DNA from: a virus
Lineage: Duplodnaviria > Heunggongvirae > Uroviricota > Caudoviricetes
DNA length: 64,000 nucleotides
IMG/VR virus record: IMGVR_UViG_2534682349_000001
Direction: 5' to 3' (one strand)
Part shown: piece by piece, positions 1-64,000 of the stretch
How positions within the stretch are numbered: position 1 is the first letter of the stretch
Layout of the letters: each line of letters starts with the position of its first letter
The notes under the pieces: model-generated
What the model was told of the DNA's origin: nothing
Seen by the model: the letters and a program-made list of their open reading frames with translations, nothing else
Database searches by the model: none
Translations under genes and position numbers: made by a program

Positions 1-485
1 ACATAGCGAAGAATAAAGCAGGAACATGGTTTGGACAAAAAATAGAAAAAGATGGCTATAAGTTTGACTCAATTAAAGAATATAACTTTTACGAAAATTT
101 TGTTAAGCCATCTGGATTAAAGTTCGAAGTACATAAAGGATTTAAGTTGCATCCTATTATCGAACTACAAAATGGTGATTTAAGACTTAGGTCTAGTATT
201 TATACACCAGACTTTGTTCTTTACAACAAAGACGGTGGAATGAAGCATGTAATTGATATTAAATCAGGATTTACTCAATTCGCCATTGATTCTGCCGCAG
301 CATTAAGATTCAAATTATTTGCTGATAAATACAAAGTCCCTGTTGAAGTTATTGTTCCAAGAGTTCATGACTTTCGAGTGAAGATCATGGGGACTACGAA
401 GAAATTTGACCCACTTATTAGAGAAGATTTGACGTATGACACATCTGAATTAGTAAAGGAAGCTTTTTCGAATTTGAAGGATTGA
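1..485 (+). CDS. PD-(D/E)xK nuclease-fold protein, 5'-partial (frame open back to window start)
   Basis: ORF 147..485 has no in-frame stop upstream to position 3. Motifs PDFVLY ... VIDIKSG fit the PD-(D/E)xK catalytic core. It lies directly upstream of two DNA methyltransferases. Confidence 0.4.
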   Translation, partial: IAKNKAGTWFGQKIEKDGYKFDSIKEYNFYENFVKPSGLKFEVHKGFKLHPIIELQNGDLRLRSSIYTPDFVLYNKDGGMKHVIDIKSGFTQFAIDSAAALRFKLFADKYKVPVEVIVPRVHDFRVKIMGTTKKFDPLIREDLTYDTSELVKEAFSNLKD

Positions 486-492
486 GTTAATT

Positions 493-774
493 ATGGTTTA
501 CAACATTTGGAAAGATCCCGAAGAGGACATGGAAAGAACAGCGATAGATCACTACTTCGATGATTTGGTGGGCAATGGCGTTATGCGTGATTATCATGAC
601 CTTATTATTGAAGGACTTATATCACAGGAAGCTATAAAGATTCCACTTATGAAAGAGTTACAAAAATCATACGATGTGGACATGAATAATGTTGGAAATA
701 TCAATTATTTTCAACAACAATTCACGGAAAGGATGAAACAATTTGGCTTCAATCTGGGAAAAGACATTCGGTAA
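493..774 (+). CDS. hypothetical protein
   Basis: 93-aa ORF packed tightly after the upstream gene, same strand. No motif recognised. Confidence 0.4.
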   Translation: MVYNIWKDPEEDMERTAIDHYFDDLVGNGVMRDYHDLIIEGLISQEAIKIPLMKELQKSYDVDMNNVGNINYFQQQFTERMKQFGFNLGKDIR

Positions 775-1066
775 ACGAAATGCTAAGAAAAACGTTACAC
801 GAGAATTATCTGAAAAGATTATTGAATACAAAAATGCCTATGGCTACGAAACAATTACAGAAGCAGTGGTTCAAGTAGGTAATTCATACGAATTTGCTAA
901 AGATATGGATCACGCAGCTCCAATTTACGCAGTGTGGAGAAACGCCAAGGAATTAAATGTACTTGATGTGGCTGTTATAAGAGCCATTACTGAACAGGAT
1001 AAATATGAAGATGAATCTGATTCTAATGATAATAGTGACGATCATGCAAATCTGGCTTTGGCATGA
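743..1066 (+). CDS. hypothetical protein, acidic C-terminus
   Basis: 107-aa ORF overlapping the previous ORF by 32 nt. The start may be internal. Confidence 0.35.
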   Translation: MASIWEKTFGKRNAKKNVTRELSEKIIEYKNAYGYETITEAVVQVGNSYEFAKDMDHAAPIYAVWRNAKELNVLDVAVIRAITEQDKYEDESDSNDNSDDHANLALA

Positions 1067-1218
1067 GTTTAGTGATTAGGAGGAATTAACATAGCAAATA
1101 GTAATTATGCATTAATTGTTGGAGGAAATTCTTCCAATAGAGAAGAAAATGATTATTACGCAACACCACCAAGAGCAATTGATAATCTATTAAATATGGT
1201 TGAGCTTGACGAAAAGAT

Positions 1219-1665
1219 TTGGGAGCCCGCTTGTGGTGGGGACATCTTTCTTTGAGACTGAAAGAAAGAGGATATAGAGTTTATTCTTCCGACTTAATTG
1301 ATAGAGGATACGAGGGTTTTGATGAGCAATATGACTTTATTAATGGTAAACCAAAGAAATTTAATGGTGATATTGTTACTAATCCGCCGTTCAAATATGC
1401 ATCAGATTTCATTGTCAGAAGTTTAGATTCTATTAAAGATGGTCATAAGGTTTGTATGTTCTTGAAGCTACAGTTCTTAGAAGGACAGACCAGAAAGAAA
1501 GAGCTCTTTTCCCGTAGGGAGCTTAAACATATCTTCGTTTACAGTAAAAGAATTACGACTGCCAAAAATGGCGATTTTGATAAATATAAAAGTACAGCAT
1601 TGTGTAACGCTTGGTTTGTTTGGGAAAAGGGCTATAACGGCTTACCAAGCATAGATTGGATTTAG
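1219..1665 (+). CDS. DNA N6-adenine/N4-cytosine methyltransferase, C-terminal frame. The N-terminal motif I (EPACGGG) sits in another frame from about 1076, so the gene is frameshifted.
   Basis: NPPF (motif IV) is present in IVTNPPFKYA. Upstream, frame 2 (1076–1255) encodes ...YYATPPRAIDNLLNMVELDEKIWEPACGG after an AGGAGG RBS. A G4 tract at 1238–1241 separates the frames; see findings. Confidence 0.55.
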   Translation: MGARLWWGHLSLRLKERGYRVYSSDLIDRGYEGFDEQYDFINGKPKKFNGDIVTNPPFKYASDFIVRSLDSIKDGHKVCMFLKLQFLEGQTRKKELFSRRELKHIFVYSKRITTAKNGDFDKYKSTALCNAWFVWEKGYNGLPSIDWI

Positions 1666-2960
1666 TTAATAAAAGGTGGATTTTAACAGGAGGATATATG
1701 AAGTTTATTGATTTTTTCGCCGGGATTGGTGGCTTCCATTCTGGTTTAGAAAACGCCGGCCATGAAATGGTTGGTTGGGTTGAATGGGATAAGTTTGCTC
1801 GCCAATCATATGAAGCACTATACGATACAGAAGGGAAGTACACAGCTAGTGACATCAAATCAATTGAAAGCGGAAAAGAACTACCATCAGCAGACCTCTG
1901 GGCGTTCGGTAGCCCATGCACCAATATCAGTTTGGCCGGCAATCGAAAAGGACTCCAAGGAGAACAATCAAGCATGTTCTTTGAAGTTATCAGACTCCTT
2001 AAAGACAGAACTTGGGAAGAGAAACCTACCTATCTCCTCATGGAAAATGTTAAAAACCTACTTGGTTCAAACAAAGGATTTGACTTCTTCCGAGTTCTCT
2101 ATGAAATGGACGAAGCTGGGTATGATGTCGAATGGGAAGTGTTTAATTCCAGCTGGGTTATCCCTCAAAACCGCGAACGGGTATACATCATTGGACATAA
2201 GCGCGGCATAGAATATAAACCCGTCTTTCCTATCAATCGCGGTGAACTAGAGAAGAAGCGAAAGTACAACGTTCTACGTGATGTGCTTGAAACTAGTGTA
2301 GATAGCAAGTTTTACCTTTCTAAAGATAAGGTGGAACAATTACTAGTCAACGATAAAAAATCCACCTTTTTGAATACTGGTAAAGTCAAAATTTTTGGGA
2401 ACACTTCAAACACAGGATATGGCAGTGGAGACGTGTTACAGGAAGACGGAGTATCAAAGACATTAACTGCTACCGATTATAAACATCCAGTTAAAGTCGC
2501 CACCGAAGTAAAGCAAGTTGGAAATATTAGTCATTCAACTAGCTTTGGAGGGAATCCTCAAACAGGACGTGTTTACGATGAGTCTGGATTATCCCCTACA
2601 TTAAATACGATGCAGGGTGGTGGAAGAGAACCAAAAGTTTTAGTCGAACCATGTTTAACTCCTGATAGAGTTAATAAACGGCAGAATGGACGGCGTTTTA
2701 AGAACAATGATGAACCAAATTTCACGTTAACTGCGGCCGATCGTCATGGAATTTTGCTTAGTAACGGTAAAACATATGTTATTAGAAAATTGACTCCACT
2801 TGAATGTTGGAGATTGCAAGGATTCACAGATGAACAATTTAACAAAGCAAAGGAAGCTGGAGTAAGTAATAGTCAGCTTTATAAACAAGCCGGTAATGCG
2901 GTAACAGTACCAGTCGTCGAAGCAATTGGAGAGAAATTAAATGAAAAACTGGTTAAGTAA
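1656..2960 (+). CDS. DNA (cytosine-5)-methyltransferase
   Basis: Motif I FAGIGGF, PC motif GSPCTNIS, ENV motif LMENVKNL and QAGNAV near the C-terminus. 434 aa. Confidence 0.85.
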   Translation: MDLVNKRWILTGGYMKFIDFFAGIGGFHSGLENAGHEMVGWVEWDKFARQSYEALYDTEGKYTASDIKSIESGKELPSADLWAFGSPCTNISLAGNRKGLQGEQSSMFFEVIRLLKDRTWEEKPTYLLMENVKNLLGSNKGFDFFRVLYEMDEAGYDVEWEVFNSSWVIPQNRERVYIIGHKRGIEYKPVFPINRGELEKKRKYNVLRDVLETSVDSKFYLSKDKVEQLLVNDKKSTFLNTGKVKIFGNTSNTGYGSGDVLQEDGVSKTLTATDYKHPVKVATEVKQVGNISHSTSFGGNPQTGRVYDESGLSPTLNTMQGGGREPKVLVEPCLTPDRVNKRQNGRRFKNNDEPNFTLTAADRHGILLSNGKTYVIRKLTPLECWRLQGFTDEQFNKAKEAGVSNSQLYKQAGNAVTVPVVEAIGEKLNEKLVK

Positions 2961-3201
2961 GAACAAATATAAAATTATCATTTTACCTGCGGTTTTATTA
3001 GCTGGGATCTTCGTTGGTGGTTGTACTAATGGTGAAACAAAGGCAGATAGTCAGGATATTCTCGATGATGCTAGTTTTACCTCTAAAATTGTTGTAGATA
3101 AGGAAACAAGCGTTGAATACATTGTTGTTAAACGGGGCATTAATGTTTATGGTATTTCACCACGCTTAAATAGTGATGGGAAACCAATGGTTAAAGAATA
3201 A
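2941..3201 (+). CDS. putative lipoprotein
   Basis: N-terminal hydrophobic segment followed by a lipobox-like VGGC. Confidence 0.45.
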   Translation: MKNWLSKNKYKIIILPAVLLAGIFVGGCTNGETKADSQDILDDASFTSKIVVDKETSVEYIVVKRGINVYGISPRLNSDGKPMVKE

Positions 3202-3349
3202 AGGAGAATGAATTAAATGACAGGATTAAAAGCACAAATTAAGAAGTACTTACGTAGCAACGGGATTAACATGGTTACTAACGATCAAGGTCGTTCAATT
3301 CGTTTGGGTAATGCGAAAACACAAGATTTACTCAAGGTAGCAGTAAAGC

Positions 3350-3586
3350 ATGGTTTCTAAATTAAAGAAAAAGTTTTCAACCCTACCAACCTGGTTTCAA
3401 TACTATTTAATTATACTTTCTATATTTTTGGGCTTTGTACTTTTTATGTTTCTTCCAATATTTTTAGCAACCTTTTGTTTTTGTTCTGGACACTGGGTTT
3501 GGGGATTGCTAACGGTGTTCTTTGTTGCTCTTCCTTCAATAACATTTATCACTGTTTGGACAAATGAACACGATGGATGGTGGTAA
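3350..3586 (+). CDS. small membrane protein
   Basis: Two strongly hydrophobic segments. Confidence 0.4.
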   Translation: MVSKLKKKFSTLPTWFQYYLIILSIFLGFVLFMFLPIFLATFCFCSGHWVWGLLTVFFVALPSITFITVWTNEHDGWW

Positions 3587-3855
3587 CAATCGAGACATTA
3601 GTTAAAGAAAAGGAAGTTAAAAGCGCCCAGACTATAACGGCGTTGGGCTGTACTTATTGCCAGGAACCATACAAGAAAATGTGGTTATTTGACGGCTTAC
3701 TCTACTTGCAAATTGAACATGCCGATGGTCTGCATTATTTAAATGTAGTACCTAATGGTGATTCAGAAGACGTGGGGTTCTTGTATAATCTTTGCGCCAG
3801 TCAAGAAATACATTTTTGTCCTATGTGTGGAGAAAAATTTGAGGAGGAAGAATAA
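3577..3855 (+). CDS. hypothetical protein with a CxxC...CPMC zinc-ribbon-like motif
   Basis: Cys pairs CTYC and CPMCG. Confidence 0.4.
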   Translation: MVVTIETLVKEKEVKSAQTITALGCTYCQEPYKKMWLFDGLLYLQIEHADGLHYLNVVPNGDSEDVGFLYNLCASQEIHFCPMCGEKFEEEE

Positions 3856-4059
3856 ATGCACATTTACGAAGTAATGTTAAGTAAAGGATTACGTTTTGGT
3901 AGCCATATTGTGATAGCTAAGAACGAGGAAAATGCAAAAAGATTAGTTGCAGATATGCTTAATACAACACAGACCGCTATTTTCTATAAAGATAGTGACT
4001 TTGCAGTTAGCGGCCCGATTGATCCCGACAATTACTTCGAAGAGACGGTGATCGCTTAA
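3856..4059 (+). CDS. small conserved protein, paralog of the − strand gene 22845..23060
   Basis: MHIYEV...SGPIDPDNYFEETVIA resembles MHIYEVV...GSPIDPNDYAEETIIN encoded on the other strand. Confidence 0.5.
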   Translation: MHIYEVMLSKGLRFGSHIVIAKNEENAKRLVADMLNTTQTAIFYKDSDFAVSGPIDPDNYFEETVIA

Positions 4060-4319
4060 TGCTACATAAATACACAAAGATAACGGCTATTGAAGCTGAG
4101 CAGTTTGATGGTTCTGATGAAATGATGAATAAATATTGTATTACTGATGATGGCTGGGGAGAAACGTTCACTTTTCGGAAAGATAATAATTGTCTACCGC
4201 TAAAGCGTGGCTGGTGGATTATTAATCTTGGAAAGATTACCGTGTTTGATGTGACATTCACCGATTGGAGAACTATGAGTGATGAAAAATTTCGTAGAAC
4301 TTACAAGAGGTGTGATTAA
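4059..4319 (+). CDS. hypothetical protein
   Basis: 86-aa ORF joined to its neighbour by overlapping stop/start. Confidence 0.4.
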   Translation: MLHKYTKITAIEAEQFDGSDEMMNKYCITDDGWGETFTFRKDNNCLPLKRGWWIINLGKITVFDVTFTDWRTMSDEKFRRTYKRCD

Positions 4320-4549
4320 TGAGTAGTAGCAGAGCGAGAAATCATCAAGATTTAGTATGGGAAGCCCAGCATTTCAAACACTTTCATAGAAGATACGTTA
4401 AGCACTTCATGATTCGCTCATATCATTCAAAAACTCGATGGCGTCAATTAAGGAGAGAATGTCATATGAATATTTTCTCTTACCTATATCTTCACGCCAC
4501 TCGTATTAAATCAACACCTAGAGGAAAGTGGAGTGACAATAATGAATAA
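4319..4549 (+). CDS. hypothetical basic protein
   Basis: 76-aa ORF in a tightly packed same-strand run. Confidence 0.3.
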   Translation: MSSSRARNHQDLVWEAQHFKHFHRRYVKHFMIRSYHSKTRWRQLRRECHMNIFSYLYLHATRIKSTPRGKWSDNNE

Positions 4550-4748
4550 ATGGGAAATATTCATGCAAGGATTTTTCTCAGCGTTTAATTCTTATGCGTT
4601 ATTTATATCTGTATTTGGCGATTATAGAGTAAAGCTTATCACTGGAGCTGAATGGGTACTATCTGAACATCCTGGTTGGAAATTTGCTCTAGTATCACTT
4701 TTCTTGGTTGGATTAGTTTGTTCAATTTACAGTGTATGGAAAGGGTAG
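4533..4748 (+). CDS. small membrane protein
   Basis: Hydrophobic segments. Confidence 0.4.
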   Translation: MTIMNKWEIFMQGFFSAFNSYALFISVFGDYRVKLITGAEWVLSEHPGWKFALVSLFLVGLVCSIYSVWKG

Positions 4749-4920
4749 ATTTATGTACGACTTATTAGAAATTTTAGTATGGACTATTGGTGGGGTAGCT
4801 GTTTTCACATTAATAATGTTCATGGCTGCTTGTATGGCATCAGGTCATTTTGTTTTAGGGCTTGGAACCTTTGCACTTGTCCTTTTTATACTCCTTTCCA
4901 TAGCACACGAAGCTTTGTAA
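4732..4920 (+). CDS. small membrane protein
   Basis: Two transmembrane-like segments. Confidence 0.4.
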   Translation: MYGKGRFMYDLLEILVWTIGGVAVFTLIMFMAACMASGHFVLGLGTFALVLFILLSIAHEAL

Positions 4921-4941
4921 AGTCGTAGGAGGCTAATAAAT

Positions 4942-5793
4942 ATGGCAATTAAATTATTTAGCATAGGATTATTTGACGAGAAAGATGAGCTTACCAGAAT
5001 CAATATTGAAGTTTTCCCAGATCATACACCGCTTATTCATGTAGATATAGAAGGATTTGAGCTATCTACTCTCAAGCTCGAAATTAGATGGGATTATGAG
5101 AATGATTCTGAATTAATGGATCTCATTTATATTACACGTTATCTACAAGACAAAGGTGTTCCTCATATTGGTTTGACGATGCCTTACATTCCTAATGCAC
5201 GTTATGATCGGATCAATAACGCCGATGAAGTTTTTACGCTTAAATATTTTGCCGAAGTGATTAATTCCCTTCACTTTGATTATGTGGATGTTTTAGATGC
5301 ACATTCGAACGTTAGTCTTGCGTTGATTGATAGAGTACGGCAAATAGATGTTGCTCCGTTAATTCAAATGGCTATTGACGACTTTAAACCAGATGTTCTG
5401 TTTATGCCTGATGAGGGAGCACATAAACGTTACTCAAAGATGTTTACCCTTCCATCAACGTTTGGTATTAAGACACGGGATTGGAGAACGGGTGAGATCA
5501 AAGATTACTTCTTGGCTGAACAAAATTTAGTTGAAGATAGGCGTGTATTAATTATCGATGATATTTGTTCAAGAGGTGGTACTTTCTATTACGCTTCAAA
5601 ATTACTTCGTGATAATGGTGCTACTTCAACTGGTTTATATGTAACCCATTGCGAAGATAACATCGCTAATGGCAATTTACTCAATAAAGAAAAATCAGGC
5701 ATTGAACAAATTTATACAGCTAATCCACTATGGCACAGAGATATGACCACATCAGTGTATTCGCCATTAGACGAGATTAAAGTCATTAACTAG
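4942..5793 (+). CDS. ribose-phosphate pyrophosphokinase (Prs)-family protein; candidate ADPR-pyrophosphate synthetase (Adps-like) of a NARP1-type pathway
   Basis: PRPP-binding signature VLIIDDICSRGGT. About 283 aa, shorter than housekeeping Prs. Immediately upstream of a NAMPT homolog, with an AGGAGG RBS. Confidence 0.75.
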   Translation: MAIKLFSIGLFDEKDELTRINIEVFPDHTPLIHVDIEGFELSTLKLEIRWDYENDSELMDLIYITRYLQDKGVPHIGLTMPYIPNARYDRINNADEVFTLKYFAEVINSLHFDYVDVLDAHSNVSLALIDRVRQIDVAPLIQMAIDDFKPDVLFMPDEGAHKRYSKMFTLPSTFGIKTRDWRTGEIKDYFLAEQNLVEDRRVLIIDDICSRGGTFYYASKLLRDNGATSTGLYVTHCEDNIANGNLLNKEKSGIEQIYTANPLWHRDMTTSVYSPLDEIKVIN

Positions 5794-5803
5794 GAGGAAT
5801 TAA

Positions 5804-7324
5804 ATGACAAAACCGTATTTAGCAACAGATTTTTATAAAGTATCGCATGCAATGAGGCGACTAAATAAGCCAGCTCTTCACCCAGAAAGTATTGAATGTA
5901 TTTATGAAGTATTGACTCCTCGTCAAAACTCATTCTTCCCATATGACGACAAAATGGTTGTATTTGGTTATGAATTTTTTGTGGCACGTCTGTTGGGCGA
6001 ATGGCAAACAGAGTTCTTTGACAAAGATTGGGAAGATATTAAGTTAGACTTTTATGTATTTTTCGAAATGTCAGATAGCCTTGTTTATCGTTCAATGGTT
6101 GAAAAACTCAAGCAATTACATGATTTGGGACATTTACCATTAGAAATTCGGTCATTGCCTGAAGGGTCATTAGTCCCAATGAGAGTTCCTGTGTTATCAA
6201 TCAGAAATACTGATCCAGATTTCTATTGGCTTCCAGGATTCTTAGAAACGACACTACTCGCAAATACTTTTGTAACAACTGGTACTGCTAGTGTGGCACG
6301 TCAATTCCGTAAGATCGCTGAACATTATGGTGATGTTTCAGCAGACGATAAGGCTTATATTGATTTCCAATTCCACGACTTTTCACAACGAGGACAACAT
6401 GGAGATGATGCTGCCGTTCTTTCTGGTATCGGACACTTGTCTAGTTTTAAGGGGACAGATGCAGTTCCAGCCGTAGATGAATTATTAAGAGTATATGGTG
6501 GACTTACCCCAGATGAACTAATCGGTGGATCAGTTGTTGCTACAGAACATTCAATTATGGAATCACTTGGTGGTGAATTTGGAACAGATAAGGAAGGTCA
6601 ACTTAAAGCTTATGAGTCTTTAATAGATCGAAATCCAGATGGCGTCATTTCTGTTGTTTCAGACACCTACCAATATTGGGACGTTATTGATTATGTATTG
6701 CCACAACTTAAAGAAAAGATTATGGCTCGTGATGGCAAGTTAGTTATTCGTCCTGATTCTCTTGATGAGTATCGTAAGGCGACTGGTCAAACTATTAAGT
6801 CTACTGAAGATCAATTAGTAACAACACTCCAGGCGTTATATGACACTTTCGGCGGCCATATTAATTCTAAGGGATACAAAGTGCTTGACCAACATATCGG
6901 ATTAATTCACGGCGAAGGAATTACCCTAGATAATATTCGACCAATGTTTGACGCCATCTTAAATGCTGGTTTCTCTGCCGAAAATATTGTTTTCGGATTA
7001 GGAGCTTATGTTTATTCCGTTAAGGTCTCACGTGATGATTTCGGACAAGCTTTGAAAGCTACCGCTTGCGTTATTGATGGTAAAGAGAAAGTTATTTTTA
7101 AGGCACCTCATTCAAAAAAAGAAGCATTCAAGCGTTCTCCTCATGGGGCGGTATCAATCCATGGTAAATCTGGGGAATATCATATGATTGAAAATTTGAC
7201 TATGGAAGAAGCAGCTAACGATAAAGATAATCAAATGACTTTGCTGTACAGTCCCAAATACGGTAATCGTGTCACATCATTACGAGATATTCGACAGAAG
7301 ATTTTACATGAATTGTATAAGTGA
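5804..7324 (+). CDS. nicotinamide phosphoribosyltransferase (NAMPT/NadV) family protein; candidate Namat-like enzyme
   Basis: N-terminal TDFYKVSH motif typical of NAMPT. 506 aa. RBS GGAGGA. Confidence 0.8.
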   Translation: MTKPYLATDFYKVSHAMRRLNKPALHPESIECIYEVLTPRQNSFFPYDDKMVVFGYEFFVARLLGEWQTEFFDKDWEDIKLDFYVFFEMSDSLVYRSMVEKLKQLHDLGHLPLEIRSLPEGSLVPMRVPVLSIRNTDPDFYWLPGFLETTLLANTFVTTGTASVARQFRKIAEHYGDVSADDKAYIDFQFHDFSQRGQHGDDAAVLSGIGHLSSFKGTDAVPAVDELLRVYGGLTPDELIGGSVVATEHSIMESLGGEFGTDKEGQLKAYESLIDRNPDGVISVVSDTYQYWDVIDYVLPQLKEKIMARDGKLVIRPDSLDEYRKATGQTIKSTEDQLVTTLQALYDTFGGHINSKGYKVLDQHIGLIHGEGITLDNIRPMFDAILNAGFSAENIVFGLGAYVYSVKVSRDDFGQALKATACVIDGKEKVIFKAPHSKKEAFKRSPHGAVSIHGKSGEYHMIENLTMEEAANDKDNQMTLLYSPKYGNRVTSLRDIRQKILHELYK

Positions 7325-7337
7325 GGTTAATAAAATA

Positions 7338-7505
7338 ATGATTTTATCGTTCTTAATAACAGTAGGATTCTTTCTATTTACAGTTTTTCTAGCGTGCGCC
7401 ATGTGTTCAGATATTCCATGGCTAGAAATTCCAGCGGGAATTTTTATATTAGTGATGATGTTTGGGACACTGTGGTGGGCTGTTTACACGAGCTTCATAC
7501 AATAA
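7338..7505 (+). CDS. small membrane protein
   Basis: ORF track start 7269 overlaps NAMPT. An internal ATG at 7338 with a GAGG RBS gives MILSFLITVGFF... (hydrophobic). Confidence 0.4.
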   Translation: MILSFLITVGFFLFTVFLACAMCSDIPWLEIPAGIFILVMMFGTLWWAVYTSFIQ

Positions 7506-7520
7506 CGAAAGGTTGATTTA

Positions 7521-7910
7521 ATGGCAGAGAACAAAATTAATAAATTACGAAAGAAATTAAAGAAAATAATTAAAAAGTTTAATGAAAGTCAATGTAAGTA
7601 TGTAGCCGTTGGTAAACACGTAGACAATACAGATATTGTAATGATTATTGATTCTTATGGCGCTGATTCATTACGGCATATTCTTACTATTCGTCATAGT
7701 AATATTTATGCTGAAAAAGATGGTTTTACTATTAGTCCTACATTATTAGAATTTGTAGTTAAGGTTCAAGAAACATTACGAGAAATTAATGAATTAGAAA
7801 AGAAGGGTGAAAAGGTATCTTTAACCCATCCTGATATTCCCAAAATAAATAATCCATTTGATATTAATGACTCAATTACAAAATCAGCTCCAATTAAATG
7901 CGAATTGTAG
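7521..7910 (+). CDS. hypothetical protein
   Basis: 129-aa ORF. Confidence 0.4.
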   Translation: MAENKINKLRKKLKKIIKKFNESQCKYVAVGKHVDNTDIVMIIDSYGADSLRHILTIRHSNIYAEKDGFTISPTLLEFVVKVQETLREINELEKKGEKVSLTHPDIPKINNPFDINDSITKSAPIKCEL

Positions 7911-7923
7911 AGGCAATAAACAC

Positions 7924-8229
7924 ATGACTGAACTGAATTATAAAGAAAAAATAGAAATGCTTCGAGATAAACTAAGTGATTCGTTAAAGAACTATAACCG
8001 AATTCAAGATAACTATGTTGCTGTTGCGTCACGTTATGGCGGTGAAGATACTGTACATATTCTAAAGCCATATCAGATTGACAAGGCTGAACACGTATTA
8101 ACTGTTACTCACTTTGGTATCTATTTTGAATCTACAAGACGGATCTTTGTAGATGCTGCACTACTTTTAGTTATGGATAAGACCCGTGTAATGTTAAAAG
8201 AAATTGAAGAAGCAAAACCAAACCTATAA
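7924..8229 (+). CDS. hypothetical protein
   Basis: ATG at 7924 after an AGAGG RBS (MTELNYKEK...). It resembles the preceding ORF (VAVG/VAVAS ... HI..I.H), possibly a tandem paralog. Confidence 0.4.
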   Translation: MTELNYKEKIEMLRDKLSDSLKNYNRIQDNYVAVASRYGGEDTVHILKPYQIDKAEHVLTVTHFGIYFESTRRIFVDAALLLVMDKTRVMLKEIEEAKPNL

Positions 8230-8250
8230 TTACTAGGAGGAAACACATAA

Positions 8251-9444
8251 ATGGTAGCAACTAAAGGATTCAAGTACCCTGACCGTGAATTGTACGATTG
8301 GGTATTAAATGAACTACATAAACGAAATATTAATAATGAAACAATTGGCGAGATTGCATATGACATGCAACATCAATATTTACCACATTTAACCGTAGAA
8401 GATTTTGGAGCTCAATTGGACGAAGTGCTAAAGAAGCGAGAAGTGTTAAATATTCTTGCGACAGGGTTTGCTTTAGACAATTTGGCAAATGAAGGATTGT
8501 TGCCAGAACCTCTTCAAACCATTATCGCCAACGATTCTGGGGTTTTTGGAGTGGATGAGGGCCTTAGTTTAAGCCTTTCACAGCTTTATGGTTCTATCGC
8601 AGTTACTAATTATGGCTACGAGGACAAAGATAAGCCTGGTATTGCTGCTCAGCTTGATAATAGTAACGGTCAAGTTAATACATTCGCAGATGATTTAGCT
8701 TTAGCTCTTGCGTCAGCAGTAATTGGACGATGTGGTCATGGCTCTAAGCTAGAACTTGATGACAATACCGTAGAAGAAACTGTTGATGACGAATTTAGTG
8801 AGCTTAAATTTGTGGTAAATGGTAAAGAAGTTGAACCCCAAGTCGATTTAGTATATTTTGCAAAGCCTATTAAGAGTGATCGCAAATTACCTACTCGGAA
8901 TCTAAATAAGTTTGCACACGATTTAAATAAAGCAATTAACGATTCACGTGAACTTGCGGATAGATTAGAAGAAGAATTTAATCATGATTACTATGTTAAC
9001 TTGGAAGTAGGCATGAACGACGAATCTACTTGGCAACTAGTAATCGAATTACTTGATAACAAAATGGAATTAGTCGATGTAGTTCTTATCGATTTAGAAC
9101 ACATCCTTGACTATCTTGAAGTTAATTCGCCTAGTGAGTTTGTTGACGCGGCACAAATGATTGCTCAATTCGTATTTGAACACGATCTTTATCCATATCC
9201 AGAGGACAGTAATGATTTAGAAGAATCAAATGACGAAGATACCTCTAGTAGTATCGAAAATAGTATCCAGCATATCGCTCAAGAATTAGAAAGCATTGTA
9301 AAACAAGCTACTGGAGACCAAGATTCTTCTCCCAGGAACAATCCACTAGATAAACTACTGCAAATTATGCTACTTGCAGGCGATGTTTGGGGTAATCAAG
9401 AAAATTTGAGCAGTAATAATCGAAAGGATGATGCTAATGAATAA
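8251..9444 (+). CDS. hypothetical acidic protein (397 aa)
   Basis: Long ORF with an AGGAGG RBS. No motif confidently recognised. Confidence 0.45.
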   Translation: MVATKGFKYPDRELYDWVLNELHKRNINNETIGEIAYDMQHQYLPHLTVEDFGAQLDEVLKKREVLNILATGFALDNLANEGLLPEPLQTIIANDSGVFGVDEGLSLSLSQLYGSIAVTNYGYEDKDKPGIAAQLDNSNGQVNTFADDLALALASAVIGRCGHGSKLELDDNTVEETVDDEFSELKFVVNGKEVEPQVDLVYFAKPIKSDRKLPTRNLNKFAHDLNKAINDSRELADRLEEEFNHDYYVNLEVGMNDESTWQLVIELLDNKMELVDVVLIDLEHILDYLEVNSPSEFVDAAQMIAQFVFEHDLYPYPEDSNDLEESNDEDTSSSIENSIQHIAQELESIVKQATGDQDSSPRNNPLDKLLQIMLLAGDVWGNQENLSSNNRKDDANE

Positions 9445-9799
9445 CGAAACACAAGAAAACATTGATATGAAATTGAGCCCAGATAATATTTACGGCTACA
9501 TTTTTACAACCCAGGGCTATTCAGAAGATCAAGACGACAAACGTAAGAAACCGTTATTCTTCTGGAAAGGATTCCATATGTATCCACTTGTTGTGCAAAA
9601 TCCAGAAGACTATGATTTTGAAGATCCAGATTTTGATGCAACAGAATTGGAATTCTTGGTTTGTACAGAAGGTGGAGACCAAGATAACTATGAGTATGTT
9701 GAAATGAATGCAACGGAACTGCGTGATTTCTTACGTGCGCATCCAGCATTCCGTATGTTCCCAGCAGCAGACTTATTTGAAGAATTACATGTGATTTAA
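9428..9799 (+). CDS. hypothetical acidic protein
   Basis: 123-aa ORF. Confidence 0.4.
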   Translation: MMLMNNETQENIDMKLSPDNIYGYIFTTQGYSEDQDDKRKKPLFFWKGFHMYPLVVQNPEDYDFEDPDFDATELEFLVCTEGGDQDNYEYVEMNATELRDFLRAHPAFRMFPAADLFEELHVI

Positions 9800-9800
9800 T

Positions 9801-10424
9801 ATGGCTCAATTATTCTTTAAATATGGGGCGATGAACGCTGGCAAATCATTGTCTCTATTGACTACAGCTCATAATTATCAAGAACAAAATAAAGATGTTC
9901 TGATTATGACTAGTGCCATCGATGATCGCTATGGCGTTGGAAAGGTTTCAAGTCGAGTAGGATTAAGTTGTGAAGCACAACCAATTAAACCAGAAGATAA
10001 CGTAATTGAATTGATTGCAAAGTTATTGAAGTTAGATATAGAAGGAAGAACTGTTTGGCCACACTGCATTTTAATCGACGAAGCTGAATTCTTAACTGCA
10101 CAGCAAGTCGTTGATTTAGCTAATATTGTTGACACATATAATATTCCAATCATTTGCTATGGCTTACGGACTGATTTTCAATGTAATCTGTTTGAAGGAT
10201 CAAAAACATTATTTGAGGTAGCAGATAAATTAGAGGAAATCAAAACAGTATGTCAATGGTGTGACCATAAAGCAACAATGAATTTAAGAATGGTAGATAG
10301 CGCCCCGGTCTATGATGGAGAGCAAATTCAAATTGGCGACCAGGAATATATCTCAGTTTGCCGATACCATTACACAAATCCAGTAATTAAAGTAACTAAG
10401 AAAAATAAAGAAAAGGAAGTATGA
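9801..10424 (+). CDS. tdk: thymidine kinase
   Basis: MAQLFFKYGAMNAGKS P-loop and the C-terminal CQWC...CRYHY zinc ribbon typical of type II Tdk. Confidence 0.9.
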   Translation: MAQLFFKYGAMNAGKSLSLLTTAHNYQEQNKDVLIMTSAIDDRYGVGKVSSRVGLSCEAQPIKPEDNVIELIAKLLKLDIEGRTVWPHCILIDEAEFLTAQQVVDLANIVDTYNIPIICYGLRTDFQCNLFEGSKTLFEVADKLEEIKTVCQWCDHKATMNLRMVDSAPVYDGEQIQIGDQEYISVCRYHYTNPVIKVTKKNKEKEV

Positions 10425-10479
10425 TACTATTTTACTAAACACTAAGAATAACAACGACGTAAAGATTGCATTAACAGCT

Positions 10480-11052
10480 ATGGGAGCATTAGCACTAGGT
10501 CTTGTAGCAACAGGAACAACGGCAAATGCTGACACAACTATTGACAGCAACCACGTGCAAGTAGAAGCGGGTGACACATTATCTGCCATCGCTCAAAAGC
10601 ATGGAACCGACGTTGATACTCTTGTGCGTGAAAATCATATTGCAAACAAACATTTAATTCACGTAGGAGATAAGTTGGTTGTTATGCCTGGTGTAAAGAA
10701 CACTGATGTAAACGGGCAAGATACCGATAATCATGTAACGAACCCTGTAACTACACCAACTAGCGACCAACAAAATACTACAACTAATACCTTACCAGTT
10801 ACTCAACAAGCACCCGCTACAAGCGGTATTTCAAGCAACTCAGCTAAGGAAGCTATCGCCCAAAAGGAATCCGGCGGTAGTTACACAGCTACAAACGGTA
10901 AGTATATTGGGCGCTACCAACTTGATGCGAGTTATTTAAATGGTAATTACTCAATCGAAAATCAAGAAAAAGTGGCTGAACAATATGTGGCTCAAAGATA
11001 CGGTAGTTGGGACGCTGCTTTAGCATTCCATAATGCACATGGCTGGTACTAA
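10480..11052 (+). CDS. secreted LysM-domain protein with a C-terminal IsaA/SceD-type transglycosylase-like domain
   Basis: LysM-like segment GDTLSAIAQKHGTDVDTL. C-terminal ESGGSY...GKYIGRYQ...WD...GW pattern. Thr/Asn-rich linker. Followed by a strong terminator. Confidence 0.65.
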   Translation: MGALALGLVATGTTANADTTIDSNHVQVEAGDTLSAIAQKHGTDVDTLVRENHIANKHLIHVGDKLVVMPGVKNTDVNGQDTDNHVTNPVTTPTSDQQNTTTNTLPVTQQAPATSGISSNSAKEAIAQKESGGSYTATNGKYIGRYQLDASYLNGNYSIENQEKVAEQYVAQRYGSWDAALAFHNAHGWY

Positions 11053-11115
11053 TTCACAAATGTGATACAATAACATTAAGGAAATCTAAATATGGATTCC
11101 TACCTTCCTAAGATA

Positions 11116-11145
11116 GCTCCACTTCATGTGGGGCTTTTTCTTTTT
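11116..11145 (+). terminator. rho-independent terminator
   Basis: 7-bp GC-rich stem gctccac/gtggggc, 5-nt loop, then tttttcttttt. Confidence 0.6.
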
Positions 11146-11162
11146 GCTTATTTTTAGTAAAG

Positions 11163-11270
11163 AAGTGTTATTTGTTTGTAATAACACTTCCTAATTTAAG
11201 CTATTTTAGCGATCGTTTTTCTGGTAAAATAAAGAAGTGTTATAATTCTATATATCAAAAAATAACACTT
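11163..11270. promoter_or_regulatory. two palindromic operator-like inverted repeats (GAAGTGTTAT-N8/18-ATAACACTTC) upstream of the recombinase gene
   Basis: Arms at 11163–11172/11181–11190 and 11234–11243/11262–11270. TATAAT lies inside the second repeat. Confidence 0.45.
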
Positions 11271-11285
11271 GTATTAGGTGGTTTT

Positions 11286-11879
11286 ATGAAACAGTTAGTC
11301 TTGCCTATAAAAGACTCTTATGTATTATCTGAAGTACAAGATACGTTACTAAATAACTTTAGAGCTGGTGTTAGAAACTACACTATTTTTCAAGTTGGAA
11401 AAGCTACCTTACTTCGAGTAAGTGACGTACTCAGATTAAAACAAGAAGATGTCTATGATAAATATGGTGAGGTAAAAAGAAATGCATTTATTAAAGACAA
11501 AAAGACAGGTAAGCAAAATACATTGTATTTAAAACCTGTCCGTGAAGATTTAGAAAATTACAAAAAATGGTTAGAAGAAAATGATTATTATTTAACAACG
11601 CCCTGGTTATTTCCTTCAACTACCAGACCCAACAAACATATTGACGAAAGGCAATATTATACGGTCATGCACGAAGTTGGAGATCTCTTGGACATTCCAT
11701 ATCTTGGAACACACACTATGAGAAAGACTGGGGCATATCGAGTTTATGTACAGAGTAATTATAATATCGGATTAGTCATGTCATTACTTAACCATTCATC
11801 AGAAGAAATGACCCTGAGATATTTGGGATTAGATCAAGTATCCCGGGAAAGATTGTTGGACAAGGTCGATTTTGGGTAA
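11286..11879 (+). CDS. tyrosine recombinase/integrase-family protein (short, catalytic domain only)
   Basis: R...H-x-x-R...Y signature in LLRVSDVLRL ... GTHTMRKTGAYRVY ... MTLRYLGL. Start taken at ATG 11286 (MKQLVLPI). Confidence 0.6.
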   Translation: MKQLVLPIKDSYVLSEVQDTLLNNFRAGVRNYTIFQVGKATLLRVSDVLRLKQEDVYDKYGEVKRNAFIKDKKTGKQNTLYLKPVREDLENYKKWLEENDYYLTTPWLFPSTTRPNKHIDERQYYTVMHEVGDLLDIPYLGTHTMRKTGAYRVYVQSNYNIGLVMSLLNHSSEEMTLRYLGLDQVSRERLLDKVDFG

Positions 11880-12147
11880 GGAGAAAAATATGCAACCATT
11901 ATATATTTTGCAGGGACTTATATGTCTCAATATTCTATTTCAATTAATCGTTATTTCATTTTTTAATAGGAAGAAAAAGCATTGGATTGCCATTGCGCAA
12001 ATGAGTTTAAGCGTTGTTGTTTTAGCTCTCGTCTCAACAGAGCTATTTGTTATTGGACGTGTCAACTTTCCAGTAGTGCTTACATTCATTATTCAATGCG
12101 CCTTGATTCGTATATTTTGGAAGACGCTTAGACAGTTCGAAAATTAA
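11872..12147 (+). CDS. small membrane protein
   Basis: Hydrophobic. Confidence 0.35.
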   Translation: MGKEKNMQPLYILQGLICLNILFQLIVISFFNRKKKHWIAIAQMSLSVVVLALVSTELFVIGRVNFPVVLTFIIQCALIRIFWKTLRQFEN

Positions 12148-12196
12148 CACTATATAATAGGAAGAAACTCGTTCAAAAAAGAAAAAGGTGAGGACT

Positions 12197-12874
12197 ATGG
12201 GAAGAAGATTTGGTAGCAAAAATGGTATGGGGACTGGTTCAACAAGGATGTCTAGGCATACTGGAAGCGGAAGATATGGGAGTGGTGGACGAAAGTCTTC
12301 TATTCATGTTCCTACACGGCCATTCTGGACAACTAAGAAATGGAAAAAGAAACCATTATCTGCCAAGATATTTGATATTGTTATTATGTTAGCTGGATTA
12401 GCAATTATTTTGGTTGTAGCTATGTTTCTTGTTAATGGAACAAAGAACGGAAATAATAATAACGAGAATGTAACATCTGTATATTCAAGCAATAGTAAGA
12501 AAAAGAAAGATTCGTCTTCAAAGAATAAGAATGAAGGGATAGAGGGGGCAAGAGAAACTGAAGAGGGGAATACAGATACTATAAAAAGTGGAACGACCGA
12601 TTCTTCACTTTCTAGAGAAGAAAGTATCGCGCGTGAAGAATCTATTGGTAGAAGCCATAGAGAATATAAGGGCGATAACAACGAAAATAGTGATAACGAT
12701 ATTCAAGATACGTACAGCTTTTCGGGCGCCCTTCAAGAATCATCCGCTCCTTCTAATTCTGCAAGGACCCCGTACACTGAAGATGGAGAATATCCAAAGT
12801 CAACGCAGCAACAAGAACAACCACATTGGTCTTCGTCGACTCCACAGTCTAGTAAAAATAATGCTCCACAATAA
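12197..12874 (+). CDS. membrane-anchored low-complexity (Gly/Ser/Asn-rich) protein
   Basis: ATG 12197 after a GGTGAGG RBS. One transmembrane segment, then an N/S/E-rich tail. Confidence 0.4.
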   Translation: MGRRFGSKNGMGTGSTRMSRHTGSGRYGSGGRKSSIHVPTRPFWTTKKWKKKPLSAKIFDIVIMLAGLAIILVVAMFLVNGTKNGNNNNENVTSVYSSNSKKKKDSSSKNKNEGIEGARETEEGNTDTIKSGTTDSSLSREESIAREESIGRSHREYKGDNNENSDNDIQDTYSFSGALQESSAPSNSARTPYTEDGEYPKSTQQQEQPHWSSSTPQSSKNNAPQ

Positions 12875-13191
12875 GATTTATTATTACATCTCAGACGAAA
12901 TGAAAAATCAATTGACATATAGTTGATCATTTAAATTACGCTGAGAGGTTATTTTTAATGTTGAGTTACAAGAAAAACTTCGGTAAAATAAAAAGGTAGA
13001 TATTTTCCCACAAATATCTCACCCCAATATTCATTCACTAAAATCTCCTCCAAGAAATTTTAGTGAAATATATTTTTTAATCTTTAGACACCCTAAACAT
13101 TTTAGGATGTCTTTTTATTATCCTCTTTACGAACATATGTACGCATGATATACTAATAATACAAACGAACGTTCGATTAAAGTGTTAAAGG

Positions 13192-13635
13192 ATGATTGTA
13201 ATGAGTAATAAGATATACCGTGTTTTGGATGAAGAGTCAGGTGCTTATATCAGTAAAGTTGCCGGATTTATACGATCAGAAAAATATACAAAAGTTGATT
13301 CAGCCTATGTTTACAACAAAGAACAAGCAACAAAGATAGTTAGATTAATGAATTATATGCGGGACCATATGTTGAAAGAAGAAAATTTACCTTCGAAATT
13401 AGAGGAAAGTCTTCGAAGTCAAACTCTTGCCATTATTGAGGTAGAACTAAAAGACGTAAAACTATCTCTAGAAGAGATTGCCAGGGCTCTTGAATCAGCA
13501 AAAGCAAAGAAAATACCCGAAGAACAAGCTTTTAGGAATGCTCAATGGGAAAGAATTCGTCGGTATCACGACTATTTTGATTATGATATTAGTACTCCAA
13601 GTCATCAATATATCTATATGTGTGATTTCTTTTAG
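13192..13635 (+). CDS. hypothetical protein
   Basis: 147-aa ORF. Confidence 0.4.
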   Translation: MIVMSNKIYRVLDEESGAYISKVAGFIRSEKYTKVDSAYVYNKEQATKIVRLMNYMRDHMLKEENLPSKLEESLRSQTLAIIEVELKDVKLSLEEIARALESAKAKKIPEEQAFRNAQWERIRRYHDYFDYDISTPSHQYIYMCDFF

Positions 13636-13648
13636 GAGATGTCTTTAA

Positions 13649-14038
13649 ATGAAAGGACCAATTTTAAATCCTACTAAAAAATTATTACGAAGAGCCAATA
13701 GAAAAATAGAAGAAATATACAATCCACGAAAGAAACAAGCTTTATTCGTGTTCACCACTAACCTTGACGGCTACCATCTTACCTATAAAATGAGTTTAGA
13801 TACTTTTGCTGCTTTAGGAACGGCAATCTCTCCCGTTATGATAAGCGAAATTCCTGCTAAAGATATAGATAGTAAAGAATATATTTTATTTCTATTTGCT
13901 ATTTATAATAAATGGAATAAGTTGCCCATGGTTTTTAGAGGCTATACTCCAGAACAGGTTAAATGGTTTATGAAGAAATTCGGAAATAGAATATACAATG
14001 AAAAATCTACAGTTGACTGGTGGCGTAATACTTATTAA
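13649..14038 (+). CDS. hypothetical protein
   Basis: 129-aa ORF. Confidence 0.4.
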   Translation: MKGPILNPTKKLLRRANRKIEEIYNPRKKQALFVFTTNLDGYHLTYKMSLDTFAALGTAISPVMISEIPAKDIDSKEYILFLFAIYNKWNKLPMVFRGYTPEQVKWFMKKFGNRIYNEKSTVDWWRNTY

Positions 14039-14104
14039 ATAGCTATTTTTATGTTATGATATGATTAGGGTATTGTATGCTGCACAGTAGGAATCTAACA
14101 AAAA

Positions 14105-14158
14105 AATAGACATCTATCATTACCTCAATTGAAGTAGTTAATAGATGTCTATTTTTCT
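14105..14158 (+). terminator. hairpin with T-run (long loop)
   Basis: aatagacatctat ... atagatgtctatt followed by tttctt. Confidence 0.35.
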
Positions 14159-14303
14159 TATTTCTATCAATTGTCCCCCTTGCGCAGGACACAAACCACC
14201 AATTTTATCATAACACTAAAATAATACTATGATCAAGTATGACTTATAGGGTATAATATACCTAGTTACTATTTAAAGTAACTATTTTCATCTTCATTGA
14301 AGC

Positions 14304-14339
14304 TCCAGGACATCTTCCCAGTCCTGGACTTCTTTTTTT
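14304..14339 (+). terminator. rho-independent terminator
   Basis: tccaggac / gtcctgga stem plus ttttttttt. Confidence 0.55.
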
Positions 14340-14859
14340 ATCTGAATCCATAAAGAAACTGAACATACGAAAAAGAAGTTACCATATTGTCTCCAAATCC
14401 ATCTAACATGTTTTTATTATCCAAGATAGGATATACCTTAATTCTCAATCCGATTAATTCCTTATCAGAAAAACTGTCTAAATGTTCATATACAGCTCGT
14501 GGTGAAGTAAACCATGTAGACTCTAAGTCTTTTACAACCTCGAACTTATAGTTGATTAGATGAACTTCAATGTTTTCCTTGCGTTTAATAGTTACTCGGA
14601 ACTTTCTAGAGAACTTCCATTCACCATATTTCATTCGTCCATGCATAGGTATTGATTGTTCTTGTCTTAAAGCAATCCACTTCTTGATTTGCATTCCCTT
14701 AGGGCGTGGCTGAAATTTCATAGTTCGTGCAAACTTTTCTTTTAATTGTTCTCTAGTCAAACTAGTTGATTTACGTTCTAATTCCTTAATTCGTTTTTGT
14801 AATTGTTCATATTCTTGCATTTCTTCTGGGGATAAATTTAATTTATTCATATTTTTCAC
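14338..14859 (-). CDS. hypothetical protein
   Basis: 173-aa ORF. An N-terminal coiled-coil-like EEMQEYEQLQKRIKELERK. Confidence 0.45.
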   Translation of the reverse strand: MKNMNKLNLSPEEMQEYEQLQKRIKELERKSTSLTREQLKEKFARTMKFQPRPKGMQIKKWIALRQEQSIPMHGRMKYGEWKFSRKFRVTIKRKENIEVHLINYKFEVVKDLESTWFTSPRAVYEHLDSFSDKELIGLRIKVYPILDNKNMLDGFGDNMVTSFSYVQFLYGFR

Positions 14860-15075
14860 CTCAAAAAAAATATATCATACTCAGATTAAAAAGTACGCAA
14901 ATTTCAGTAATTGCTGAAAATGAAGTGAAATGCAGAAATTTTTGAAATTCTATTGACATCTTCATGTACAATACTAACTTTATAAAACATTCATTTTAGA
15001 AAATATTTGGCTATGATATAATAATAATGTGCTATTTATCTCCCTAAGCGTAAATGGCATATTCATAAATAAACA

Positions 15076-15110
15076 ACCCGGGAATCGTTTTGGTTCCTGG
15101 GTCTCTTTTT
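15076..15110 (+). terminator. rho-independent terminator
   Basis: acccgggaa / ttcctgggt stem plus ctcttttt. Confidence 0.5.
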
Positions 15111-15182
15111 ATCTATATGATATAATACTAAAGCAGGCAAGTTTTAAGGACGGTGGCCGATTCCTGACTGGAGGTGGTTCAT

Positions 15183-15359
15183 ATGGACTTCACCATTATG
15201 AAAGGATTATCGGCACATGAGCGCTTACCAAGCACTTATGTTAATGTTGACATTTGCGACATTTATTATCGCATTGTTAACCTTTATTTTCACATTTTGT
15301 GCATAATAAAAGACCGTCCTCGTATAACTTTGGCGAGTTGCAGGACGATCTTTTATTAG
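15183..15359 (+). CDS. small ORF (58 aa) inside an inverted-repeat-flanked mini-cassette. An alternative 29-aa hydrophobic peptide (MSAYQALMLMLTFATFIIALLTFIFTFCA) lies in another frame.
   Basis: GGAGGTG RBS 8 nt before the ATG. Own terminator at 15315–15357. Flanked by roughly 29-bp imperfect inverted repeats at 15130–15159 and 15374–15402. Confidence 0.25.
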   Translation: MDFTIMKGLSAHERLPSTYVNVDICDIYYRIVNLYFHILCIIKDRPRITLASCRTIFY

Positions 15360-15535
15360 TTAATCTGTAACATGGCCACCGTCTTTTTAACGGGCCTGCT
15401 TTTTGTGTATCTATATTATAACACAGAAGAAAGGAGGTGAGTAGTCAGTGAATACTTAGTGAGGTGTTCATGAGTCTTTTGTGTTATAACCAGTCATTAA
15501 AATTTTTATTTTAATGCTACAAAAAAACAGACTCT

Positions 15536-16186
15536 TCATAACACTGATTTTCGATATTTTGCAGGCTCATACGTCTCATAGTTATCATCTTTATATTTGA
15601 AAACTTTCTTTCCACGAAGACTGGCCCATATAGTTGCAATTCCCATTAAAAACACCATTATAAATGCAACAATGGCAATTATTTCAAGTAATTTTAATGC
15701 TGGTTCACTCAAAGCAGCAATGTTATCTATCTCCACTGATGATTTTATAAAATCATCACTTAACGGAATATATTGCCATATACCTATTGAAGCAGTAAGC
15801 ACTGCAATATACAACTCGACCATAAACTTTTGTTGTTTACCAATAAATGTTAACTCCATATTTTGCTTATCTTCACTCCAATTAGGGACTCCAAAAAATA
15901 TTGATGATATTGCAAATAACAAAGCCCCCAATATCACAGACGATACTTTTTGTGCATGAAGAATTATTATTTGTTCCTTGTTTATGTAGGTTATTGTCAT
16001 AATCAGAATTGCTGTAAGAAGAGCAACTAACAAAATACCAGCTCCGACAAGCAAAATTACAATTATCTTAAAAATTAAGTTCTTGTTTTGTAAATAACTC
16101 CCAACCTTATCTATAATCAAAGAGATTCCTAGAATAATGAGAAAGAATACAGTAATCAAGATTACAAAACCTATAGATGCTATCAT
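15536..16186 (-). CDS. multi-pass membrane protein
   Basis: 216 aa with 5–6 hydrophobic helices. Confidence 0.5.
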   Translation of the reverse strand: MIASIGFVILITVFFLIILGISLIIDKVGSYLQNKNLIFKIIVILLVGAGILLVALLTAILIMTITYINKEQIIILHAQKVSSVILGALLFAISSIFFGVPNWSEDKQNMELTFIGKQQKFMVELYIAVLTASIGIWQYIPLSDDFIKSSVEIDNIAALSEPALKLLEIIAIVAFIMVFLMGIATIWASLRGKKVFKYKDDNYETYEPAKYRKSVL

Positions 16187-16438
16187 AAAACTTTACCACC
16201 TTAATAACGCAATAGACTAATAATTATAGTCAAAGTAGTTTTCATTATGCGACGATTTTATCAATTTATTACAATATCCTATGATATAATAATTAGCAGA
16301 TTATAGTATACGTTGGTATGTTCAATCTCTGGTTTGAATAAGCTGGAGGCGCTGCCAATGACAGTTAGAAAAACTTAACCCATGATGAAGGTTTCATGGG
16401 AAAGGAGGACGGCGGGTCAATGTTCTTAAACATGAACC

Positions 16439-16597
16439 CCTTTGATAGCTTATGGAAAGTTATCTGGGCCATGCAAGGACTAACCCCGGGTGTGCAATAT
16501 GCTACCTTGATCACTTTTGTAGTGGTCGTAAGCATTATTGCATTCACCGTTTGCTATACGCATCCGCGTAAATAAGGCAAACAAAAAACACCATCCA
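16439..16597 (+). CDS. small membrane protein (52 aa)
   Basis: AAGGAGG RBS, then MFLNMNPF...ATLITFVVVVSIIAFTVCY. Promoter TTATCA-N16-TATGAT at about 16254–16281. A 5' hairpin at 16379–16402. Confidence 0.3.
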
Positions 16598-16792
16598 ATA
16601 AAGTTTTGACCGACTTTAGATGGTGCTTAGTCTCTACGTTGTTTAGGGATTGAGCATTGTCAACAATACTCATAATCTCGAAAGAGTCATGCGCCCACAT
16701 GGCTCTTTTTGTTTACAAATATATTATAACATATCACTTTGCGGAAGTGTATGGATAAATGCGGAAGACTGCAGCTCATTGCGGAATAATCA

Positions 16793-17041
16793 CTATGCCG
16801 CCTGCTCCATTCTAGTCAACTTAGTTCTCATCATTGCGGCTGCATGGCAATAAATTTCATAGCAAGGATCATCTTTTTCAAAGATTAATGCTTCGTTTAG
16901 ATTTGGTGTTAAATATACTTCATTAACCTCAACGTTAGACGTTTTCATACCAAATCTACTCGTTAGTTGCTTGCCATCAACTCCACTTACATATAACTGT
17001 CCAACCTTGATTAAATAAAATGTCTCTTTTATAAGGATCAC
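16793..17041 (-). CDS. hypothetical protein
   Basis: 82-aa ORF. It overlaps the TTGCGGAA repeats. Confidence 0.3.
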   Translation of the reverse strand: MILIKETFYLIKVGQLYVSGVDGKQLTSRFGMKTSNVEVNEVYLTPNLNEALIFEKDDPCYEIYCHAAAMMRTKLTRMEQAA

Positions 17042-17367
17042 CGTCCATTCTTTATAATGCCCAAATACTCTAAGAATACGTTCCTAACGAAATCTGGGAC
17101 TCTATTCCAGTCAATTGCCGGCCGAATTAAAACATCATCATTTTCTAAAACAGTGACCTCAACTTGACCTCTCGACATCTGCTCTATACGTTCTTTGAAT
17201 TCAGCTGCTAACAATTAACAACCTCCTAACTGACTTCTTTAACTAAAAATCCTGTTGCAATGATAATTGGGACAATAATAAATAGGCTGATACCACCATA
17301 TGCAATAGTAGATACGCCTAAAAACGCCAATATTACTAATAATGAAATAATTGCTGTATAGCTCATG

Positions 17368-17652
17368 TTATGCTACCGCCCAATTAAAAATTCTTACATC
17401 ATCTTTAATCTTATCAAGTTCTTTACGCATTCGCTTTTTGTATGTATCACCCATATCTATGTCATCTAGGAACTTTTCTGCTTCTGCAAAGGATCTGAAA
17501 ATATCATAATCACAGAAAAACGCATCTAATCTTTTAAACGTGATATACGAATCATACTCGTCACTATCGTTTACAAGTTCCCAAAAGTCACTGTTCAGGG
17601 CTTTATTTAGACGATAACTTTTATCAGTAGGTTGCACTAAGATAATTTCCAT
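17368..17652 (-). CDS. hypothetical protein
   Basis: 94-aa ORF. Confidence 0.45.
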   Translation of the reverse strand: MEIILVQPTDKSYRLNKALNSDFWELVNDSDEYDSYITFKRLDAFFCDYDIFRSFAEAEKFLDDIDMGDTYKKRMRKELDKIKDDVRIFNWAVA

Positions 17653-17659
17653 AATCCAC

Positions 17660-17899
17660 CTACCGTCTTACTACTTCGCCATCTACAATAATCTTGTAAT
17701 GGTCATCGTCAGTATATAATCGAATAATCCCATCAGACATTTCTAGACGGACACCATTCATATTAACGATACTGCTACCACAGGAATGGTATTGATTTAG
17801 ACTTTTGCCAGTACCCATGTTAATTGAAATTGCTTCTTGATCTAATACGTTTTTGATTTTTCTAAATAAGTTTTTCAAAGTCTTTCTCCTTCCTACCAA
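17660..17899 (-). CDS. hypothetical protein
   Basis: 79-aa ORF. Confidence 0.4.
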   Translation of the reverse strand: MVGRRKTLKNLFRKIKNVLDQEAISINMGTGKSLNQYHSCGSSIVNMNGVRLEMSDGIIRLYTDDDHYKIIVDGEVVRR

Positions 17900-17995
17900 C
17901 TTGCTTGAATGATTAAGAAAACTAGTGCAAAAACTACTCCTACAAGAAAAATTCCTATAATAATAATTCCAACTTAAAATATCCGTTTTATCTAA

Positions 17996-18604
17996 TTAGA
18001 ACACCTTCCCGTCGTAAGGCTTGAACATAACATCGTGGAAATCAAAATCTCTCGCTTCGCTTAATGTAATAATTCGAGTATTGCCACAACCGACCATCAA
18101 ATTAAGCGGAATATCTTTTTCATCATCAGGAATGATTAAAATATTTGGCTTGTGTAAAGCATAAAGTACCCCTTGTTCATACGTCTGACCAACGTCTGGT
18201 TTACTTGGCATAAATAATCCAATACCCATTTCCATGCCATACATTGCGTGCATATCCATTTGGTATGTATTCTGTTGCCATTCACGGTCTCCCATTACTT
18301 CTGGGTGTTCATTTACATCAATGTCATTGTATTGATGGCTTAATGGGTGGTGACTGTATTGCAATGAAACCGATGGATTTTGGCCTAATGCTTCTAATCC
18401 CTTTTCCATAAAATCAATTTCTTCTGGACTGAACCACGAGCATTGAATATATGCGCGGACTGCCGAAACGCCATTATGAACTACTACATCTTCATATTTG
18501 CGCCCTGCTAATTCAACGGAGCCGTTTTGTACTGGCAATCCTCCAGCAATAGCCTCCAAGAATAATTTACTTGTTTCTGGTTGATGTGTGTTTTCTTGTG
18601 CCAT
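17996..18604 (-). CDS. ndt: nucleoside 2-deoxyribosyltransferase
   Basis: Close match to the Lactobacillus NDT pattern: WF...DEHPE...GxEMGxxL...IPDDEKDIPLNLM...DFDFH...YDGKVF (catalytic Glu context). Confidence 0.8.
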   Translation of the reverse strand: MAQENTHQPETSKLFLEAIAGGLPVQNGSVELAGRKYEDVVVHNGVSAVRAYIQCSWFSPEEIDFMEKGLEALGQNPSVSLQYSHHPLSHQYNDIDVNEHPEVMGDREWQQNTYQMDMHAMYGMEMGIGLFMPSKPDVGQTYEQGVLYALHKPNILIIPDDEKDIPLNLMVGCGNTRIITLSEARDFDFHDVMFKPYDGKVF

Positions 18605-18714
18605 AACTCTCTATTCCTCCATATTCTTTATGTATCATTACCATTTTCTTCTTGAATTCAATAGCACCAACAGACAAAGAATCGCTGTGGTGATTACTAC
18701 TAATACTTCATTAC

Positions 18715-19068
18715 TCATGACCAGGGTTCCACATATGGTCCCGATTCAACACTAAAACTGTTACCTTTCCAAATCTTCTCTAACGCATCTTTCATCTCGG
18801 CATTAACCATAATCGGGTCACAACCGAAAACCGTAAGCTTGTATCTGCGTTCATTGTCCTGTGATAACTCTTTTTCTGCGTCACGTCTAAATCTATATTC
18901 TTGACCATCTAGTTTGATATAGATATTTTGGTCGTAATTATTCTTTGGTACTTGTTCAAAGAACTTTTTTCGCTCGCCTGCGTCAGCAAACAGGTCAACA
19001 TTATTATCATAAGCACTGGCTAACAATACTTTGTTACCCTTAGTATCTTTGTAATATACAGTAATCAT
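18715..19068 (-). CDS. hypothetical protein
   Basis: 117-aa ORF. Confidence 0.45.
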   Translation of the reverse strand: MITVYYKDTKGNKVLLASAYDNNVDLFADAGERKKFFEQVPKNNYDQNIYIKLDGQEYRFRRDAEKELSQDNERRYKLTVFGCDPIMVNAEMKDALEKIWKGNSFSVESGPYVEPWS

Positions 19069-19094
19069 TTTTACCCTCCTTAAAAACTGATATG

Positions 19095-19289
19095 CTACTT
19101 AAGTCTTAATCCCGCTTTAATAGATTGCTCAATGCCGTAATTACTCAAATCTAACTTGCGCACTCGTTTATATTTTCCGCATTTACTACATTGATAGATT
19201 TCTGACATGTTACTACCGTCCCAGTAGGGGTAATAGATGTCATCTAACCACCTATAATCATGTTTACAAAATAATTGTTTAAGCTGCAT
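19095..19289 (-). CDS. small zinc-ribbon protein
   Basis: CKHDY...CSKCGK Cys pairs. Confidence 0.4.
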   Translation of the reverse strand: MQLKQLFCKHDYRWLDDIYYPYWDGSNMSEIYQCSKCGKYKRVRKLDLSNYGIEQSIKAGLRLK

Positions 19290-19617
19290 CTTTCTTAACC
19301 TTTACAAATTTATCCTGAGTCGCTGACCCTTCATATATTGTTTCATCATACTCAAATTCATTTCTATACATTTCAATATTCCCGACAACTTTTTCTGCTT
19401 CAGATAAGTATCGGTTGCATCTATTAAGTTGATATCTGCGAATACGAATTGTGTCATGATCAAACCAATAACGCTCATCATTATTAGTTGCTTCCGCTTC
19501 CTTGTCAGCATAACTTAACGCTAATTCATATGAATCAGTAACACCAACTACATATTCTGCATAATCGCTATACCAACCACTAGCGTGAATTACTACATAA
19601 ATGTCTTTTGTTTTCAT
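19279..19617 (-). CDS. hypothetical protein
   Basis: 112-aa ORF. Confidence 0.45.
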   Translation of the reverse strand: MKTKDIYVVIHASGWYSDYAEYVVGVTDSYELALSYADKEAEATNNDERYWFDHDTIRIRRYQLNRCNRYLSEAEKVVGNIEMYRNEFEYDETIYEGSATQDKFVKVKKDAA

Positions 19618-19642
19618 TTATTCTCCTTATAAAACTGGCATT

Positions 19643-19951
19643 TTACAAACCGTTATTTTCCCAATAATTGTTGTGCCAATATTCTGAAAAATTCAGAAAA
19701 GCACCACACGAAATCCAATCAATCAATACCCAATACGGGTAAAAGACCAATCGTACTAGTTGAAACAATCCAACCAAAGCCATAAATGGAAGAGCTATAA
19801 TGATTGCCAACCATTGTCTAACGCTTAATCCCTTGAATTGTTCAAAAAAGTCCCTTAAAAGATTTGATAATAATGTCATCACATTACTCCTGACCAAGCT
19901 TAATCTAACGAAGCTAAAACTAGGGCAACTAAAGTCCAACCAAGACACCAA
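19643..19951 (-). CDS. membrane protein
   Basis: Hydrophobic helices. Confidence 0.4.
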   Translation of the reverse strand: MVSWLDFSCPSFSFVRLSLVRSNVMTLLSNLLRDFFEQFKGLSVRQWLAIIIALPFMALVGLFQLVRLVFYPYWVLIDWISCGAFLNFSEYWHNNYWENNGL

Positions 19952-20085
19952 CCTGGCGCATGAAAAGCCACTTCACCGACAATCGTGGCACCAAGACCGA
20001 TTACCGCCAAGCCTTTACCGATTGATTTGGCCCGCGCAGCCTTAATTCCTGCTTTAACAACTTCTTTTACTTCATTTTCGTCCAT
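19900..20085 (-). CDS. small membrane protein
   Basis: Hydrophobic. Overlaps its neighbour. Confidence 0.3.
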   Translation of the reverse strand: MDENEVKEVVKAGIKAARAKSIGKGLAVIGLGATIVGEVAFHAPGWCLGWTLVALVLASLD

Positions 20086-20101
20086 TATCTATTTATTCCT
20101 C

Positions 20102-20305
20102 CTACCATGGCATGAAAGACATAATGCCATAAATACCCAAAATAATAGGTGCTGATAGCATTACAATACTTTCTGCATTGCTCTTTACATGATTTTCTGA
20201 TCCATTATCAACTATTCTTATAGTGAGATACATCGTCACTTCAATTACGAACGTTGCAATAATTGGAATTAATAAGTGTTCAATCATCGAAGTCCACCTT
20301 TTCAC
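20102..20305 (-). CDS. small membrane protein
   Basis: Hydrophobic. Confidence 0.4.
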   Translation of the reverse strand: MKRWTSMIEHLLIPIIATFVIEVTMYLTIRIVDNGSENHVKSNAESIVMLSAPIILGIYGIMSFMPW

Positions 20306-21105
20306 TTTTCAAAAAATGCAATACTCTTACCGATATGAATGGCACTTAAACCCGGTTTGGAAAACCATAATGTATGAAGCGCTGTGATCTGACTAGTCAA
20401 GATCGTAATTAACCAACTAATAATTTTGTTATATTCATCTTGAGTGAGATTAAAGAATGTGTCATCGTACATTCCCTCCACATGAATGAATTGACCATAT
20501 CGCTTATTTCTCCTCATCCTCAACGAATCAGTTTTAACTTCACGTTTTGCATACCAGTAAAGCATATGGCTATCATTCTCCAACGAGAAGCATGGAATTC
20601 CGTATGTATCTAATAATCGCTCACCGTCTAGGGCTGAATAGTGAGTTATCTTAAATGACGGCCTTGCTACATGATTATCAATAGCAAGAAATTGTCTGTC
20701 TGTAGAATCTATATAATAATCATCAAACCAACTTATTAACCGTGGATAAGCTCTATAATCTGTGATTTTCGTATAAATTAGTGTGTTCGTGTTTTTTAGA
20801 ATTTCACCTTCTACCGACTCTTGTATCCTACAAAAAACTTTATAAAAATTTCGAGTCATTGGTGCAACTATTCTTGTGGCTCTTTTCAATATACTGACTT
20901 GTTCTTCTGAGATGGATGAAGCATCATGCTCTTTAAGCACTTGTTCGGAAAGAATCTGTAATTCCTCTAGAACAGAATTGACATGTTCGAAATTTCTATA
21001 TAAATTCTTATTTTCTCTTACATCGTCAATAACCGTTTTTAAGGTCTGAAGTCTTGGGTCTTCGAATTCAACTACTGTTTTACTCATTGATACTCCACCT
21101 ACCAT
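20302..21105 (-). CDS. hypothetical protein (267 aa)
   Basis: Long ORF joined to its neighbours by overlapping start/stop. Confidence 0.5.
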   Translation of the reverse strand: MVGGVSMSKTVVEFEDPRLQTLKTVIDDVRENKNLYRNFEHVNSVLEELQILSEQVLKEHDASSISEEQVSILKRATRIVAPMTRNFYKVFCRIQESVEGEILKNTNTLIYTKITDYRAYPRLISWFDDYYIDSTDRQFLAIDNHVARPSFKITHYSALDGERLLDTYGIPCFSLENDSHMLYWYAKREVKTDSLRMRRNKRYGQFIHVEGMYDDTFFNLTQDEYNKIISWLITILTSQITALHTLWFSKPGLSAIHIGKSIAFFEK

Positions 21106-21467
21106 GATCTTCCAGCTACTAAGTCTTCCAATGGAATTTCTTGTTCACTATCCTTTGGTCGAAAACGAATCTCCTTTATTTCCTTAGGCTTATGGAAATT
21201 ATCGACGAAGAAAATAATCATCTCCTTCATTCCCCCTTCTGTTAAAAGACGGTAATATTTCCCTCTATGCTTCGCCCCTTCGTATCTCAGAGGGTGTCCA
21301 ATCGGGAAAACCTTCAATTTTTGAGGCAGGGTCTTTAATGCATACTGATCTTGCTGATCTCTTTTCAATCTTTTTTTGATTTTCTTGTATAAACGACGTT
21401 TCTTTCCCAAATAGTATGAGAAGGGAACTTCACCTTTCTTATAAAAACCTGCCACCTTACTCATCAA
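21099..21467 (-). CDS. hypothetical basic protein
   Basis: 122-aa ORF. Confidence 0.45.
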   Translation of the reverse strand: MMSKVAGFYKKGEVPFSYYLGKKRRLYKKIKKRLKRDQQDQYALKTLPQKLKVFPIGHPLRYEGAKHRGKYYRLLTEGGMKEMIIFFVDNFHKPKEIKEIRFRPKDSEQEIPLEDLVAGRSW

Positions 21468-21843
21468 TATCCACCGTCCTATCTTTGTCTAAATAAACCA
21501 ATCTTGGCTTAACAGAAATATCAGTTGCTCCTTCTTCACGTTGCTTTAAAACAAAAGCCCAAGCATCTTCTTCTCTTGAAAAGACATCGGTTTCACGCAA
21601 TGGACCATAGTCGTCATGAGTTGTGTACTCAGCAATGTAAACACGAGGCAAATCCGGCTTAGTAATTCTCCACATGTTTTTATGTATTTCTTCCTTGGCT
21701 TTCTTGTTTTCCTCTTGATAGTGTTCTATCACCATTTTTATAGCCTCTACTTGTTCTGAACTTAAGACTAACTTATTTACTGGTGTTGTAACCAAATTAG
21801 AAACAATATTTCTTACTTCATTTCGTTTTTTATCAAAATACAT
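21457..21843 (-). CDS. hypothetical protein
   Basis: 128-aa ORF. Confidence 0.45.
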   Translation of the reverse strand: MYFDKKRNEVRNIVSNLVTTPVNKLVLSSEQVEAIKMVIEHYQEENKKAKEEIHKNMWRITKPDLPRVYIAEYTTHDDYGPLRETDVFSREEDAWAFVLKQREEGATDISVKPRLVYLDKDRTVDIDE

Positions 21844-21854
21844 ATCTAATCCTC

Positions 21855-22052
21855 CTAGATAATCATTGTCGGCTCATCAAACATAGACACTTTAATCAAT
21901 TCCGCAGAGGATTTTTCCTGCTCCCGGGCGAGTCTTTCACCACGTAAACCAGGTAAAACATTATGGACGGCGGTATCAATAGCCTCTTCTTCTGAATGAG
22001 CTGCTACTAATCCTAGATAATATGTTCCAATTACGACCCTATATAAATGCAT
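21855..22052 (-). CDS. hypothetical protein
   Basis: 65-aa ORF. Confidence 0.4.
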   Translation of the reverse strand: MHLYRVVIGTYYLGLVAAHSEEEAIDTAVHNVLPGLRGERLAREQEKSSAELIKVSMFDEPTMII

Positions 22053-22054
22053 CT

Positions 22055-22579
22055 TTACCCCTCCGCAATCTTTTGTTTAGCTTCAGAAATAACCTGCATA
22101 CTTCCGTCCAGTGTTTTCCTAATTTCGCTGAATTCTTTTAATAACTGTTCCCAAGCAACATCAGCAAAACGATGATTAACATGAGGACTCTTCATTCGCT
22201 CACAGTAATCCATCATTGCCTGAATATTGTCGTAGATTTTACCGGCAGTTCGAACTTTCTTCTGCTTTACTAACAAATCCAATGCTTCATTAATAGCCGA
22301 TTTAACTTCTGGATTAGTATTCACCTTGAACCCGTTATCGTCATGCTCATTCTCTGAATAAACCGTAATAACTTGCTTCTGGCGTGTATCAATGACAAAC
22401 ACAATATCGTGTAGTCGATACTTTTCACGATTATTATTCTGTTTCTCAACGAATTCACCTTGAGATAATAAACGACTCATCCAGCCATCAAATTCAGTTT
22501 TAGTGATGTTGAATCTTGTTAAGATTCGTTCTTTAGCATGTTCTGTTACCTTATAAAGCGGAAAGTTCTTAACTCCCAT
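22055..22579 (-). CDS. hypothetical protein
   Basis: 174-aa ORF. Confidence 0.45.
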   Translation of the reverse strand: MGVKNFPLYKVTEHAKERILTRFNITKTEFDGWMSRLLSQGEFVEKQNNNREKYRLHDIVFVIDTRQKQVITVYSENEHDDNGFKVNTNPEVKSAINEALDLLVKQKKVRTAGKIYDNIQAMMDYCERMKSPHVNHRFADVAWEQLLKEFSEIRKTLDGSMQVISEAKQKIAEG

Positions 22580-22595
22580 CTAAAATCCTCCATTG

Positions 22596-22832
22596 TTACA
22601 TTCTCATTATGTTATTCAACATGATTGGCGTTGTTCTAATACTGTCTAAATCTTCAAGTTTACAGGTGAATGATCCGTCATTCCCGAAGTCAATCGTGCA
22701 TACTCCCTTAATTGGTTCGGTAATATTCTCAACTTTACCCGGAAATGACATAAGTGCTTGATGTTTCAAATTAATTGTCGTTAGCCAGGCACTGCTTCCT
22801 GTTGGTACTGGTCTCCCTCGAAATGTCTTCAT
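22596..22832 (-). CDS. hypothetical protein
   Basis: 78-aa ORF. Confidence 0.4.
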   Translation of the reverse strand: MKTFRGRPVPTGSSAWLTTINLKHQALMSFPGKVENITEPIKGVCTIDFGNDGSFTCKLEDLDSIRTTPIMLNNIMRM

Positions 22833-22844
22833 TTAAGGCGCTCC

Positions 22845-23060
22845 TTAATTAATAATCGTTTCTTCGGCATAATCATTTGGGTCGATTGGACTACCAGCCT
22901 CAAAGTCACTTGTTTTATAACGCTCAAAGCCAGCCATATCATTACAGCTATCGACTACTAGGCGCACTGCATTTTCTGGCGATCTAGCAATTACTACGCT
23001 ACTTTCAATTCCTTTAAACGCAATATTGTCTTTAAGTGCTACCACTTCGTAAATGTGCAT
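22845..23060 (-). CDS. small conserved protein, paralog of 3856..4059
   Basis: Internal start MHIYEVV after a GAGGAGG RBS. The longer ORF-track version (to 23291) overlaps the next gene. Confidence 0.5.
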   Translation of the reverse strand: MHIYEVVALKDNIAFKGIESSVVIARSPENAVRLVVDSCNDMAGFERYKTSDFEAGSPIDPNDYAEETIIN

Positions 23061-23076
23061 TAATATTGTCCTCCTC

Positions 23077-23322
23077 TTAGTCCAAGCAGTATAATTTTCG
23101 TTCCATTTCAGCTCGGTAATCCGAGTTATATCTTTGAGCTCTAAGTAATCTAACGCCTTCTTCATATGTACCGAATTCACCAACGATCCAATCATTATCA
23201 CCACACTCATCGCAAGTTTCTTGAATATCATCTTCTTGATCAGGATCATTAGTGACTCTTTCAAAGTAATCTCCACCAAGATGTCCTTCAACCAGATAAT
23301 AGGAATGTTTTAGATTACACAT
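23077..23322 (-). CDS. hypothetical protein with CDECGDNDW Cys motif
   Basis: 81-aa ORF. Confidence 0.4.
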   Translation of the reverse strand: MCNLKHSYYLVEGHLGGDYFERVTNDPDQEDDIQETCDECGDNDWIVGEFGTYEEGVRLLRAQRYNSDYRAEMERKLYCLD

Positions 23323-23683
23323 TTAACGAACCTCCAAAATGTTCTTTTAGGAAAATGTCCATATCTTCATGCCACCCTGATTTATAATTCCAAATGCGAC
23401 CTTTAGAATCTATAAATTCCCAACTAGAATTTTTTGTGCAATATTCCGCTTCTTTTGGTGTGATTTCATCAGCGTCTTTATTGAACCAATTTTCTATGCC
23501 ACTACCTCGGTTAATTGCTTTTGATCTTTCGGTTTCTGAGAAAAAGAATCCGTATTTAACAGCCTCTAAATCATTTTTTAATAAGATGTGTCCATGATTA
23601 AATTGATACCATCCATACCAGCCATGCCAGCTTTTGTGCTCTTCAAAGTAGAGAGGATTTCCCCGAAGTAGCCAAAACCTCAT
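23315..23683 (-). CDS. hypothetical protein
   Basis: 122-aa ORF. Confidence 0.45.
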   Translation of the reverse strand: MRFWLLRGNPLYFEEHKSWHGWYGWYQFNHGHILLKNDLEAVKYGFFFSETERSKAINRGSGIENWFNKDADEITPKEAEYCTKNSSWEFIDSKGRIWNYKSGWHEDMDIFLKEHFGGSLNV

Positions 23684-24102
23684 TAATCTTCTCCTCTGAC
23701 TGGTTCAATCTTTACGTTATCCCAATTAATAGCCGCAAATAATGGGTCATTTTTTATCTTTTCAATTTCTGATTGAGTGAAGTGAGTTTGAAAATGTTCT
23801 GACTCATCATCGGTATCTAATGTATACCTTTGTTCATCGGCCTCAAAGTTGATGTACCCTTTATTATTTGAAAGCACTTGAACAGTATATTTAATCTTAT
23901 TCATTACTAATTTAAGACGTTTATTCAGACTATCTCTATACATTGCCATACCAACCATTTGATTACCCAACAACATTTGATCAACGGTTGAAATGCTTAA
24001 GAAGTCATCACTATCAATGAATTCTTGTAGTTTTTTCAACTTATTTTCTAATTCAAATAATTCGACATTTAATTTTTCAGTATGAATTTCAGCGTTTGTC
24101 AT
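23683..24102 (-). CDS. hypothetical protein
   Basis: 139-aa ORF. Confidence 0.45.
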   Translation of the reverse strand: MTNAEIHTEKLNVELFELENKLKKLQEFIDSDDFLSISTVDQMLLGNQMVGMAMYRDSLNKRLKLVMNKIKYTVQVLSNNKGYINFEADEQRYTLDTDDESEHFQTHFTQSEIEKIKNDPLFAAINWDNVKIEPVRGED

Positions 24103-24621
24103 TTATTCTTCTACCTCCACTGGTTCAATTGCCTTTACCCATTCAGGTGCTTCTTCAATATCTTTGGCGGTGACCACACGTTCATCCATAATTCCCTCAA
24201 CACCAAAAACATGACAAATAGTCCAAACACCATGCCTATTCTTATATGCATAGCCCTGAGTAGTTTCTCCAAGACATCCATGTTCTTCTGTACCTTCCAT
24301 AGGTAAAATGTATTTTTTATTAGGGTCAAGATCTACATTTTTCCATTCGATAGAGAGATGCCAAACCTTATCAGTACCCATATCTTTTTCAAGATTTACG
24401 TTGTATCCCTGTTTAACCAGTTCGTTAAAAACACGGTCGGCTAAATAAAGACTATCTATCCAATAATCTATTGAGGTATTACGGTTATTCACTTCCTCAT
24501 GGATGAAATTATAAACATCTATGAGCAGCTTAATGTAATCTTCCTCTGTACCAACTGAACGCTTATGTGCCTCCCGGGCTGTCATTTTTACTGGAACAAC
24601 ATCTTTTTCGTACGTAAGCAT
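24103..24621 (-). CDS. hypothetical protein
   Basis: 172-aa ORF. Confidence 0.45.
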   Translation of the reverse strand: MLTYEKDVVPVKMTAREAHKRSVGTEEDYIKLLIDVYNFIHEEVNNRNTSIDYWIDSLYLADRVFNELVKQGYNVNLEKDMGTDKVWHLSIEWKNVDLDPNKKYILPMEGTEEHGCLGETTQGYAYKNRHGVWTICHVFGVEGIMDERVVTAKDIEEAPEWVKAIEPVEVEE

Positions 24622-24685
24622 TACTTTTCCTCCTCGGTATATGTATAAGGGAGAGCTCCCTTGTTGCGTATATGTTTGTTATAAG

Positions 24686-25471
24686 TTAAGCTGCTTCCTT
24701 ATCGTCAGCATCATATTCGCCTTCATGGTCAGTAAGCTGTAAATTAGTTAAAGCACCAATTAGTTCTAAGTGCTTAGCGTTATCAATAGAACCAACTTCT
24801 AACAACTTATCGTAAATTTGACGTAAGACCGTCTTTCTATCTTCAAGATTTTCCATGAAGTCATACTTGTCTCCATCAATAACCAATAATGGAGACTTGT
24901 CGTAGGTATGTTTCCAATCTTCGTAATACTCAAGTAAAGTTTTGTAGTAATTGACTAAAGATGGATCATTTTCAATTTGTTCATATTCACGGCCACGCTT
25001 TTTAATTCGCTTAAGCATAGTCTCATACGAAACATTAATCATAACCATTAAATCAGGAGCCTTTTTCCCAGGACTAAATTTAGGATATTCTTCCATCATA
25101 TTGTCTAGAAGTTGTTTATAGATGTCATATTCTTCCTGTGTCGTATTGCCCATATCTGCGTTCATACGCATAAAAATGGCGTCTTCGAAGATTGACCTAT
25201 CCAGGACGTTATTATTGTTTTGCATTGCTTTTTTAATGAGATCGAAACGTCTATTTACAAAAAACACCTGTAATACGAACGCAAATGGGTTTGTCGCTTT
25301 CATATCCCCTTCCGCTCTCTTCTTTGCCACATCCTCATTTCCCTGATAGAACAATTTCAGCACTGGATTGTCCGTTACTGGTTCATAAAATGGTTCTGTT
25401 CCTAATTGTTCTGCTAAAATCTTGGTCATCGAGCTTTTGCCGCTCCCAATGATTCCTGACATCGTAATCAA
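24686..25471 (-). CDS. deoxynucleoside kinase (dNK/dGK family)
   Basis: P-loop GIIGSGKSS at the N-terminus, dNK-family length (261 aa), ERS/DRS-like motif region. Confidence 0.8.
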   Translation of the reverse strand: MITMSGIIGSGKSSMTKILAEQLGTEPFYEPVTDNPVLKLFYQGNEDVAKKRAEGDMKATNPFAFVLQVFFVNRRFDLIKKAMQNNNNVLDRSIFEDAIFMRMNADMGNTTQEEYDIYKQLLDNMMEEYPKFSPGKKAPDLMVMINVSYETMLKRIKKRGREYEQIENDPSLVNYYKTLLEYYEDWKHTYDKSPLLVIDGDKYDFMENLEDRKTVLRQIYDKLLEVGSIDNAKHLELIGALTNLQLTDHEGEYDADDKEAA

Positions 25472-25507
25472 TATAGTACTCAGCTCCTCTTAAATTTTTG
25501 TATACAA

Positions 25508-25555
25508 AAAGCGTCACCAGATTCTAACCAATCTCGCAAAGTGACGCTTTATTTG
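25508..25555. terminator. bidirectional hairpin terminator between the tRNA array and the dNK gene
   Basis: aaagcgtcac ... gtgacgcttt stem with T-runs on both sides. Confidence 0.4.
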
Positions 25556-25603
25556 TATGTCTCGTTTGTAAATACGTAATAAAGAATTTCGCTAATTATA
25601 GCT

Positions 25604-25664
25604 ATGAGGTAGATGGGAATCGAACCCACATCCTAGCATGATCTACCAATTGAACTACTACCTC
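25604..25664 (-). tRNA. tRNA-like element, truncated (61 nt). It has an acceptor stem, a D-like arm and a T arm but no anticodon arm.
   Basis: 7-bp acceptor GAGGTAG/CTACCTC and T arm GTGGG-TTCGATT-CCCAT. Only about 9 nt sit where the 17-nt anticodon arm should be. Confidence 0.25.
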
Positions 25665-25956
25665 TGTCGGCTTTGTACACTCACCAACATTCCAAAGATC
25701 TTATTTTAAGCTCACAAATTTATTACACGGATAGGAGCTAGGTTCTACGTTTACCTGAATCGCCGTGGTTTCTATAAGAAATTTCTAACAACGAGGGAGC
25801 TACCCTCCGGCTTCAATTTATCGGAAGTGAAACCTTAGACGCTACGTTTCCTATTTATAGACGGATACACGTCTTCTTCGTTATCACCCACTCTGCCGTA
25901 CACCTTCATTGTGTATGATTGAGCTACTCTAGCACATAATGTGACGATCAATCCCC

Positions 25957-26035
25957 GTGCTGGAGGTTGGACTCGAACCAACAACCTGATGATTAAAACG
26001 AATATGGAGTAGACGGGAGTCGAACCCGTGTCCAA
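25957..26035 (-). other. two tandem tRNA 3'-half-like elements (T arm plus 3' acceptor strand) with no matching 5' halves
   Basis: GTTGG-TTCGAGT-CCAAC plus CTCCAGCA, and ACGGG-TTCGACT-CCCGT plus CTACTCCA. No complementary 5' acceptor strand lies within 90 nt. Confidence 0.3.
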
Positions 26036-26441
26036 CCAAACCAGTTTCCAAATACATTTTAGACTTAATAGGACTATGTTCTAAATTTTCGACTTAGGGA
26101 ACGTTACATAGTAATTTTCCAAAAACTACCTAGTCTAGCTAGTTTTAATACTTAGTCACACTCAAACTAGCAAATCATGAACTAAGACCAGAGGGGTGAA
26201 ATATGATAGCTAATATCCTTATCTGGTATCAAAATATTAACCAAGTGCCTATAAGCTAGGCAGCTAAAGCTGTAACTCTATGGTTATTTGCTTTTATATT
26301 TAAATGAAAGTATTTCGGCGTTATCTTCCGTAAGTCGTATTTAGGGCTTTATTTGACTGTCGAATCCATAAACTACCCCAGAATAGAACTTTAAATCATA
26401 GCTCCAAATAATAACTCAAATCGACTTCTTAATGAAGTCTA

Positions 26442-26515
26442 TAACACATACAGGATTTGAACCTGTGACCTCTTACCATTTCGGTAAGTGCTCTACCTAG
26501 CTGAGCTAATGTGTT
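26442..26515 (-). tRNA. tRNA with an atypical anticodon loop; isotype unresolved (loop CGAAATG, no U33)
   Basis: Perfect 7-bp acceptor AACACAT/ATGTGTT, canonical D arm GCTCAGCTAGGTAGAGC and T arm ACAGG-TTCAAAT-CCTGT. Anticodon stem CTTAC/GTAAG. Confidence 0.45.
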
Positions 26516-26981
26516 ACTTATATATCAAAATATTTATTCTGGTGGAACCCCTAACAGCTTTTGCCTTATTCCACATTTATTCCTACTAGCTTCATAGGAT
26601 GGGCATAGTCCTTATCCCTGCTAAGGGGCGCTGTCGTTACTCGCTGAATATTTTGATATGTTCTTGTTAAGGGAGACTCATTTCAAGACCTCAACATCAG
26701 TCGGTTGAATGACTACTTACGCGCTAAGGATGTATACTATCCTTTCATCATCTTCCCACCTGGTAGCTAACCCCACTCACGGATTCCGCACATGCCTACG
26801 CTCCGTCAGCGAATATTGTACCTGTCTTTTATAAAATCCTGATTTTCTCACCTGTTCAGGTTCAGTCTTGAATTAAAACCTCTGCGATCGGTCGTAACCT
26901 TTAATGCAAAGGGATTGTTCTTAAAGATTGATAGCTACGATTTTGTTTTATTTTGCGACCTCGGCTATCTGCTTGCCGCTA

Positions 26982-27076
26982 TACTCCCACCGAGACTCGA
27001 ACTCGGATCATCCAATAATCTGTTGGCATTCGCTCGGGTATAGACCGAGAGCCTTACCAATTAGGCCATGGGAGTG
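26982..27076 (-). tRNA. class II (long variable arm) tRNA with anticodon-loop sequence TCTATAC; isotype uncertain
   Basis: Acceptor ACTCCCA/TGGGAGT, D arm GCCTAATTGGTAAGGC, anticodon stem CTCGG/CCGAG, about 27-nt variable arm, T arm with TTCGAGT. Confidence 0.5.
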
Positions 27077-27254
27077 TAATAAAGAGGTGATTTATTTATA
27101 TTCGCAGCTACACCCCGCTGCTATCACATGCCAACAATACTAGGCAGCCTACCCCACCCTCGTGTTGACTTCGAGACACCAGTTTTACAGTCTATGTTTC
27201 CAAGGACACACTGGATTTACTCTCCGCTCCGTTAAGTGAAATACAATTCTAGCG

Positions 27255-27340
27255 ACGGTACACTAGAATCGAACCACCAATAAGGGATTCGAACCCTCAA
27301 CACCGCGTTGCAATCGCGCCTAGACATCTCATTTGGATTT
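27255..27340 (-). other. tRNA-like region with two T-arm-like motifs and an anticodon-like hairpin (CGCG-ATTGCAA-CGCG). No canonical acceptor found.
   Basis: GAGGG-TTCGAAT-CCCTT and GGTGG-TTCGATT-CTAG motifs on the − strand. Confidence 0.25.
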
Positions 27341-27513
27341 TATTTACTCCTCTTGTTGAACTCACACTTGCGGATTGTGTTTATCTCAAAGGTCTCCATC
27401 AATGCTCTACTAGGTTATCCAATACTTACCATATCCGCATTTATGACTTTCTTGGGTGGTATCCAAACTTGGTGAGAATAAATCAAATACTTAATTTTAA
27501 TATTTGATTTAAC

Positions 27514-27586
27514 TGCAAATATCGGATTCGAACCGATGACACAAGGTTTAACAGACCTCTGCTCTAACCAACTGAGCTAATTTGCA
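27514..27586 (-). tRNA. tRNA-Asn (anticodon GTT)
   Basis: Reverse complement reads TGCAAAT-TA-GCTCAGTTGGTTAGAGC-A-GAGGT-CTGTTAA-ACCTT-GTGTC-ATCGG-TTCGAAT-CCGAT-ATTTGCA. Confidence 0.7.
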
Positions 27587-27841
27587 AATAGTGGTAGTTA
27601 CAAACGATAATCACTACCTGATAGCACGCTTTTATCTCGGACTATCTTTTTTCGGTATTACTACTGTTACAAATACTTCTTCTATAACAGCGAATACATC
27701 ATTAGGTAATTAACCTAAACTCGTTAGAGCGCCCCTGCGTACTAGCAAGTTACTAGCTTGAGGACTTATATGATGGCTTCCCTATAACTCATAGCAATGG
27801 TGTGCGCCCCACCCTAACTACTAATCTGTCTGCCACCGGAT

Positions 27842-27913
27842 TGCGGTAACAGGACTCGAACCTGCGCATGACGGCACCAAAAACCGTTGCCTTACCAACT
27901 TGGCTATACCGCA
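27842..27913 (-). tRNA. tRNA-Gln (anticodon TTG)
   Basis: Reverse complement reads TGCGGTAT-AGCCAAGTTGGTAAGGC-ACGGT-TTTTGGT-GCCGT-CATGC-GCAGG-TTCGAGT-CCTGT-TACCGCA. Confidence 0.6.
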
Positions 27914-28476
27914 AGAATGCTTATTGGACTGGATTTGAACCAGTATCATGACCCAACCACTTCCTAATTCTGATCAGCTTAATCAGACACGACAACTGTC
28001 GCTCGGATTTGCACCGAGATTAGTTGGGTCTCTGACCTTGTAACATCAGCTAAATATTACTTTTAGAGTCACTACAATAAGCGGTATCCACCCAGAAACG
28101 TAAGATAGTAGATTGATAAGTTAAGAGCTTGTTGACTGTGCTAAGTATCAGTCTGATTACTCTTAGAGCTTATATCTTTTTGATGGACATTGACTTAGCA
28201 ATTCTGTCCACGAAAAGTAATCGATAGGACAACCACCAACCTACCTTGTAGAAACGCTGTTAAGCTTTCGTGGTCATGGTCACTCATTCTACTTTCACGG
28301 GGTTCGCCATGACGCGAGCCGCTTGGCTTTTCTTAATAGCCTGCCCAGGCTACCAAAATACAACACTTATTAATAAATAAGTGAAGCGCCATGATTTAGG
28401 CACATATCCACATTTGTTTTCCCTTACACGTTGACCTTTATCCTACTTTGCCGAGGAGGCAACTGCTTATCGGGAA

Positions 28477-28531
28477 TAGTCCTGTTGGGAATCGAACCCA
28501 ATTAATCTTCCTAGTACCATCAGACAGGACT
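28477..28531 (-). tRNA. mini tRNA-like element (about 55 nt): acceptor plus T arm with one 23-nt internal segment
   Basis: Acceptor AGTCCTG/CAGGACT, T arm TTGGG-TTCGATT-CCCAA. Too short for a cloverleaf. Confidence 0.25.
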
Positions 28532-29239
28532 CCAAACATAATACATGTATCGTTTCTTGGTTTATCGGAAGAAACTTGTTAGAAAAGACCGTATCACACT
28601 TTAGGGAAGTGATGGTCCCGGCGTTTTACCGCCGATTAAGGAGTCAAGGTCCAAGTTATCATCTACTATTTTTGGCGTGCTCCCTATTCTTATACACGTC
28701 CTTGGCATCGCAATGCTACAGGGAGAGAGGTTTCATACTATTGTTTCGAGGCCCAACCTTCCAGCCAAGTAGAATCCCATCTAAAACTGGGTATAGCTCC
28801 AGTACGCTCATCTCATTATCAAATGAGATATTTATAAAAGAAGCATTTTACTAACAGAAGGCATAAACTGTCATTCTTCCCACTAGTGGTCAGAACTTTT
28901 TCTAGACTGCTTTTTATTTTTCAAAGGCTTCCGCCAATAACTAGTATGACTTGCAATCTTGTGTTTGTATTATTCAGGGTGTAGATTACCAGATCACCCG
29001 AACCCGCAACCTGAGAATTAAACCCAGCATTAACTTAGGCAATATCTGCATCGCAGGTAGTCGCACACGCAACCATAACAATAAGAAGCGTGGCATCAAT
29101 CACATTACGAGCATTAGAAACTCCTCCAGTTGTGAGTAGGATACCTCGTATAAATCACATTACTGCCATTTATACTCAAGCGCTTCAACCGACATACCTG
29201 TTGCCGGTTTTCCTATTATACATATCCATATAACAGAAA

Positions 29240-37992: not shown

Positions 37993-38606
37993 TAAATAAA
38001 ATCAACCTTCCGTTTCCCAGAGCCTTTGCGCTTGTAGGCGACTGTAGGCTGCTCGATCTTCTTCTCTTCCTCTTTACTAATTTTTTCTACTTTTTTCCGC
38101 TCTTTATCCAAAGCGTCCAACCTTCTCTGGATAAAATTAATGTTATTTGTCACGATTTTCATGATGTAATTAATTTCATGTTCCTCGTTCTTAAATTCAA
38201 CTGTTTTCTGCGCTTTTTTAATAGCGTCATAAGAATATAAAAGCGTATAGTAGATAGTTTTGAACGAGTATCCCTGCTTATTTCCACTAACATTCGTTTT
38301 CGAAGGCTTGAATTTACCCACTCTCAATCCCAAAAGGCGTTCGACGCAATATTCTGATAAGTTATTGCCAGCAGAAAGATTCAATATTTCTGACTTAAAA
38401 TACCCATAAACTTGATCCCAATCACTTTTTTCTTGTTCTTTGAACTTGATATCCTTATGCTCTTTAAGATACTTAGGTAAGCAGTCAATATGGAATTTAC
38501 GTTTATAATTTCTGCACCCTCTCTTAGTTTTTAGCGGGATTGGTTTGATTACCATATCCTCGTCATTCAATGGGTTGGCACAGTAATAACACTTTTGAAC
38601 AGCCAT
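37992..38606 (-). CDS. zinc-ribbon protein, possible replication accessory factor
   Basis: N-terminal CYYC...C...HIDC cluster. Basic C-terminus. Confidence 0.35.
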   Translation of the reverse strand: MAVQKCYYCANPLNDEDMVIKPIPLKTKRGCRNYKRKFHIDCLPKYLKEHKDIKFKEQEKSDWDQVYGYFKSEILNLSAGNNLSEYCVERLLGLRVGKFKPSKTNVSGNKQGYSFKTIYYTLLYSYDAIKKAQKTVEFKNEEHEINYIMKIVTNNINFIQRRLDALDKERKKVEKISKEEEKKIEQPTVAYKRKGSGKRKVDFI

Positions 38607-39895
38607 TAGAGTTTAACCTTTCGAATTTCAAATTCATTTTGATTAACCAAAACTACGCCTTGAGAACGGCTGGATTTAGCACTTATTTTTTTGCTATATT
38701 CATCCATTCCTTTGATCGATCCAAAAGTTGCTTGGAAACGATTATCACCTACTTCTAACATTGAGAAACGATGTAAATGTCCTCCAAGAACTGCATCATA
38801 ATGACGATCATATTGTTCTCCCAATTCAGCTAATGTAGTCTTTTTATTCAAGCTATTTCTATCACCATGTACAAATGCAAAGTTCCAGCCTTGTACATTA
38901 ATGTCTGTAAAATAGCTATCTGTATCAATAAATTCTACGTCTGATCCTGATAATTCAATCCACATCTTAATAATCTGATTGCTAATATTTACTGCATGAT
39001 CAGAATTCAAGTTAGAATTCTTGTCACCTTGCATACGATCATGGTTCCCAGCAATTCCGCGATAGGTAATTAGCTCTACATGCCGCCGAATTCGTTGAAC
39101 AAAATCAATAATCAATTTTGTTACATGAACGATTTGTTCAGACAAAGTTTCTTCTGAATCATATAAGTTTTGGTTACGCATGTAAGCATGTTCTACAATG
39201 TCACCAAGATTAACAATATCAACACTATAAACTTTGTTTTCTTCGATAAGCTTGATAACTTTATCGGCATACTTGGTTAATAAGCCTTCAACTACTTGTG
39301 TATCGTAATAATTTTCTGGCATATCAACATATGCACCATAATGAATATCAGATAGACAAACGATCATTGAACTATTTGTATCCTGTCCAGCATCAGGAAG
39401 AATTACAGGATTTTCCGCTAAAACAAAATCGGTCTTTTCTAACGCCGACTTAATTTCATTAATAAACAATAAATCTTTATTAGTTTGTCGAACTAACCGA
39501 CGTATTACTCGACCCTGCTCTTGTGTTTCTAGCTTCTTGCTATTTAATTGACCAATTGCACTCTGAATACTTTGTAACTTATTATCAGCAATTAAGTCCG
39601 CATGAGTAGTTACATCCTTCAAGCGGCCTTCGTCCTTTTGGAAACGCTTAATAAGTCCACGATAGTTTTCATTAGTATCACTATCATAGAATCCTTCTTG
39701 TTCCATCATCTTCTTGTGTTTAAGCCATGAGCAACGTCTCGATGGGGACGTTTTTTGTAACTCTTCTTTAATTTCACTAGCTACATTTAAATGTTGGTGA
39801 GTAACATTAATATGTTCACCTTTTTTATTAACATAGCTATATTCTTTTGTAGCGATACTAATTAACCTCCATAGTTTAGTTTTATATATGTACAC
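38606..39895 (-). CDS. calcineurin-like metallophosphoesterase, SbcD/Mre11-like nuclease
   Basis: Motifs DIHYG, GDIVE, GNHD, GGHLHR in the canonical order. Confidence 0.65.
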   Translation of the reverse strand: MYIYKTKLWRLISIATKEYSYVNKKGEHINVTHQHLNVASEIKEELQKTSPSRRCSWLKHKKMMEQEGFYDSDTNENYRGLIKRFQKDEGRLKDVTTHADLIADNKLQSIQSAIGQLNSKKLETQEQGRVIRRLVRQTNKDLLFINEIKSALEKTDFVLAENPVILPDAGQDTNSSMIVCLSDIHYGAYVDMPENYYDTQVVEGLLTKYADKVIKLIEENKVYSVDIVNLGDIVEHAYMRNQNLYDSEETLSEQIVHVTKLIIDFVQRIRRHVELITYRGIAGNHDRMQGDKNSNLNSDHAVNISNQIIKMWIELSGSDVEFIDTDSYFTDINVQGWNFAFVHGDRNSLNKKTTLAELGEQYDRHYDAVLGGHLHRFSMLEVGDNRFQATFGSIKGMDEYSKKISAKSSRSQGVVLVNQNEFEIRKVKL

Positions 39896-39932
39896 GAGGG
39901 GAAATCCTCGTAATTGAATATGTTATATGTTA

Positions 39933-40928
39933 TTAAGCTGCTACCGGTGTTTCGTCTAAAATTTTCACCTTTTGTTCATTCATATACTTAATAACTTTAT
40001 TTTGTTGTTCTTTAGTTAGCGTGCTTAAAGTCTTACTTCCAGTCATTTCTTTAACTTTAGTAGCAAATTCTTGCTTCTTATCTTGCCCTTCTAGCAAAGA
40101 TAAGAAATCCGCTACCTGATCTTCAAATGGCATTTCAGAAGTAATACTTTCTTCATATGCGACCTTGGCCTTTTTCTTATCCTTACTAAAGTCTTTAACA
40201 ATAACATTACCCTTATTGTCATCTGCTTCTAAGCGTTTGGCCCAGTTAGCATACGAAGGATTTTCGATTTCGGCTCCCCGGGCATAGGTATCGGTACGGT
40301 CTTTTTCAACTACACCAAAGTACTTATTATCACGAGTAAATAATCGAAGAACTACATCGTAATCGAATGGCGCCTTCTTTGCCATATCCGGCTTCTCGCC
40401 AGTCTTAACACGGACACCGCCACCTGCATCTTTCATTACATCTGAAGCCTGGGCAATTGACACAATATTAATTCCTTGACTTGCTAATTTAAGTTTTAAG
40501 TTCTGCAAGCGACTTGCTAATTGCTTAATCTTTCCCCATGAACGTACAGACAAATTAGCATCAAGTACATCTTTTCCTTTACGAATTGCTCGCGACTCTT
40601 CAACTTCTTGAAGAGCTTCTTGAATGTTTTCGTAAATCTTAGTTTCTGAATCAATAATTAATGTCTTGAAGTCGTCCACATTTTCGTCTAATTCATCAAT
40701 CAAATTAGCTAAATCATCAAAGGATTGAGAATCAACAATTCCTAATAAATTCTTAGCTCGTTCCGTTCCTTCGTACCACGCATACCCGTCTTCACTATCC
40801 ATTGCAATGATTTCTGGGAATGAAAGACCAAAAACTGTTTTACCGACACCTGTCGGACCATATACTAAAATCTTTAAGCCCTTTTTTCGGCTATTAGGCT
40901 TTCGCAACATATCCAAATCTAACGCCAT
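39933..40928 (-). CDS. AAA-family ATPase, Sak4-like (RecA-fold) recombination protein
   Basis: P-loop VYGPTGVGKT near the N-terminus, Walker B LIIDSE. Located in the replication/recombination module. Confidence 0.55.
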   Translation of the reverse strand: MALDLDMLRKPNSRKKGLKILVYGPTGVGKTVFGLSFPEIIAMDSEDGYAWYEGTERAKNLLGIVDSQSFDDLANLIDELDENVDDFKTLIIDSETKIYENIQEALQEVEESRAIRKGKDVLDANLSVRSWGKIKQLASRLQNLKLKLASQGINIVSIAQASDVMKDAGGGVRVKTGEKPDMAKKAPFDYDVVLRLFTRDNKYFGVVEKDRTDTYARGAEIENPSYANWAKRLEADDNKGNVIVKDFSKDKKKAKVAYEESITSEMPFEDQVADFLSLLEGQDKKQEFATKVKEMTGSKTLSTLTKEQQNKVIKYMNEQKVKILDETPVAA

Positions 40929-40939
40929 ACAATAACCCC

Positions 40940-40981
40940 TTATTAAATATATTTTCGTATTTTCGTTGTGACTAATGGGAG
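40940..40981 (-). promoter_or_regulatory. conserved promoter-like motif (TCACAACGAAAATACGAAAATATATT)
   Basis: Copy 3, upstream of the Sak4-like operon. Confidence 0.4.
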
Positions 40982-40991
40982 AGTTTTACTA

Positions 40992-42140
40992 TTATTCAAA
41001 CAGACCGCCAAACATTGCGTCTGCATTAGCTTCTTCATCTTTATTATCGTCCTCGTTGAACACGCTAGTATTTTCTTCAATATCTTCATCATCTTCAACG
41101 ACAATCAATGCTTCAGGCGAATACTTGTCTGCTAACATGAAATCGGACTTTTCGCCATCAACGTTCATTAATGGCATCTTGAAAATAACCTTGTCAACAC
41201 TGCGGTCACCAATTGTTTCTTCGTTTTCAATTTGTTCTTCGGTCATAATACCAAGTTGAATCAATTCCATAACCTGCTTACTTCGTTGAATCTTACCCGT
41301 GCTCTTTTCATAACCGTGAACAATATTATTCTTGAGGCCAATTTCACGAACTACGCCTTTTTTGACTTTAAAAAGCGTTTCGATAGCTTTGGTCATCATA
41401 TCTACTTTGTCTTCTGTAGTTTGAATAGTAAATTGTTGTGGGAAAGCAAGTGTCTTTTTAATTTCCTTGCCATTTTCCTTACCAACGTATTGTGGGACAA
41501 AGGCATTAACAACAATCTCGTTTCTTTCTTTTAATGTCTTTTCCCAATCTCTTGGCAACGCCGTATTTTCTAGCAAGTAGGTTTGACGCATTTCTGCCTT
41601 TTCTTCTACTTCCTCATTATCCTTACCGTCATACAAGCCAATATTTGTGACATTGAAACTACGACTAATCTTTCCATCGTAACGTTGATATTCAACGTTA
41701 CCACTAACGTAAATTTCTTGGCCGTCATGTAAGTGTTCGTCCATGTAATTAATAGCATCTAGTTCAGATAAGAAACGTTTTCGGATTAACTTTCCTTTTT
41801 CGTCGCGTTCAAGAGCAACATTAATGAATGAGAATTCGGCAACATTTTTAAGAGCATCCTCGTTATCACGTAAATCCCAATCAAGCTCCATATGTTGATT
41901 AGTGTCCTTGTTAAATACATGGACAACCGGCTTACGCTTTGAGTAGCCACCCATCATTTGTACATAAATAGAATTACTATCACCAATCTTAACTGGGAAG
42001 CCTACTCGTTTATATACCCAACCTGACTTAGATTCAGTAGTTTGTGTAGGGAATGTGTCGCTTGAAATAGAAGCTCGTCCTCGAGCAATAAAACGGGCAA
42101 TTCCCGGCTTTAATTCTTTTTCTAACTTAGCCTTTGGCAT
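40992..42140 (-). CDS. putative ssDNA-binding/recombination-associated protein with an acidic C-terminal tail ending FGGLFE
   Basis: 382 aa. Strongly acidic tail (EDDEDIEEN...DDNKDEEANADAMFGGLFE) reminiscent of SSB C-terminal tips. Located next to Sak4-like. Confidence 0.3.
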   Translation of the reverse strand: MPKAKLEKELKPGIARFIARGRASISSDTFPTQTTESKSGWVYKRVGFPVKIGDSNSIYVQMMGGYSKRKPVVHVFNKDTNQHMELDWDLRDNEDALKNVAEFSFINVALERDEKGKLIRKRFLSELDAINYMDEHLHDGQEIYVSGNVEYQRYDGKISRSFNVTNIGLYDGKDNEEVEEKAEMRQTYLLENTALPRDWEKTLKERNEIVVNAFVPQYVGKENGKEIKKTLAFPQQFTIQTTEDKVDMMTKAIETLFKVKKGVVREIGLKNNIVHGYEKSTGKIQRSKQVMELIQLGIMTEEQIENEETIGDRSVDKVIFKMPLMNVDGEKSDFMLADKYSPEALIVVEDDEDIEENTSVFNEDDNKDEEANADAMFGGLFE

Positions 42141-42726
42141 TAACTAATTCCTCCTTGGAAATTTTCTTAAATTGTAATTGTTGTTTTTCAGGATCTGTAT
42201 ATGAGATTAGTATTACCCCATCATTTAACTCTTCAAAATTAAATTCTATTTCATTGTTTAATCCAGCATCTTTACGGATAACATCAAAGTTTGGAGCAAT
42301 ACTAATATAATCTGCGTCAATATCCACCTTGATGATTTCTCCGTCATTAGCAGAGATCCTTTTTTGTTCGCCCTTTAAATGCGAGATCAGTGTATTACTA
42401 AATTCTTCAAGACTTAATTGCTCACCTTTTTGTTCTTTGCTAACGTTATGGCCCTTAGCTTTATTTAAAGGTGACGTGCTTGCATCCTTTTGTTCACCAT
42501 GGTCTTTCTGTTCAATGCTTGAGAATCCTGCTCGAATAATTCCAAAGCCAGCCTTTTGTAATGCTTGAGCCAACTTTTGGTATCTATCTTCTGCAATAGC
42601 ACTCAAGAGTTCATTATCGTTATCGATACCTAGATAGGCTTTAATACCAGGAATAGCTTCTGGAGTAAGAATTTTGGTCAGATCTAATCCGATTTCTACA
42701 TCATACTTATGTGTAAAATTACTCAT
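42127..42726 (-). CDS. hypothetical protein
   Basis: 199-aa ORF. Confidence 0.4.
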   Translation of the reverse strand: MSNFTHKYDVEIGLDLTKILTPEAIPGIKAYLGIDNDNELLSAIAEDRYQKLAQALQKAGFGIIRAGFSSIEQKDHGEQKDASTSPLNKAKGHNVSKEQKGEQLSLEEFSNTLISHLKGEQKRISANDGEIIKVDIDADYISIAPNFDVIRKDAGLNNEIEFNFEELNDGVILISYTDPEKQQLQFKKISKEELVNAKG

Positions 42727-43294
42727 GAATCAATTCCCACCATTCATTTAATTGCCGATATGTATCTTGGAGTGAACCCGAGTTATCAATAACATAAATT
42801 TCACTGAACGGATATGGTGCATTTAATTGTGTAACAAAGCGCTTAGGAAATTGTTTACGACCATAATCTCTTAAGAAATCCATTTGTCGTTCAATATCCC
42901 TGCCCAAATCTTCTTCGTTATAACCACCGTCCCGATCTTTCAGTCTCTTTTTTGCAACTTCTGGGTCGGTATACACATATAACGGCTTAAATCCCTTTTC
43001 GATACAGTAATGTGAATATTCTAATAATTTACGAATATCTGGAATAATTAATGGCACATCAATACCGTCATATTTTTCGTCAAGTAGATTAATCCATGCT
43101 TCATGACCAAAAATACCTCTGATACTTTCTCCCAAATCCTGCAAGTGATGACGCTGTACCTTGTTTCTAGCAAATTGTTCAGCTAATTCATGAATAGGTT
43201 CCCCTAATGCGTGTTTAACAGCACGACCGTTGAATAAATTATCTTTGATATAATTTGCCACCGTGTCTTTACCGGCACCACCACTAGAACCCAT
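42719..43294 (-). CDS. deoxynucleoside monophosphate kinase (T4 gp1-like dNMP kinase)
   Basis: N-terminal GSSGGAGKDTVANYI matches the SG..SGKDT..A..I pattern of T4-type dNMP kinases. 191 aa. Confidence 0.65.
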   Translation of the reverse strand: MGSSGGAGKDTVANYIKDNLFNGRAVKHALGEPIHELAEQFARNKVQRHHLQDLGESIRGIFGHEAWINLLDEKYDGIDVPLIIPDIRKLLEYSHYCIEKGFKPLYVYTDPEVAKKRLKDRDGGYNEEDLGRDIERQMDFLRDYGRKQFPKRFVTQLNAPYPFSEIYVIDNSGSLQDTYRQLNEWWELIHE

Positions 43295-43319
43295 AATGGC
43301 TATATTTAAGATAGATATT

Positions 43320-43356
43320 CCTCCCTTTTTAATATATATAAGTATTTTTGTTGTGA
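43320..43356 (-). promoter_or_regulatory. conserved promoter-like motif (TCACAACAAAAATACTTATATATA)
   Basis: Copy 4, upstream of the dNMP kinase operon. Confidence 0.4.
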
Positions 43357-43471
43357 TTAATAAAGCTCAGTTATCATAACAAAAAAGATATAAGCAAGTC
43401 ATAAAATTGCACCTACCGGTAACGTTTTTTTTGAAGAAACTAAAAAAAGCAGTAGTTATACTGCTTAATAA

Positions 43472-44740
43472 CTACTGCTTTACCTTCATTAAGTTTTCTC
43501 TATCGTGATAGTACATAAGTCCACGATGCCAAATTGAATTTGCAAATTTCTGTGAAGAGATAGCTTCTTTAATCTTTTCTTCTGGGTAATCGCCGACCTC
43601 ACCAAACACTTCTACAATCTCGGTCACGACATCAGATTGATGTTCTGGTTGTAAAGTACCGTATTTAGCTATAAGTCTACGATTAACTATGTCAAGTATG
43701 CCAGATATTCTTAACTTATTAGCACTAACTTTTGAATCCTCGCCATACACATTCTTCCACACCTCATTAAGTCTCATGTTAAGCGACCAATGTCCAAGTG
43801 GAGTTTCCACGCTACTCGTAAATTTTAATTTACGAAATAGATATGAGTCTTGTGTTACCGGTATAAAATATTTATCAGTTTGAGGACTAGTGGCCCCCGC
43901 ATCCTTTGCTTTGACTTCTTTTAGTCCTAAATTTACCCATTCCATTTCTTTAGGAGTAAATTTAATTACTCTATCTCCATATTTACCATGAACAGTTAAC
44001 TCATTGCCATCAAAGTCTTTTAATTTGACACGAGCAATTTCACTATCTTTAGTCTCTCTGGCAAGACGCATACCTTTAAACAGAAATAAAACAATTAAAT
44101 TTTCCGGACTTTCTGCTTTCGGCATAAAATTGTCCATAAGCTCATTATACGTAATCAGTTGTAATTTTCTAGGCTTCCATTTGTTCGAGTGTAAAGCCCA
44201 GTTATCCTCAATTGCTATCTTCTTATCGTTGTATTTTGATAACAGCTCATTAATTGATCGCACTAAAGTACGACAATACCCTAATTTGTTATCAACTGTA
44301 CTTTTGTTAAGTTTCTTATCTTTAAGTAAATATTCACGAAATTCTTTTATCTGATCTTTATTGAACTCCCAAAATGGAACGTTATACTTCTTTTCAATTA
44401 TCTCTACATCGGTCAACGCCGCATTAACACCCGCCGCACTTACTTCGTTGTGTCGCGAGGCGTAGTCATACCAAGCCAGCTGCTTTATGTTATTTCCAAT
44501 CTCATATTCAGGATTAAAAGACTTATATTTTTCAATTCGATATGTTCGCAGTTGAAGGCATTTATTTAGCTCGTCATTCGTGAAATTATTAAAAAACACG
44601 TGGAATATAATTTTAACCTGCTCTGAATCATAATCCACTGATAGTAACAATTCACTAATTTCTTTTTGATCTCTCTCCCCTAGATCATTAATTATCCTAT
44701 TAAGATTGCCTATTCTGTCTAAAATTATCCTGTTTTCCAT
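43472..44740 (-). CDS. divergent tyrosine-recombinase-like protein (low confidence)
   Basis: 422 aa. Box-I-like LFLFKGMRLARE and C-terminal LGHWS...RL...Y patterns. Adjacent to a bona fide integrase. Confidence 0.3.
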   Translation of the reverse strand: MENRIILDRIGNLNRIINDLGERDQKEISELLLSVDYDSEQVKIIFHVFFNNFTNDELNKCLQLRTYRIEKYKSFNPEYEIGNNIKQLAWYDYASRHNEVSAAGVNAALTDVEIIEKKYNVPFWEFNKDQIKEFREYLLKDKKLNKSTVDNKLGYCRTLVRSINELLSKYNDKKIAIEDNWALHSNKWKPRKLQLITYNELMDNFMPKAESPENLIVLFLFKGMRLARETKDSEIARVKLKDFDGNELTVHGKYGDRVIKFTPKEMEWVNLGLKEVKAKDAGATSPQTDKYFIPVTQDSYLFRKLKFTSSVETPLGHWSLNMRLNEVWKNVYGEDSKVSANKLRISGILDIVNRRLIAKYGTLQPEHQSDVVTEIVEVFGEVGDYPEEKIKEAISSQKFANSIWHRGLMYYHDRENLMKVKQ

Positions 44741-44913
44741 GTCAATCCCCTATATTGTGCCTATTCCTAATCAATCTAAACAATTGTATTATACATTTAA
44801 TTATAATTCAAATCTATATATTAAATACAATTGTGTTGTTATATTAACACTTTTTTAAATAGCTATGAATAGAATAGACTATATTCTTCCTAGGCAAACC
44901 AGATATTAGTAAA

Positions 44914-45954
44914 CTAATTCAGTGCTTTATGATCCTTGCCGGCACGATATACCATATTTTCAATTTCAGGGCGCGAATGAATTAACATTAATAATTGTTC
45001 TTTAGAGAGGTTATCAATTTCTGAGTAATCATAATCTGACGTTAACATTGCCGTCCCCGTCATAGTAGGATCTGTTTGATTATGAATATATTTTTCTGTA
45101 TTTGCTACACTTTCATGATCAAGAAAATCCTTTACCAACATAATATCTTTTGTTTGGTAATAAAGTGTCGTGGCCGCGCCTGCACGTAACGAGTGAGGAG
45201 ATAGCTTATGATTAATCTTCCTACTGAAATCACGAAAAGCATTTTTTAACGACTCATGCGATAATTCACCAAAAACAAATTCTTCGTCACTACCCGTAAA
45301 GAGCAAATCATGTAAATTCTGGTAGTAGCTTAATGTAAGGTATTTAGTATTTAACTTGTGCCCCTTATCAATCACATCTAAACGAGCAAAACGAGTACCG
45401 TCATGTGCAACGATAAATTGAAAATCTATCCATTTGATTGAAAACGTAGCCGTGACACGAATACCAGTTTTGAACATAAAGTCTACTAACTCGGCATATT
45501 TTTTACCCATCATTCGATCTTGGTCGTCACGATATTTTCTTTTGGTTAAAAAATCCTTAAACTGATCTAATTCTTCTAACGAGATTGCTTCATGATGCTT
45601 TACATCATTAGTTTTTAACGTTTTGTCCGTTAACACATAATTATTTAAATCGTCAATATTGGCCTTATCATAAATACCTTCTTTTTTAATCATCTTCATT
45701 AAAGACCTAACCGCAATTAAATGTCCCTTAATGGTTGAGCCTTTAATATCATTTTTCTTAAGTGGTGTAACAAATTTGTTCAATACGTCACTGTATCGCA
45801 AATGAACTAAATCAAATTCGGAAATTTCTGTTGGCTTTTTCTTAAATACCATATTACTAAACAATGTCACGGAGCTTGTGTACTTATGAATTGTATTTGC
45901 TGATGCCAACGAATTAATCCACGTTCGATATACATTTATCATTTCTTCACTCAT
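44914..45954 (-). CDS. tyrosine recombinase / phage integrase family
   Basis: TGIRVTATF (R), LSPHSLRAGAAT (H-x-x-R), DFLDHESVANTEKYIH (H...Y). Start at ATG 45954 after a GGAGG RBS. Confidence 0.75.
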   Translation of the reverse strand: MSEEMINVYRTWINSLASANTIHKYTSSVTLFSNMVFKKKPTEISEFDLVHLRYSDVLNKFVTPLKKNDIKGSTIKGHLIAVRSLMKMIKKEGIYDKANIDDLNNYVLTDKTLKTNDVKHHEAISLEELDQFKDFLTKRKYRDDQDRMMGKKYAELVDFMFKTGIRVTATFSIKWIDFQFIVAHDGTRFARLDVIDKGHKLNTKYLTLSYYQNLHDLLFTGSDEEFVFGELSHESLKNAFRDFSRKINHKLSPHSLRAGAATTLYYQTKDIMLVKDFLDHESVANTEKYIHNQTDPTMTGTAMLTSDYDYSEIDNLSKEQLLMLIHSRPEIENMVYRAGKDHKALN

Positions 45955-46198
45955 ATCAATTCCTCCATATCTCACATAGCACAATGCGGATTTTATAAAC
46001 CAATACTAAAAATAGATAACTTTTATATCGTCTACCAATAAGTCAATTTCGAGCATTTAATTTTACTTACTCTTAAATAAATGATATAAAAGCTATAATA
46101 AAAAAACGGAGCCATTTAATACAGCTCCGTTTTTTCAATATTAATTATATAAATATTTTAATTAAAAATTATAAAATCCGCATTTTATTTCGTTTTTC

Positions 46199-46726
46199 TT
46201 ACCATTGAAATTTATATTGTTGTGGTGACAGTTGATACGTGTAAGTCTCAACTATATTTCTATCCTTGTCGATTACATAATCTACTGTAAAATTATTCGG
46301 ATCATCACCATTGATTTTGCACCACTTAGGCCCATTCTGACCATCAAGTTTTATTTTATCTCCAGATTTCGTATGTTTTATTTTCATCCATCCTTCTTTT
46401 ACTGGATAAAAGTCACTGTCGTCACTTTGCTTTTTATTATAGCCATTTTTGCTAGATAGCATATTGTTGTAATCTTTCTTTTCATTAGAGGTTAGTTTTG
46501 ACTCGTCTATATTGTTATTCCCATCTACTTCAGCAACAAATTGACGATAACCAGTTCCTTTTCCGTTAAATAAAATGACAATACGTCGATTTTCTGATTT
46601 CGGACTACTACGTAAGTAGATTTTTCCTGCTAAGTCCTTATTAGACATAGCATGAACATCATTAGGAATAATAACTATCCCAATTGCCACTAAAAATGCA
46701 ATAATAATTCCAAAATATTTTTTCAT
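46199..46726 (-). CDS. secreted protein with signal peptide
   Basis: MKKYFGIIIAFLVAIGIVIIPNDVHA signal sequence. Confidence 0.5.
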   Translation of the reverse strand: MKKYFGIIIAFLVAIGIVIIPNDVHAMSNKDLAGKIYLRSSPKSENRRIVILFNGKGTGYRQFVAEVDGNNNIDESKLTSNEKKDYNNMLSSKNGYNKKQSDDSDFYPVKEGWMKIKHTKSGDKIKLDGQNGPKWCKINGDDPNNFTVDYVIDKDRNIVETYTYQLSPQQYKFQW

Positions 46727-46749
46727 AGTAAATTTTCTCCTGTCGCTAA

Positions 46750-47409
46750 CTATAGGTCTTGAAGTTCTTCTACATGGTCAGCTACTTTTTGGTCCAATTC
46801 ATTATGCTTATCCATAAAGTCATCGTAGCTTCCACTAATATTCGTAGCATGGTTAGCAAAATGTTTTGCGTCTAAATAAGCATTATGAATTTTCTCTTTG
46901 TCTGAATCGTCAACAGAATCATTTTTCTGAATCTTCTGGTCTAAGTCATGAAGATCGCTAAGTTTACTATCAACATCATCAATCTCATCAGTATGATTAT
47001 TTTGAATAGTATCAATTGTAGAATCTACATCAAAATCATCGTCAGAATTTTCTATAGCATCATTCCATTCGCTACCTTCTTTGGAAGATAATTGTTCTAC
47101 CTTGTGACCAAGTGCAAAGTATTGAGTAGCAAATTCTTCTTTATCATCTTTGTAATTTGATTTGTTTTTCTTCTGTTGTTGGGCTGTTTCTGCCTGCTCT
47201 TCCGCTTCATCGGCACTATTTTGAGCCATTCCACCGAAAATAAATGTACATACAACTACTACACACGTAATGATAAATTTCTTTTTGCTTTTCTTAAACA
47301 GATCGCTCTCTTTATCTTTTCTTTGTTTAAACCACTTAACACCGTAGACTATTGCAACAATAAATGAGACTAAAAACGCCAATTCTAATAAGCCAGCTAA
47401 AGTTTCCAT
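46750..47409 (-). CDS. N-terminally membrane-anchored acidic protein
   Basis: One N-terminal transmembrane helix and a second after a basic stretch, then a D/E-rich body. Confidence 0.45.
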   Translation of the reverse strand: METLAGLLELAFLVSFIVAIVYGVKWFKQRKDKESDLFKKSKKKFIITCVVVVCTFIFGGMAQNSADEAEEQAETAQQQKKNKSNYKDDKEEFATQYFALGHKVEQLSSKEGSEWNDAIENSDDDFDVDSTIDTIQNNHTDEIDDVDSKLSDLHDLDQKIQKNDSVDDSDKEKIHNAYLDAKHFANHATNISGSYDDFMDKHNELDQKVADHVEELQDL

Positions 47410-47526
47410 AATATAAATATCCTCCTAATTACACAAAAATGGTCAATCAGCGTAGCTAATTGCGTCGATTGACCATTTAGTTTTAAAACTCCTTTATTTT
47501 ACCAAAAATTTCTTTCGCTGAAAACG

Positions 47527-47874
47527 CTATATACAAAAGTCATTAATTACTTTACTAAGTTGTCTTTTAACCTTGTTGAAATCTTCTAGTCGTAATTTAT
47601 CCATTGGTAAAGAACGCACTCTTTCACGAGAATAACAATGTATTTGTGTTGCATTTACTCGACCATATATATTTGCATAGCCCTGTAAATTAACGTAACC
47701 ATTAAAATAAGTTCCACCAGAAGTGATTGGTGCTACCATAAGGTAATTTGTATTGCGATTATATCGATCGTTAGAAATAATTACCGCTGGATGAATACCT
47801 TCCATCTCAGTATCTATAGCCGGACTAAAGTCTAAATAGATAATATCTCCCTGTTTATACTGTACTTTACTCAT
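47527..47874 (-). CDS. MazF/PemK-family endoribonuclease toxin
   Basis: GDIIYLDFSP...HPAVIISND.YN...LMVAPITS pattern characteristic of PemK/MazF. Start MSKVQYKQGD after a GGAG RBS. No recognisable MazE partner upstream. Confidence 0.7.
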   Translation of the reverse strand: MSKVQYKQGDIIYLDFSPAIDTEMEGIHPAVIISNDRYNRNTNYLMVAPITSGGTYFNGYVNLQGYANIYGRVNATQIHCYSRERVRSLPMDKLRLEDFNKVKRQLSKVINDFCI

Positions 47875-47912
47875 AATTTTCTCCATTCTACATTGTAAAA
47901 ATGTCATTTTAA

Positions 47913-48072
47913 CGACTGCTTATTCTAAAAAGAGGATCGCCTAGAATGACGACCCCTTTTTGGTTGATTTTATTTTTCTTTCCAATTTTTGGAGGAAAAT
48001 TTCCTTCCCACCAATCAATACAAATTGCTATTAAGAAACAAATTCCGATAATAATTAAATGTGTCATACATT
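47913..48072 (-). CDS. small membrane peptide (about 53 aa) directly upstream of the MazF-like gene
   Basis: MTHLIIIGICFLIAICIDWW... It lies below the 60-aa ORF-track cutoff. Confidence 0.2.
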
Positions 48073-48075
48073 CTC

Positions 48076-48441
48076 CTATAATTTCATATATCCTCTAGAA
48101 ACAGTTAGATCAGCTAATTTAATACTAAAATTATCAAAATAATCTCGATCATTAATACTTAAATCAGAATATGGAGTACTATCAAGCCCACCAAATGATA
48201 ATTTTGAAATAATATCTTTGGTAATTTCCACACGTGTATTATTTTTATCCCAGCCAGCAGCAATATTCTCTAACCAATCATCATTTAATTCGTAAGCACG
48301 AATTCCACCTTCGGGAGCAATAACGCAAAGAAAATTCTTTCCAACGTTACTATTCAAAATTTTCCCAGTTACGCCCATATAGCCACATAGGTTGCTAAAA
48401 ATCTCTACTGCATCATCAATTAATGTTCTATGTTTCCACAT
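48076..48441 (-). CDS. hypothetical protein
   Basis: 121-aa ORF. Confidence 0.4.
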   Translation of the reverse strand: MWKHRTLIDDAVEIFSNLCGYMGVTGKILNSNVGKNFLCVIAPEGGIRAYELNDDWLENIAAGWDKNNTRVEITKDIISKLSFGGLDSTPYSDLSINDRDYFDNFSIKLADLTVSRGYMKL

Positions 48442-48710
48442 AATTTTCTCCTCCTACATAAATAAATCTGCAATTGCTACCAATAAGCACGTTAACAATA
48501 ATCCGACCTTTACAAAATTAAAGGCAAAGCCTAATTCTTCACCGATTCGATTAATTAAATTCATAATATGTTTCCTCCTAAATAATAAAGACTTCATTTG
48601 AATGCTGCCTAGTTTCCTCACTAAACATAATTCAAATGAAGTCTTTTAACTTCTATTAAAATTTCTTTTGCAAAAAACGTTTTATAAAGAAAGACCACCG
48701 TTGATATAAA

Positions 48711-49124
48711 TTAGTGGTGGTCTTGCTCTTTGATTCGACTTGAATGTTCTTTTAAGAACTTTGCTACTTTAAGCATAATTTCTTCGGTATCATCCTGTGT
48801 AGTAATACCAAGCATTAAAGCTATACCCTCATCCTTAGTAACTTTGAGATGATAATCATTTTTCATTAAGAACAGCTTTGTAGCAACGTAAGCTGTTCTT
48901 TTATTTCCATCAGAAAATATATGCTTTTTTGTAATCTTCTGCATTACATACGCGGCTTTAACCCAAATTGTTGGGTATAATTCCGCACCAAAAACAACCA
49001 TCTGTGGCTGTTCAACTACTAAACTTAAACCTTCCGGGTATTGTAGCCCATAAACTCCTTCACCCGCTTTTCTAATCACTTGTTTATTTACAGCTAAAAT
49101 TTCTTTTTCTGTTAAATATTCCAT
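48711..49124 (-). CDS. doc: Doc (Fic-family) toxin
   Basis: Fic/Doc motif HIFSDGNKRTAYVATKLFL (HxFx[D]GNKR). 137 aa. Preceded by a small AbrB-type gene with a 1-nt intergenic gap. Confidence 0.8.
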   Translation of the reverse strand: MEYLTEKEILAVNKQVIRKAGEGVYGLQYPEGLSLVVEQPQMVVFGAELYPTIWVKAAYVMQKITKKHIFSDGNKRTAYVATKLFLMKNDYHLKVTKDEGIALMLGITTQDDTEEIMLKVAKFLKEHSSRIKEQDHH

Positions 49125-49125
49125 A

Positions 49126-49371
49126 CTACAAATCCTTGAGAGCGTCTATTAAATCGGAGTCTTCATCGAAAATTTTATCTATCATTTTCTGTGTATCTTT
49201 ACTTATACTTTCTTTCTTTTTAAATGTTATTACTCGACCATCGGAAGAAATATCTTTTTCATATTCGTCACCTAGTTGAGCGTGCATTTTTTCTTTGTCA
49301 CTCTTGGTCAATCGTAAACCAAATGAATTTCCAGACTTAAAAAATTTTGAATTTTCATGAATTTCTTGCAT
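49126..49371 (-). CDS. antitoxin, AbrB/MazE (SpoVT-AbrB) fold, Phd-equivalent
   Basis: SKFFKSGNSFGLRLTK swapped-hairpin-like segment. 81 aa. Directly upstream of Doc. Confidence 0.6.
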   Translation of the reverse strand: MQEIHENSKFFKSGNSFGLRLTKSDKEKMHAQLGDEYEKDISSDGRVITFKKKESISKDTQKMIDKIFDEDSDLIDALKDL

Positions 49372-49455
49372 AATATCACCTCGTAATTACATTATAGCAT
49401 ATTAGTGATTACAATTTCTCCAATTCTTACTTTTGTAAAAGACGTGTTTTACCGA

Positions 49456-49650
49456 TTATACAAATTGATCTAAGACTTTCGTTTGCTCTTCTTTGTTAAT
49501 TCCTAGTTCATATTGGGTGTAGTCATTAAACACTCCATTCTCTGCACTATCTTTTAATGCCTCCAGAACCACAGTAACTTCAAATGGTGATAATTTTCGG
49601 TCGTTAATAATAATTTCTGTATCGTATAACCTCATGATAATTTTCTCCAT
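49456..49650 (-). CDS. hypothetical protein
   Basis: 64-aa ORF. Confidence 0.4.
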   Translation of the reverse strand: MEKIIMRLYDTEIIINDRKLSPFEVTVVLEALKDSAENGVFNDYTQYELGINKEEQTKVLDQFV

Positions 49651-49651
49651 T

Positions 49652-49954
49652 CTAGTAATCGTTCATTAATTCATCAATACTACTTTCAATACTTTCCTCT
49701 ATAGCTGTTGAAATATGTACACCATTATCTTCAACGCAAGTTACAACCCATTCTGCTACAGCAATAATTCGCTCATCACTTACTAGAATACTTTCTTTAT
49801 TTAACTCGTCTACAATCATTTCCTCAAAATCGTCAATCGTGACATCGTCATCATTCTTACCTTCGCCAAATTCTTTAAGTGCTGTTTGTGCTTGAAGTAA
49901 AGCTTCTGCCAATTGTTCTTGAATATCAATCTTAACCATTATAATTTCCTCCAA
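49652..49954 (-). CDS. hypothetical acidic protein
   Basis: 100-aa ORF. Confidence 0.45.
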   Translation of the reverse strand: MEEIIMVKIDIQEQLAEALLQAQTALKEFGEGKNDDDVTIDDFEEMIVDELNKESILVSDERIIAVAEWVVTCVEDNGVHISTAIEESIESSIDELMNDY

Positions 49955-49978
49955 TTCTTACGTTTCTAAAATGTCTAT

Positions 49979-50239
49979 TTACTTAGACCGAACAGGATAT
50001 TCTGAAATAATCAACTTACCGTCTAACGGTTGTGTTGAAGTTTCAATGTGAATTTCTTGTGCTGTTTTTCCTCGACCCCAAGTAAACTCCTCATCGCCAG
50101 TCCACTCACGATATTTTTCTTCTGCAAACTTCTCAGTGGCAAGTACATTATCAAATACTCCAATGACGCCCCATGTTTTACCTAATTCTGACTTAACCAA
50201 CCAAACCTTTTGCCCTGTTAAATTTTCCATTTTATTCAC
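49979..50239 (-). CDS. hypothetical protein
   Basis: 86-aa ORF. Confidence 0.4.
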   Translation of the reverse strand: MNKMENLTGQKVWLVKSELGKTWGVIGVFDNVLATEKFAEEKYREWTGDEEFTWGRGKTAQEIHIETSTQPLDGKLIISEYPVRSK

Positions 50240-50484
50240 TCTCCTAAAATTTCTTTTTCTTCTAACCGTTCTACTTTATATCCATAGTTTTCTAACGATT
50301 GAATTGCATCTGATAAGGTCATTTCAATTCCTAACCCTAATGAGGAACCCCACTTTATTAATTCTTGTTCATTAACTCGCTCACGGAATCCATCGCCAGT
50401 GTCAATTAAAAATCTCACTCTAAAATCACCACCAAAAATTCTTTTAGTACAAACGAATAGGGCAAACCAAACCAAGTCCACCAT
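50236..50484 (-). CDS. hypothetical protein
   Basis: 82-aa ORF. Confidence 0.4.
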   Translation of the reverse strand: MVDLVWFALFVCTKRIFGGDFRVRFLIDTGDGFRERVNEQELIKWGSSLGLGIEMTLSDAIQSLENYGYKVERLEEKEILGE

Positions 50485-50574
50485 TTTCTCGTGAAATTGT
50501 GAATGGACGGTAAGTATTTTGGTAGAATCTAAATGTTAGATTTTCTCGACTACTAAGATGTTGTAAACGTTGCT

Positions 50575-51255
50575 TTAATTTTTTATGTTGAAATTAATTT
50601 CAAACTCACCTTCTACTTCTACATTAGTGACTGCGAGTGGGAACTCTAAATCTTTTCTCCCATCAAAGTATTCAAGTTTTACTACATTACCTTTTACCAA
50701 AAGTGCTCCTACATCAGACTTTTTTACTATTTCTTTCAACACTGGAAAAATTTCTTTTTGTTGTACATCAAACTTAACGGTTGCATCATTAAGGTATGGT
50801 GTAACTCGTACTAAATCTGGATAACCAAACACACTTATATTTCCTCGGCTGTCATCAATAAATTCTTCACCACCGCCAACGATTGAAATAATTCCCTTGT
50901 ACTTTCCATCATTAAATTGAGGGTAAACTCCCAATGTCTTCCCGTATTTCGTCGGTGTCTTAGATAAATTCTTTGCAAACTTACCATCAATTAAAAATTC
51001 TTTACCAACTAACTCATCTGGAATACTTGCTGCTACATTTGCTCGCTCCAGTACATGGCTATCAGTTGCTTCTAAAATCAAATTATTTTCTGTAACTCGA
51101 ACATGTACGAATGTTAAGTTAGGACGGCGATCAGATGGCTTAGCAACTGCCGTTGCCACTTGTCGTAATTCTTTCAAAAATTCTTTTGCATTTACAAAAA
51201 TACCGTTATCTTTACTAATAGTTGCTACGTTGTTTAATAGTGTTTGTGTATTCAT
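50575..51255 (-). CDS. hypothetical protein (226 aa)
   Basis: Long ORF in the early-type block. Confidence 0.45.
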   Translation of the reverse strand: MNTQTLLNNVATISKDNGIFVNAKEFLKELRQVATAVAKPSDRRPNLTFVHVRVTENNLILEATDSHVLERANVAASIPDELVGKEFLIDGKFAKNLSKTPTKYGKTLGVYPQFNDGKYKGIISIVGGGEEFIDDSRGNISVFGYPDLVRVTPYLNDATVKFDVQQKEIFPVLKEIVKKSDVGALLVKGNVVKLEYFDGRKDLEFPLAVTNVEVEGEFEINFNIKN

Positions 51256-51317
51256 GATAATTACCTCTTAATAGTGAATTTATTTTTAATAGTGTTTTAG
51301 TTAGGATAATTTCTTTT

Positions 51318-51590
51318 CTATGCAACTTTTATAATCTCTAAATGATCAAGTTGAATTTCAGTTGGTTCAGTTTCATTCGGATAATCATTGTCTCCGATCC
51401 ACTCTGCAATATAGTGTCCCTTTAATTTCATTCCCCACATATCAATGGCAAACTCACAAAATTCTCCATCGGGAATATCTGAATTATGCTCGTTATTAAT
51501 TGCGCACCAAAAAGCCACATTAAAATCATCAATATTTTTCTCCGTGACAATTCCGCGACTTTTCTCAATAACCAAATCATTCCAACTCAT
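51318..51590 (-). CDS. hypothetical protein
   Basis: 90-aa ORF. Confidence 0.4.
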   Translation of the reverse strand: MSWNDLVIEKSRGIVTEKNIDDFNVAFWCAINNEHNSDIPDGEFCEFAIDMWGMKLKGHYIAEWIGDNDYPNETEPTEIQLDHLEIIKVA

Positions 51591-51612
51591 TTTCTATTTC
51601 CTCCAAAATTTC

Positions 51613-51900
51613 TTAATCCTGGAACAATACTGAATAGTCATCTGCTGTTTTATCTATATATTTTTCAGCATATTCAACTTCGTCATTAATTTTCTCTCCG
51701 TTGAGTAGTGGCAAACCCTCACCACCTAACCAATTATCAAATTCTTCGGCGCTCAAAACTGTACACATCAATTCTTCAATACCCTGACAGATAATTGTCT
51801 CGTTCTCCTCTTCAACAACAAAATTCAGAATGTAAAAGTCACCTTGGAGTTCATTAATTCCCGCAAATTTGATAGTCATTTCCAATTTCCTCACTTTCAC
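51613..51900 (-). CDS. hypothetical acidic protein
   Basis: 95-aa ORF. Confidence 0.4.
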   Translation of the reverse strand: MKVRKLEMTIKFAGINELQGDFYILNFVVEEENETIICQGIEELMCTVLSAEEFDNWLGGEGLPLLNGEKINDEVEYAEKYIDKTADDYSVLFQD

Positions 51901-51959
51901 GAATGCTGTTACATCAACGTTTATAACACTAAAGTTTCTTTATAAAATACATATTTTAT

Positions 51960-52241
51960 CTAAATTGATAGATAGCTCAATTTTTCTCTAACAATTTCAT
52001 CTTTTACCCGTATTGCCTTTTCCCAAACACTTTCACTACATGGATATTTGTAACCTGCAAACTTGATCGCATTAACTATTTCGGTGTAGTAAGATGAACA
52101 CCCCGTAGTTGCATACCATTCAGCAACTCCACCCATGAAATCAATTTGACTTTGAGGCATCTGCTTGATTTCGTCGATATAATCAAAATTGATTTCGATT
52201 ACCTTCTTTAAGTAGTTTTTCATTTTATCTAATTTACTCAT
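51960..52241 (-). CDS. hypothetical protein
   Basis: 93-aa ORF. Confidence 0.4.
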   Translation of the reverse strand: MSKLDKMKNYLKKVIEINFDYIDEIKQMPQSQIDFMGGVAEWYATTGCSSYYTEIVNAIKFAGYKYPCSESVWEKAIRVKDEIVREKLSYLSI

Positions 52242-52268
52242 TTTCTATTTCCTCCAATTCTGTAATTT

Positions 52269-52541
52269 TTAATACTGGGCACCAATTAGCCACCATTTAC
52301 TTCCAGGTAAATCTTCATCATCTCTCCAATTTCCTGACTGGCTATCAATAAATGAACGATAATCACTATCGTTTTCATATTGTTCCCGATCGACTTCCTC
52401 ACAACCAATTGCTTCATATTCGTAACCTAAATAACCGGCATTTACGATTTTTGTTGCTAATTCCTCATCGCCACTAACTTCCCACTGTACCAACCAATCG
52501 AATAAGGTTTTCTGGTTTTTTGTCCAAATTGATTTTTCCAT
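52269..52541 (-). CDS. hypothetical acidic protein
   Basis: 90-aa ORF. Confidence 0.4.
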   Translation of the reverse strand: MEKSIWTKNQKTLFDWLVQWEVSGDEELATKIVNAGYLGYEYEAIGCEEVDREQYENDSDYRSFIDSQSGNWRDDEDLPGSKWWLIGAQY

Positions 52542-52580
52542 TTTTAATTTCCTCCGTTTATCTAAAAATTCTTTTCGCTT

Positions 52581-52952
52581 CTACCAATTAGGAAAAACAT
52601 ATTTTTCTTTAACAATAGTTGTTTGACTAACGGGCATTGCTCCGGCAATACCAACTAATTTATGCTTTTCTACACTTTCACCATCTTCTTGTGGATAGGC
52701 AAACACTTGAATATCCTCGGTTTCCTCGTCGTCCATATCCTCAATGTATTCCAGCAATTCATTTTCGTCGTAAAACCCTTCAAGTTCATTACCGAACCAA
52801 TCGCAAATACTGAAATACCAGGACTTACGAATTAACTCACCATCAAAGTAGTCGTCTGGCTTAATCCATTTGAAGGTAACAGGATAATTTTCTCGGCGAT
52901 AGTGTAATTTCTTCATGATAAATTCCTCCTTGATAATTTCTTTTCTAGTCAA
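52581..52952 (-). CDS. hypothetical acidic protein
   Basis: 123-aa ORF. Confidence 0.4.
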   Translation of the reverse strand: MTRKEIIKEEFIMKKLHYRRENYPVTFKWIKPDDYFDGELIRKSWYFSICDWFGNELEGFYDENELLEYIEDMDDEETEDIQVFAYPQEDGESVEKHKLVGIAGAMPVSQTTIVKEKYVFPNW

Positions 52953-53255
52953 CTATGGTTCTACAAACTTATCTAATCGTTCACGGTCAATGTTGATAAT
53001 ATACATACCCATATCAACACTGTACTCAATACTGTTAAGCATTCGCCAAAATACCAAGCCCGCTCGTGCGGAATTCATTTTTTCTGCATAATTACTAATT
53101 TTCTCAATAAACAGTTCTAATAACTCCTTTGGTGTAGCTCCTGCTAGAATAATTTCTTCATCCAGGTAAATAACATCGTCATCAAGTTGTGCTGTTGTTG
53201 TGATACAATCCTTCTTAATTTTCTCAAGTGCGTTATCAGTCCAAGCCATTTCCAT
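52953..53255 (-). CDS. hypothetical protein
   Basis: 100-aa ORF. Confidence 0.4.
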   Translation of the reverse strand: MEMAWTDNALEKIKKDCITTTAQLDDDVIYLDEEIILAGATPKELLELFIEKISNYAEKMNSARAGLVFWRMLNSIEYSVDMGMYIINIDRERLDKFVEP

Positions 53256-53309
53256 TTCCTCCAGTTAGTTAATTTATTTTCTGTTCAGTAATTAATAGTG
53301 ATAATTTCT

Positions 53310-53639
53310 TTATTTCTTAACGTTGACCAATTCAATACCATCAGCGCCTTCACCCTGTTGCCCCACAATTTTTTGTGACTTATCAGTAGGAACAACAACA
53401 AGGGTGTAATCACCATCGCCTTGATCGTGGTACTCAACCTCGAAATTCTGAGTTTTAATAGTGTCGTCATTCTTGAGCGATAAATTCTTTTGCTTGTGAC
53501 CAATAGTCTTACTAATAATTTTTGCTTCACTATGCATCGTGATTGCGTCTGAGCGTGATTCACATGATGAAATAATCCAGCCGGTAACGCTTACGATAGT
53601 TGTTAGGGTTAATACGATTAGTGCAATATTTTTCTTCAT
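53310..53639 (-). CDS. putative lipoprotein
   Basis: Signal peptide with lipobox IISSC. Confidence 0.45.
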   Translation of the reverse strand: MKKNIALIVLTLTTIVSVTGWIISSCESRSDAITMHSEAKIISKTIGHKQKNLSLKNDDTIKTQNFEVEYHDQGDGDYTLVVVPTDKSQKIVGQQGEGADGIELVNVKK

Positions 53640-53674
53640 GGTTATTTGTCCTCCGAGTGGTTGTATTGTGTGGT

Positions 53675-54208
53675 TTATAGATTTTCTTCTTTAAATTGAT
53701 TAATGATTTCACTTGCATGATTGTTAAGCATTTCTTGGCATTGATGTTCGCTCATGCTTTCAAAGTTACCCACTTCATTAATGAAAAAGTAATCATCGTC
53801 CCAGCTTTGAATTTTGCCAAAGTATGTGGCACGCGCTGCCTCTACTGGATCAATTCCTAACTCTGTGATTAATTCATCAAGGCTTTCGGTCATGTAATCA
53901 GGTAAGTATAAGTTTTGCTTACTTTGGCTATCTAGTGAATTGAATACCTCCTCAATAGTGTCATAATTTTCCAGTGCTTTAGCCAATTCATTTAACCGAT
54001 ATAAGCTATCGTATTCACTAATTGCGAATGGTGCTTCATAGTCGCTGATAAACCATTCATCGTGGTAACCTTGCTTGCTATCACCGCCCAGGTCTAACTT
54101 GTCCAAAATATCCTTGTTTACGTCATCAACTGGCAAAGTTGTCCATTGTCCAGTAAGTTCACCATCGTTGTACTTCGCTAAGTTTGAAACAAATACGTTA
54201 ATTTTCAT
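53675..54208 (-). CDS. hypothetical acidic protein (177 aa)
   Basis: ORF preceded by a conserved promoter-like motif. Confidence 0.45.
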   Translation of the reverse strand: MKINVFVSNLAKYNDGELTGQWTTLPVDDVNKDILDKLDLGGDSKQGYHDEWFISDYEAPFAISEYDSLYRLNELAKALENYDTIEEVFNSLDSQSKQNLYLPDYMTESLDELITELGIDPVEAARATYFGKIQSWDDDYFFINEVGNFESMSEHQCQEMLNNHASEIINQFKEENL

Positions 54209-54214
54209 GATATT

Positions 54215-54251
54215 TACCCCTTAATTAATATATTTTAGTATTTTCGTTGTG
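54215..54251 (-). promoter_or_regulatory. conserved promoter-like motif (TCACAACGAAAATACTAAAATATATT)
   Basis: Copy 5. Confidence 0.4.
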
Positions 54252-54271
54252 ATTAATAGTGTAAGATTACA

Positions 54272-54484
54272 TTAGTTTAGTAAGTTCGTCAATAGTGCCC
54301 GTAAAAGCGGGAGGGTCACTGCAATAACAATAACTGTAATGAATACAGCTAAAATACTGTACTTCTTAAACTTGATGAGCTTTTCGCTATCCTGTTCTAA
54401 TTGCTTAATGTATTCAGGATCAACCAACTTGTAATCCTGTTCAGCGTATTTCTGTAGTTCCTTTTGTGACATCATAATTATCAA
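54272..54484 (-). CDS. small membrane protein
   Basis: C-terminal transmembrane helix. First gene downstream of the tandem promoter array and its leader. Confidence 0.45.
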   Translation of the reverse strand: MIIMMSQKELQKYAEQDYKLVDPEYIKQLEQDSEKLIKFKKYSILAVFITVIVIAVTLPLLRALLTNLLN

Positions 54485-55030
54485 AACCCTTCTAATTTGT
54501 TTCAGCGGTTATTATTAATCGCTTTATATAGAGTCTTATCGTGCTGATAAGGCTCTCTAAAAACAATTAATAGTGTTCGTTAAGTGTCGTCAGTGTTTGT
54601 ATGTATAAACCCCGTCCAGTTCAAGCCCCACTTAATAGGCTAATCTTCCCCTTTTATGGTTCATACTCACGATTTATATGCTGCCACCATATAACCCGCC
54701 TTGCATTCGCTATCCAGTTTTCAAGCATTTCACTCAGTCCGTGGTAGTGTTTGCAAGTTTTATTTAATTTTCAAGGTTCGCCGTTGTAATTATTTCCCAC
54801 TTTGTGGAGGTCATTCTTTAACGGTAACGTTTACGCCCAGTCTGTAGAATTAGCACCATGCTCTCCACGTGCCCTGATCTTTCACCCGTTGCATAGCCTT
54901 GTTGGGTAGCTTTCACCATAACCCTAGGTGATAATAACGCCTTATCCAGACCCTTTTCGGTACAGTCTTGATTGAGTTGCGACTTACTAACGTTTTTTGA
55001 ATTGGTAACTTTCCAATTAGTTTGAGTATT

Positions 55031-55490
55031 TTATATTATAGCGTGAACGCTATATAAACAACCCATTTTTTATTAATCGCTCAAGGCTTGCGATTGCTTG
55101 TTGTTTGATTGTGTTTATATTATAGCGTGAACGCTATAATGTGTCAAGCCTTAATTTTAGAATTTTTAGCGGTTGACCTTGAAGTCAAAGTTAGATACTC
55201 AAGTGAACTCACTGTTTAATTCATTTATTAAGTTTGCACCTTTATTATAGTGTGAACGCTATAACGCGTCAAGAAGTAATTTTGATTAATTTTTATCGCC
55301 TAGGCTAGTTCGGTGACTGCTCTTTATTGCGATTAGTCGTTAATCAACTTTACGGCTTTTATTATAGCGTGAACGTTATAAATTGTCAACACCTTTTTCA
55401 AATTATTTTTTGAAGTTCGATGTTTAATTGTTGCCGTTGTCCTTTTGACGATTTTAATTATATAGCGTGAACACTATAAAGTCAACTATA
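55031..55490 (-). promoter_or_regulatory. tandem array of sigma-A consensus promoters (five copies, four near-perfect), each with a TATAGCG-TGAAC-CGCTATA-type palindrome in the spacer, all firing leftward
   Basis: − strand reads TTGACA-cattatagcgttcacgc-TATAAT (55116–55150), TTGACG-N17-TATAAT (55241–55276), TTGACA-N17-TATAAT (55357–55393), TTGACT-N17-TATAAT (55455–55490) and a weaker TTGTTT copy (55031–55062). Spacing is about 110–120 bp. Confidence 0.6.
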
Positions 55491-55522
55491 AATTTAAAAT
55501 AAAAAACAATAGCGATAAAATG

Positions 55523-55759
55523 CTATTGTTGCAAATCCTTTAAACGTTGTTCTATATCAGAATGTAAGTCTTTTAAGTCTTTTATATATTGTATTCTGTT
55601 TTCATTGATTGCTTTTGCGCCTTTTGTATTTCCTTTAAGGTCTATTAAAACAAATGAGCGCGCCGCCCTTTTCTTTTGATTGTAAGTAACATTTAACGGA
55701 TTTTTTGCGTTCCAGTTGCTAACGGCTTTTAATTGCGCTTTACTCGTTTTGTTTTCCAT
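55523..55759 (-). CDS. small basic protein, paralog of 56355..56582
   Basis: Start MENKTSKAQLKAVSNWNAKNP... after an AAGAGG RBS. Shares the K..S.N.W..KN...V.Y pattern with the divergent + strand gene. Confidence 0.4.
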   Translation of the reverse strand: MENKTSKAQLKAVSNWNAKNPLNVTYNQKKRAARSFVLIDLKGNTKGAKAINENRIQYIKDLKDLHSDIEQRLKDLQQ

Positions 55760-56354
55760 TCTTTCGCCTCTTTTCGTTATAAAGTACACGTTATAATTAT
55801 TATAACATACTCACGCCCCTAACAGAATAGAAAATAACACCCCTTTATTTTTCTATATAAGGAAAGAAAAATATAATAGAAAAATTAGCAAACAAAAAAA
55901 TAAATATAGGTTGACTATTGATAATTATGTGTTATGATAATATACGTAAGCTATTAGAATAGCTTATCAACCCGCATCATCTACGGCTATTTTTATAGTG
56001 TAGAAAAGAGGTGTAAGCGTGGTTGATGGCGTTCTTAGCGCCTTTATGCATTTTTCAATCGCTTTATATATATTAAGTATTGCATTACTTAATTTACAAA
56101 AGTTTTATAAAAAATTGCATAAGAAAAAGCCAAAACGTAAAAATAAAAAACGTTAAGGCTTAAAATGCTTATATATCGAGGGAACGTGGCGCCGTTCCCT
56201 TTTTGTTAATTGTATAATACCACAATAAAAAGGGTGTGTAAAGTTATGCAAATTATTATAAATAGTTTAGTTTTATTAGTTAGTATTTTTTTAGTTATGT
56301 TGAGTGTTCTCAATTTTAGAAAGTTTATTAAAAAATTAAAGGGGTAATAATTAA

Positions 56355-56582
56355 GTGCCAAAGCCCAGAAAATTAACAGACAAACAACGAAAAGAAAGCG
56401 CAATTAATAGCGTTAAAAAGTGGGAATCTAAAAATAAAGATAAAGTAAATTATTATCAATATAAAAGTAAGGCGGTAAACTTTATAAATAAAAAATCTAC
56501 TGAAGAAGATTTAATTTTCTTAAAAAATTTGATTGATAATAAATTACTGGAATTAAAAAATAAAGATAACGATATAGGGTAG
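56355..56582 (+). CDS. small basic protein, paralog of 55523..55759
   Basis: GTG start after an AAAGGGG RBS. Begins (M)PKPRKLTDKQRKESAINSVKKWESKNKDKVNYYQYK. Confidence 0.4.
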   Translation: MPKPRKLTDKQRKESAINSVKKWESKNKDKVNYYQYKSKAVNFINKKSTEEDLIFLKNLIDNKLLELKNKDNDIG

Positions 56583-56599
56583 CACGTTAATATATAGCG

Positions 56600-57290
56600 T
56601 GTTGCCCTTTTGTATTGCGGTGATATGGTAGCGATTACATAATGATGTATATAGTGTAGCAGTATATAGGTAGTACAGTGATATGATGATGTGTGTAGTA
56701 GTGTGTATGATATTGATATGATAGTGTTATGCGTGTCTATGTATAGATGTATATAGGTTAGTGAGTGAGTAACGTTACATAGTGATGTATAGTGAAGTGA
56801 TGTGATAGTGTATTGATGTATATAATGTATTGAGTTAGTAACTGATTTACGTTTGTAGATATTAGATTGTCAAGGCGGAGAGTATAGTGTTGTGTAGCGT
56901 GATTAGTATGTTTGATATAGATGATAATGTTTTCATATGTTATTGTAATGATGGACCAAATGAATAGTATATTGATATGTATATGTATGTATAGAGTTGA
57001 TTGGTTAGTGAGTGAGTTTGGTGTACAGTGTTATGTATTATATTAGGGGTGTGGATTGAGTTACTAAGTGAGTGAATTTATTATTGTTTTGGTGAGCGGT
57101 TATGGTGTGATGTAATTAGTGAATTTATTTGGCGGTGTGAAGTGTGTTTTACTGGGTGTAGTGTTAGGTTGTTAAGGCGTGAAGTGGTGTGTATTAATTA
57201 GGTGTTTGGTGTGATATGTGTGGATGGGTGTTATTGAGTGTGAAGTGTGTTTGATTGTGTGATAGCTGATTACTATATACCAAATTCGAT
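56600..57290 (+). repeat. about 650–700-bp cytosine-depleted, GT/GA-rich low-complexity tract with degenerate short repeats (GTGAGTGAGT, GATATG, TGTATA)
   Basis: The + strand contains only a handful of C residues across about 650 bp. No ORF of 60 aa or more on either strand. Confidence 0.6.
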
Positions 57291-57377
57291 ATATTTAAAT
57301 TAGTGAAAAAGCACCCTACCTCTCAACTGAAATAAATATATTAAGTTTACAACTGTAACCCCTTATAAATAATAATC

Positions 57378-57408
57378 GCCCTTATCAAAAGATAGGGGCT
57401 TTCTTTTT
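57378..57408 (+). terminator. rho-independent terminator
   Basis: gcccttatc-aaaa-gataggggc stem-loop followed by tttcttttt. Confidence 0.6.
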
Positions 57409-57744
57409 CGATATTAAAATATTCTTGTAATCGTTTACACACGATAACAATTATTATTGTGTCTTAAATTTGCAAATAGGCGGGGGTTATTTTACTCAAA
57501 ACGCCTTAATTTTTAGGGGATTTTTTAGACTAGTTGCTTCACTCACACACCACAAAATTTTCCCCATTCACCCCATTTCTCGCACCCTATCACCCCTCAA
57601 ATAACCCAATAAATTACTACCAAATTCACCCTTTTCAAAACTATGAAAATATCTTTCATAATCTTTCATCACAATACCCCTGTCCCTTCCTCTCACCCTC
57701 CTCCATTCAACTATAAATAAAGAGCCTAGGAATTACCCTAGACT

Positions 57745-58071
57745 CTAATTCATCTCATTATTAATATACTTTTCTAACCCAACTCTGGTCTCGTCATCTA
57801 AATTAGCAATATACTCCCTATATTTACTCACATTACTCTTGTCAATACTACTGATTACATACAATATATACCCTTCGTATAGACCATCTGGACACTTTAA
57901 TAATCGCTGCATTAATCTCATCAAATAGTAATACTGCTCATCATAACCATCATTCATATATTTATTCTCAAATATATAATATGCAGTCCAAATAATATTA
58001 TCGTCCCTATTTTCTAAACTGGATATATTCCATAGTTCCTTAATTATAGTATCTAGTTTAACAATCTCCAC
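57745..58071 (-). CDS. hypothetical protein
   Basis: 108-aa ORF. Its 3' side runs into a G-free (on the + strand) stretch. Confidence 0.4.
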   Translation of the reverse strand: MEIVKLDTIIKELWNISSLENRDDNIIWTAYYIFENKYMNDGYDEQYYYLMRLMQRLLKCPDGLYEGYILYVISSIDKSNVSKYREYIANLDDETRVGLEKYINNEMN

Positions 58072-59404
58072 TGTCGTTTCCCCATTCTTATATTAAACGT
58101 ATGTTCTCTTGTTATAATACACGAACGAATGTTCTTTATCAAGTATTATCAGCAACTAGATACATATATCGCTTTGTAGTACATTTTCATATTTATGTTC
58201 TTAATGCCATATACCCAATTATTCTAATTTATGAAAATATTACGCACCCAAAATAGCCATTTTTTGAAACAAAGAAAATTACCCTCTCGCTTTCATGGCA
58301 ATTATTTTCATAAAATTACTCAAAACCACCCCAATTTGCAGCCAAAATAATCTTCGAAACTCCCTATGAACAATTCATCAATTCACAAACTTTCGACTTC
58401 TACACAAACAACATTACTGAATTTAATTATGCTTTGTGAAATTTTCTTCACTAATTCAAGAATTCAATTCCAAATAACTAAAATATGAGTAAAAATTGTT
58501 ATGAAAACATCATTTTATGCACACCTAACTTATTTACGAAACAATCTGTCTTATTGTATAAAACTAGAAATTCATCAATCTTAATATTTCGCACCCTACT
58601 ACTCATGTAACTAACCCTATCGAAACTCCCTATTTTTAATTTTGATATTTTTATTCAAATCACTGAATTTTTTTACCAAAAAATGAACTAATACCAACTC
58701 CTATTTAATAGGATCTAGTAGTACTTTTTTATAATTATTATTCACTTGAGACATCTATTAGTACATCTTCGATAATACAAGGGTTTTCAAACATCTAATT
58801 CCAGAAAATTTCACAAACTTAAAAAGGGTGCGAGGTATTTTTACTCTAATAACCTATAATTATATGTTTCGTATTGGTTCATTATTTCCACTCAGACTAT
58901 TTTTCATAATTACGCCGCCATTTATCCATTGTAATAGGAAGAAACCCTCTATTTTCTATCACTACTTTTATTGTCGCTTGTGAAGTCATCAAAAAATGCT
59001 ATTTCATTTTTATGTAACTATTCTCGCCTTCTTTTTCTCTTTAAACACAGCCAAACATCAACGTAGAATGGACTTAACGGGTCATAAATCAAAATTACAT
59101 TAATTTATCTAAATCAGCTCTTAGCTCCATTATTCATTGTTCGTTTTGATTGTTTATGAGCAATAATTATGTAGGTCAATTATTAAAGCAGCTATTCCAC
59201 AAGTTCCTTTAAATAAAAAACAGCGACAGTAAATACCACCGCTGAAATAATTACGGATTACTTACGTAACCACTTACTAATCTTTTTAATTAGCTTTTTA
59301 ACGTGCTTATTAGGCACGAACAATATTATTAAGCACCAATGCGACACAAGGAGTTACCTCCTCTCTGCACTAGTCGGGTTTCCTACGCCCGCTCAAATGT
59401 GCTT

Positions 59405-59538
59405 TTTAATTGTATCATATTAATTTCATGTTATAATATATATAACAATATTATTAAGCCGTGTGCATCGTGGGTGCTTCCTAACTCACGGATCGGTTTA
59501 ACGTGGGGCGCCCTGATAGGCGCTCTTTTTTTGTTTTA
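59405..59538 (+). ncRNA. candidate small RNA unit (promoter TTGTAT-N15-TTATAAT to terminator)
   Basis: A promoter-like element at about 59408–59436, about 95 nt of structured sequence, then the terminator gcgcc-ctgata-ggcgc plus T9 at 59505–59538. A 16-nt direct repeat AACAATATTATTAAGC also heads a similar unit at 59320. Confidence 0.3.
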
Positions 59539-59679
59539 AATGTGTTAAAATGTGTATATCAAGATAAGAAAGATATACCGAGTGTATATTGGTTTCAGTT
59601 GACTACTTGAATCAAACTCGTTAGAGATAGAGTATCTATATGAATAGGTGCTCTATCTTTTTATTTCTCAGATTGAATT

Positions 59680-59760
59680 ACAAGTGACTTCTATATGACT
59701 TCTTTAGACAATAACAGTTAAGCTCCTCTATTCCTTATAATTCAATTTGAAGTCACGGTG
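59680..59760. repeat. TGACTTC / GAAGTCA centromere-like repeats downstream of the adaptor gene
   Basis: gtgacttc (59684), atgacttc (59696), ttgaagtcac (59747). Confidence 0.45.
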
Positions 59761-59811
59761 GCTTCTAGTCGTAAATTAAAAAGGACTCAAGTTTCCTTGA
59801 GCCCCTTTTAA

Positions 59812-60150
59812 TCACAATGAAGAGAACATGCCTAAATCTGCTTTACTTTCACTATCGTTTTTTTTATCATCCGGCTTATTTTTGACTTCAGTTTTAATGT
59901 TTGAATCAGTTGTTTCCGACTTATCAGCATTCACTTTGCCGTCATTTTTCACTTTTTCTTCATCTTTGGCACTCAGTGCGACCTGTTTGGGAACAATTTT
60001 TCGATAATCATCAAATCCATAATTGCCGATGATAGTTCGTATAGCAGCATCTATTGAGTCGCCTTTTTTGCTCTGCTTAGCCATCCATTGGCCGATATCA
60101 TCTTCTGAATCATACCTAAATGTAAATGTCTTGGTACTCATATCACTCAC
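59812..60150 (-). CDS. putative ParR/Alp7R-like DNA-binding adaptor of the actin-like segregation system
   Basis: Small basic gene immediately downstream of the actin-like ATPase in the same operon; the N-terminus may carry an RHH-like fold. Lys/Asp-rich tail. Confidence 0.4.
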   Translation of the reverse strand: MSDMSTKTFTFRYDSEDDIGQWMAKQSKKGDSIDAAIRTIIGNYGFDDYRKIVPKQVALSAKDEEKVKNDGKVNADKSETTDSNIKTEVKNKPDDKKNDSESKADLGMFSSL

Positions 60151-60155
60151 CTATT

Positions 60156-61361
60156 TTAAGCAGCATTCTTCGCAATGTACCAGAGTCCATCACGATTTAA
60201 CGTTTGAGCATAAGGCGCTGGAATCCAAAGTACAGGAACAACTTGTCCCCCATTATATGACTTCAGTTTTTCTTCAAGTTTTGTACGCAACTGACTTTGA
60301 TCTTTCATGGGAATTGACCCACCACCATGTACAGTAGCTACCTCAATTCCGGCACCAGCTTTACGCAATGCACGACTAACCTCATCAACAATACGATCAC
60401 AGAAAGGTTCTAGTTGAGCAAATACGATCTTTTCAACTGCATTATAGCGTGCTCGACTCAATGGAGAAGGTTTGCTTGCCAGGAATTCTTTTAATTCAGC
60501 AACGCTTGCAAAGTTGTATCTCTTATCTTCGAGAACCTCTAACGCTTCTTGAAGAGCGTTGTCATATCCCTCTGATAGAGAGAATGATGCAACTGTTAAA
60601 GCCTTACCATTGATAATAACAACAATATCTACTGTGCCAGCACCAATATCAATGCTAACTACATTCTTGGCATGAATTAAATCCTCGGCGCTAACAAGAG
60701 AAGCTAACTCTGGATAGTGCTCATCGAAGTCAGCTTTAATTTTTGTAGTAAGATCTTTGTTTTCTCCAGTAGAGATATAGAATTGTGCAGTTTCTCCTTC
60801 AGTAGCAACAAATACCTTATCAAATTCAATATTTACAGTAATTGGGTTATTGAAGTTATGAAATGTTACCTGATGTGTGCTTCCATTATAACGAGAACGA
60901 TACATATTCTTAACGTTAATATCACTACCTTCTTTTACTGGAAGGGCCACAGCCATTTTGCTCTTGACTTTAATCGGCTCAGATAAATCAGAACCTTTAC
61001 TATATGCGTTCTCTACAGCTGCTCCAGCAATCATACTCAATGAAAGAATTAATGAATAATCACTTTCAGACTTACCTGCATAATCATTAATATCAAAATG
61101 AGTAAGTGGTAAGTTTTTATCCATTGCGTATTGTCCAATTAAAAAACGTCCTGGAGTTTTTACTGCACTACTAGAAATAGTCACATCCATATGGTTGATG
61201 AAATCTTTCATGTAGTCATCTTTTTGACCTTTACTCTCGAACTCAATTGGAGAAGCGATATCCTGTTCACGTTCAATAGTGAAAACAGATGGAAACTTGA
61301 TTTCCTTGTCATCGATAATTGCCTTAACCGAACCATATCCTAAATCATTTGCTACTTTCAT
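60156..61361 (-). CDS. actin-like segregation ATPase (ParM/Alp family)
   Basis: N-terminal phosphate-1-like DLGYGSVKA and phosphate-2-like IDIGAGTVDIVVI motifs of the actin/Hsp70 fold. 401 aa. Confidence 0.65.
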   Translation of the reverse strand: MKVANDLGYGSVKAIIDDKEIKFPSVFTIEREQDIASPIEFESKGQKDDYMKDFINHMDVTISSSAVKTPGRFLIGQYAMDKNLPLTHFDINDYAGKSESDYSLILSLSMIAGAAVENAYSKGSDLSEPIKVKSKMAVALPVKEGSDINVKNMYRSRYNGSTHQVTFHNFNNPITVNIEFDKVFVATEGETAQFYISTGENKDLTTKIKADFDEHYPELASLVSAEDLIHAKNVVSIDIGAGTVDIVVIINGKALTVASFSLSEGYDNALQEALEVLEDKRYNFASVAELKEFLASKPSPLSRARYNAVEKIVFAQLEPFCDRIVDEVSRALRKAGAGIEVATVHGGGSIPMKDQSQLRTKLEEKLKSYNGGQVVPVLWIPAPYAQTLNRDGLWYIAKNAA

Positions 61362-61405
61362 AGTTAGTCCCTCCGTATTTCATCTTCACATAATATTATA
61401 CTTCA

Positions 61406-61520
61406 TTTTGACTTCTTTTTGAAGTCGTTTTAGAAATTTAATTGATTTATTTTTTGAATTTGACTTCAAAATGAATTGTATGTGACATCTTAAAGTTTAC
61501 ATGACTTCTTTTTGACTTCC
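61406..61520. repeat. TGACTTC direct/inverted repeats upstream of the actin-like gene (parC-like centromere/operator)
   Basis: ttttgacttcttttt-gaagtc (61406–61426), tgacttc (61461), atgacttc (61501), ttgacttcc (61512). Confidence 0.5.
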
Positions 61521-61543
61521 AAATCACTTTAGTAACATGACAC

Positions 61544-61580
61544 TTGTAACTTGATACATGTAATTTGTAACTTGTAACTA
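61544..61580. repeat. TTGTAAC repeats (three copies) downstream of the parA operon
   Basis: acttgtaac, tttgtaac, ttgtaac. Confidence 0.4.
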
Positions 61581-61613
61581 AAAAATAATAAAGGCTAAAT
61601 ACCTTTATATATC

Positions 61614-61880
61614 TTAATTGTTGAAGTATTTTTTATAATTAGAAAACATTGGACTATCCAATCCTTCTAACAACATCTGATTTGTCACATCTAACATACT
61701 TCTTTTTTCTTCAAAAGCAATCCTTCTTATTAACTCGTAAAGCTCCAAAGAAATTCTTGTCGTCTTAGTTTCGTTTGTTCCTAAACGATAGGGATTAACG
61801 TCACCACCAACACGTTTACCTTCTTTTTTCCCTACAACTTCACTAGCTTCTTCAAGTACATCAAAATCATCTTTAGCCAT
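61614..61880 (-). CDS. ribbon-helix-helix centromere-binding protein (ParG-like partner of ParA)
   Basis: 88 aa. The C-terminal TTRISLELYELIRRIAFEEKRSMLDVTNQML fits an RHH fold. Directly downstream of parA. Confidence 0.5.
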   Translation of the reverse strand: MAKDDFDVLEEASEVVGKKEGKRVGGDVNPYRLGTNETKTTRISLELYELIRRIAFEEKRSMLDVTNQMLLEGLDSPMFSNYKKYFNN

Positions 61881-62659
61881 TAATCTTCATCTCCCATTCG
61901 ATACAACATTTCATGGAAAACCAAACTATACATTTCATGAGTTTCCTTGTCATGTCTATCTGTTTTCTTGTGTGTAATTCCCTTGTCGCTCCATCGTGTC
62001 ACTCTATCTCTATTATAAATTTCGTTACTAAATACTGATTTACCAAAATTGTCTCGAAGCTCCTTGGCAATTTCTTGATTCGTTCGATTAGATTTCGTAA
62101 CTAAATATAATATAAACCCAGGAACCTTAAATGGTAATTTAAAGTCTTTTCTAAGACCTGTTAAATAGGTAATAGAATCTTTCAACGCATTATATCCTGA
62201 TCGTTGAGCAGGAACTGGAATAAAAACATAATCAGCAGCAAAAACAGCATTATGTGTAAAATCACTTGTTCGAGGCGGTACGTCAATCAAAATATAATCA
62301 TAATTCTCTTTTATCTTATCAATAGCCTGTTCTAGAATAGTATTTTTTGCTAATTGAGGTAATTTTTCCAATGCCGACGGCCATAAACTTAATTTCCAAC
62401 TTCCTGGAATTACATCTAGATTGTCATCCAATGTAACAATCGCTCTTGCCAATGCATTATTTTTTAACGCCTCAACAATACCATAATGTGTCTTTATTTT
62501 CCCATATCCCGCCTCTAAAAATTGCGTAGCATTTCGTTGTGGGTCAAAATCTATTAATAACACATGTTTGCCATCTTTGGATAAATGATCAGCAGCCAAC
62601 ACTGAAAGAGTAGTCTTACCAACTCCTCCTTTATAATTGTAGAAAACCAAAGTAGACAT
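61880..62659 (-). CDS. parA: ParA/Soj-family partition ATPase
   Basis: Deviant Walker A YKGGVGKTT, then DFDPQ and the remaining ParA motifs. 259 aa. Confidence 0.85.
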   Translation of the reverse strand: MSTLVFYNYKGGVGKTTLSVLAADHLSKDGKHVLLIDFDPQRNATQFLEAGYGKIKTHYGIVEALKNNALARAIVTLDDNLDVIPGSWKLSLWPSALEKLPQLAKNTILEQAIDKIKENYDYILIDVPPRTSDFTHNAVFAADYVFIPVPAQRSGYNALKDSITYLTGLRKDFKLPFKVPGFILYLVTKSNRTNQEIAKELRDNFGKSVFSNEIYNRDRVTRWSDKGITHKKTDRHDKETHEMYSLVFHEMLYRMGDED

Positions 62660-62705
62660 AGGTTTTACACCTCCACTTCTTTATTTAATTACATCTTACT
62701 AAATA

Positions 62706-62755
62706 TTGTAACAAATTACAAGATACTTGTTACTTGTAACAAGTGATATGTAACT
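62706..62755. repeat. TTGTAAC / GTTACAA inverted and direct repeats upstream of parA (parS/operator-like)
   Basis: ttgtaac (62706), cttgttac (62726), ttgtaacaag (62734), atgtaac (62749). Confidence 0.45.
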
Positions 62756-63277
62756 GCCATAGTAATGAATTTATCGTTTACTTTTCCGACGCATTGTTGT
62801 ATCTTTAAATCGTAAGTTAATCTAGAACTTAACTGAATATCTAATTATTATGATTAACTTCTACAACACAAAACGATTTTATATCTACCCGAAAATAAAT
62901 AAATATCATACACTATCAAAGTATATATTCGTTAGATAGTGTTATTTAAAGGTGATTTAATAGAACCACGCAAAATATATTAAGCATTATTATGATATTG
63001 CTATTTAAATCCGGGTATGGTATCTTATATTACATACCACGAACTGTGGTGTATTTTAGGCGAACCAAGTTTGAGAAGGATTAGGCACCCTTTGATAACT
63101 ATTAAAACTGAATAAAGAGTATAAAAAAAGACCCAACCATTAGGCGTTTGGTTAGATCGACAAAGTAAATTTTTTCATAATTTGTATGTATTTATAATAC
63201 CATACTTTGTCGATTAATCAAGAGGTTGAGCTTGTTTTCTTATACTCATTTTCAAATAAATGACTAGGAGAAAACCA

Positions 63278-64000
63278 ATGAATAACCAAAAAGCGTTTCT
63301 AGGTATCAACCTAGATTTACTCGAAAACCCAAAATATAAGAATCTAGACTCCCGTGCAATGATGTTGTACGCTCTTTACGCTGACCGCTATTCTGCATCA
63401 ATGAATAACGCTCGTTTAGGGAATACTGCATTTGTTGATGACATGGGGGTCTTTATTCGTTTTACGAATGAATTAGCTGCTAAAGTACTTCACGTATCAA
63501 AACAGAAAGTGACAGATTTTCGAAAAGAATTATCTGACTTAGACTTGATCAAGGTCGTTCGTGAAGGTTTAAAGGGTTACAAAATCTATGTTTATCCAGT
63601 TCAACAAACACCAAGTAATGTTGAGCTTCTTTTGCCATGGAAAAATCACACTATTACTGTTCAAAAAGTAACTTCTGATTGGACTATTTTATCTAAAATT
63701 GAATTCTGCAAAAACCTTAAATTATCTACTCAAAATGTTGATATTAGCGTGAGTCGGATTTCTGAATCCACGTGCTCCTCAAAAACCGATACTAGTTTAT
63801 CTCACTCTAGTTTATCTCATGTATTTTTAAATAATAATGGTTTGGATAATAACGCGCGTGCGCGTAAAGAAAATGAAATCCAACCCAATCAATCAAACAA
63901 GAATCCATATCACTCTTTACCAGAAAAGATAAAGAGTTCATTTGTTGATGTATTTGGTTTTATTACAAAGCCTATGGCTATTGAACTACATTCTCTAATC
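63278..64000 (+). CDS. RepA_N-family replication initiator, 3'-partial (runs off the window end)
   Basis: The N-terminus AFLGINLDLLENPKYKNLDSRAMMLYALYADRYSASMNN...FIRFTNELAAKVLHVSKQKVTDFRKELSDLDLIKVVREGLKGYKIYVYPV matches the RepA_N pattern (Y.vP..L....YK.Ls..AklLY.lL.DR.sLS..N...D..G.vyi.ft.eeL...L..s..ti.k..keL...gLI...R.Glg..n.IYV). No stop codon before 64000. Confidence 0.7.
   Translation, partial: MNNQKAFLGINLDLLENPKYKNLDSRAMMLYALYADRYSASMNNARLGNTAFVDDMGVFIRFTNELAAKVLHVSKQKVTDFRKELSDLDLIKVVREGLKGYKIYVYPVQQTPSNVELLLPWKNHTITVQKVTSDWTILSKIEFCKNLKLSTQNVDISVSRISESTCSSKTDTSLSHSSLSHVFLNNNGLDNNARARKENEIQPNQSNKNPYHSLPEKIKSSFVDVFGFITKPMAIELHSLI

Follow-up and report, generated by a model that had tools for sequence, protein, structure and literature searches.

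Does a Prs-like gene followed by a NAMPT-like gene in a phage genome rebuild NAD+ from ADP-ribose, as NARP1 does, or does it only feed the canonical salvage of nicotinamide? The original prediction for this locus favored NARP1. The pair lies in a 64 kb stretch of DNA (the window). The whole genome is longer, with matching contigs of up to 85 kb (SRR20792826). We analyzed the layout of the locus, the family and residues of both proteins, and the rest of the window.

Layout of the gene pair

The features of the locus are:

4927..4932, + strand: Shine-Dalgarno AGGAGG of the Adps-like gene, 9 nt 5' of the start codon (read from the sequence)
4942..5793, + strand: Adps-like gene (ADPR-pyrophosphate synthetase, Prs/PRPS fold), 283 aa (ORF, PHROG, HMM, tree and residue mapping)
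5792..5797, + strand: Shine-Dalgarno AGGAGG of the Namat-like gene, 6 nt 5' of the ATG (read from the sequence)
5804..7324, + strand: Namat-like gene (nicotinamide ADP-ribose transferase, NAMPT fold), 506 aa (ORF, PHROG, tree, residues and AlphaFold2)

In the ORF list, the first frame contains VLIIDDICSRGGT and the second TDFYKVSH. The original prediction placed the Prs-like gene directly upstream of the NAMPT-like gene, and its positions and strand are exact. No gene lies between them. On the + strand, there is no terminator-like site within 2800-10600, hence none inside the pair. The second AGGAGG shares nucleotides with the Adps stop codon (TAG, 5791-5793) and precedes the Namat ATG by 6 nt, which suggests that the translation of the two genes is coupled.

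Osterman et al. define NARP1 as a Prs-family gene and a Nampt-family gene within 10 genes, typically a two-gene operon. The present genes fall within this operational definition, as neighbors on the same strand with a gap of 10 nt. The homology matches of the pair, and of the PnuC-like and glutaredoxin-like genes treated below, are strong and far beyond chance.

The first protein belongs with Adps

The Adps-like protein matches Pfam Pribosyltran with 29 bits, just above the cutoff, and PHROG 619 'ribose-phosphate pyrophosphokinase' (2e-62). Its closest characterized relative is the Adps of Bacillus phage SPbetaL1 (36.8% identity, 118 bits). The match to E. coli Prs is weaker (24% identity, 47 bits). 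On TIGR01251, the curated Prs model with a cutoff of 113, it reaches 80.6 bits, its best Prs-model score relative to cutoff. Validated or canonical Adps score 85-127 bits and E. coli Prs 423. On the equivalog Prs models, it obtains 26-89 bits against cutoffs of 296-536, and E. coli Prs obtains 423-533 bits on the curated NCBIfam/TIGRFAM Prs models. So the protein lies below every curated NCBIfam/TIGRFAM Prs cutoff, like validated Adps.

An Adps-HMM, built from six Adps outside the protein's own lineage, gives it 198 bits. The Prs of E. coli, M. jannaschii and S. solfataricus receive 88-122. In a neighbor-joining (distance) tree with only these three Prs as outgroups, two of them partial, the Prs stand apart from all Adps in 100/100 bootstraps. 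A place inside housekeeping Prs was the outcome that the original prediction set against itself; the tree puts the protein in the Adps clade instead. Its argument from length did not hold. A protein of 283 aa was said to favor Adps, but archaeal class III Prs chains have 284-291 aa, so length alone cannot separate the two families. The discriminators are a missing C-terminal module and a remodeled donor site (PMC13586617). By its scores and its tree position, the 4942-5793 protein is assigned to the Adps clade and not to Prs.

Residue mapping to the ICP1 Adps gave the following positions:

F25, R87, H121, D157, K177, I186, D206-D207: key residues of the Adps-like protein, K177 being catalytic
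C209-S210-R211-G212-G213-T214: PP loop of the Adps-like protein
F215, Y217: lid of the Adps-like protein

K177 aligns with K162 of SPbetaL1 and K185 of ICP1, both proven essential (10.1101/2024.02.11.579819; PMC13586617). The acceptor-site set is complete (K177, R87, H121, D157, D206, D207 and F25). As aligned, these residues are common to Prs and Adps; they are necessary and not discriminating.

The donor site is more informative. According to the 2026 structures of ICP1 Adps, the hallmarks of Adps are a remodeled donor site (PP loop and beta-hairpin) and the loss of the alpha11-alpha12 PRPS module (PMC13586617). In the window protein, R211 takes the place of the Thr in the Prs [D/S]TGGT loop (by alignment only). 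At the lid, every Adps and 120/120 relatives have Phe (F215 in the window protein), and Prs has L, M or I. The hairpin residue I186, conserved in Adps, is present. The C-terminus falls at most 3 residues from the end of ICP1 Adps, and E. coli Prs extends further. This matching end indicates that the C-terminal alpha11-alpha12 module is missing. The active-site check that the original prediction proposed thus gave donor-site features which, by alignment, are of the Adps type.

Two other markers were discarded. The hairpin motif K-x-R-D-x-x-T-G-E-I is not exclusive to Adps, since a Sulfolobus class III Prs carries a similar one. Likewise, ICP1 F92 is not a diagnostic adenine contact; Adps differ from one another at this position, the validated SPbetaL1 enzyme included.

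The second protein groups with Adps-linked Namats

The NAMPT-like protein matches Pfam NAPRTase (89 bits) and PHROG 448 'nicotinamide phosphoribosyl transferase' (1e-141). The Pfam NAMPT_N domain was not detected in it. Against the SPbetaL1 Namat (9w5x/9w5w) it scores 322 bits, and against the human and Xanthomonas Nampts about 150-160. The Nampt of an Adps-less Aeromonas T4-like phage shows the reverse pattern (Xanthomonas 357, human 315, Namat 163-174 bits). These three served as Nampt references, the KVP40 NadV being absent from the 50 kb segment examined. Two stand-ins were used: Escherichia phage dune for Bas63 (both described as Felixounavirus) and Constella for mycobacteriophage DyoEdafos.

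A Namat-HMM gives the window protein 431 bits and a Nampt-HMM 227 bits. In a neighbor-joining tree with only three outgroup sequences, Nampts and Namats separate in 100/100 bootstraps, and the window protein is on the Namat side. On the general family model PRK09198, it reaches 389 bits, below the cutoff of 405, and is the most divergent of those tested. The alignment proposed originally was run for both proteins, and each is nearer to Adps or Namat than to Prs or Nampt, by score and by tree.

The conserved residues are D9, Y11, F193, S194, R196, D219, A246, H249, R316, D318, G400, R410 and D411. All NMN-site and catalytic residues are kept, and R316 is the equivalent of SPbetaL1 R306. The AlphaFold2 model (pLDDT 93.8) has a helix at 401-406, and its top Foldseek matches are 9ke8 and 9w5x/9w5w. 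The fold comparison was rejected as a discriminator: Namat and HdNadV (about 1e-45) rank above Nampts (about 1e-38), yet the TM-scores are all 0.80-0.85.

Judged on these comparisons, the 5804-7324 protein groups with Adps-linked Namats and not with Nampts. The NadV of H. ducreyi (HdNadV) nests inside the Namat clade, so clade membership alone does not prove specificity for ADPR-PP.

A variant selectivity clamp

The substrate-selecting clamp of the window Namat comprises:

G400-A-Y402-V-Y404-S-V406-K407-V-S409-R410-D411: SCH
S43-F44-F45: SCL
G370-E371-G372: AMP-contacting residues

The SCH, GAYVYSVKVSRD, does not match the published motif GSxΦxΦxΦTRD literally. Positions 3 (Y402) and 5 (Y404) are aromatic, with Val (V406) at position 7. 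K407 is an additional residue, and Ala stands in place of Ser2 and Ser in place of Thr9. The AMP-contacting G-D-[A/S] is G-E-G, and Gly at its third position is also found in Nampts and HdNadV. The adenine-stacking signature of the SCL consists of Arg as third residue, or of an aromatic fourth residue after Lys or Tyr. In the window loop, Q-N-S43-F44-F45, the third residue is Ser instead of Arg, Lys or Tyr. Aromatic residues follow at the fourth and fifth positions; the Felixounavirus (K-W-F) and Kayvirus (K-Y-Y) Namats likewise have aromatics there.

These substitutions belong to a subclade (100/100 bootstraps) with its own pattern at the entrance: SCL NS[YF]F, G-E-G, and SCH GAYVYSVxxSRD with the extra residue and without the position-7 aromatic. 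It includes the lineage of the window phage, Brochothrix A9, the P100/A511-type phages of Listeria and numerous uncultured phages of Bacillota (Firmicutes). The residues are nearly invariant in it: A401 and Y404 in 92/92 sequences, S405 in 91/92, Y402 and G372 in 89/92, E371 in 88/92 and V406 in 87/92.

In SPbetaL1 Namat, double mutants of the clamp lose activity to a different extent: 2.4-fold in R40A/Y396K, 4.3-fold in F392G/Y396K and 16.6-fold in R40A/F392G. They lose NAD+ synthesis and keep NMN synthesis (10.1101/2024.02.11.579819; PMC12774641). Our literature search yielded no experiment on a member of the variant subclade, A9 and the Listeria P100/A511-type phages included. As the clamp departs from the published signature, the preference of the window Namat for ADPR-PP over PRPP is a prediction.

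A tentative proposal, possible but doubtful, is that the whole AMP/adenine-binding entrance was rebuilt in this subclade and then frozen by selection. It would represent a second, structurally distinct recognition of ADPR-PP or a shifted donor specificity. Such a shift could mean dual use of PRPP and ADPR-PP, or the use of another nucleotide-diphosphoribose pyrophosphate made by the partner Adps.

Linkage, host and neighboring genes

Each variant-subclade Namat that we examined is preceded, directly or almost directly, by an Adps homologue. The cases come from A9, an ENA contig of 78 kb, a scaffold of 379 kb, a Vagococcus replicon of 135 kb, a Paraclostridium MAG and an L. lactis contig. Homologues of 820-882 aa were considered as Adps-Namat fusions and hence as Rosetta-stone evidence. 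They are Namats split by inserts of about 300 aa and were rejected as fusions. Between independent metagenomic contigs, the pair is 99.93% identical, and the DNA just downstream diverges. Megablast found no match to the locus among phage genomes, and the scan of isolate-genome contigs for a host gave only relatives at 28-37%. The host is a low-GC Gram-positive bacterium, probably a lactic acid bacterium.

Two further genes of the window were considered:

30384-30659, - strand: glutaredoxin/NrdH-like gene (Pfam Glutaredoxin; NrdH model 66.9, below the cutoff of 85.75)
30726-31484, - strand: PnuC-like gene (TIGR01528 86.3 against a cutoff of 42.45; PHROG 1880, 5.5e-60)

The original prediction had named both. 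The PnuC-like gene stands, as it passes TIGR01528; the redoxin is a glutaredoxin by Pfam, and the narrower NrdH label falls short of its cutoff. The prediction also suggested that the element may join the rebuilding of NAD+ with precursor uptake, and the gene context does not support this link: PnuC is 23 kb away, on the other strand, and has no NadR-like partner. Its neighbors are the glutaredoxin, an SPFH protein and small ORFs. The gene set to which it belongs (dNK, nucleoside deoxyribosyltransferase, PgpA and TK) is common to Lactobacillus phage Lb338-1, whose examined stretch of 10.7 kb has no NARP1 gene. We therefore rejected PnuC as part of a NARP3-like system, given the missing NadR partner and the nucleoside-salvage context. 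A PgpA-domain protein (8251-9444) was also rejected as an Adpp-like phosphatase. It is beside NARP1 only in near-identical relatives, and the PgpA-x-TK arrangement is conserved in the Lb338-1 stretch.

The window also encodes ParA, an actin-like partition protein, three tyrosine-recombinase genes, and PemK and Fic modules. A C5 methylase gene (1656-2960) is near the pair, and ArdA is elsewhere in the window.

Proposed mechanism and alternatives

Clade placement, scoring against solved structures, catalytic residues, donor-site features and the adjacency of the two genes agree with the central NARP1 claim. The pair is very probably a NARP1 operon of Adps and Namat; the substrates of the enzymes and the anti-defense phenotype in the natural host are what we infer from sequence. 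A defense NADase of the host (SIR2, TIR or SEFIR type) would split NAD+ into ADP-ribose and nicotinamide. With ATP, the Adps (4942-5793) would put pyrophosphate onto the free ribose of ADP-ribose and form ADPR-PP. The Namat (5804-7324) would exchange this pyrophosphate for nicotinamide and form NAD+. The cofactor would be regenerated directly, without an NMN intermediate and without an adenylyltransferase. In competition (PRPP, ADPR-PP and nicotinamide), SPbetaL1 Namat makes only NAD+, and Bas63 still rescues an NAD+-depleted host without pncC and nadR.

The Pfam, PHROG and GenBank annotations describe a canonical salvage. A true PRPP synthetase and a true Nampt would raise NMN by a NARP2-like logic, and an adenylyltransferase of the host, or of the phage outside the window, would complete NAD+. 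The acceptor-side residues that Adps has in common with Prs are compatible with ribose-5-phosphate use (PMC13586617), and the genome extends beyond the window. We consider this reading very unlikely. The Prs-like protein is below the curated Prs cutoffs, lies in the Adps clade and has an Adps-type donor site, and SPbetaL1 Adps gave no product with ribose-5-phosphate. The NAMPT-like protein is outside the PRPP-preferring Nampt clade. In the window ORFs of at least 86 aa and the small ORFs flanking the pair, there is no Nmnat (CTP_transf_like) or NadR domain. Besides, Osterman et al. saw no phage with both NARP1 and NARP2. Even less credible is the same chemistry with another purpose, namely ADP-ribose recycling for housekeeping or regulation in a plasmid-like or lysogenic lifestyle. 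The partition proteins, recombinases, PemK and Fic suggest a temperate or phage-plasmid lifestyle, and bacterial NARP1 copies exist outside prophages. Against it, every phage NARP1 tested to date counters NAD+-depleting defenses, and the pair is in an early-type array beside counter-defense genes (the C5 methylase; ArdA elsewhere).

A relaxed specificity is somewhat less improbable, though still unlikely. The pair would derive from NARP1 with a Namat that uses PRPP about as well as ADPR-PP. ADPR-PP would give NAD+, PRPP of the host would give NMN, and NadR or NadD, also of the host, would finish the second route. SPbetaL1 Namat itself makes NMN from PRPP if ADPR-PP is absent (10.1101/2024.02.11.579819; PMC12774641), and its clamp double mutants retain this capacity while NAD+ synthesis drops. 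The window protein has no position-7 aromatic and, like Nampts and HdNadV, has Gly at the 362-equivalent; HdNadV is a Namat-clade enzyme serving as a Nampt. Nevertheless, a pocket nearly invariant in 92 sequences suggests selection on a defined binding site rather than decay. Unlike HdNadV, the window protein keeps the position-3 aromatic, with F44 and F45 where the Felixounavirus (Bas63-proxy) and Kayvirus Namats have the stacking residue. In SPbetaL1, the loss of activity is smaller in the double mutants with an exchanged Y396 than in R40A/F392G, and the linkage to Adps is kept throughout the variant subclade. The NARP1 operon thus remains the preferred reading.

Significance

The pair is a correct but ordinary NARP1 find with one unusual detail, the substrate-selecting clamp of its Namat. 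NARP1, a recent discovery, lets viruses reverse an immune response: they restore the metabolite that the response destroyed. The range of NARP1 is extended here to a lineage of uncultured phages whose hosts are low-GC Gram-positive, probably lactic acid, bacteria. This is relevant to the ecology of phages and hosts in dairy and gut, and to phage design.

We judge the methodological outcome more useful than the find itself. Calling a protein 'Namat' by overall similarity is unsafe, because HdNadV shares the clade and nevertheless serves as a Nampt. A large Adps-linked subclade, with well-known Listeria and Brochothrix phages among its members, escapes the published clamp signature. Either the signature needs widening or the enzymes of this subclade differ in specificity.

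Comparison with known systems

HdNadV (pNAD1; 9KE8/9KEO) was crystallized with NMN (PDB 9ke8) and is used as a Nampt that yields NMN. Its match to the window Namat (321.6 bits) is as strong as that of SPbetaL1 Namat. However, the 5.6 kb plasmid of HdNadV has no Adps, and the window pair has one. In the HdNadV clamp, Gln and Arg occupy positions 3 and 7 and the SCL is SNEQA, whereas the window protein retains the position-3 aromatic.

NARP2 and NARP3 are, like the window pair, phage routes that restore NAD+. NARP2 (Nampt and Nmnat of KVP40) has a PRPP-preferring Nampt-clade enzyme and an Nmnat in the same genome, without Adps. The window has an Adps, a protein outside the Nampt clade, and no Nmnat in its 64 kb. 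NARP3 joins a PnuC-like NR transporter with a NadR-like bifunctional NR kinase/NMN adenylyltransferase, and neither gene of the Bas30 system worked alone (PMC13464706). The window has a PnuC-family gene and no NadR-like domain. Extended forms of NARP1 carry, within or beside the operon, a Macro-domain ADPR-1''-phosphate phosphatase (Adpp; NARP1-AP) or an RyR-domain glycosidase (RyDEP). No Macro (PF01661, PF14519, PF20016) or RyR (PF02026) domain flanks the pair or occurs elsewhere in the window, which separates it from both forms.

The Adps of the Vibrio phage ICP1 has structures in the apo, ADPR/ATP and ADPR-PP/AMP states (PMC13586617). It has 280 aa and is only 30% identical to the window protein, with the equivalences F18/R87/H121/D161/K185/I194/D212/D213/I214/C215/F221 = F25/R87/H121/D157/K177/I186/D206/D207/I208/C209/F215. 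The adenine contact F92 is N92 in the window. The PP loop of the window protein is S-R-G-G-T and that of ICP1 D-G-A-A-S; the initial S occurs in SPbetaL1 too.

The closest cultured relatives of the Namat are those of Brochothrix A9 (gp144/gp145) and the Listeria P100/A511-type phages (Herelleviridae), with 44-45% identity. They have in common with the window the variant clamp (GA[YF]VYSVxVSRD, GEG, NS[YF]F) and the order Adps then Namat. The A9 Adps is only 28% identical to that of the window, which is nearer to Phass-1 (38%) and SPbetaL1 (37%). The two genes therefore have partly different histories.

The NARP1 of SPbetaL1 (Adps WIT26982.1, Namat WIT26983.1; 9W5X/9W5W) has the same gene order and tight spacing, and both Adps are below the Prs family cutoffs. 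The Namats are 37.1% identical and conserve R306/R316 and every NMN-site residue. Only the window protein has a 6-residue insertion after H15 (residues 19-24). The clamp differs: SPbetaL1 has SCL R40, SCH GSFTYQY-NTRD and G-D-A at 360-362, in place of S43-F44-F45, the variant SCH and G-E-G.

A probable Adps-Namat gene pair

The original prediction read two adjacent genes as NARP1, in which Adps makes ADPR-PP from ADPR and ATP, and Namat joins it with nicotinamide to give NAD+. Both open reading frames are in place:

4942-5793 (+), predicted Adps (window Adps): 283 aa, including VLIIDDICSRGGT; Pfam phosphoribosyltransferase domain at 29 bits, plus an N-terminal Prs (PRPP synthetase) domain below threshold
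5804-7324 (+), predicted Namat (window Namat): 506 aa, including TDFYKVSH; Pfam NAPRTase family (89 bits)

In PHROGs, the first matches a phage family annotated as ribose-phosphate pyrophosphokinase (2e-62) and the second one annotated as nicotinamide phosphoribosyltransferase (1e-141). The genes are 10 nt apart. AGGAGG precedes each of them, and that of Namat overlaps the Adps stop codon. We found no terminator-like site on the + strand from 2800 to 10600. The pair belongs to a long gene array on one strand, which runs from 147 to about 14000 in an element with 35% GC.

Positions 1670-7357, with both genes, are 99.93% identical to a Logan contig. An exact copy of the Adps protein is present on 12 metagenomic contigs, the longest of 85 kb. 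Three of these contigs were read in detail and keep the gene order of the window. A megablast of the locus against 50,697 phage records gave no match.

NARP1 is the best-supported explanation, given the clade placement of Adps and Namat, the catalytic residues and the Adps-type donor site. We regard NARP1 chemistry as quite probable for this pair.

The first enzyme: Adps or Prs

On TIGR01251, the curated Prs model, the window protein scores 80.6 bits, under the cutoff of 113. The Adps of SPbetaL1, ICP1, A9 and Constella score 106, 98, 97 and 85 bits, a Felixounavirus protein 127, and E. coli Prs 423. On curated Prs models, the window protein thus resembles validated Adps, unlike Prs. Its BLAST identities are 38% with the Adps of Phass-1, 36.8% with that of SPbetaL1 (at 118 bits) and, for E. 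coli Prs, 24% (at 47 bits). An Adps-HMM, built from six Adps that are all outside its lineage, gives it 198 bits versus 88-122 for three real Prs. In the neighbour-joining tree, these three split from all Adps in 100/100 bootstraps, and the window protein lies within the Adps group.

The residues selecting ADPR had been proposed as a further check, which the structures of ICP1 Adps make possible. F25, R87, H121, D157, K177, D206 and D207 are all present but shared with Prs, so they do not discriminate. The 2026 structures of ICP1 Adps show that the ADPR contacts are mostly Prs heritage, and that the hallmarks of Adps are a rebuilt ATP-donor site and a missing regulatory C-terminal module (PMC13586617). 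In the window protein, R211 stands where the Prs loop has threonine, and I186 is present. At the lid, F215 is the phenylalanine that all Adps and 120/120 relatives share, and Prs has L, M or I. The C-terminal end of the window protein lies at most 3 residues from that of ICP1 Adps. These features point to an Adps-type donor site and an Adps-type loss of the C-terminal module.

Two other characters carry no weight. The short length, taken earlier to favour Adps, is not diagnostic because archaeal Prs chains have 284-291 aa. The K-x-R-D-x-x-T-G-E-I hairpin is discounted because a Sulfolobus class III Prs has it too.

The second enzyme and its selectivity clamp

Against solved structures, the window Namat gives 322 bits with SPbetaL1 Namat (9W5X/9W5W) and 150-160 with human, mouse and Xanthomonas Nampt, the PRPP-preferring, NMN-forming relative. 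The Adps-less Nampt of a T4-like Aeromonas phage shows the reverse pattern (357 and 315 bits with Nampts, 163-174 with Namat). The Namat/Nampt split has 100/100 bootstraps. All residues of the nicotinamide and ribose-phosphate sites are kept, with the catalytic histidine and the essential arginine R316 (equivalent to R306). Foldseek places Namat-type structures on top, by a small margin.

NadV from Haemophilus ducreyi is a control for this assignment. Its structure 9KE8 is the equal-best PDB match of the window Namat, and it was crystallised with NMN (structures 9KE8/9KEO). In the literature this classic bacterial Nampt serves to produce NMN. Its place in the tree is within the canonical Namat clade, and the Namat-HMM gives it 633 bits; therefore, overall similarity alone cannot assign ADPR-PP specificity. 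It has lost the aromatics of the clamp, with Gln at position 3 and Arg at position 7 (GAQTYQ-RNTRD). No Adps is present on its 5.6-kb plasmid pNAD1 (nadV at L035:3828-5315, in the fetched plasmid sequence). This suggests a Namat lineage reverted to, or co-opted for, plain Nampt function. The argument for ADPR-PP rests on Adps linkage and the clamp aromatics; the window shows the linkage and half of the aromatics.

Namat is defined by a selectivity clamp of two elements, whose loop, SCL, gives a stacking residue (Lan et al., PMC12774641). The clamp GS[FY]xYQ[YFM]-xTRD is common to the Namats of SPbetaL1, a Felixounavirus (standing in for Bas63), a Kayvirus, ICP1 and a mycobacteriophage (standing in for DyoEdafos). 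Nampts have GGGLLQ. The window clamp is GAYVYSVKVSRD, with an aromatic at position 3, Val at position 7, one residue more, Ser to Ala and Thr to Ser. In place of the AMP-contacting G-D-[A/S], the window Namat has G-E-G, and its SCL reads Q-N-S-F-F. By its sequence, the clamp is not of the canonical type. The AlphaFold2 model (pLDDT 93.8) has a short helix, 401-406, at the expected place of the clamp helix.

The variant marks a subclade with 100/100 support, made up of the window Namat and those of Brochothrix phage A9 and Listeria phages of the P100 type, together with numerous proteins from metagenomes. The altered positions are nearly invariant across it, so the pocket was remodelled and maintained, with no decay. 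Every member inspected has an Adps gene upstream. The Adps of A9, partner of a variant-clamp Namat, and of Kayvirus, partner of a canonical one, tend to cluster (75/100 bootstraps, moderate), which would fit a common intermediate. In SPbetaL1 Namat, activity loss is 2.4-fold for R40A/Y396K, 4.3-fold for F392G/Y396K and 16.6-fold for R40A/F392G (PMC12774641). For the two clamp elements that matter more, Y402 and the aromatic SCL residues of the window are plausible counterparts. Our literature search found no paper with an experimental test of any member. The remaining interest lies in the specificity of this subclade and in the lesson of NadV for annotation.

Variability around the locus

Similarity to the Logan contig is lost straight after the Namat stop codon. 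Positions 7358-7501 have no alignable DNA, a single 78% patch extends to 8214, and identity returns to 89-95% further on. The variable region 7358-8214 overlaps these small reading frames:

7269-7505, small ORF
7521-7910, small ORF
7858-8229, small ORF

The contig has one small ORF in this place, against two paralogous ones (129 and 123 aa) in the window. Hypervariable cassettes that adjoin an anti-defence operon are where more counter-defence genes typically occur.

Some collected Namat homologues (P0161, P0180, P0184, P0188, P0190, P0194) reach 820-882 aa through an insert of ~300 aa, which follows either residue ~265 or residue ~320 of the window Namat. These inserts may be inteins. In Escherichia phage dune (Felixounavirus; L004:1051-4249), an HNH homing endonuclease gene lies between Adps and Namat, and Namat is ~100 aa longer. 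Matches to the Namats of Listeria phages are also split in two. It seems that selfish elements are drawn to the locus.

Lactococcus lactis contig RIDJ01000091.1 (L034:536-3667) has a NUDIX hydrolase (242 aa), Adps and a variant-clamp Namat, in this order. The hydrolase could supply the pathway, e.g. with ADPR split off a conjugate, or be its competitor, as an ADPR pyrophosphatase. Phage Phass-1 (genetic code 15; L002:3435-6537) has a gene annotated as nicotinamidase directly upstream of the pair. This combination is puzzling: the enzyme would destroy the nicotinamide that Namat requires.

The carrier element and its host

The element encodes a RecD2-like and a DnaB-like helicase, a Sak4-like annealing protein, an exonuclease and DNA polymerase III beta, as well as a thymidine kinase, a deoxynucleoside kinase, a nucleoside 2-deoxyribosyltransferase and a C5 DNA methylase. 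Its genes for replication and metabolism match phage families. The 64-kb window has no capsid or tail genes. The nearest cultured phages by gene are Brevibacillus phage Sundance and Thomasclavelia phages (helicase) and Lactobacillus phage Lb338-1 (PnuC and both kinases), all large Bacillota (Firmicutes) phages. Other features are:

11172-11879, 43472-44740 and 44914-45984, three tyrosine-recombinase genes
15111-15286 (+), rli28 Listeria small RNA family (Rfam RF01492, full-length, 73.5 bits vs gathering score 45)
26002-26379 (-), tmRNA within 25605-29996 (Rfam 76 bits; tag peptide ANNHRVTALAA)
60156-61361, actin-like partition protein
61880-62659, ParA partition gene

A tRNA cluster follows the tmRNA (8 by Rfam, 6 by ARAGORN), including an unusually long 94-nt tRNA-Ile(TAT). 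The rli28 match is intergenic, where the + strand block switches to the - strand block. A scan of the pooled ORFs within 14338-62659 found ArdA anti-restriction, Fic/DOC and PemK/MazF toxin proteins. That an element of phage type carries plasmid-like and conflict genes suggests a lifestyle that is temperate or that of a phage-plasmid. From the PnuC and kinase similarities, the Lactococcus-labelled homologues and the Listeria-type small RNA, a lactic acid bacterium, or a relative of one, is the probable host.

PnuC and other NAD+ routes

The original prediction suggested that the element may add precursor uptake by PnuC to the NARP1 pair.

30726-31484 (-), PnuC-like transporter
24686-25471 (-), 17996-18604 (-) and 9801-10424 (+), its companion genes, listed as deoxynucleoside kinase, nucleoside 2-deoxyribosyltransferase and thymidine kinase
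8251-9444 (+), protein of 397 aa; PgpA-type phosphatase domain at the N-terminus (Pfam 54 bits; PHROG 12432, 2e-73), long acidic extension at the C-terminus

Family models confirm PnuC as genuine. Its gene context does not support a link to the pair, as it is 23 kb away, on the opposite strand and has no NadR-like partner. PnuC, the two kinases and the deoxyribosyltransferase are 40-66% identical to a compact cluster in Lb338-1; for the gene set to which PnuC belongs (both kinases, the deoxyribosyltransferase and PgpA), the range is 42-66%. The fetched Lb338-1 stretch has no NARP1 genes. The 104 phage records with a PnuC homologue all belong to phages of Enterococcus, Lactobacillus, Weissella, Lactococcus or Listeria. 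The cargo of these transporters may be (deoxy)nucleosides or nicotinamide riboside. It is possible that PnuC aids NAD+ supply via the NadR of the host. We infer, with no supporting literature found, that (deoxy)nucleoside uptake is equally compatible with its context. The 8251-9444 protein also weakly resembles the CobZ/CbiS alpha-ribazole phosphatase (30 bits). The PgpA-x-thymidine kinase order is kept in Lb338-1, which argues for a probable role in nucleotide metabolism rather than NARP1.

Of the known NARP1 add-ons, the window has neither the Macro-domain phosphatase Adpp nor the RyR-domain glycosidase. NARP2 requires a Nampt-clade enzyme and Nmnat, and the window has neither. NARP3 (2026) consists of a PnuC-like transporter and a NadR-like enzyme, which are inactive as single genes (PMC13464706); the window, with PnuC and no NadR-like partner, has half a NARP3. 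The window pair is probably another case of NARP1, with its biology already explained.

What the first reader, a model, noticed from the sequence alone, without database searches (positions are those of the whole stretch)
57530..59330. Mirror-image G-free tract and extended G-poor ORF-free region; composition polarity flips at about 57.4 kb
Immediately right of the terminator the + strand becomes G-free for about 200 nt (57530–57745, C/A/T only). It stays G-poor with no ORFs from 58080 to about 59330. The 57745..58071 gene is the exception. The − strand here is therefore GT/GA-rich. The purine/GT-rich strand switches from + to − at about 57400, with the terminator hairpin at the pivot. Convergent transcripts would both be C-poor. 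Direct repeats such as TCGAAACTCCCTAT (58358 and 58620) occur. This may mark a replication terminus or origin, a packaging signal, or paired non-coding RNAs.
Basis: seen in the sequence. Interest (0 to 1): 0.55.

Follow-up and report, generated by a model that had tools for sequence, protein, structure and literature searches.

The report
Mirror-skewed non-coding hub of a phage-plasmid
Two neighbouring stretches of DNA that almost lack one base (C on one side, G on the other) are real and conserved in a family of Limosilactobacillus reuteri phage-plasmids, but they mark a non-coding control region between gene modules, most likely a direction-dependent transcription barrier, not the replication origin or terminus.

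Summary
The composition flip is real. On the + strand, 56610-57275 has 3.8% C and 57530-57720 has 2.6% G. These are the only such tracts in the 64-kb window and in a complete 138.5-kb relative. "G-free" overstates it: there are 5-10 Gs, and the tract starts 130 nt after the terminator. The 58080-59330 stretch is no more G-poor than the surrounding minus-strand DNA.

The window is a relative of ~130-kb L. reuteri phage-plasmids. The finding sits in a ~3-kb almost gene-free hub between the early/anti-restriction operon and the ParMR/RepBC/RepA maintenance module.

In the complete relative, cumulative skew puts the origin at repA and the terminus ~77 kb away. The element is only a local blip, so the origin/terminus reading is not supported.

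Fifteen related elements keep a 558-772 nt C-poor tract. Its sequence is hypervariable and microsatellite-like, so composition and length are maintained rather than sequence.

RNA read away from the pivot is C-rich, G-poor, structure-free and lacks start codons, which is rut-like. RNA read toward the pivot has almost no YC dimers.

Best reading (confidence 0.3): a polar, Rho-sensitive insulator or attenuator around a conserved regulatory core. Rivals are an R-loop/ssDNA mutational footprint or lytic origin, C-free ncRNAs, a protein-binding array, and neutral slippage.

The parts
56576..56608 (+). Intrinsic terminator-like hairpin (T1). It ends the small + strand genes (75-aa ORF 56355-56582) and marks the left border of the C-poor tract.
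   Evidence: 14-pair stem, T-rich tail. Conserved in relatives.
56615..56643 (+). Candidate promoter TTGCGG-17-CATAAT just after T1. It could drive a C-poor RNA of about 750 nt toward the central terminator.
   Evidence: Read from the sequence. The site is conserved in most lineages, but the -10 is spoiled in L003. Inference only.
56610..57275 (.). Left tract. The + strand has 3.8% C, 30% G and 40% T. It is built of microsatellite-like C-free units such as TATG, GTGA, TAAGTGAG and GGTGTG. The sequence is hypervariable, but length and composition are conserved.
57272..57299 (-). Promoter-like site TTTAAA-16-TATAGT with an imperfect palindrome (57275-57294) in its spacer. It points leftward into the left tract. 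Every lineage has an equivalent site, with a different palindrome (ATGAAAAATTTTTCAT) in L001/L003/L004/L005/L023.
   Evidence: Function is inferred.
57378..57399 (+). Central intrinsic terminator hairpin (GCCCTTATC-AAAA-GATAGGGGC followed by TTTCTTTTT). This is the 'pivot'. It is good in the + direction and poor in the - direction.
   Evidence: Conserved in L001, L002 and L003. Absent in the L004/L005/L023 type.
57481..57557 (.). Conserved 77-nt core (CGGGGGTTATTTTACTCAAAACGCCT ... CAGTTGCTT..CACACACCACAAAA). These blocks are invariant in all six aligned lineages, including the otherwise unalignable ones.
57530..57720 (.). Right tract. The + strand has 2.6% G and 36% C. It lies downstream of the terminator of the 108-aa gene. 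It is extreme only in the window/L001/L002/L003 type and merely G-poor (about 7%) in the L004/L005 type.
57721..57746 (-). Terminator-like hairpin at the end of the 108-aa gene.
57745..58071 (-). 108-aa protein gene of unknown function, with no Pfam, PHROG or NCBIfam match. It is absent from the L004/L005/L023 type.
58095..58142 (-). Promoter TTGATA-17-TATTAT of the 108-aa gene. Two LexA-box-like dyads overlap it: AAACGTATGTTC (58095-58106) and CGAACGAATGTTC (58122-58134).
   Evidence: The second dyad is the only exact CGAACNNNNGTTC in 64 kb. LexA binding is inferred.
58072..59220 (.). Conserved, mostly non-coding, moderately G-poor region. It carries repeated short motifs: the palindrome-like ATTTTCATAAAAT sites, CGCACCC (three direct copies here plus one at 57581 in the right tract, and one inverted copy at 58826), TCGAAACTCCCTAT x2, a GTGAA-N-TTCAC dyad at 58433-58459, and a second copy of the core motif at 58831-58855.
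59221..59530 (.). Probable type I toxin-antitoxin module at the right edge of the finding. Its parts are a - strand terminator (59221-59244), a 29-aa hydrophobic/basic ORF (59258-59347, -) and a + strand small RNA running from about 59445 to terminator 59505-59526. The first 15 nt of that RNA (ACAATATTATTAAGC) repeat 59320-59334, inside the toxin ORF.
   Evidence: Inference from anatomy.

Best explanation
The finding is the core of a ~3-kb, almost gene-free control region of a Limosilactobacillus reuteri phage-plasmid. The region lies between the early operon on the left and the maintenance genes on the right. The early operon has five consensus promoters leading into ArdA. The maintenance genes are a type I toxin-antitoxin, ParMR, RepB/RepC and RepA.

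The two skewed tracts flank a conserved regulatory core. That core holds an operator-bearing promoter, a hairpin terminator and a 77-nt invariant block.

I propose the tracts act through their bulk strand composition on untranslated RNA:
- RNA transcribed away from the core is C-rich, nearly G-free and unstructured. It lacks start codons and Shine-Dalgarno sequences. That makes it an ideal loading site for the termination factor Rho.
- RNA transcribed toward the core is nearly C-free. It offers Rho almost nothing to bind and runs until the intrinsic terminator.

The pair would therefore work as a direction-dependent barrier, or as an attenuating leader for the promoter at 57299-57272. Transcription from the maintenance side would be kept from running into the early lytic/anti-restriction operon, and the reverse.

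Shown: the composition, its uniqueness, its conservation without sequence conservation, and the RNA properties. Inferred: which strands are transcribed, and that Rho acts here.
For: - The tracts are unique and extreme in the window and in a complete relative.
- Fifteen related elements keep a 558-772 nt tract with 1.8-4.8% C, 27-32% G and 39-44% T.
- The tract itself evolves fast. Window versus L008 shows 13.7% substitutions plus 111 gap columns, against 0.8% in the adjacent pivot. It consists of different simple repeats in different lineages. So length and composition are maintained, not sequence.
- Polarised singleton changes avoid the depleted base. In the left tract, gains of G were 19/227 against gains of C 5/302, and T>G was 11/134 against A>C 0/79. 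In the right tract, T>C was 7/59 against A>G 1/63.
- The outward RNA of the left tract folds to only -20.5 kcal/mol over 666 nt, against -140.6 for the inward RNA.
- Every 78-nt window of the outward RNAs has C/G >= 3.7 and at least 6 YC dimers. These RNAs have only 5 and 2 start codons and no SD-like sites. The inward RNAs have about 0 YC dimers.
- This model accounts for both the depletion of G and the two-fold enrichment of C in the outward RNA.
- A promoter-like site with a palindrome in its spacer points into the left tract in every lineage.
- The central hairpin is a good terminator only in the + direction. That matches the longer and universally conserved tract being on the side reached by leftward read-through.
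- Rho protein exists in Lactobacillaceae (Lactiplantibacillus proteome, PMC10927959).
Against: - There are no transcription data, so the direction of transcription is inferred from consensus scans. Those scans found no excess of promoter-like sites (33 found against 30.4 expected).
- Rho in L. reuteri itself was not checked, and Rho plays a smaller role in Bacillota than in E. coli.
- Known rut sites are about 80-100 nt and only moderately G-poor. A 670-nt tract at 3-4% G is more than the model needs.
- The model does not explain the T>A excess of the left tract (40% against 26%), its alternating purine/pyrimidine pattern (0.60-0.68 against 0.50), or the recurrent AGTGA motif.
- The right tract is weak in the L004/L005 type.
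- Apparent substitutions in low-complexity DNA are partly alignment artefacts.
- Only one such site exists per genome, whereas an ordinary kind of terminator would be expected at other junctions too.
Confidence: 0.3

Rival explanations
1. Footprint or instrument of persistent single-strandedness, such as an R-loop or D-loop at a secondary (lytic) origin. Transcription toward the pivot gives G-rich RNA. The displaced G/T-rich strand is then exposed to deamination and slippage, as with the vertebrate mitochondrial H strand, the D-loop and R-loop-primed origins.
For: - The left tract has both G>C and T>A on the + strand, which is the classical signature of the exposed strand.
- A>G exceeds T>C on the G-rich strand in both tracts.
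- The tract is a mutation and indel hot spot next to a slowly evolving core.
- A candidate inward promoter lies after T1.
- The region is unique per genome and lies beside a dense cluster of iteron-like ATTTTCATAAAAT sites. There are 7-12 copies, tandem at 14-21 nt spacing in L004/L005, and they fall in the top 2-kb bin genome-wide.
- The element encodes its own helicase, primase and DnaE.
Against: - C>T and G>A per-site rates are equal (0.21 and 0.19), and T>G transversions are frequent. Deamination explains neither.
- G is doubled, not merely retained.
- The right tract has no T excess.
- There are few G clusters and no canonical G4 motif.
- The inward RNA is 40% U, which is poor for stable hybrids.
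- Gene-proximal terminators sit in front of both tracts.
- No initiator gene is adjacent.
- Small derivatives (about 52-58 kb; pLRI01 is 53 kb) keep the matching region. Whether they have lost the phage genes was not checked.
Confidence: 0.2
2. Array of protein-binding sites on DNA. This could be a centromere-like, copy-control or looping scaffold built of one-orientation half-sites (AGTGA/GTGAA and others). The skew would then be a by-product of the motif.
For: - AGTGA (TCACT on the other strand) occurs 9-18 times per tract against about 2.3 in dinucleotide-preserving shuffles, in all six lineages.
- The motif is mirrored in the invariant core (GAGTGAAG on the - strand) and forms a dyad GTGAA-N-TTCAC at 58433-58459. 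That dyad is conserved even in the non-homologous L004-type region.
- The hub is packed with other short conserved motifs.
Against: - The inferred sites of the two partition systems are different. GACTTC flanks parMR and CTTGTAAC flanks repBC.
- AGTGA enrichment follows trivially from (GTGA)n expansion.
- The unit types differ between lineages (TATG, GTGA, GGTGTG, TTTTATTGGGGG), yet all avoid C.
- No candidate binding protein was identified. The neighbouring small proteins fall in phrog_2277, of unknown function.
Confidence: 0.15
3. Convergent, nearly C-free non-coding RNAs that end at the shared central terminator and act as RNAs, for example as Rho- and MazF-resistant regulators or sponges.
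For: - Both tracts have the polarity of the gene upstream of them and lie between a gene-proximal terminator and the central terminator.
- A conserved candidate promoter follows T1.
- C-free RNA lacks YC dimers and cannot contain ACA or UACAU sites.
Against: - Neither inward RNA folds significantly better than shuffled sequence (z = -0.86 and -1.18).
- No Rfam family matches.
- The sequence is hypervariable.
- The central terminator is missing in the L004/L005/L023 type.
- No inward promoter is evident for the right tract.
Confidence: 0.15
4. Functionless simple-sequence DNA. Replication slippage keeps re-expanding C-free microsatellites in a tolerant intergenic gap.
For: - The tract has a microsatellite-like make-up and many indels. 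One lineage has a 76-nt perfectly alternating run and 300 nt without a single C.
- Assembly breaks fall in or near it.
Against: - The tract is kept at 558-772 nt in 15 elements despite rapid turnover and the usual deletion bias of bacteria.
- Unrelated unit types all avoid C.
- Conserved islands lie inside the tract. Window 56911-57191 aligns to L004 and 56921-57564 aligns to L002.
- A second tract of opposite polarity lies across a conserved core.
Confidence: 0.15
5. Origin or terminus of the main replicon, or the packaging (pac/cos) site.
For: There is a local polarity flip. IMG/VR contigs break nearby.
Against: - In the complete relative, cumulative skew places the origin at repA and the terminus at 76.7 kb, with only a local blip here (PMC4667477).
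- Candidate Chi- and KOPS-like polar oligomers are absent from the element. GAAGCGG is 16:1 and GAAGAAG 48:5 on leading versus lagging strands elsewhere, with 0-1 copies here.
- Contig breaks fall at different repeats in different assemblies.
- In relatives the terminase gene lies on the other side of repA.
Confidence: 0.05

Closest known systems
Rho utilisation (rut) sites, Rho-dependent terminators and long Rho-sensitive leaders (for example lambda tR1, or the E. coli rho and rpoS leaders; from established knowledge)
   Same: The outward RNAs are C-rich, G-poor, unstructured and untranslated. Composition is conserved while sequence is not.
   Different: The tracts are much longer (190-670 nt) and far more depleted (2.6-3.8% G) than described rut sites. 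They form a mirrored pair around a core and are built of simple repeats. Action by Rho is untested, and the host is a Lactobacillaceae member where Rho is little studied.
Bidirectional terminators between convergent genes
   Same: Convergent units meet at a hairpin at 57378-57399, flanked by gene-proximal terminators.
   Different: The hairpin is efficient in one direction only and is absent in some lineages. The skewed tracts have no counterpart in ordinary bidirectional terminators.
Strand-asymmetric control regions shaped by single-strandedness (vertebrate mtDNA H strand and D-loop; R-loop-primed origins such as ColE1 and T4 oriF/oriG; from established knowledge)
   Same: One strand is G/T-rich, the region is hypervariable and lies next to conserved blocks, there is one per genome, and the tract is about 650 nt long.
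   Different: No initiator, primer-processing site or hybrid was shown. The substitution spectrum is only partly deamination-like. The main replicon's origin is elsewhere.
Anti-immunity / immunity loci of phage-plasmids (N15 SOS-controlled antirepressor and CA RNA; P1 c4; P4 CI RNA; from memory, used as a lead only)
   Same: This is a phage-plasmid. A small gene sits behind LexA-like boxes (58095-58134). A non-coding stretch carries one inverted and four direct copies of a short motif (CGCACCC). The position is between maintenance and early genes.
   Different: There is no sequence or family match. The RNA, its processing and any antirepressor activity are all untested. Those systems have no extreme skew tracts.
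pAD1-type RepA_N / RepB-RepC replicon with short iterons
   Same: The neighbouring backbone is of this type. It has a RepA_N initiator, a ParA-like RepB and RepC, and repeat clusters on both sides of repBC.
   Different: The repeats flanking repBC are CTTGTAAC-type in this window, not the GT-rich units. The skewed tracts lie 4-5 kb away, beyond the ParMR module.

Membership tests
Replication origin/terminus of the replicon (skew inflection) | Genome-wide extremum of cumulative GC skew at the site | tested here: not met
   In the complete relative p53608_1 the minimum is at 138,196 (repA) and the maximum at 76,727. The element is a local blip. In the window the curve keeps falling across 57.4 kb.
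Replication origin (any, including a lytic origin) | Iterons or initiator sites with an adjacent initiator gene, plus experimental initiation | tested here: inconclusive
   An iteron-like ATTTTCATAAAAT cluster lies right of the pivot in all lineages. No initiator gene is adjacent, and the motif is not conserved at repA promoters. Initiation cannot be tested here.
Rho-dependent terminator / rut site | RNA window of about 78 nt or more with C>G, regularly spaced YC dimers and little structure | tested here: met
   For the outward RNAs, C/G is >=3.7 (left) and >=8.6 (right), with >=6 and >=12 YC dimers in every 78-nt window. MFE is -20.5 kcal/mol over 666 nt.
Rho-dependent terminator / rut site | The RNA is untranslated | tested here: met
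   The outward RNAs have 5 and 2 potential start codons and 0 SD-like motifs. There are no ORFs of >=40 aa on those strands within the left tract.
Rho-dependent terminator / rut site | Host encodes Rho, and termination depends on it | not tested
   Rho protein is reported in Lactiplantibacillus (PMC10927959). The L. reuteri gene was not checked, and dependence needs an experiment.
Intrinsic terminator (the 'pivot') | G+C-rich hairpin followed by a T run | tested here: met
   57378-57399 has 9 pairs followed by TTTCTTTTT. It is conserved in L001/L002/L003 with a wobble-to-Watson-Crick change. It is absent in L004/L005/L023.
Chi / KOPS-type polar motif array | A specific oligomer that is strand-polar across the replichores and concentrated here | tested here: not met
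   The tract motifs AGTGAGT and TATGTAT are not polar elsewhere. Polar oligomers of the relative (GAAGCGG 16:1, GAAGAAG 48:5) have 0-1 copies in the element. The host chromosome was not available.
G-quadruplex-forming region | Four G3+ runs with loops of 1-7 nt | tested here: not met
   No canonical motif occurs in any tract of any lineage.
Microsatellite / simple-sequence repeat | Tandem short units with length polymorphism | tested here: met
   TRF finds arrays at 56706-56988. L002 has a long (TATG/TATA)n array and L004 has (GTGAGTAA)n and (GTGA)n. The 5-way alignment has 183 gap columns out of 737.
Known RNA family (Rfam) | Match at or above the gathering score | tested here: not met
   No match lies in 54.4-60 kb. 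The best sub-threshold hits are chance-level.
Partition centromere of ParMR or RepBC | Repeats shared with the sites flanking the cognate operon | tested here: not met
   GACTTC repeats flank parMR and CTTGTAAC repeats flank repBC. Neither makes up the tracts.

The most novel reading that the evidence does not exclude
The tracts form a composition-encoded one-way gate for untranslated transcription. The two arms are nearly invisible to Rho when read toward a regulatory core and maximally Rho-sensitive when read away from it. Selection would act on base composition alone, so the sequence is free to churn as microsatellites. The gate would insulate or attenuate the early lytic/anti-restriction operon of a phage-plasmid. 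A related possibility is that the same arms serve as paired R-loop zones of a lytic origin.
Probability: 0.25. Interest if true: 0.7.

Novelty: new variant of a known kind. Interest (0 to 1): 0.45.

Why it matters
Phage-plasmids must keep their lytic genes silent while their plasmid genes are expressed next door. How that insulation works in Gram-positive elements is largely unknown.

Here a 0.6-0.75 kb stretch keeps an extreme base composition and its length across at least 15 elements while its sequence turns over quickly. That is a clear sign of selection, or of a strongly biased process, acting on a bulk strand property.

If the property is Rho sensitivity, this would be a simple, portable, orientation-dependent transcription barrier. 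It would also be a natural test bed for Rho function in lactobacilli. If it is single-strandedness, it would point to the lytic origin of a poorly studied group of ~130-kb L. reuteri phage-plasmids that carry tRNAs, a tmRNA and their own replisome genes.

Either way, the result warns against reading a local skew flip as an origin or terminus.

Tried and rejected
- **Origin or terminus of the replicon.** Rejected by cumulative skew of a complete relative and by the published replichore structure.
- **Chi or KOPS arrays protecting or steering toward the pivot.** The tract motifs are not polar elsewhere, and the polar oligomers of the relative are absent from the element.
- **G-quadruplexes.** No canonical motif occurs.
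- **Centromere of ParMR or RepBC.** Their inferred repeats are different.
- **RepA iterons or autoregulation for the TTTTCATA sites.** The motif is not conserved upstream of repA in relatives.
- **Known RNA families.** None match.
- **Coding potential.** The 41-aa ORF 56921-57046 inside the left tract is truncated in L004 and L002 (read). The 60-aa ORF 57534-57716 exists only because G-free DNA has few stop codons.
- **HUH nick site.** TACTCTAATA at 58841-58850 resembles the pT181 nick region from memory. No Rep or relaxase gene is annotated in relatives, which are typed non-mobilizable, so I dropped it.
- **MazF decoy.** UACAU occurs at 16/kb in the outward RNA against 1.6/kb in the window. 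That is only about 2 sd above dinucleotide-preserving shuffles in five of six lineages, so I treat it as a side effect of composition.
- **Searches that gave nothing.** Pfam, PHROG and NCBIfam searches of the neighbouring small proteins gave no function. The 9-sequence protein alignment was too diverse for a metagenome scan. The phage collection held only a 62-nt match, in the toxin region.
Full report
**What the window is**

The region around the finding matches large plasmids of Limosilactobacillus reuteri at about 79-85% identity. Examples are NZ_CP102426.1, NZ_CP065541.1 and p53608_1 (LN906635.1).

These records carry phage genes: terminase, a 9-kb tape-measure gene, holin, endolysin and a tail specificity protein. 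They also carry primase, a DnaE polymerase and ligase, beside a RepA_N-type initiator, a ParA-like RepB with RepC, and a ParM/ParR pair.

The window itself encodes:
- a RecD2-like helicase, a DnaB-like helicase, an AAA_24 protein and a metallophosphatase;
- tyrosine recombinases, a C5 methylase and a NAPRTase;
- ArdA (annotated in relatives);
- a tmRNA and eight tRNAs.

So the element is a phage-plasmid. The paper describing p53608_1 calls it a megaplasmid with a RepA/ParA replicon and an incomplete prophage. It reports that 98.8% of its genes lie on the leading strands (PMC4667477).

**Checking the observation**

- On the + strand, 57530-57720 has 5 G in 191 nt (2.6% G, 36% C).
- The mirror tract is larger. 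56610-57275 has 3.8% C, 30% G and 40% T, with C-free runs up to 87 nt.
- These are the only 200-nt windows with <=4% C or G in the 64 kb, and they hold the most extreme skew values. The same holds in the complete 138.5-kb relative.
- Between the tracts lie about 250 nt of ordinary composition. This stretch contains the hairpin terminator at 57378-57399 and a conserved core.
- The 58080-59330 stretch has 9.7% G and 19.2% C. That is no more skewed than minus-strand coding DNA at 48-53 kb, and its substitutions are strand-symmetric.
- That stretch is largely non-coding, with no codon periodicity (p=0.42). The 108-aa gene does show periodicity (p=0.01).
- The stretch does hold a 29-aa toxin-like ORF and a 35-aa ORF that is intact in four of five relatives.
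- The repeat TCGAAACTCCCTAT is exact, at 58354 and 58620.

**Local anatomy, from left to right**

1. Five consensus promoters on the - strand, each with the palindrome TATAGCGTGAACGCTATA, lie at 55037-55485. They lead leftward into small genes and ArdA.
2. An 88-aa gene sits on the - strand, and small genes sit on the + strand up to 56582. The 88-aa and 75-aa products are paralogues in phrog_2277, of unknown function.
3. Terminator T1 lies at 56576-56608.
4. The C-poor tract follows.
5. A - strand promoter-like site (TTTAAA-16-TATAGT, 57299-57272) with a palindrome in its spacer points into that tract.
6. The central terminator comes next.
7. A 77-nt core lies at 57481-57557, with blocks that are invariant in all lineages.
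8. The G-poor tract follows.
9. The terminator of the 108-aa gene lies at 57746-57721.
10. The 108-aa gene comes next. Two LexA-box-like dyads overlap its promoter (58142-58114), including the only exact CGAACNNNNGTTC in the window.
11. A conserved non-coding stretch follows, rich in short repeated motifs.
12. A probable type I toxin-antitoxin pair comes next.
13. Last are parR-parM, repC-repB and repA.

The repeats that flank parMR (GACTTC) and repBC (CTTGTAAC) differ from the units of the skewed tracts.

**The origin/terminus idea**

I joined the three pieces of p53608_1 and computed cumulative skew.
- G-C has its minimum at 138,196, just upstream of repA, and its maximum at 76,727, where gene orientation flips.
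- The element at 131.5-132.8 kb is a rise of about 160 followed by a fall of about 130, on a limb that drops by about 3,700 overall.
- In the window the curve turns at about 14 kb and keeps falling past 57.4 kb.

A second, lytic origin is not excluded by skew.

**Comparative evidence**

Fifteen related elements carry a C-poor tract of 558-772 nt with 1.8-4.8% C, 27-32% G and 39-44% T. They are:
- five plasmids, including the 53-kb pLRI01;
- four IMG/VR loci, one of them cut off by the end of its contig;
- five metagenome contigs;
- the window itself.

One more distant homologue of the neighbouring 88-aa gene lacks the tract, and a second locus holds only a weaker C-poor stretch (547 nt, 7.1% C).

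The sequence of the tract is not conserved.
- p53608_1 begins it with about 300 nt of (TATG/TATA)n without a single C.
- Another lineage has (GTGAGTAA)n, (GTGA)n and TTTTATTGGGGG units.
- Between the window and L008 the tract differs at 13.7% of sites and in 111 gap columns. The adjacent pivot differs at 0.8%.
- Only the first ~80 nt after T1 and the right ~350 nt align between lineages, at about 70%.

Changes polarised on terminal branches avoid the depleted base.
- In the left tract, gains of G were 19/227 against gains of C 5/302. A>G was 0.10 against T>C 0.04 per site. T>G was 11/134 against A>C 0/79.
- In the right tract, T>C was 7/59 against A>G 1/63.
- Part of this may be misalignment of low-complexity DNA, but the right tract has almost no gaps.

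The right side is modular.
- The L004/L005/L023 type lacks the 108-aa gene, the central hairpin and most of the homologous non-coding DNA.
- That type keeps the core, a second core-like motif (GGGGTATATTTACTCTA), a GTGAA-N-TTCAC dyad and 7-12 ATTTTCATAAAAT sites, some in tandem at 14-21 nt spacing.
- Its right tract is only moderately G-poor.
- The palindrome in the promoter at the tract edge comes in two types. ATGAAAAATTTTTCAT occurs in L001/L003/L004/L005/L023, and ATATCRAATTYGATAT-like occurs in the window and L002. This looks like specificity swapping.

**What the tracts would do as RNA**

- The - strand RNA of the left tract folds to -20.5 kcal/mol over 666 nt, which is essentially unstructured. 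The + strand RNA folds to -140.6 kcal/mol, no better than shuffles.
- The outward RNAs are the - strand of the left tract and the + strand of the right tract. They have C/G >= 3.7 and >= 8.6, and at least 6 and 12 YC dimers in every 78-nt window. They have 5 and 2 start codons and no SD-like site.
- The inward RNAs have a median of 0-1 YC dimers per window.

From established knowledge of Rho (loading on C-rich, G-poor, unstructured, untranslated RNA through YC dimers), the arms would be strongly Rho-sensitive when read away from the core. They would be almost Rho-blind when read toward it.

This reading explains both the depletion of G and the two-fold enrichment of C. It explains conservation of composition and length without sequence. 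It fits the position between convergent units and between the maintenance genes and the early operon. It also fits the longer, universal arm lying where the hairpin is a poor terminator. The promoter pointing into the left tract would make that arm a long attenuating leader.

Rho exists in Lactobacillaceae, but I did not verify it in L. reuteri.

**Why confidence is only 0.3**

- Nothing shows which strands are transcribed.
- The tract is far longer and more extreme than known rut sites.
- The model leaves several things unexplained: the T excess of the left tract, its alternating purine/pyrimidine pattern (0.60-0.68 against 0.50 in shuffles) and the recurrent AGTGA motif.

The main rival is persistent single-strandedness, such as an R-loop or D-loop, possibly at a lytic origin.
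- It fits the G/T-rich exposed-strand signature, the hot-spot behaviour, the one-per-genome rule and the neighbouring iteron-like cluster.
- It is weakened by the symmetric C>T and G>A rates, the frequent T>G changes, the lack of G clusters and the terminators in front of both tracts.

Functional C-free RNAs, a one-orientation protein-binding array and neutral slippage remain possible. The retention of a tract of 558-772 nt in every relative argues against pure neutrality.

**Ideas tested and dropped**

- Chi/KOPS arrays.
- G-quadruplexes.
- Known partition centromeres.
- RepA autoregulatory sites.
- Rfam families.
- Coding potential of the small ORFs inside the tracts.
- An HUH nick site. This rested on a remembered resemblance only, and no Rep or relaxase is annotated.
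- A MazF decoy. The UACAU excess is mostly compositional.

**Verdict**

The origin/terminus interpretation is not supported.

The feature is a conserved, unique, compositionally polarised pair of untranslated spacers. They flank a regulatory core in the non-coding hub of a phage-plasmid. It is closest to Rho-dependent terminators and leaders in how it would work, but it is not shown to be one.

I rate it a new variant of a known kind, with moderate interest. Its value lies in being easy to test with strand-specific RNA-seq and orientation-swap reporters.

Noticed in passing
window 25605-30000 (- strand): A tmRNA (26002-26379, 76 bits) and eight tRNA genes are carried by the element. The published relative also lists tRNAs. 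A tmRNA on a phage-plasmid is unusual.
   Followed up: no
window 15111-15286 (+): A full-length match to the Listeria sRNA family rli28 (73.5 bits, gathering score 45) lies near the point where gene orientation and skew flip.
   Followed up: no
window 55037-55485 (- strand): Five near-consensus promoters (TTGACA-17-TATAAT) lie about 100 nt apart. Each encloses the palindrome TATAGCGTGAACGCTATA (0.04 expected by chance). They head an ORF-free kilobase that leads into small genes and ArdA, like a phage early or plasmid leading region. A half-site of the palindrome (TATAGCGTG) also sits in terminator T1.
   Followed up: partly
window 58095-58142 and 13130-13175: LexA-box-like dyads overlap the promoter of the 108-aa gene, which suggests SOS control and possibly an antirepressor-type gene. 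A second pair of near-consensus boxes lies 32 nt apart at about 13.1 kb, near the skew turning point.
   Followed up: partly
window 59221-59530: A probable type I toxin-antitoxin module. It has a 29-aa ORF (MSHWCLIILFVPNKHVKKLIKKISKWLRK, - strand) followed by a terminator. A divergently placed + strand small RNA has an extended -10 promoter and its own terminator. Its first 15 nt are complementary to the toxin mRNA. The block 59262-59320 is the only part of the query matched in many L. salivarius plasmids and in L. reuteri phage LR2.
   Followed up: partly
window 56930-58901; L004 6395-6595; L005 5103-5322: The palindrome-like motif ATTTTCATAAAAT recurs 7-12 times within about 2 kb in every lineage, even where the surrounding DNA is not homologous. 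Four copies are tandem at 14-21 nt spacing in L004/L005. This is the densest 2-kb bin genome-wide. The binding protein is unknown.
   Followed up: partly
window 57311, 57581, 58243, 58590 (+) and 58826 (-): CGCACCC occurs only four times in the 64 kb, all within 57.5-58.9 kb and one of them inverted. A related GCACCCTAC copy lies at 57311. On one transcript the inverted copy could pair with the others, which recalls RNA-based immunity in P4 and P1 (from memory). The 35-aa ORF 58499-58606(-) overlaps one copy.
   Followed up: no
window 59686-59760, 61400-61520, 61538-61580 and 62700-62750: GACTTC repeats flank the parMR operon on both sides, and CTTGTAAC repeats lie downstream of repC and between repB and repA. 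These are likely the two centromere sets. Relatives have different repeat sequences at the same places.
   Followed up: partly
L013-L015 (p53608_1, whole plasmid): GAAGCGG is 16:1 on leading versus lagging strands. It is the Chi sequence of S. aureus, from memory. It may be the Chi-like motif of this host or element.
   Followed up: no
L003 6650-8330; L004 4176-5306: Insertion sequences have landed in this non-coding hub in relatives. An IS200/IS605 tnpA-tnpB pair sits at the equivalent of window ~59160, and an IS30 sits just left of the C-poor tract. Several draft assemblies break at the promoter repeats or inside the tract.
   Followed up: no

Follow-up and report, generated by a model that had tools for sequence, protein, structure and literature searches.

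Gene content and layout of the locus

Close to one end of the window, by which we mean the whole stretch of 64,000 nucleotides analysed here, a two-gene operon encodes an actin-like ATPase and a small protein that is a candidate ParR-like adaptor (Table 1). The adaptor gene starts 14 nt beyond the ATPase stop codon, and its ATG is preceded by a ribosome binding site (AGGTGA). We took the adaptor as 109 residues from this ATG; the list of open reading frames began at an upstream GTG, giving 112 residues. The ATPase gene has a ribosome binding site, GGAGGG, at 61369-61374, and TTCAAA-17-TATAAT is the only good promoter upstream of it. A search of Rfam returned nothing at a conserved sRNA-like unit downstream of the par cassette.

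Table 1 Features of the partition locus and its surroundings, in window coordinates.
Feature	Position	Strand	Basis
Downstream centromere-like cluster	59685..59765	-	Motif positions; conserved in related loci L001, L002, L023
Terminator-like hairpin directly past the adaptor stop codon	59772..59811	-	Inverted repeat I13; RNA fold dG -26 kcal/mol, then U-run
Candidate ParR-like adaptor of 109 aa, with N-domain and C-terminal tail (LGMFSSL) conserved and a low-complexity linker between them	59812..60141	-	Position, family alignment
GAAGTCA copy within the adaptor gene, where its 3' part encodes the linker	59883..59889	-	Motif position, compared with L001, L023
Actin-like segregation ATPase (ParM/Alp family), 401 aa	60156..61361	-	Pfam, PHROG, AF2/Foldseek, invariant residues
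Promoter-like TTCAAA-17-TATAAT	61395..61423	-	Consensus scan, 10/12 matches
Upstream centromere/operator-like (parC-like) cluster, seven GAAGTCA-type sites	61398..61519	-	Motif positions; several 11 bp apart
TTGTAAC/GTAAC array past the end of the ParA operon	61532..61580	.	Repeat positions
ParA partner, 88 aa (ParB/ParG-like candidate)	61614..61880	-	Overlaps ParA stop; weak PHROG 5118
ParA-type (Walker) partition ATPase, 259 aa	61880..62659	-	Pfam AAA_31 E 8.5e-38, CbiA; NCBIfam best PrgP; PHROG 164 ParA-like
TTGTAAC/TTGTTAC repeats ahead of parA, sharing the motif of 61532-61580	62705..62755	.	Repeat positions
repA start (replication initiator, leaves the window)	63278..64000	+	Identity to relatives' repA

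Directly upstream of the ParM operon lies a ParA-type partition operon (61614-62659), which the first-pass annotation of this DNA had missed. In its sequence features it is a type Ib system, with a Walker ParA, a small candidate partner and flanking repeats. The 88-residue partner has no match in Pfam or NCBIfam, and relatives carry DUF5388 or RepC-like genes at its position. Beyond this operon begins repA, annotated in relatives as replication initiator protein A. Its translation shares 95% identity with that of L002, 85% with that of L003 and 84% with that of L001.

The 401-residue protein is an actin-like ATPase of the ParM/Alp type

The ATPase contains the motifs NDLGYGSVKA and IDIGAGTVDIVVI, and scores above the Pfam cut-offs for ALP_N (30.8 bits; cut-off 26.3) and MreB-like_C (31.6 bits; cut-off 27.8). 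It also matches PHROG 691, ‘partition protein’, with an E value of 6e-30. An AF2 model was obtained with a pLDDT of 89 and a pTM of 0.86, and a Foldseek comparison of this model with the PDB gave Alp7A (5ec0, E 7e-16) as the top match, the further best matches being Ta0583, BtParM, pSK41 ParM, pCBH ParM, Alp12 and R1 ParM. Sugar kinases and Hsp70 proteins are absent from these best PDB matches. The nucleotide-binding residues D6, G8, D238, G240, G242, T243, D245 and G346-348 are invariant across 20 homologues, and the protein has the phosphate-1, phosphate-2 and adenosine motifs of the actin fold. The first-pass annotation had proposed an actin-fold ATPase of the ParM/Alp type and suggested structure prediction as a check, with a sugar kinase or Hsp70 as the competing outcome; the Pfam domains and the predicted structure both bear the proposal out.

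A search of all PDB chains with the ATPase sequence gave no usable match, with no solved ParM at E<=1. The Alp7A family model PF22128 (Alp7A_like_C) scores 17.1 bits, under its gathering cut-off of 22, and the NCBIfam equivalog for R1-type ParM (NF010498) scores 21.5 bits against a curated cut-off of 417. Homologues of the ATPase are found in 277 plasmid records, where nearly all are annotated as ParM/StbA. Phages also encode proteins of this fold, as seen for gp506 of Bacillus phage G and for PHROG 691.

A candidate adaptor is encoded behind the ATPase

Of 17 related loci, 16 have a small open reading frame homologous to the adaptor behind ParM. The first-pass annotation had described a small basic adaptor gene. 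A small gene does follow the ATPase, but its product is acidic to neutral, with a pI of 5.49 (K+R 20, D+E 21). The adaptor family has 246 representatives. Residues W19, Q23, S29, G42 and D45 are conserved, and a (D)[LI]xM[LF]S motif is kept at the C-terminus of tails that are otherwise divergent. On Lactobacillaceae megaplasmids, the protein is labelled ‘hypothetical’.

The adaptor has no match in Pfam, NCBIfam, PHROG or the PDB, and it resembles no solved ParR and no Pfam ribbon-helix-helix family at a detectable level. Profile searches with two alignments (A2 and A4) returned only noise (MPEG1, ryanodine receptor), and no recurrent Pfam family was found among the 13 and 50 family members that were scanned. 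By hhalign, the N-domain profile matches small ParM-adjacent proteins of Bacillus thuringiensis pIS56-63 (95%) and Clostridium perfringens pJFP55H (81%). The AF2 monomer model is weak (pLDDT 56), with an extended N-terminus followed by helices at residues 15-24 and 28-41 at about 75, and Foldseek found nothing with this low-confidence model. A ribbon-helix-helix fold of the N-domain is therefore putative; the G-x-S turn before helix 2 and the natural tandem duplications of the N-domain (in homologues at L015 and L017) are compatible with such a fold. These proteins, which have no Pfam entry, would make up a family of ParM-linked DNA-binding domains not described before.

Related repeats lie on both flanks of the operon

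Within the upstream cluster, four GAAGTCA-type sites are exact (61409, 61461, 61502 and 61513), two carry one mismatch (61421, which is inverted, and 61483) and one carries two (61398, GAAGTAT). The repeats overlap the −35 and −10 elements of the promoter. The cluster includes the inverted pair GACTTCAAAAAGAAGTC; the inverted pair covers the −35 element and the spacer. A block of the cluster, GACTTCAAAnnGAAGTCAAAATGAnGTATAA, is invariant in four loci. The downstream cluster does not sit at a promoter but between two convergent terminator-like hairpins, and consists of direct sites at 59685 and 59696, 11 bp apart, an inverted site at 59749 and a site with one mismatch at 59759. At the position matching the in-gene copy, L001 has two copies and L023 has three; these are spaced by 11 bp and fall in different reading frames. 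The phasing of the sites is not strict, as gaps of 19 and 40 bp occur besides those of 11 bp.

TGACTTC occurs 21 times in the window, compared to 7.6 +/- 2.6 in shuffled sequence, and none of 100 shuffles reached 21. Ten of the copies fall within 59685-61519. The two intergenic regions (523 bp) hold seven exact copies, while the density elsewhere is 0.22 per kb. Two copies within the ParM coding region (60258 and 60726) are not retained in L002 and were treated as chance occurrences. We also counted 8-mers common to both flanks, finding 10 in the window (3.4 in shuffled sequence; reached by 3 of 300 shuffles), 13 in L001 (3.7; 0 of 300) and 23 in L008 (4.0; 0 of 300). The positions and the enrichment together confirm the earlier report of TGACTTC/GAAGTCA clusters on either side of the operon.

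Repeat type follows the adaptor and not the neighbouring genes

GAAGTCA is present on both flanks in the window, L001, L002 and L023, loci whose adaptor N-domains share 80-100% identity. Exact copies are few in L002, with one upstream and one downstream. The plasmid p53608_1 (L008) has no GAAGTCA. It instead carries TCATTCA five times upstream and three times downstream, at positions that match the GAAGTCA sites on both flanks. Its adaptor N-domain is only 53% identical while its ParM is still 81% identical. As judged by this comparison, the pattern is that of specific recognition between the putative adaptor and its centromere. The type II (ParMRC/Alp7AR-like) architecture that had been claimed for the cassette is thus supported by the parC-parM-parR order, by the repeats over the promoter and by the co-variation of repeat and adaptor among relatives.

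The repeats lie less than 2 kb from repA and directly after the ParA operon, so they could in principle be iterons or operators of RepA or of the 88-residue ParA partner, and not sites for the 109-residue protein. The types of RepA and ParA, however, vary independently of the repeat type. RepA is well conserved in L001, L002 and L003, yet L003, whose RepA is 85% identical, lacks the GAAGTCA motif. ParA is only 29-31% identical in those loci, which have no homologue of the 88-residue protein, and GAAGTCA co-occurs with three unrelated ParA/partner pairs. The ParA operon has bracketing TTGTAAC repeats of its own, and the motif changes only where the N-domain of the 109-residue protein changes. 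Because of this evidence from module swaps, we reject RepA iterons or ParB sites as the identity of the repeats, and give that explanation next to no weight.

The repeat cluster behind the operon most likely serves as a second site for adaptor binding. A competing view is that the operon is a plain ParMRC system with parC upstream, and that the repeats at 59685-59765 are a decaying duplicate of that site or an auxiliary regulatory or roadblock site. We consider this unlikely, though it is the strongest of the alternatives. In its favour, one downstream unit in the window is degenerate (TGGCTTC), one is inverted relative to L001, the copies of L002 mostly carry one mismatch, and distant relatives have no motif common to the two flanks. 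Against it, L001, L002 and the window all preserve pairs at about +45/+56 and +106/+117 past the stop codon, L023 retains copies despite diverged flanking sequence, the in-gene copies are maintained across reading frames, and in L008 the downstream motif was swapped in step with the upstream cluster. The layout with repeats on both flanks is limited to the L. reuteri clade, being absent in relatives from L. salivarius, L. mucosae and L. iners, and so the putative second site is dispensable for the family as a whole.

The host element is probably a phage-plasmid

The first-pass annotation had placed the cassette inside a phage-like element. In database searches, the DNA corresponds to records that were deposited as plasmids of L. 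reuteri. Identity with a known phage was rejected, as neither megablast nor tblastn gave a match in the phage collection. What favours the description comes indirectly, from a relative: the window is collinear, at a constant offset, with the 129-kb ‘plasmid unnamed1’ of L. reuteri FN041, which has genes for terminase, a tape measure protein (9.1 kb), holin and XhlA just beyond repA. Because of this collinearity, we conclude from sequence comparison that the host element is probably a phage-plasmid. Within the window, the ten largest open reading frames have replication, nucleotide-metabolism, methylase and integrase-like Pfam domains, and none is structural; the window also has replication genes of phage type, tRNAs and a tmRNA. 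A relative plasmid of 138.5 kb, pI of ATCC 53608, was found to be a closed circle by PCR (PMC4667477). Our literature search found no paper on the partition or the phage-plasmid nature of these L. reuteri plasmids.

On such an element, the actin-like protein and its adaptor might serve the phage side, positioning or transporting replicating viral DNA in lytic growth rather than partitioning a plasmid-prophage. AlpC and AlpA play such a part for the Corynebacterium CGP3 prophage, and a similar role here would fit the phage-type replication genes, the tRNAs and tmRNA, the structural and lysis genes of the FN041 plasmid, and the existence of phage-encoded proteins of this fold. We nevertheless find such a role very unlikely. 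The same module, with a ParM of 99.8% identity, is found on the 99-kb MOBP plasmid NZ_CP139477, which has no phage structural genes among the listed annotations (about 14 kb of the feature table), and further homologues are found on L. salivarius megaplasmids. In L. reuteri plasmids the par locus always adjoins repA and parA, and tblastn found no homologue of the ATPase in 50,697 phage records. The ParM-like systems of Bacillus plasmid-prophages are, moreover, described as partition systems (PMC11526630).

Overall, we read the cassette, with a probability of roughly 85%, as a type II (ParMRC-like) partition module. It would serve a low-copy plasmid or phage-plasmid of L. reuteri, roughly 100-130 kb in size.

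A proposed mechanism for the partition module

In the mechanism that we propose, adaptor dimers would bind the GAAGTCA repeats cooperatively via the N-domain, probably a ribbon-helix-helix, and this binding would both repress the operon's own promoter and build a partition complex. The conserved C-terminal LGMFSSL tail would then capture the ends of ATP-dependent filaments of the 401-residue protein, which would push sister copies apart. The putative downstream site, which reaches into the adaptor gene at its 3' end, would enlarge the partition complex or loop it around the operon, and the whole module may work beside an independent ParA-type system with its own bracketing repeats.

More tentatively, and at slightly less than even odds, we propose that the L. 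reuteri clade has a bipartite type II centromere that brackets its own operon, comprising the promoter cluster and a cluster that runs from the 3' end of the adaptor gene past the terminator. An adaptor from an undescribed family could then loop or coat the 1.8-kb operon to form a single partition complex. With the ParA system likewise bracketed, the two operons would form a double par locus in tandem, built of modules that can be swapped, on a phage-plasmid of roughly 130 kb. The natural module swaps predict incompatibility groups, with a GAAGTCA type and a TCATTCA type. As a compact stability module, the cassette is also a candidate for use in vectors for L. reuteri, a probiotic chassis.

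Comparison with known partition systems

The cassette is a real and fairly ordinary ParM-like operon, with the repeats on both sides as its one unusual trait. Actin-type partition is already well understood, and automated annotation already names the ATPase ParM/StbA in relatives. For a ParM family that is common on Lactobacillaceae megaplasmids, our analysis names a candidate adaptor and a putative centromere, together with the predicted binding motif. The operon-bracketing centromere would be modestly unusual, as would the presence of a ParA system next to it, on what is probably a phage-plasmid with tRNAs and a tmRNA.

With the ParMRC systems of R1 and pSK41, the cassette shares the order of centromere, ATPase and adaptor, an actin-fold ATPase (Foldseek E 4e-15 for 3js6 and 3e-11 for 1mwk), short repeats about one helical turn apart over the operon promoter, and a small adaptor with an N-terminal DNA-binding part, here putative, and a flexible C-terminal tail. 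The R1 iterons are 11 bp, as cited in PMC9426499. Structural alignments of the ATPase give only 13-17% identity, and it is about 80 residues longer than R1 ParM. The adaptor families are unrelated by sequence, and the present locus differs in having a further repeat cluster behind its adaptor gene. The nearest structural neighbour is Alp7A (5ec0, E 6.9e-16, TM 0.64-0.67), although the two ATPases share just 17% identity. The Alp7A/Alp7R/alp7C system of Bacillus subtilis pLS20 is likewise from a Firmicutes plasmid and similar in size, with the adaptor gene downstream and repeats upstream; we know of no downstream centromere cluster described for alp7.

The ParMs of pCW3-like C. perfringens plasmids and of B. 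thuringiensis can be reached from the ATPase by tblastn, at 25-26% identity. In C. perfringens, ParR-parC specificity defines the ParMRC families, and ParR_B binds two 8-bp direct repeats 3 bp apart (PMC9426499). The plasmids of these two species differ from the present locus in their repeat sequences and in having a parC described only ahead of parM, and no neighbouring ParA system is seen in the loci read.

The double locus recalls that of E. coli pB171, in which par1 (type II) and par2 (type Ib) occur together and parC1 and parC2 are on both sides of an operon. Here too, systems of the ParM and ParA types are neighbours on one replicon, with a putative centromere on both sides of an operon. 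The present operons, however, are in tandem on the same strand, while those of pB171 are divergent, and each present operon is flanked on either side by a repeat motif peculiar to it. The proteins of the two loci are unrelated in sequence, and the host here is Gram-positive. The ParR of pB171 binds 10-bp repeats upstream of parM, as cited in PMC9426499. [quoted passage not shown] These elements resemble the present one in having a ParM-like partition system on an extrachromosomal element, but the L. reuteri element is larger, at about 130 kb as judged by its relatives, and also carries a ParA system.

Operon structure and actin-like ATPase

The first-pass annotation had read this region as a type II partition cassette, and a ParMRC/Alp-like system is supported by an actin-fold ATPase, an adaptor gene and conserved repeats matched to the predicted adaptor. 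The centromere layout is a variant in which repeats bracket the operon, and the cassette, carried by a probable phage-plasmid, is paired with a neighbouring ParA system. The 401-aa ORF with the motifs quoted in that annotation is present, as is the small gene behind it; both lie on the minus strand, co-oriented, and the adaptor gene begins 14 nt past the ATPase stop codon. Read from its ATG, the adaptor matches its closest homologues in length.

The ATPase is matched by the Pfam models ALP_N (30.8 bits, cut-off 26.3) and MreB-like_C (31.6 bits, cut-off 27.8) and by PHROG 691 'partition protein' (6e-30). The Alp7A C-domain model gave 17.1 bits, under its cut-off of 22, and a sequence search against PDB chains gave no match at E<=1. 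A confident structure model was obtained from 20 homologues (pLDDT 89, pTM 0.86). Segregation and archaeal actins make up all of its best PDB neighbours, with Alp7A listed first (6.9e-16) and Ta0583, the B. thuringiensis, pSK41 and pCBH ParM proteins, Dh-cParM1, CorM, Alp12 and R1 ParM among the others; eukaryotic actin ranks behind them. A place among the sugar kinases or Hsp70 proteins was considered as an alternative, and neither group is found in the 50 best PDB matches listed, which favours the actin fold originally proposed. The nucleotide-binding residues are invariant across the family. Homologues were found in 277 plasmid records (Bacillota), nearly all with a ParM/StbA annotation, and a search of 50,697 phage records found none; phage proteins with this fold do exist, the best BFVD match being gp506 of Bacillus phage G. 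The ATPase represents a distinct ALP family with <20% identity to any solved structure, which automatic annotation already names ParM/StbA.

The adaptor family

The single detail that proved wrong was the description of the adaptor as basic, as its pI is 5.5, with 20 Lys and Arg residues against 21 Asp and Glu. Neither the single sequence nor a profile gave a Pfam, NCBIfam, PHROG or PDB match. The adaptor nevertheless belongs to a real family that is absent from these catalogues: 246 representatives were recovered at E<=1e-3 from a library of 1.84-billion proteins, and in 16 of 17 related loci a homologous small ORF comes after the ParM gene. Family members have a conserved N-domain of ~45 residues, in which a strand-like KTFTFRY is followed by W19, Q23, S29, G42 and D45. 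Behind it come a charged linker of low complexity and a short C-terminal motif, (D)[LI]xM[LF]S, which reads LGMFSSL in the window. Some homologues, of 203-216 aa, carry the N-domain twice in tandem (L014-L017; for example L015, 4212-4823), as would be anticipated if the domain functions as a dimer; these may be natural single-chain dimers. In hhalign comparisons the N-domain profile matched small ParM-adjacent proteins of B. thuringiensis pIS56-63 (95% probability) and C. perfringens pJFP55H (81%).

The AF2 monomer model is weak overall (pLDDT 56), and Foldseek gave no matches with it. In this model the N-terminus is extended, residues 15-24 and 28-41 form helices and the tail is disordered. 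A G-D-S turn before helix 2 is a hallmark of ribbon-helix-helix proteins. Such a fold would fit both the predicted pattern and the G-D-S turn of the adaptor.

Repeats on both flanks of the operon

The 64-kb window contains 21 copies of TGACTTC, 10 of which sit within 59685-61519; shuffled sequences contain 7.6 +/- 2.6, and none of 100 reached 21. The clusters that had been noticed on both flanks were borne out, as the two flanking intergenic regions (523 bp) hold 7 exact copies against a background of 0.22 per kb. Sites with at most one mismatch to GAAGTCA, the motif in gene orientation, were mapped by their distance from the ParM ATG or from the stop codon of the adaptor gene.

Features of the parM region and of the remaining window
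Feature	Position	Strand	Remarks
ParM-type ATPase, 401 aa	60156-61361	-	ORF containing the motifs first quoted
Adaptor gene, 109 aa from ATG at 60141	59812-60141	-	AGGTGA ahead of ATG
Upstream sites	-158 and -147 (11 bp apart), -128, -106, inverted pair -66/-54		from ParM ATG; <=1 mismatch
Downstream sites	+46, +56 (inverted), +109 and +120 (11 bp apart)		from adaptor stop; <=1 mismatch
Degenerate unit GAAGTAT, two mismatches	61398-61404		overlaps -10 hexamer; sequence reading
Promoter-like site TTCAAA-17-TATAAT	61423-61395		
Convergent terminator-like hairpin	59623-59660	+	far side of downstream cluster
sRNA-like unit	59440-59536	+	TATAAT-like box, then ~90 nt to GC hairpin and T-run; terminator at 59505-59526
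AACAATATTATTAAGC, two exact copies	59319 and 59444		
TTGTAAC/GTAAC motif	61532-61580 and 62705-62755		both sides of ParA operon
repA	start 63278		runs past window end; other strand than par operons
Palindrome TTATAGCGTGAACGCTATAA, five copies	55020-55482		spaced 84-125 bp
4.7-kb stretch without ORF >=92 aa	25605-29996	-	
tmRNA	26002-26379	-	Rfam 76 bits; tag ANNHRVTALAA
Match to Listeria sRNA family rli28	15111-15286	+	Rfam 73.5 bits (gathering score 45)
Phage-type NAD salvage pair	4942-7324	+	phosphoribosyltransferase-domain protein, then nicotinamide phosphoribosyltransferase (PHROG 448, E 1e-141)

A single strong promoter-like site was found ahead of the parM operon, and it is overlain by the inverted pair GACTTCAAAAAGAAGTC and by GAAGTAT; the block GACTTCAAAnnGAAGTCAAAATGAnGTATAA is unchanged in four loci despite diverging surroundings. 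Repeats over the predicted parM promoter match the autoregulated-centromere layout of R1 parC.

The repeats can be assigned through natural exchanges of modules. NZ_CP139477 (ParM 99.8% and adaptor 77% identical to the window) has three GAAGTCA copies upstream and three downstream; FN041 (79% and 83%) has them on both flanks, mostly with one mismatch, and so does the metagenomic locus L023, whose adaptor is 48% identical overall and ~80% in the N-domain by sequence reading. The plasmid p53608_1, with a ParM identity of 81% and an adaptor N-domain identity of just 53%, lacks GAAGTCA; in its place are five upstream and three downstream copies of TCATTCA, which form 11-bp pairs like those of GAAGTCA and occupy corresponding positions (-63/-52 upstream; +79/+90 and +130/+141 downstream). 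RepA is 95% identical to that of the window in FN041, 85% in L003 and 84% in NZ_CP139477; since the adaptor of L003 is a different one and GAAGTCA is missing there, the motif is independent of RepA. It is likewise independent of the neighbouring ParA operon, as ParA in the compared loci is just 29-31% identical and its 88-aa partner has no homologue there. The centromere-like repeats are thus real, conserved and matched to the predicted adaptor, to which GAAGTCA-type repeats would belong.

The downstream cluster sits beyond the operon's terminator hairpin (dG -26 kcal/mol) and is not at a promoter, because it lies between that terminator and the convergent terminator-like hairpin. Its pairs keep their position in NZ_CP139477, FN041 and the window. 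Within the adaptor gene, the 3' part that encodes the linker contains further copies (one at 59883 in the window, two in NZ_CP139477, three in L023). When 11 bp apart, these occupy different reading frames (GAA GTC A vs AAG TCA), which argues that a DNA motif, not a peptide, has been kept. No motif common to both flanks was found in the distant relatives from L. salivarius, L. mucosae and L. iners, so bracketing characterizes the L. reuteri clade rather than the family as a whole. We consider it fairly likely that the downstream cluster is a second adaptor-binding site, which may loop with the upstream site, extend the partition complex or act otherwise.

Beside this cluster, the sRNA-like unit gave no Rfam match and is kept next to different ParM/adaptor types in FN041, L003 and p53608_1.

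A double par locus on a probable phage-plasmid

Directly upstream of the parM operon lies a ParA-type operon, in which the gene for a Walker ATPase of 259 aa (Pfam AAA_31, 8.5e-38; PrgP as best NCBIfam match) overlaps an 88-aa gene. The two operons form a double par locus. The gene order repA / parA-partner / parM-adaptor is kept across L. reuteri plasmids, with differing ParA modules. The closest known precedent is pB171, in which par1 (type II) adjoins par2 (type Ib), with parC1 and parC2; its operons are divergent, whereas those of the window are in tandem. The TTGTAAC/GTAAC bracketing of the ParA operon mirrors the GAAGTCA bracketing of the parM operon.

All matches of the window are to L. 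reuteri plasmids, and it is collinear with the 128.8-kb NZ_CP102426 (NZ_CP102426.1; strain FN041) at a constant offset of ~24.39 kb. As the window spans the ends of that record, the molecule is circular or permuted; a relative, pI of ATCC 53608, is a closed circle according to PCR (PMC4667477). Past repA, NZ_CP102426 encodes a terminase, a 9.1-kb tape measure gene, holin and XhlA, a 7.2-kb 'phage specificity protein', a primase and a PHP-domain polymerase. No capsid, tail or lysis gene was found among the window ORFs scanned. The window itself encodes a DnaB-like helicase, a Sak4-like ATPase, an exonuclease, a RecD-like helicase, a nicotinamide phosphoribosyltransferase, a Dcm methylase, eight tRNAs and one tmRNA. 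Together with the phage genes of NZ_CP102426, this gene content suggests that the element is probably a phage-plasmid. These deposited L. reuteri 'plasmids' resemble phage-plasmids, as the collinear NZ_CP102426 illustrates, and we found no paper on this aspect of them.

A role for the ParM module in the lytic cycle was weighed against plasmid partition. ParM-like partition is already known from plasmid prophages in Bacillus (PMC11526630). The module is also carried by a 99-kb MOBP plasmid, for which the annotated features read, covering part of the record, include no phage genes, and by L. salivarius megaplasmids; this distribution favours plasmid partition.

Other features of the window

The ORF-poor stretch of this extrachromosomal element holds the eight tRNA genes and the tmRNA gene. 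The TTATAGCGTGAACGCTATAA palindromes lie within a gene-poor stretch (54.2-57.7 kb) where GC skew flips, and are possibly an operator/promoter array or an origin-related region. The rli28 match and the NAD salvage pair lie elsewhere in the window, and FN041 also has a PnuC transporter, whose position maps to ~30.7-31.5 kb of the window.

Follow-up and report, generated by a model that had tools for sequence, protein, structure and literature searches.

A RepA_N plasmid-maintenance module with predicted antisense copy control in a probable SPbeta-like phage-plasmid of Limosilactobacillus reuteri

In the Staphylococcus aureus plasmid pSK41, a small counter-transcribed RNA (RNAI) is directed against the leader of the RepA_N initiator gene ca. 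100 nt before the start codon, the ribosome binding site (RBS) is sequestered by a stem-loop, and the origin, composed of four Rep boxes, sits centrally in rep (PMC5703833). In the Enterococcus faecalis plasmids pAD1 (repA-repBC) and pCF10 (prgW-prgPO), the RepA_N gene is divergent from genes encoding a small ParA and a DNA-binding partner, with clusters of short repeats to either side of the par operon. In pAD1, these are two iteron clusters that flank repBC. Among phages, SPbeta of Bacillus integrates into the host chromosome and is not known to carry a plasmid replicon. The big "plasmidial" siphoviruses of C. difficile, which include phiCD211/phiCDIF1296T and phiCD5763, are circular, extrachromosomal and virion-forming (PMC5786514). 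In Limosilactobacillus reuteri, strain ATCC 53608 harbours pI (p53608_1, LN906635), a RepA/ParA megaplasmid in which the leading strand carries 98.8% of the genes. Its circularity was confirmed by PCR, and the prophage on this megaplasmid has been described as incomplete (PMC4667477). Literature searches found no description of an L. reuteri phage-plasmid, pI included (supplementary tables of catalogues may list such elements), nor of counter-transcribed RNA (ctRNA) control in Lactobacillus RepA_N replicons.

The stretch of DNA analysed here (the window) comprises 64 kb, the last part of which (59.8-64.0 kb) is probably the plasmid-maintenance module of a ca. 130-kb SPbeta-like phage-plasmid of L. 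reuteri, with proposed replication and copy-control functions. The window is syntenic, at 85-92% nucleotide identity, with three closed L. reuteri replicons, CP102426 (128.8 kb), CP065541 (132.6 kb) and pI (138.5 kb), and shares their backbone and gene order: tRNAs, thymidine kinase, NAD salvage, DnaB, RecD, recombinases, toxin-antitoxin, ParM, ParA and repA. It differs from pI in its ParA and in its RepA, which is just 50% identical. The genes that a previous sequence-only reading had listed were all recovered, namely phage-type DnaB-like and RecD2-like helicases, an AAA_24 (Sak4-type) ATPase, a metallophosphoesterase, a tRNA array of 6-8 tRNAs plus a tmRNA, and two toxin-antitoxin modules with a PemK/MazF toxin (47527-47907) and a Doc/Fic toxin (48711-49124). 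Of the plasmid functions expected in a phage-plasmid, replication and partition are represented by repA, by parA and its partner and by parM and its partner. That the element is of a type maintained as a plasmid, in line with the earlier proposal, is supported indirectly by an intact RepA_N gene (see below), by closed circular relatives (typed rep_cluster_2483), by the PCR result for pI and by the GC skew, which changes sign at repA. In relative L002 the skew minimum lies at repA, and in the window the skew is still falling at the right end; gene orientation also diverges at repA.

Structural, packaging and lysis genes are absent from the 64-kb window, all of which matches the non-structural half of the 129-139 kb relatives, the other half being a full packaging/head/tail/lysis module. 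The virion genes that a phage-plasmid should possess are found in these syntenic relatives downstream of repA, but not within the window. In the three closed replicons virion and lysis genes follow repA, the virion genes spanning 4-60 kb downstream of it; a large terminase of SPbeta type and a portal occur within about 4-5 kb after repA in closed relatives and in seven IMG/VR contigs, and a tape-measure protein, a holin and XhlA are annotated further downstream in closed relatives. This repA-terminase-portal linkage was observed at 10 independent loci, 7 of them IMG/VR viral contigs, and extends to the nearest contigs that have both ParA and ParM in common with the window (L004 and, from IMG/VR, L032), in which terminase and portal lie next to repA. 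The relatives' portal matches phrog_2739 (E 2e-110), and their large terminase is 44% identical to YonF of SPbeta and 39.5% identical to that of phiCD211 over at least 96% of its length. Plasmids in L. mucosae and Ligilactobacillus salivarius also encode relatives of this terminase. In relatives of the window, DNA polymerase III alpha, a ligase and a GH25-LysM lysin are encoded left of the region that the window matches, and YonD_N and YonG_N domains are present as well. The relatives of the window therefore have both the gene set and the ca. 130-kb genome of SPbeta-like and big plasmidial siphoviruses, with which they share a related large terminase, YonD/YonG-type genes, DNA polymerase III alpha, ligase, helicases, tRNAs, a parM-like gene, a calcineurin-like phosphoesterase and toxin-antitoxin/Fic genes (PMC5786514). 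The C. difficile phages differ in that parM but no RepA_N initiator has been described for them (PMC5786514) and in that their virions are documented, those of the L. reuteri elements being presumptive; in addition, the maintenance module of the window is common to the resident L. reuteri plasmid pool.

This last observation bears on the main alternative, in which the element is a conventional large plasmid, or a defective derivative of a phage-plasmid, that is propagated as a plasmid only and whose phage-like genes are domesticated or decaying. The same RepA/par module is also carried by L. reuteri plasmids of an ordinary kind, 52-99 kb in size and with metabolic and adhesin cargo, so that RepA alone is uninformative on phage identity. 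Virion-module loss does occur, as shown by the 98-kb plasmid CP139476, in which the repA-HU-YonG-like genes are retained and the terminase is reduced to a 67-aa N-terminal fragment, and par and leader modules are shuffled among relatives. The absence of any virion gene from the window also fits this alternative, as does the behaviour of ATCC 53608, the sole relative tested, for which mitomycin C induction was scored "No" (PMC6912086, Table 1) and whose phage regions were given a PHAST verdict of incomplete (PMC4667477; PMC6912086). Mitomycin, however, probes SOS-dependent induction only, and the 64 kb are syntenic with half of relatives having the full virion module, the contigs with the same ParA and ParM included. 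Furthermore, the module is 74-97% conserved among numerous independent contigs, an argument for purifying selection. A plasmid-only element is for these reasons regarded as rather unlikely. The phage-plasmid reading made earlier from the sequence is supported by the comparison with syntenic closed relatives that carry virion genes, but not by the one mitomycin assay available, and any lytic cycle of the element would be presumptive.

The two partition systems noticed previously were both identified next to repA. The gene parA (61880-62659, minus strand), which is divergent from repA as in pAD1 and pCF10, encodes a 259-aa Walker-type ATPase of type Ib with matches to Pfam AAA_31 (E 8.5e-38), to CbiA and to ParA-like proteins of PHROG (E 1.6e-57). 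Its best NCBIfam match is PrgP, the ParA of pCF10 (E 1.6e-43; 149 bits, far under the equivalog cut-off of 400). The stop codon of parA is overlapped by a gene for an 88-aa partner (61614-61880, minus strand) that has no match in Pfam or PDB, is unrelated to the partners of the enterococcal systems and is probably a small centromere-binding protein, its fold appearing ribbon-helix-helix-like by inspection; in relatives, this position is occupied by non-homologous partners (DUF5388 or "RepC"). A cluster of TTGTAAC/GTTACAA heptads (62698-62755), which includes the palindrome ACTTGTTAC-tt-GTAACAAGT (62725-62744, inverted repeat I5), contains two of the three exact copies of TTGTAACAA in the window and overlaps a minus-strand promoter, GTAACA-17-TG-TACAAT (62733-62705), making it a candidate par operator or centromere. 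A second heptad cluster (61532-61580) is located just past the stop codon of the ParA partner, so that the two clusters flank the par operon in a layout that mirrors that of pAD1, although the repeats are heptads and not pAD1 iterons. The second system (59812-61361, minus strand), of ParM type and without counterpart in pAD1/pCF10, consists of a ParM/Alp-like actin ATPase (60156-61361; Pfam ALP_N and MreB-like_C, PHROG partition protein E 6e-30) and a 112-aa ParR-like partner (59812-60150), with TTTTGACTTC repeats upstream of the ParM-like gene (61400-61530) that may form a parC-like site. Segregation of the replicon would be ensured by ParA with its small partner and the TTGTAAC heptads, and by ParM/ParR, and the MazF-type and Doc-type toxins encoded in other parts of the window would fit post-segregational killing.

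The ORF that runs off the window (63278-64000, plus strand) is a genuine RepA_N initiator, as had been recognised from its N-terminus, and is cut solely by the window edge. It starts with the ATG at 63278, downstream of a Shine-Dalgarno (SD) sequence AGGAG (63266-63270), and is stop-free over 241 codons to the window end. Its product matches Pfam RepA_N (PF06970) with 38.5 bits (cut-off 30, E 1.1e-9) at residues 8-85 (profile positions 4-76 of 76), and phmmer aligned it with the solved RepA N-terminal domains 4pta, 4pql, 5kbj and 4pt7 (E 1e-5 to 1e-4). These correspond to RepA structures of pSK41, which is represented by 4pql, and pTZ2162; the segment 63299-63532 codes for the winged-helix DNA-binding domain. 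Truncation of the gene, which had been raised as a possibility, was dismissed by contig L005, which matches window positions 51880-64000 (12,121 nt) with 100% identity, stops 3.3 kb beyond the window end and carries a complete repA of 361 aa; the last 120 codons thus lie outside the window and the 3' end is expected at ca. 64363. RepA_N proteins consist of an N-terminal domain, a variable centre and a C-terminal domain, and the intact 361-aa product matches a PHROG "DnaD-like helicase loader" along its entire length (E 1e-13). In total 182 homologues of 357-368 aa were found, called repA in L. reuteri records, and the gene is 80-96% conserved over more than 100 database clusters; a scan of GTDB genomes with RepA returned no relative.

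The region upstream of repA evolves fast (conservation 0.3-0.8) and, from its sequence, reads best as a copy-control unit made of a leader, a ctRNA, an RBS hairpin and a pre-emptor. The candidate repA promoter (62998-63026, plus strand) has a -35 box TTGCTA (62998-63003), a 17-nt spacer and an extended -10 box TGgTATCTT (63018-63026), and transcription would start from it at ca. 63033 to give a leader of ca. 245 nt. A consensus scan also proposed an overlapping alternative, TTTAAA-16-TATATT (63004-63031). Comparable elements occur in relatives, with TTGCTA-17-TG-TATTTT in the divergent L020 and TTGTCT-17-TG-TAATAT directly upstream of the pre-emptor in class C. Further upstream, a conserved 50-bp block (62775-62825, plus strand) contains a promoter-like TTTACT-17-TATCTT directed at repA, with promoter-like matches also in relatives; this block is kept in every leader class and with either of two par types, and is absent where the par module is of the DUF5388 type. 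The predicted 5' end of the leader carries a small stem-loop, CATACCAC-gaact-GTGGTGTA (63033-63053), which is present in the minimum-free-energy fold, has its stem kept and its loop varied in relatives L014, L002 and L007, and may act as a 5' end stabiliser.

The predicted ctRNA (63124-63187, minus strand) is ca. 64 nt long and antisense to the leader, with a single-stranded 5' tail and an intrinsic terminator composed of a stem at 63130-63158 and an A7 run at 63123-63129 (plus-strand coordinates). Its promoter (63194-63221) consists of a -35 box TTGATT (63221-63216), a 16-nt spacer and an extended -10 box TGgTATTAT (63202-63194). In leader classes B and C the promoter matches 10-11 of 12 consensus positions (TTGAAA/TTGATT-16-TATAAT) despite diverged surroundings; in class A, to which the window belongs, the figure is 9 of 12 and refers to the scan site, homologous to that of the other classes, the automatic best pick being tied elsewhere. 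The terminator U-run is found on the minus strand only, in all leader classes, and the ctRNAs predicted in relatives measure 98-147 nt with two stem-loops. Around the ctRNA start, a perfect 12-bp inverted repeat, ATCGACAAAGTA / TACTTTGTCGAT (63156-63214; arms 63156-63167 and 63203-63214), a length reached in 4 of 300 shuffles, forms a large leader hairpin that folds on both strands; in other leader classes the corresponding position is taken by different long-range inverted repeats.

Closer to the gene, an RBS-sequestering hairpin (63234-63275, inverted repeat I3, 83% complementary) pairs an anti-SD arm (63234-63251) with an SD arm (63258-63275) at -11.9 kcal/mol (z = -3.6), and analogous SD-pairing hairpins exist in three other leader types (z -2.1 to -2.4). 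The anti-SD arm (63235-63250) is also complementary to the pre-emptor, an SD mimic, AAAGAGTATAAAAAAA (63114-63129), the two forming inverted repeat I6 (88% complementary). Its 7-bp core covaries over three leader classes (GAGTATA/TATACTC, GAGTACA/TGTACTC and AGGCATA/TATGCCT). In alignments representing three or four independent lineages, and for structures derived from those very sequences, the pre-emptor/anti-SD helix was paired in 98.4% of cells (slid controls 17-57%), with both sides changed in 4 of 7 pairs and a covariation score reached by none of 500 shuffles, and the terminator stem of 10 pairs, 4 of them compensatory, was paired in 98.2% of cells (slid controls 26-50%), with a score again reached by 0/500 shuffles. 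Fast evolution combined with pairings kept by compensatory change is a signature of RNA structure and not of protein sites. For the translation-initiation regions, helices were obtained from per-sequence folds and a hand-registered helix; RNAalifold predicted zero pairs there on a MAFFT alignment because such an alignment ignores structure.

By analogy with pSK41, a constitutive antisense RNA of ca. 64 nt would run from the convergent promoter (63221-63194) to the intrinsic terminator (63158-63123) and pair with the repA leader, parting the pre-emptor (63114-63129) from the anti-SD arm (63235-63250). The freed arm would then close the hairpin over the RBS (63258-63275) and turn RepA translation off, so that RepA supply would be set post-transcriptionally and copy number sensed as antisense-RNA dose. 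In the free leader at equilibrium, the SD hairpin (-56.0 kcal/mol) is already favoured over the pre-emptor conformer (-51.5 kcal/mol), and the switch would have to be kinetic; moreover, masking the ctRNA target in equilibrium folding left the SD pairing probability unchanged, so that the model is based on covariation and analogy, not on energetics. With pSK41 the locus shares a leader promoter directed against rep with an intrinsic terminator, a predicted small RNA ca. 100 nt upstream of the start codon and an RBS-sequestering stem-loop (PMC5703833). It differs in that RNAI has ca. 83 nt and two stem-loops against ca. 64 nt and one stem-loop here (two in relatives), and in that the RNA of the window has no sequence or Rfam homology to RNAI, a search of 62600-63400 having returned no ctRNA family above noise (E up to 10). 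The leader would thus hold a predicted Lactobacillaceae analogue of pSK41 RNAI control, and not a member of the staphylococcal system.

Within repA, two exact tandem copies of the 13-mer CTAGTTTATCTCA (63792-63804 and 63807-63819) are followed by an AT-rich tract, TGTATTTTTAAATAATAAT, and together define a candidate internal oriV (63789-63850). A direct repeat as long as 13 nt was produced in 1 of 300 shuffles, and no cluster resembling the 13-mers was found elsewhere in the 64-kb window. The repeats and tract correspond to codons 172-189, at which synonymous sites are nearly invariant among 19 homologues (74-100% aa identity): third-codon-position conservation reaches 0.93-0.98 at 63780-63860, adjoining the most variable stretch of repA, and both copies of CTAGTTTATCTCA are present in 16 of the 19 loci, a single copy in the other three. 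The repA of pI, with its more distant RepA, has no direct or tandem repeats inside the gene. An AlphaFold2 model from a 13-sequence RepA alignment (mean pLDDT 37.5) was too poor to support a disordered linker at the repeats. A DnaA-box-like TTATCCAAA (63843-63851, minus strand) was dropped as polymorphic in most relatives. Since the region 63789-63850 is conserved and the pSK41 origin also consists of repeated DNA (four Rep boxes as compared with two 13-mers here) in the centre of rep (PMC5703833), the likeliest place for the origin is inside repA and not upstream. RepA would bind the tandem repeats mid-gene (63792-63819) and open the adjoining AT-rich tract, leading to bidirectional theta replication.

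The sequence-only reading had instead pointed to inverted repeats upstream of repA as candidate operator or origin sites, and an extension of this view would take GTATGGTAT, ATACCAC, ATACCATAC and the 12-bp inverted repeat as protein sites, either a RepA iteron origin or autoregulatory operators. The motifs do exist: the only two exact copies of GTATGGTAT in 64 kb (63015-63023, plus strand; 63197-63205, minus strand) sit 182 bp apart upstream of repA, the 12-bp repeat is not readily explained by chance, overlaps with the spacer of the ctRNA promoter as an operator could and may be one, and upstream iterons are known in some theta replicons (PMC5703833). As repeats they are nonetheless short, at least two copies of GTATGGTAT arising window-wide in 15 of 100 shuffles; ATACCATAC is the right-hand GTATGGTAT copy read on the plus strand and occurs once, not several times, and ATACCAC (63034-63040), which lies in the 5' stem-loop, has an inverted match of only 6 bp with 63018-63023. 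The GTATGGTAT pair is lost in relatives, class B having the left copy only and class C neither, and both copies coincide with the TGnTATnnT extended -10 boxes of the two convergent promoters, the left one falling in the candidate repA promoter and the right one, as ATACCATAC, in that of the ctRNA. None of the three motifs resembles the conserved intragenic 13-mers, and the origin of this family resides inside rep (PMC5703833). Together with the compensatory RNA pairings of this fast-evolving region, these features argue against origin sites upstream, and protein sites of either kind are considered improbable.

A conventional integrated prophage with a truncated or inactive RepA_N remnant, which might have been suspected from the two tyrosine recombinase genes of the window (43472-45984) and from an ORF that exits it, is hardly credible given a repA that is intact in L005 and conserved in more than 100 clusters, complete relatives that are all separate circular replicons (PMC4667477), the absence of a chromosomal flank from the 64 kb and the GC-skew origin signature at repA.

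The element of the window is a recognisable kind of element that fills a known category and brings no new principle. More tentatively, and with slightly less than an even chance of being right, Lactobacillaceae may hold a widespread, unrecognised lineage of SPbeta-like phage-plasmids that exchange a cassette, comprising a RepA_N gene with its intragenic origin, antisense control and swappable ParA modules, with resident plasmids, and that give rise to cargo plasmids by loss of the virion half, of which CP139476 would be an example. L. reuteri, a model gut symbiont, is in wide use as a probiotic, and its ca. 130-kb "megaplasmids" have so far been read as plasmids with incomplete prophages. If they are SPbeta-like phage-plasmids, judgement of their mobility and safety changes, with transduction and module exchange with cargo plasmids becoming possible, as does the view of where several ordinary plasmids of this species are likely to come from, and a defined minimal replicon (repA, internal origin and antisense copy-control RNA) would be at hand for building vectors. 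A mechanism documented so far only in staphylococcal RepA_N plasmids would also be extended by the predicted antisense control.

The gene that runs off the right end of the window (63278-64000, plus strand) encodes a RepA_N initiator. Its open frame extends over 241 codons from the ATG at 63278 to the window end and is preceded by a Shine-Dalgarno (SD) sequence, AGGAG, at 63266-63270. The RepA_N signature seen in the sequence-only reading is borne out, the product passing the curated Pfam threshold (38.5 bits versus 30, residues 8-85) and matching the solved N-terminal domains of the pSK41 and pTZ2162 RepA proteins at E values of 1e-5 to 1e-4. It is not a truncated remnant: in L005, a contig with 100% identity to window 51880-64000 across 12,121 nt, repA is complete (361 aa) with a normal stop, so that the ORF is cut by the window edge and not by evolution. 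Homologues form 182 database clusters; in most of them identity is 78-100% and length 357-368 aa, and those that carry a name are entered as repA in L. reuteri records. The complete protein has a further match, to a family of phage proteins with the annotation "DnaD-like helicase loader". About 190 bp past the repA stop (ca. 550 bp beyond the window end; L005 1979-2737, minus strand) lies a gene for a 252-aa protein with a weak N-terminal match to phrog_186, the PHROG family of RepA (E 2.8e-5). This gene, a second hypothetical gene and HU are kept beside repA in phage-plasmids and ordinary plasmids alike.

Nineteen homologous repA loci from PLSDB plasmids, metagenome contigs and Logan contigs were aligned, and upstream of repA their sequences have diverged into leader classes, three or four in number, among them A (that of the window), B and C. 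The upstream repeats proposed earlier as candidate operator or origin sites fared unevenly. GTATGGTAT does occur in exactly two copies in the window, at 63015-63023 (plus strand) and 63197-63205 (minus strand, read as ATACCATAC on the plus strand), and the 182-bp spacing of both copies upstream of repA is suggestive. At least two copies of such a 9-mer were nevertheless reached window-wide in 15 of 100 shuffles, which is not unusual, and the pair is retained only in the class of the window, the right copy being absent from class B and both from class C; the inverted match of ATACCAC (63034-63040) is only 6 bp long. The simplest reading of the inverted GTATGGTAT copies is that each belongs to one of two convergent promoters as its extended -10 box. 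A role as origin sites is not supported, since the copies coincide with these boxes and no site resembling the 13-mers found inside repA was detected in the upstream spacer.

Stronger features than these motifs are a perfect 12-bp inverted repeat (63156-63167/63203-63214), reached in 4 of 300 shuffles, and two exact tandem 13-mers inside repA (63792-63804 and 63807-63819), reached in 1 of 300. The 13-mers and the AT-rich tract after them correspond to codons 172-189, downstream of the RepA_N domain and ahead of the C-terminal part, which is conserved. Third-codon-position conservation among the 19 homologues is 0.93-0.98 at 63780-63860, a level never exceeded elsewhere in repA and equalled only by 63345-63374 in the RepA_N domain, and the adjacent 40 nt on the left rank with the most variable stretches of the gene; such conservation beside a variable stretch indicates a constraint at the DNA level. 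The 12-mer core is present in the repA locus of each relative, with both copies in 16 of the 19, and we infer that this region is a putative replication origin. An origin at repA is consistent with the GC skew, which changes sign within repA in the 128.8-kb relative and whose cumulative curve is still descending at the right end of the window, and with gene orientation, which diverges from repA on both sides. Orientation and skew switch again at about 14 kb, likely the replication terminus; near this switch, 15111-15286 (plus strand) matches rli28, an sRNA family of Listeria, over its full length (RF01492; 73.5 bits, gathering score 45).

The 618-bp parA-repA spacer has the features of an antisense control region. 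A promoter scan detected a candidate sigma-70-type promoter on the minus strand (-35 TTGATT 63221-63216, 16 nt, TGgTATTAT 63202-63194), of which the hexamers are kept in the other classes (TTGAAA-16-TATAAT or TTGATT-16-TATAAT, 10-11 of 12 consensus positions) amid sequence that has diverged between and around them. Some 30 nt further along that strand is a putative terminator, consisting of a hairpin of 10 bp (63158-63130) and then U7 (63129-63123). A hairpin occupies this position in all classes, each time built from a wholly different stem sequence, and in every case the T-run is confined to the minus strand. RNAalifold gave 10 pairs, 4 of them changed on both sides; 98.2% of cells are paired (26-50% in slid controls) and the covariation score is 0.447 versus 0.181 in shuffles (reached in 0 of 500), a support that comes from few independent lineages. 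Promoter and covarying terminator together define a predicted countertranscript (ctRNA) of ca. 64 nt (63187→63124, minus strand); those predicted in relatives are 98-147 nt with a second stem-loop, and Rfam has no family matching the ctRNA/leader region. The 12-bp inverted repeat folds as a large leader hairpin around the ctRNA start, where other classes have different long-range repeats. In class C the terminator is perfectly palindromic and its loop (equivalent to window 63140-63148) occurs in both orientations, AAGTGAGACG in L009, L018 and L011 versus CGTCTCACTT in L019 and L001, which looks as if the loop had been inverted by recombination between the hairpin arms.

On the repA strand, 63234-63251 pairs with 63258-63275 over the SD (-11.9 kcal/mol, z = -3.6), so that the leader could mask its own ribosome-binding site, and equivalents of different sequence exist in the three other leader types (z -2.1 to -2.4). 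Upstream, seven bases ending on the first A of an A-run, here termed the pre-emptor, mimic the SD and have, in every class, their complement in the anti-SD arm (as GAGTATA/TATACTC, GAGTACA/TGTACTC or AGGCATA/TATGCCT). For cognate duplexes the energy is -8.6 to -12 kcal/mol, three of the four leader types lying at -10 to -12, versus -3 to -8.7 for cross-class pairs (A/B against C). In a registered alignment this 7-bp helix is 98.4% paired with 4 pairs changed on both sides; its covariation score was reached in 0 of 500 shuffles, and slid controls paired at 17-57%, although here too few independent lineages contribute to the covariation. A candidate repA promoter (62998-63026, plus strand; TTGCTA-17-TGgTATCTT) lies ca. 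90 nt upstream of the pre-emptor, and that of class C (TTGTCT-17-TG-TAATAT) immediately upstream of its own. In equilibrium folds of the free leader the closed form of the SD hairpin already has an advantage of 4.5 kcal/mol, and masking the antisense target left SD pairing unchanged, so that any switch must be co-transcriptional. Within the ctRNA-covered region, leaders of the relatives L018, L001, L008 and L010 also repeat the repA translation start in near-identical form (GAGAAAAACAATGAATAACCAAAAG; in L010 this copy is degenerate and has lost its ATG). The copy may serve as a decoy start, encode a leader peptide or be a scar of recombination.

Divergent from repA on the minus strand are parA (259-aa Walker ParA; AAA_31 at E 8.5e-38, with PrgP as its best match in NCBIfam) and an overlapping 88-aa partner gene. 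TTGTAAC heptads cluster upstream of parA (62698-62755, including a 9-bp palindrome and overlapping a promoter) and directly past the stop of the partner gene (61532-61580). Next to this module are the genes of a ParM/Alp-like ATPase and its 112-aa partner, together with TTTTGACTTC repeats, and MazF-type and Doc-type toxins are encoded at 47.5-49.1 kb, confirming the two partition systems and two toxin-antitoxin modules noticed earlier. The same repA is combined with three unrelated ParA/partner types among relatives, hence par modules have been exchanged. A block of 50 bp that lies between the control regions of par and rep (62775-62825) and has a promoter-like TTTACT-17-TATCTT directed at repA is conserved from one leader class to another and with two par types, but missing with the DUF5388-type module. 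Elsewhere, two adjacent tyrosine recombinase genes (43472-45984, minus strand; 422 and 356 aa), whose products may be dimer resolvases or integrases, were found, relatives having a third inside the virion module, as well as a tmRNA gene (26002-26379, minus strand; RF00023, 76 bits; tag ANNHRVTALAA) beside 6-8 tRNA genes (25605-29996, minus strand; Phe, Ile-tat, Asn, Gln, Trp, Arg-tct and two Rfam-only). The ORF-poor stretch 55020-55482, with locally positive GC skew, has five copies of a ca. 20-bp palindrome, TTATAGCGTGAACGCTATAA, 84-125 bp apart, an arrangement that resembles the operator array of a repressor, perhaps one for lysogeny or early-gene control. Some 700 bp without ORFs at 56600-57300 are filled with GT-rich repeats in degenerate form (GTGATATGATAGTGT and TGTATAGATGTATATAGG, for example) and are possibly a second cis-acting region, e.g. 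a lytic origin or packaging site.

All DNA matches of the window are to Limosilactobacillus reuteri, and three replicons that were deposited as plasmids show synteny with its entire length at 85-92% identity: CP102426 (128.8 kb), CP065541 (132.6 kb, circular) and LN906635 (138.5 kb; pI of ATCC 53608), the circularity of pI having been established by PCR (PMC4667477). It is the counterpart of their non-structural half. Downstream of repA they encode, in order, HU, a YonG-like protein, large terminase, portal (phrog_2739, E 2e-110), head and tail proteins, then a tape-measure protein (9-kb gene), XhlA, holin and LysM lysins. Beyond the left end of the window, relatives have genes for DNA ligase, DNA polymerase III alpha, a PD-(D/E)XK nuclease and a GH25-LysM lysin. 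The terminase has 44% identity to SPbeta YonF and 39.5% to that of C. difficile phage phiCD211, and its relatives occur on plasmids of 108-148 kb in L. mucosae, Ligilactobacillus salivarius, Vagococcus, Bacillus and Clostridioides and, in clostridia, on larger ones of up to ca. 210 kb. In L004, a contig with the very same ParA and ParM as the window, repA, a YonG_N gene, terminase and a YonD_N gene are consecutive, and seven IMG/VR viral contigs of up to 117 kb have this RepA beside terminase and portal. The "big plasmidial" siphoviruses of C. difficile, circular, extrachromosomal, ca. 132 kb and virion-forming (PMC5786514), share the same inventory, including parM, calcineurin-like phosphoesterase and toxin-antitoxin/Fic genes.

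The proposal that the window belongs to a phage-plasmid is thus supported by the replicon, which is intact, and by comparison with the syntenic relatives, in which virion, terminase and lysis genes were found downstream of repA, but the 64 kb of the window are without any virion gene; the identical L005 ends 3.3 kb past it. Mitomycin C induction of pI-carrying ATCC 53608 was scored "No" (PMC6912086, Table 1), and the phage regions of this strain were called incomplete (PMC4667477).

RepA_N replicons, phage-plasmids and SPbeta-like plasmidial phages are all already known. In a search of published articles we found no description of L. reuteri megaplasmids as SPbeta-like phage-plasmids, nor of antisense-RNA control in a non-staphylococcal RepA_N replicon; a 2017 review considered antisense-RNA systems of RepA_N replicons apparently absent from other genera (PMC5703833).

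Finally, the same replicon (rep_cluster_2483) is also found on ordinary 52-99 kb cargo plasmids. One of these, the 98-kb L. reuteri plasmid CP139476, has kept repA, two hypothetical genes, HU and the YonG-like gene, followed by only a terminase stub of the first ca. 67 codons, 88% identical to the SPbeta-like terminase (about 5510-5711 of L035, i.e. NZ_CP139476.1 56000-70000), and then by unrelated cargo (Dps, glutamate-cysteine ligase and a MucBP adhesin). Such a stub before unrelated cargo is evidence of a phage-plasmid that has turned into a plain plasmid, and indicates that phage-plasmids decay in this way within the lineage.
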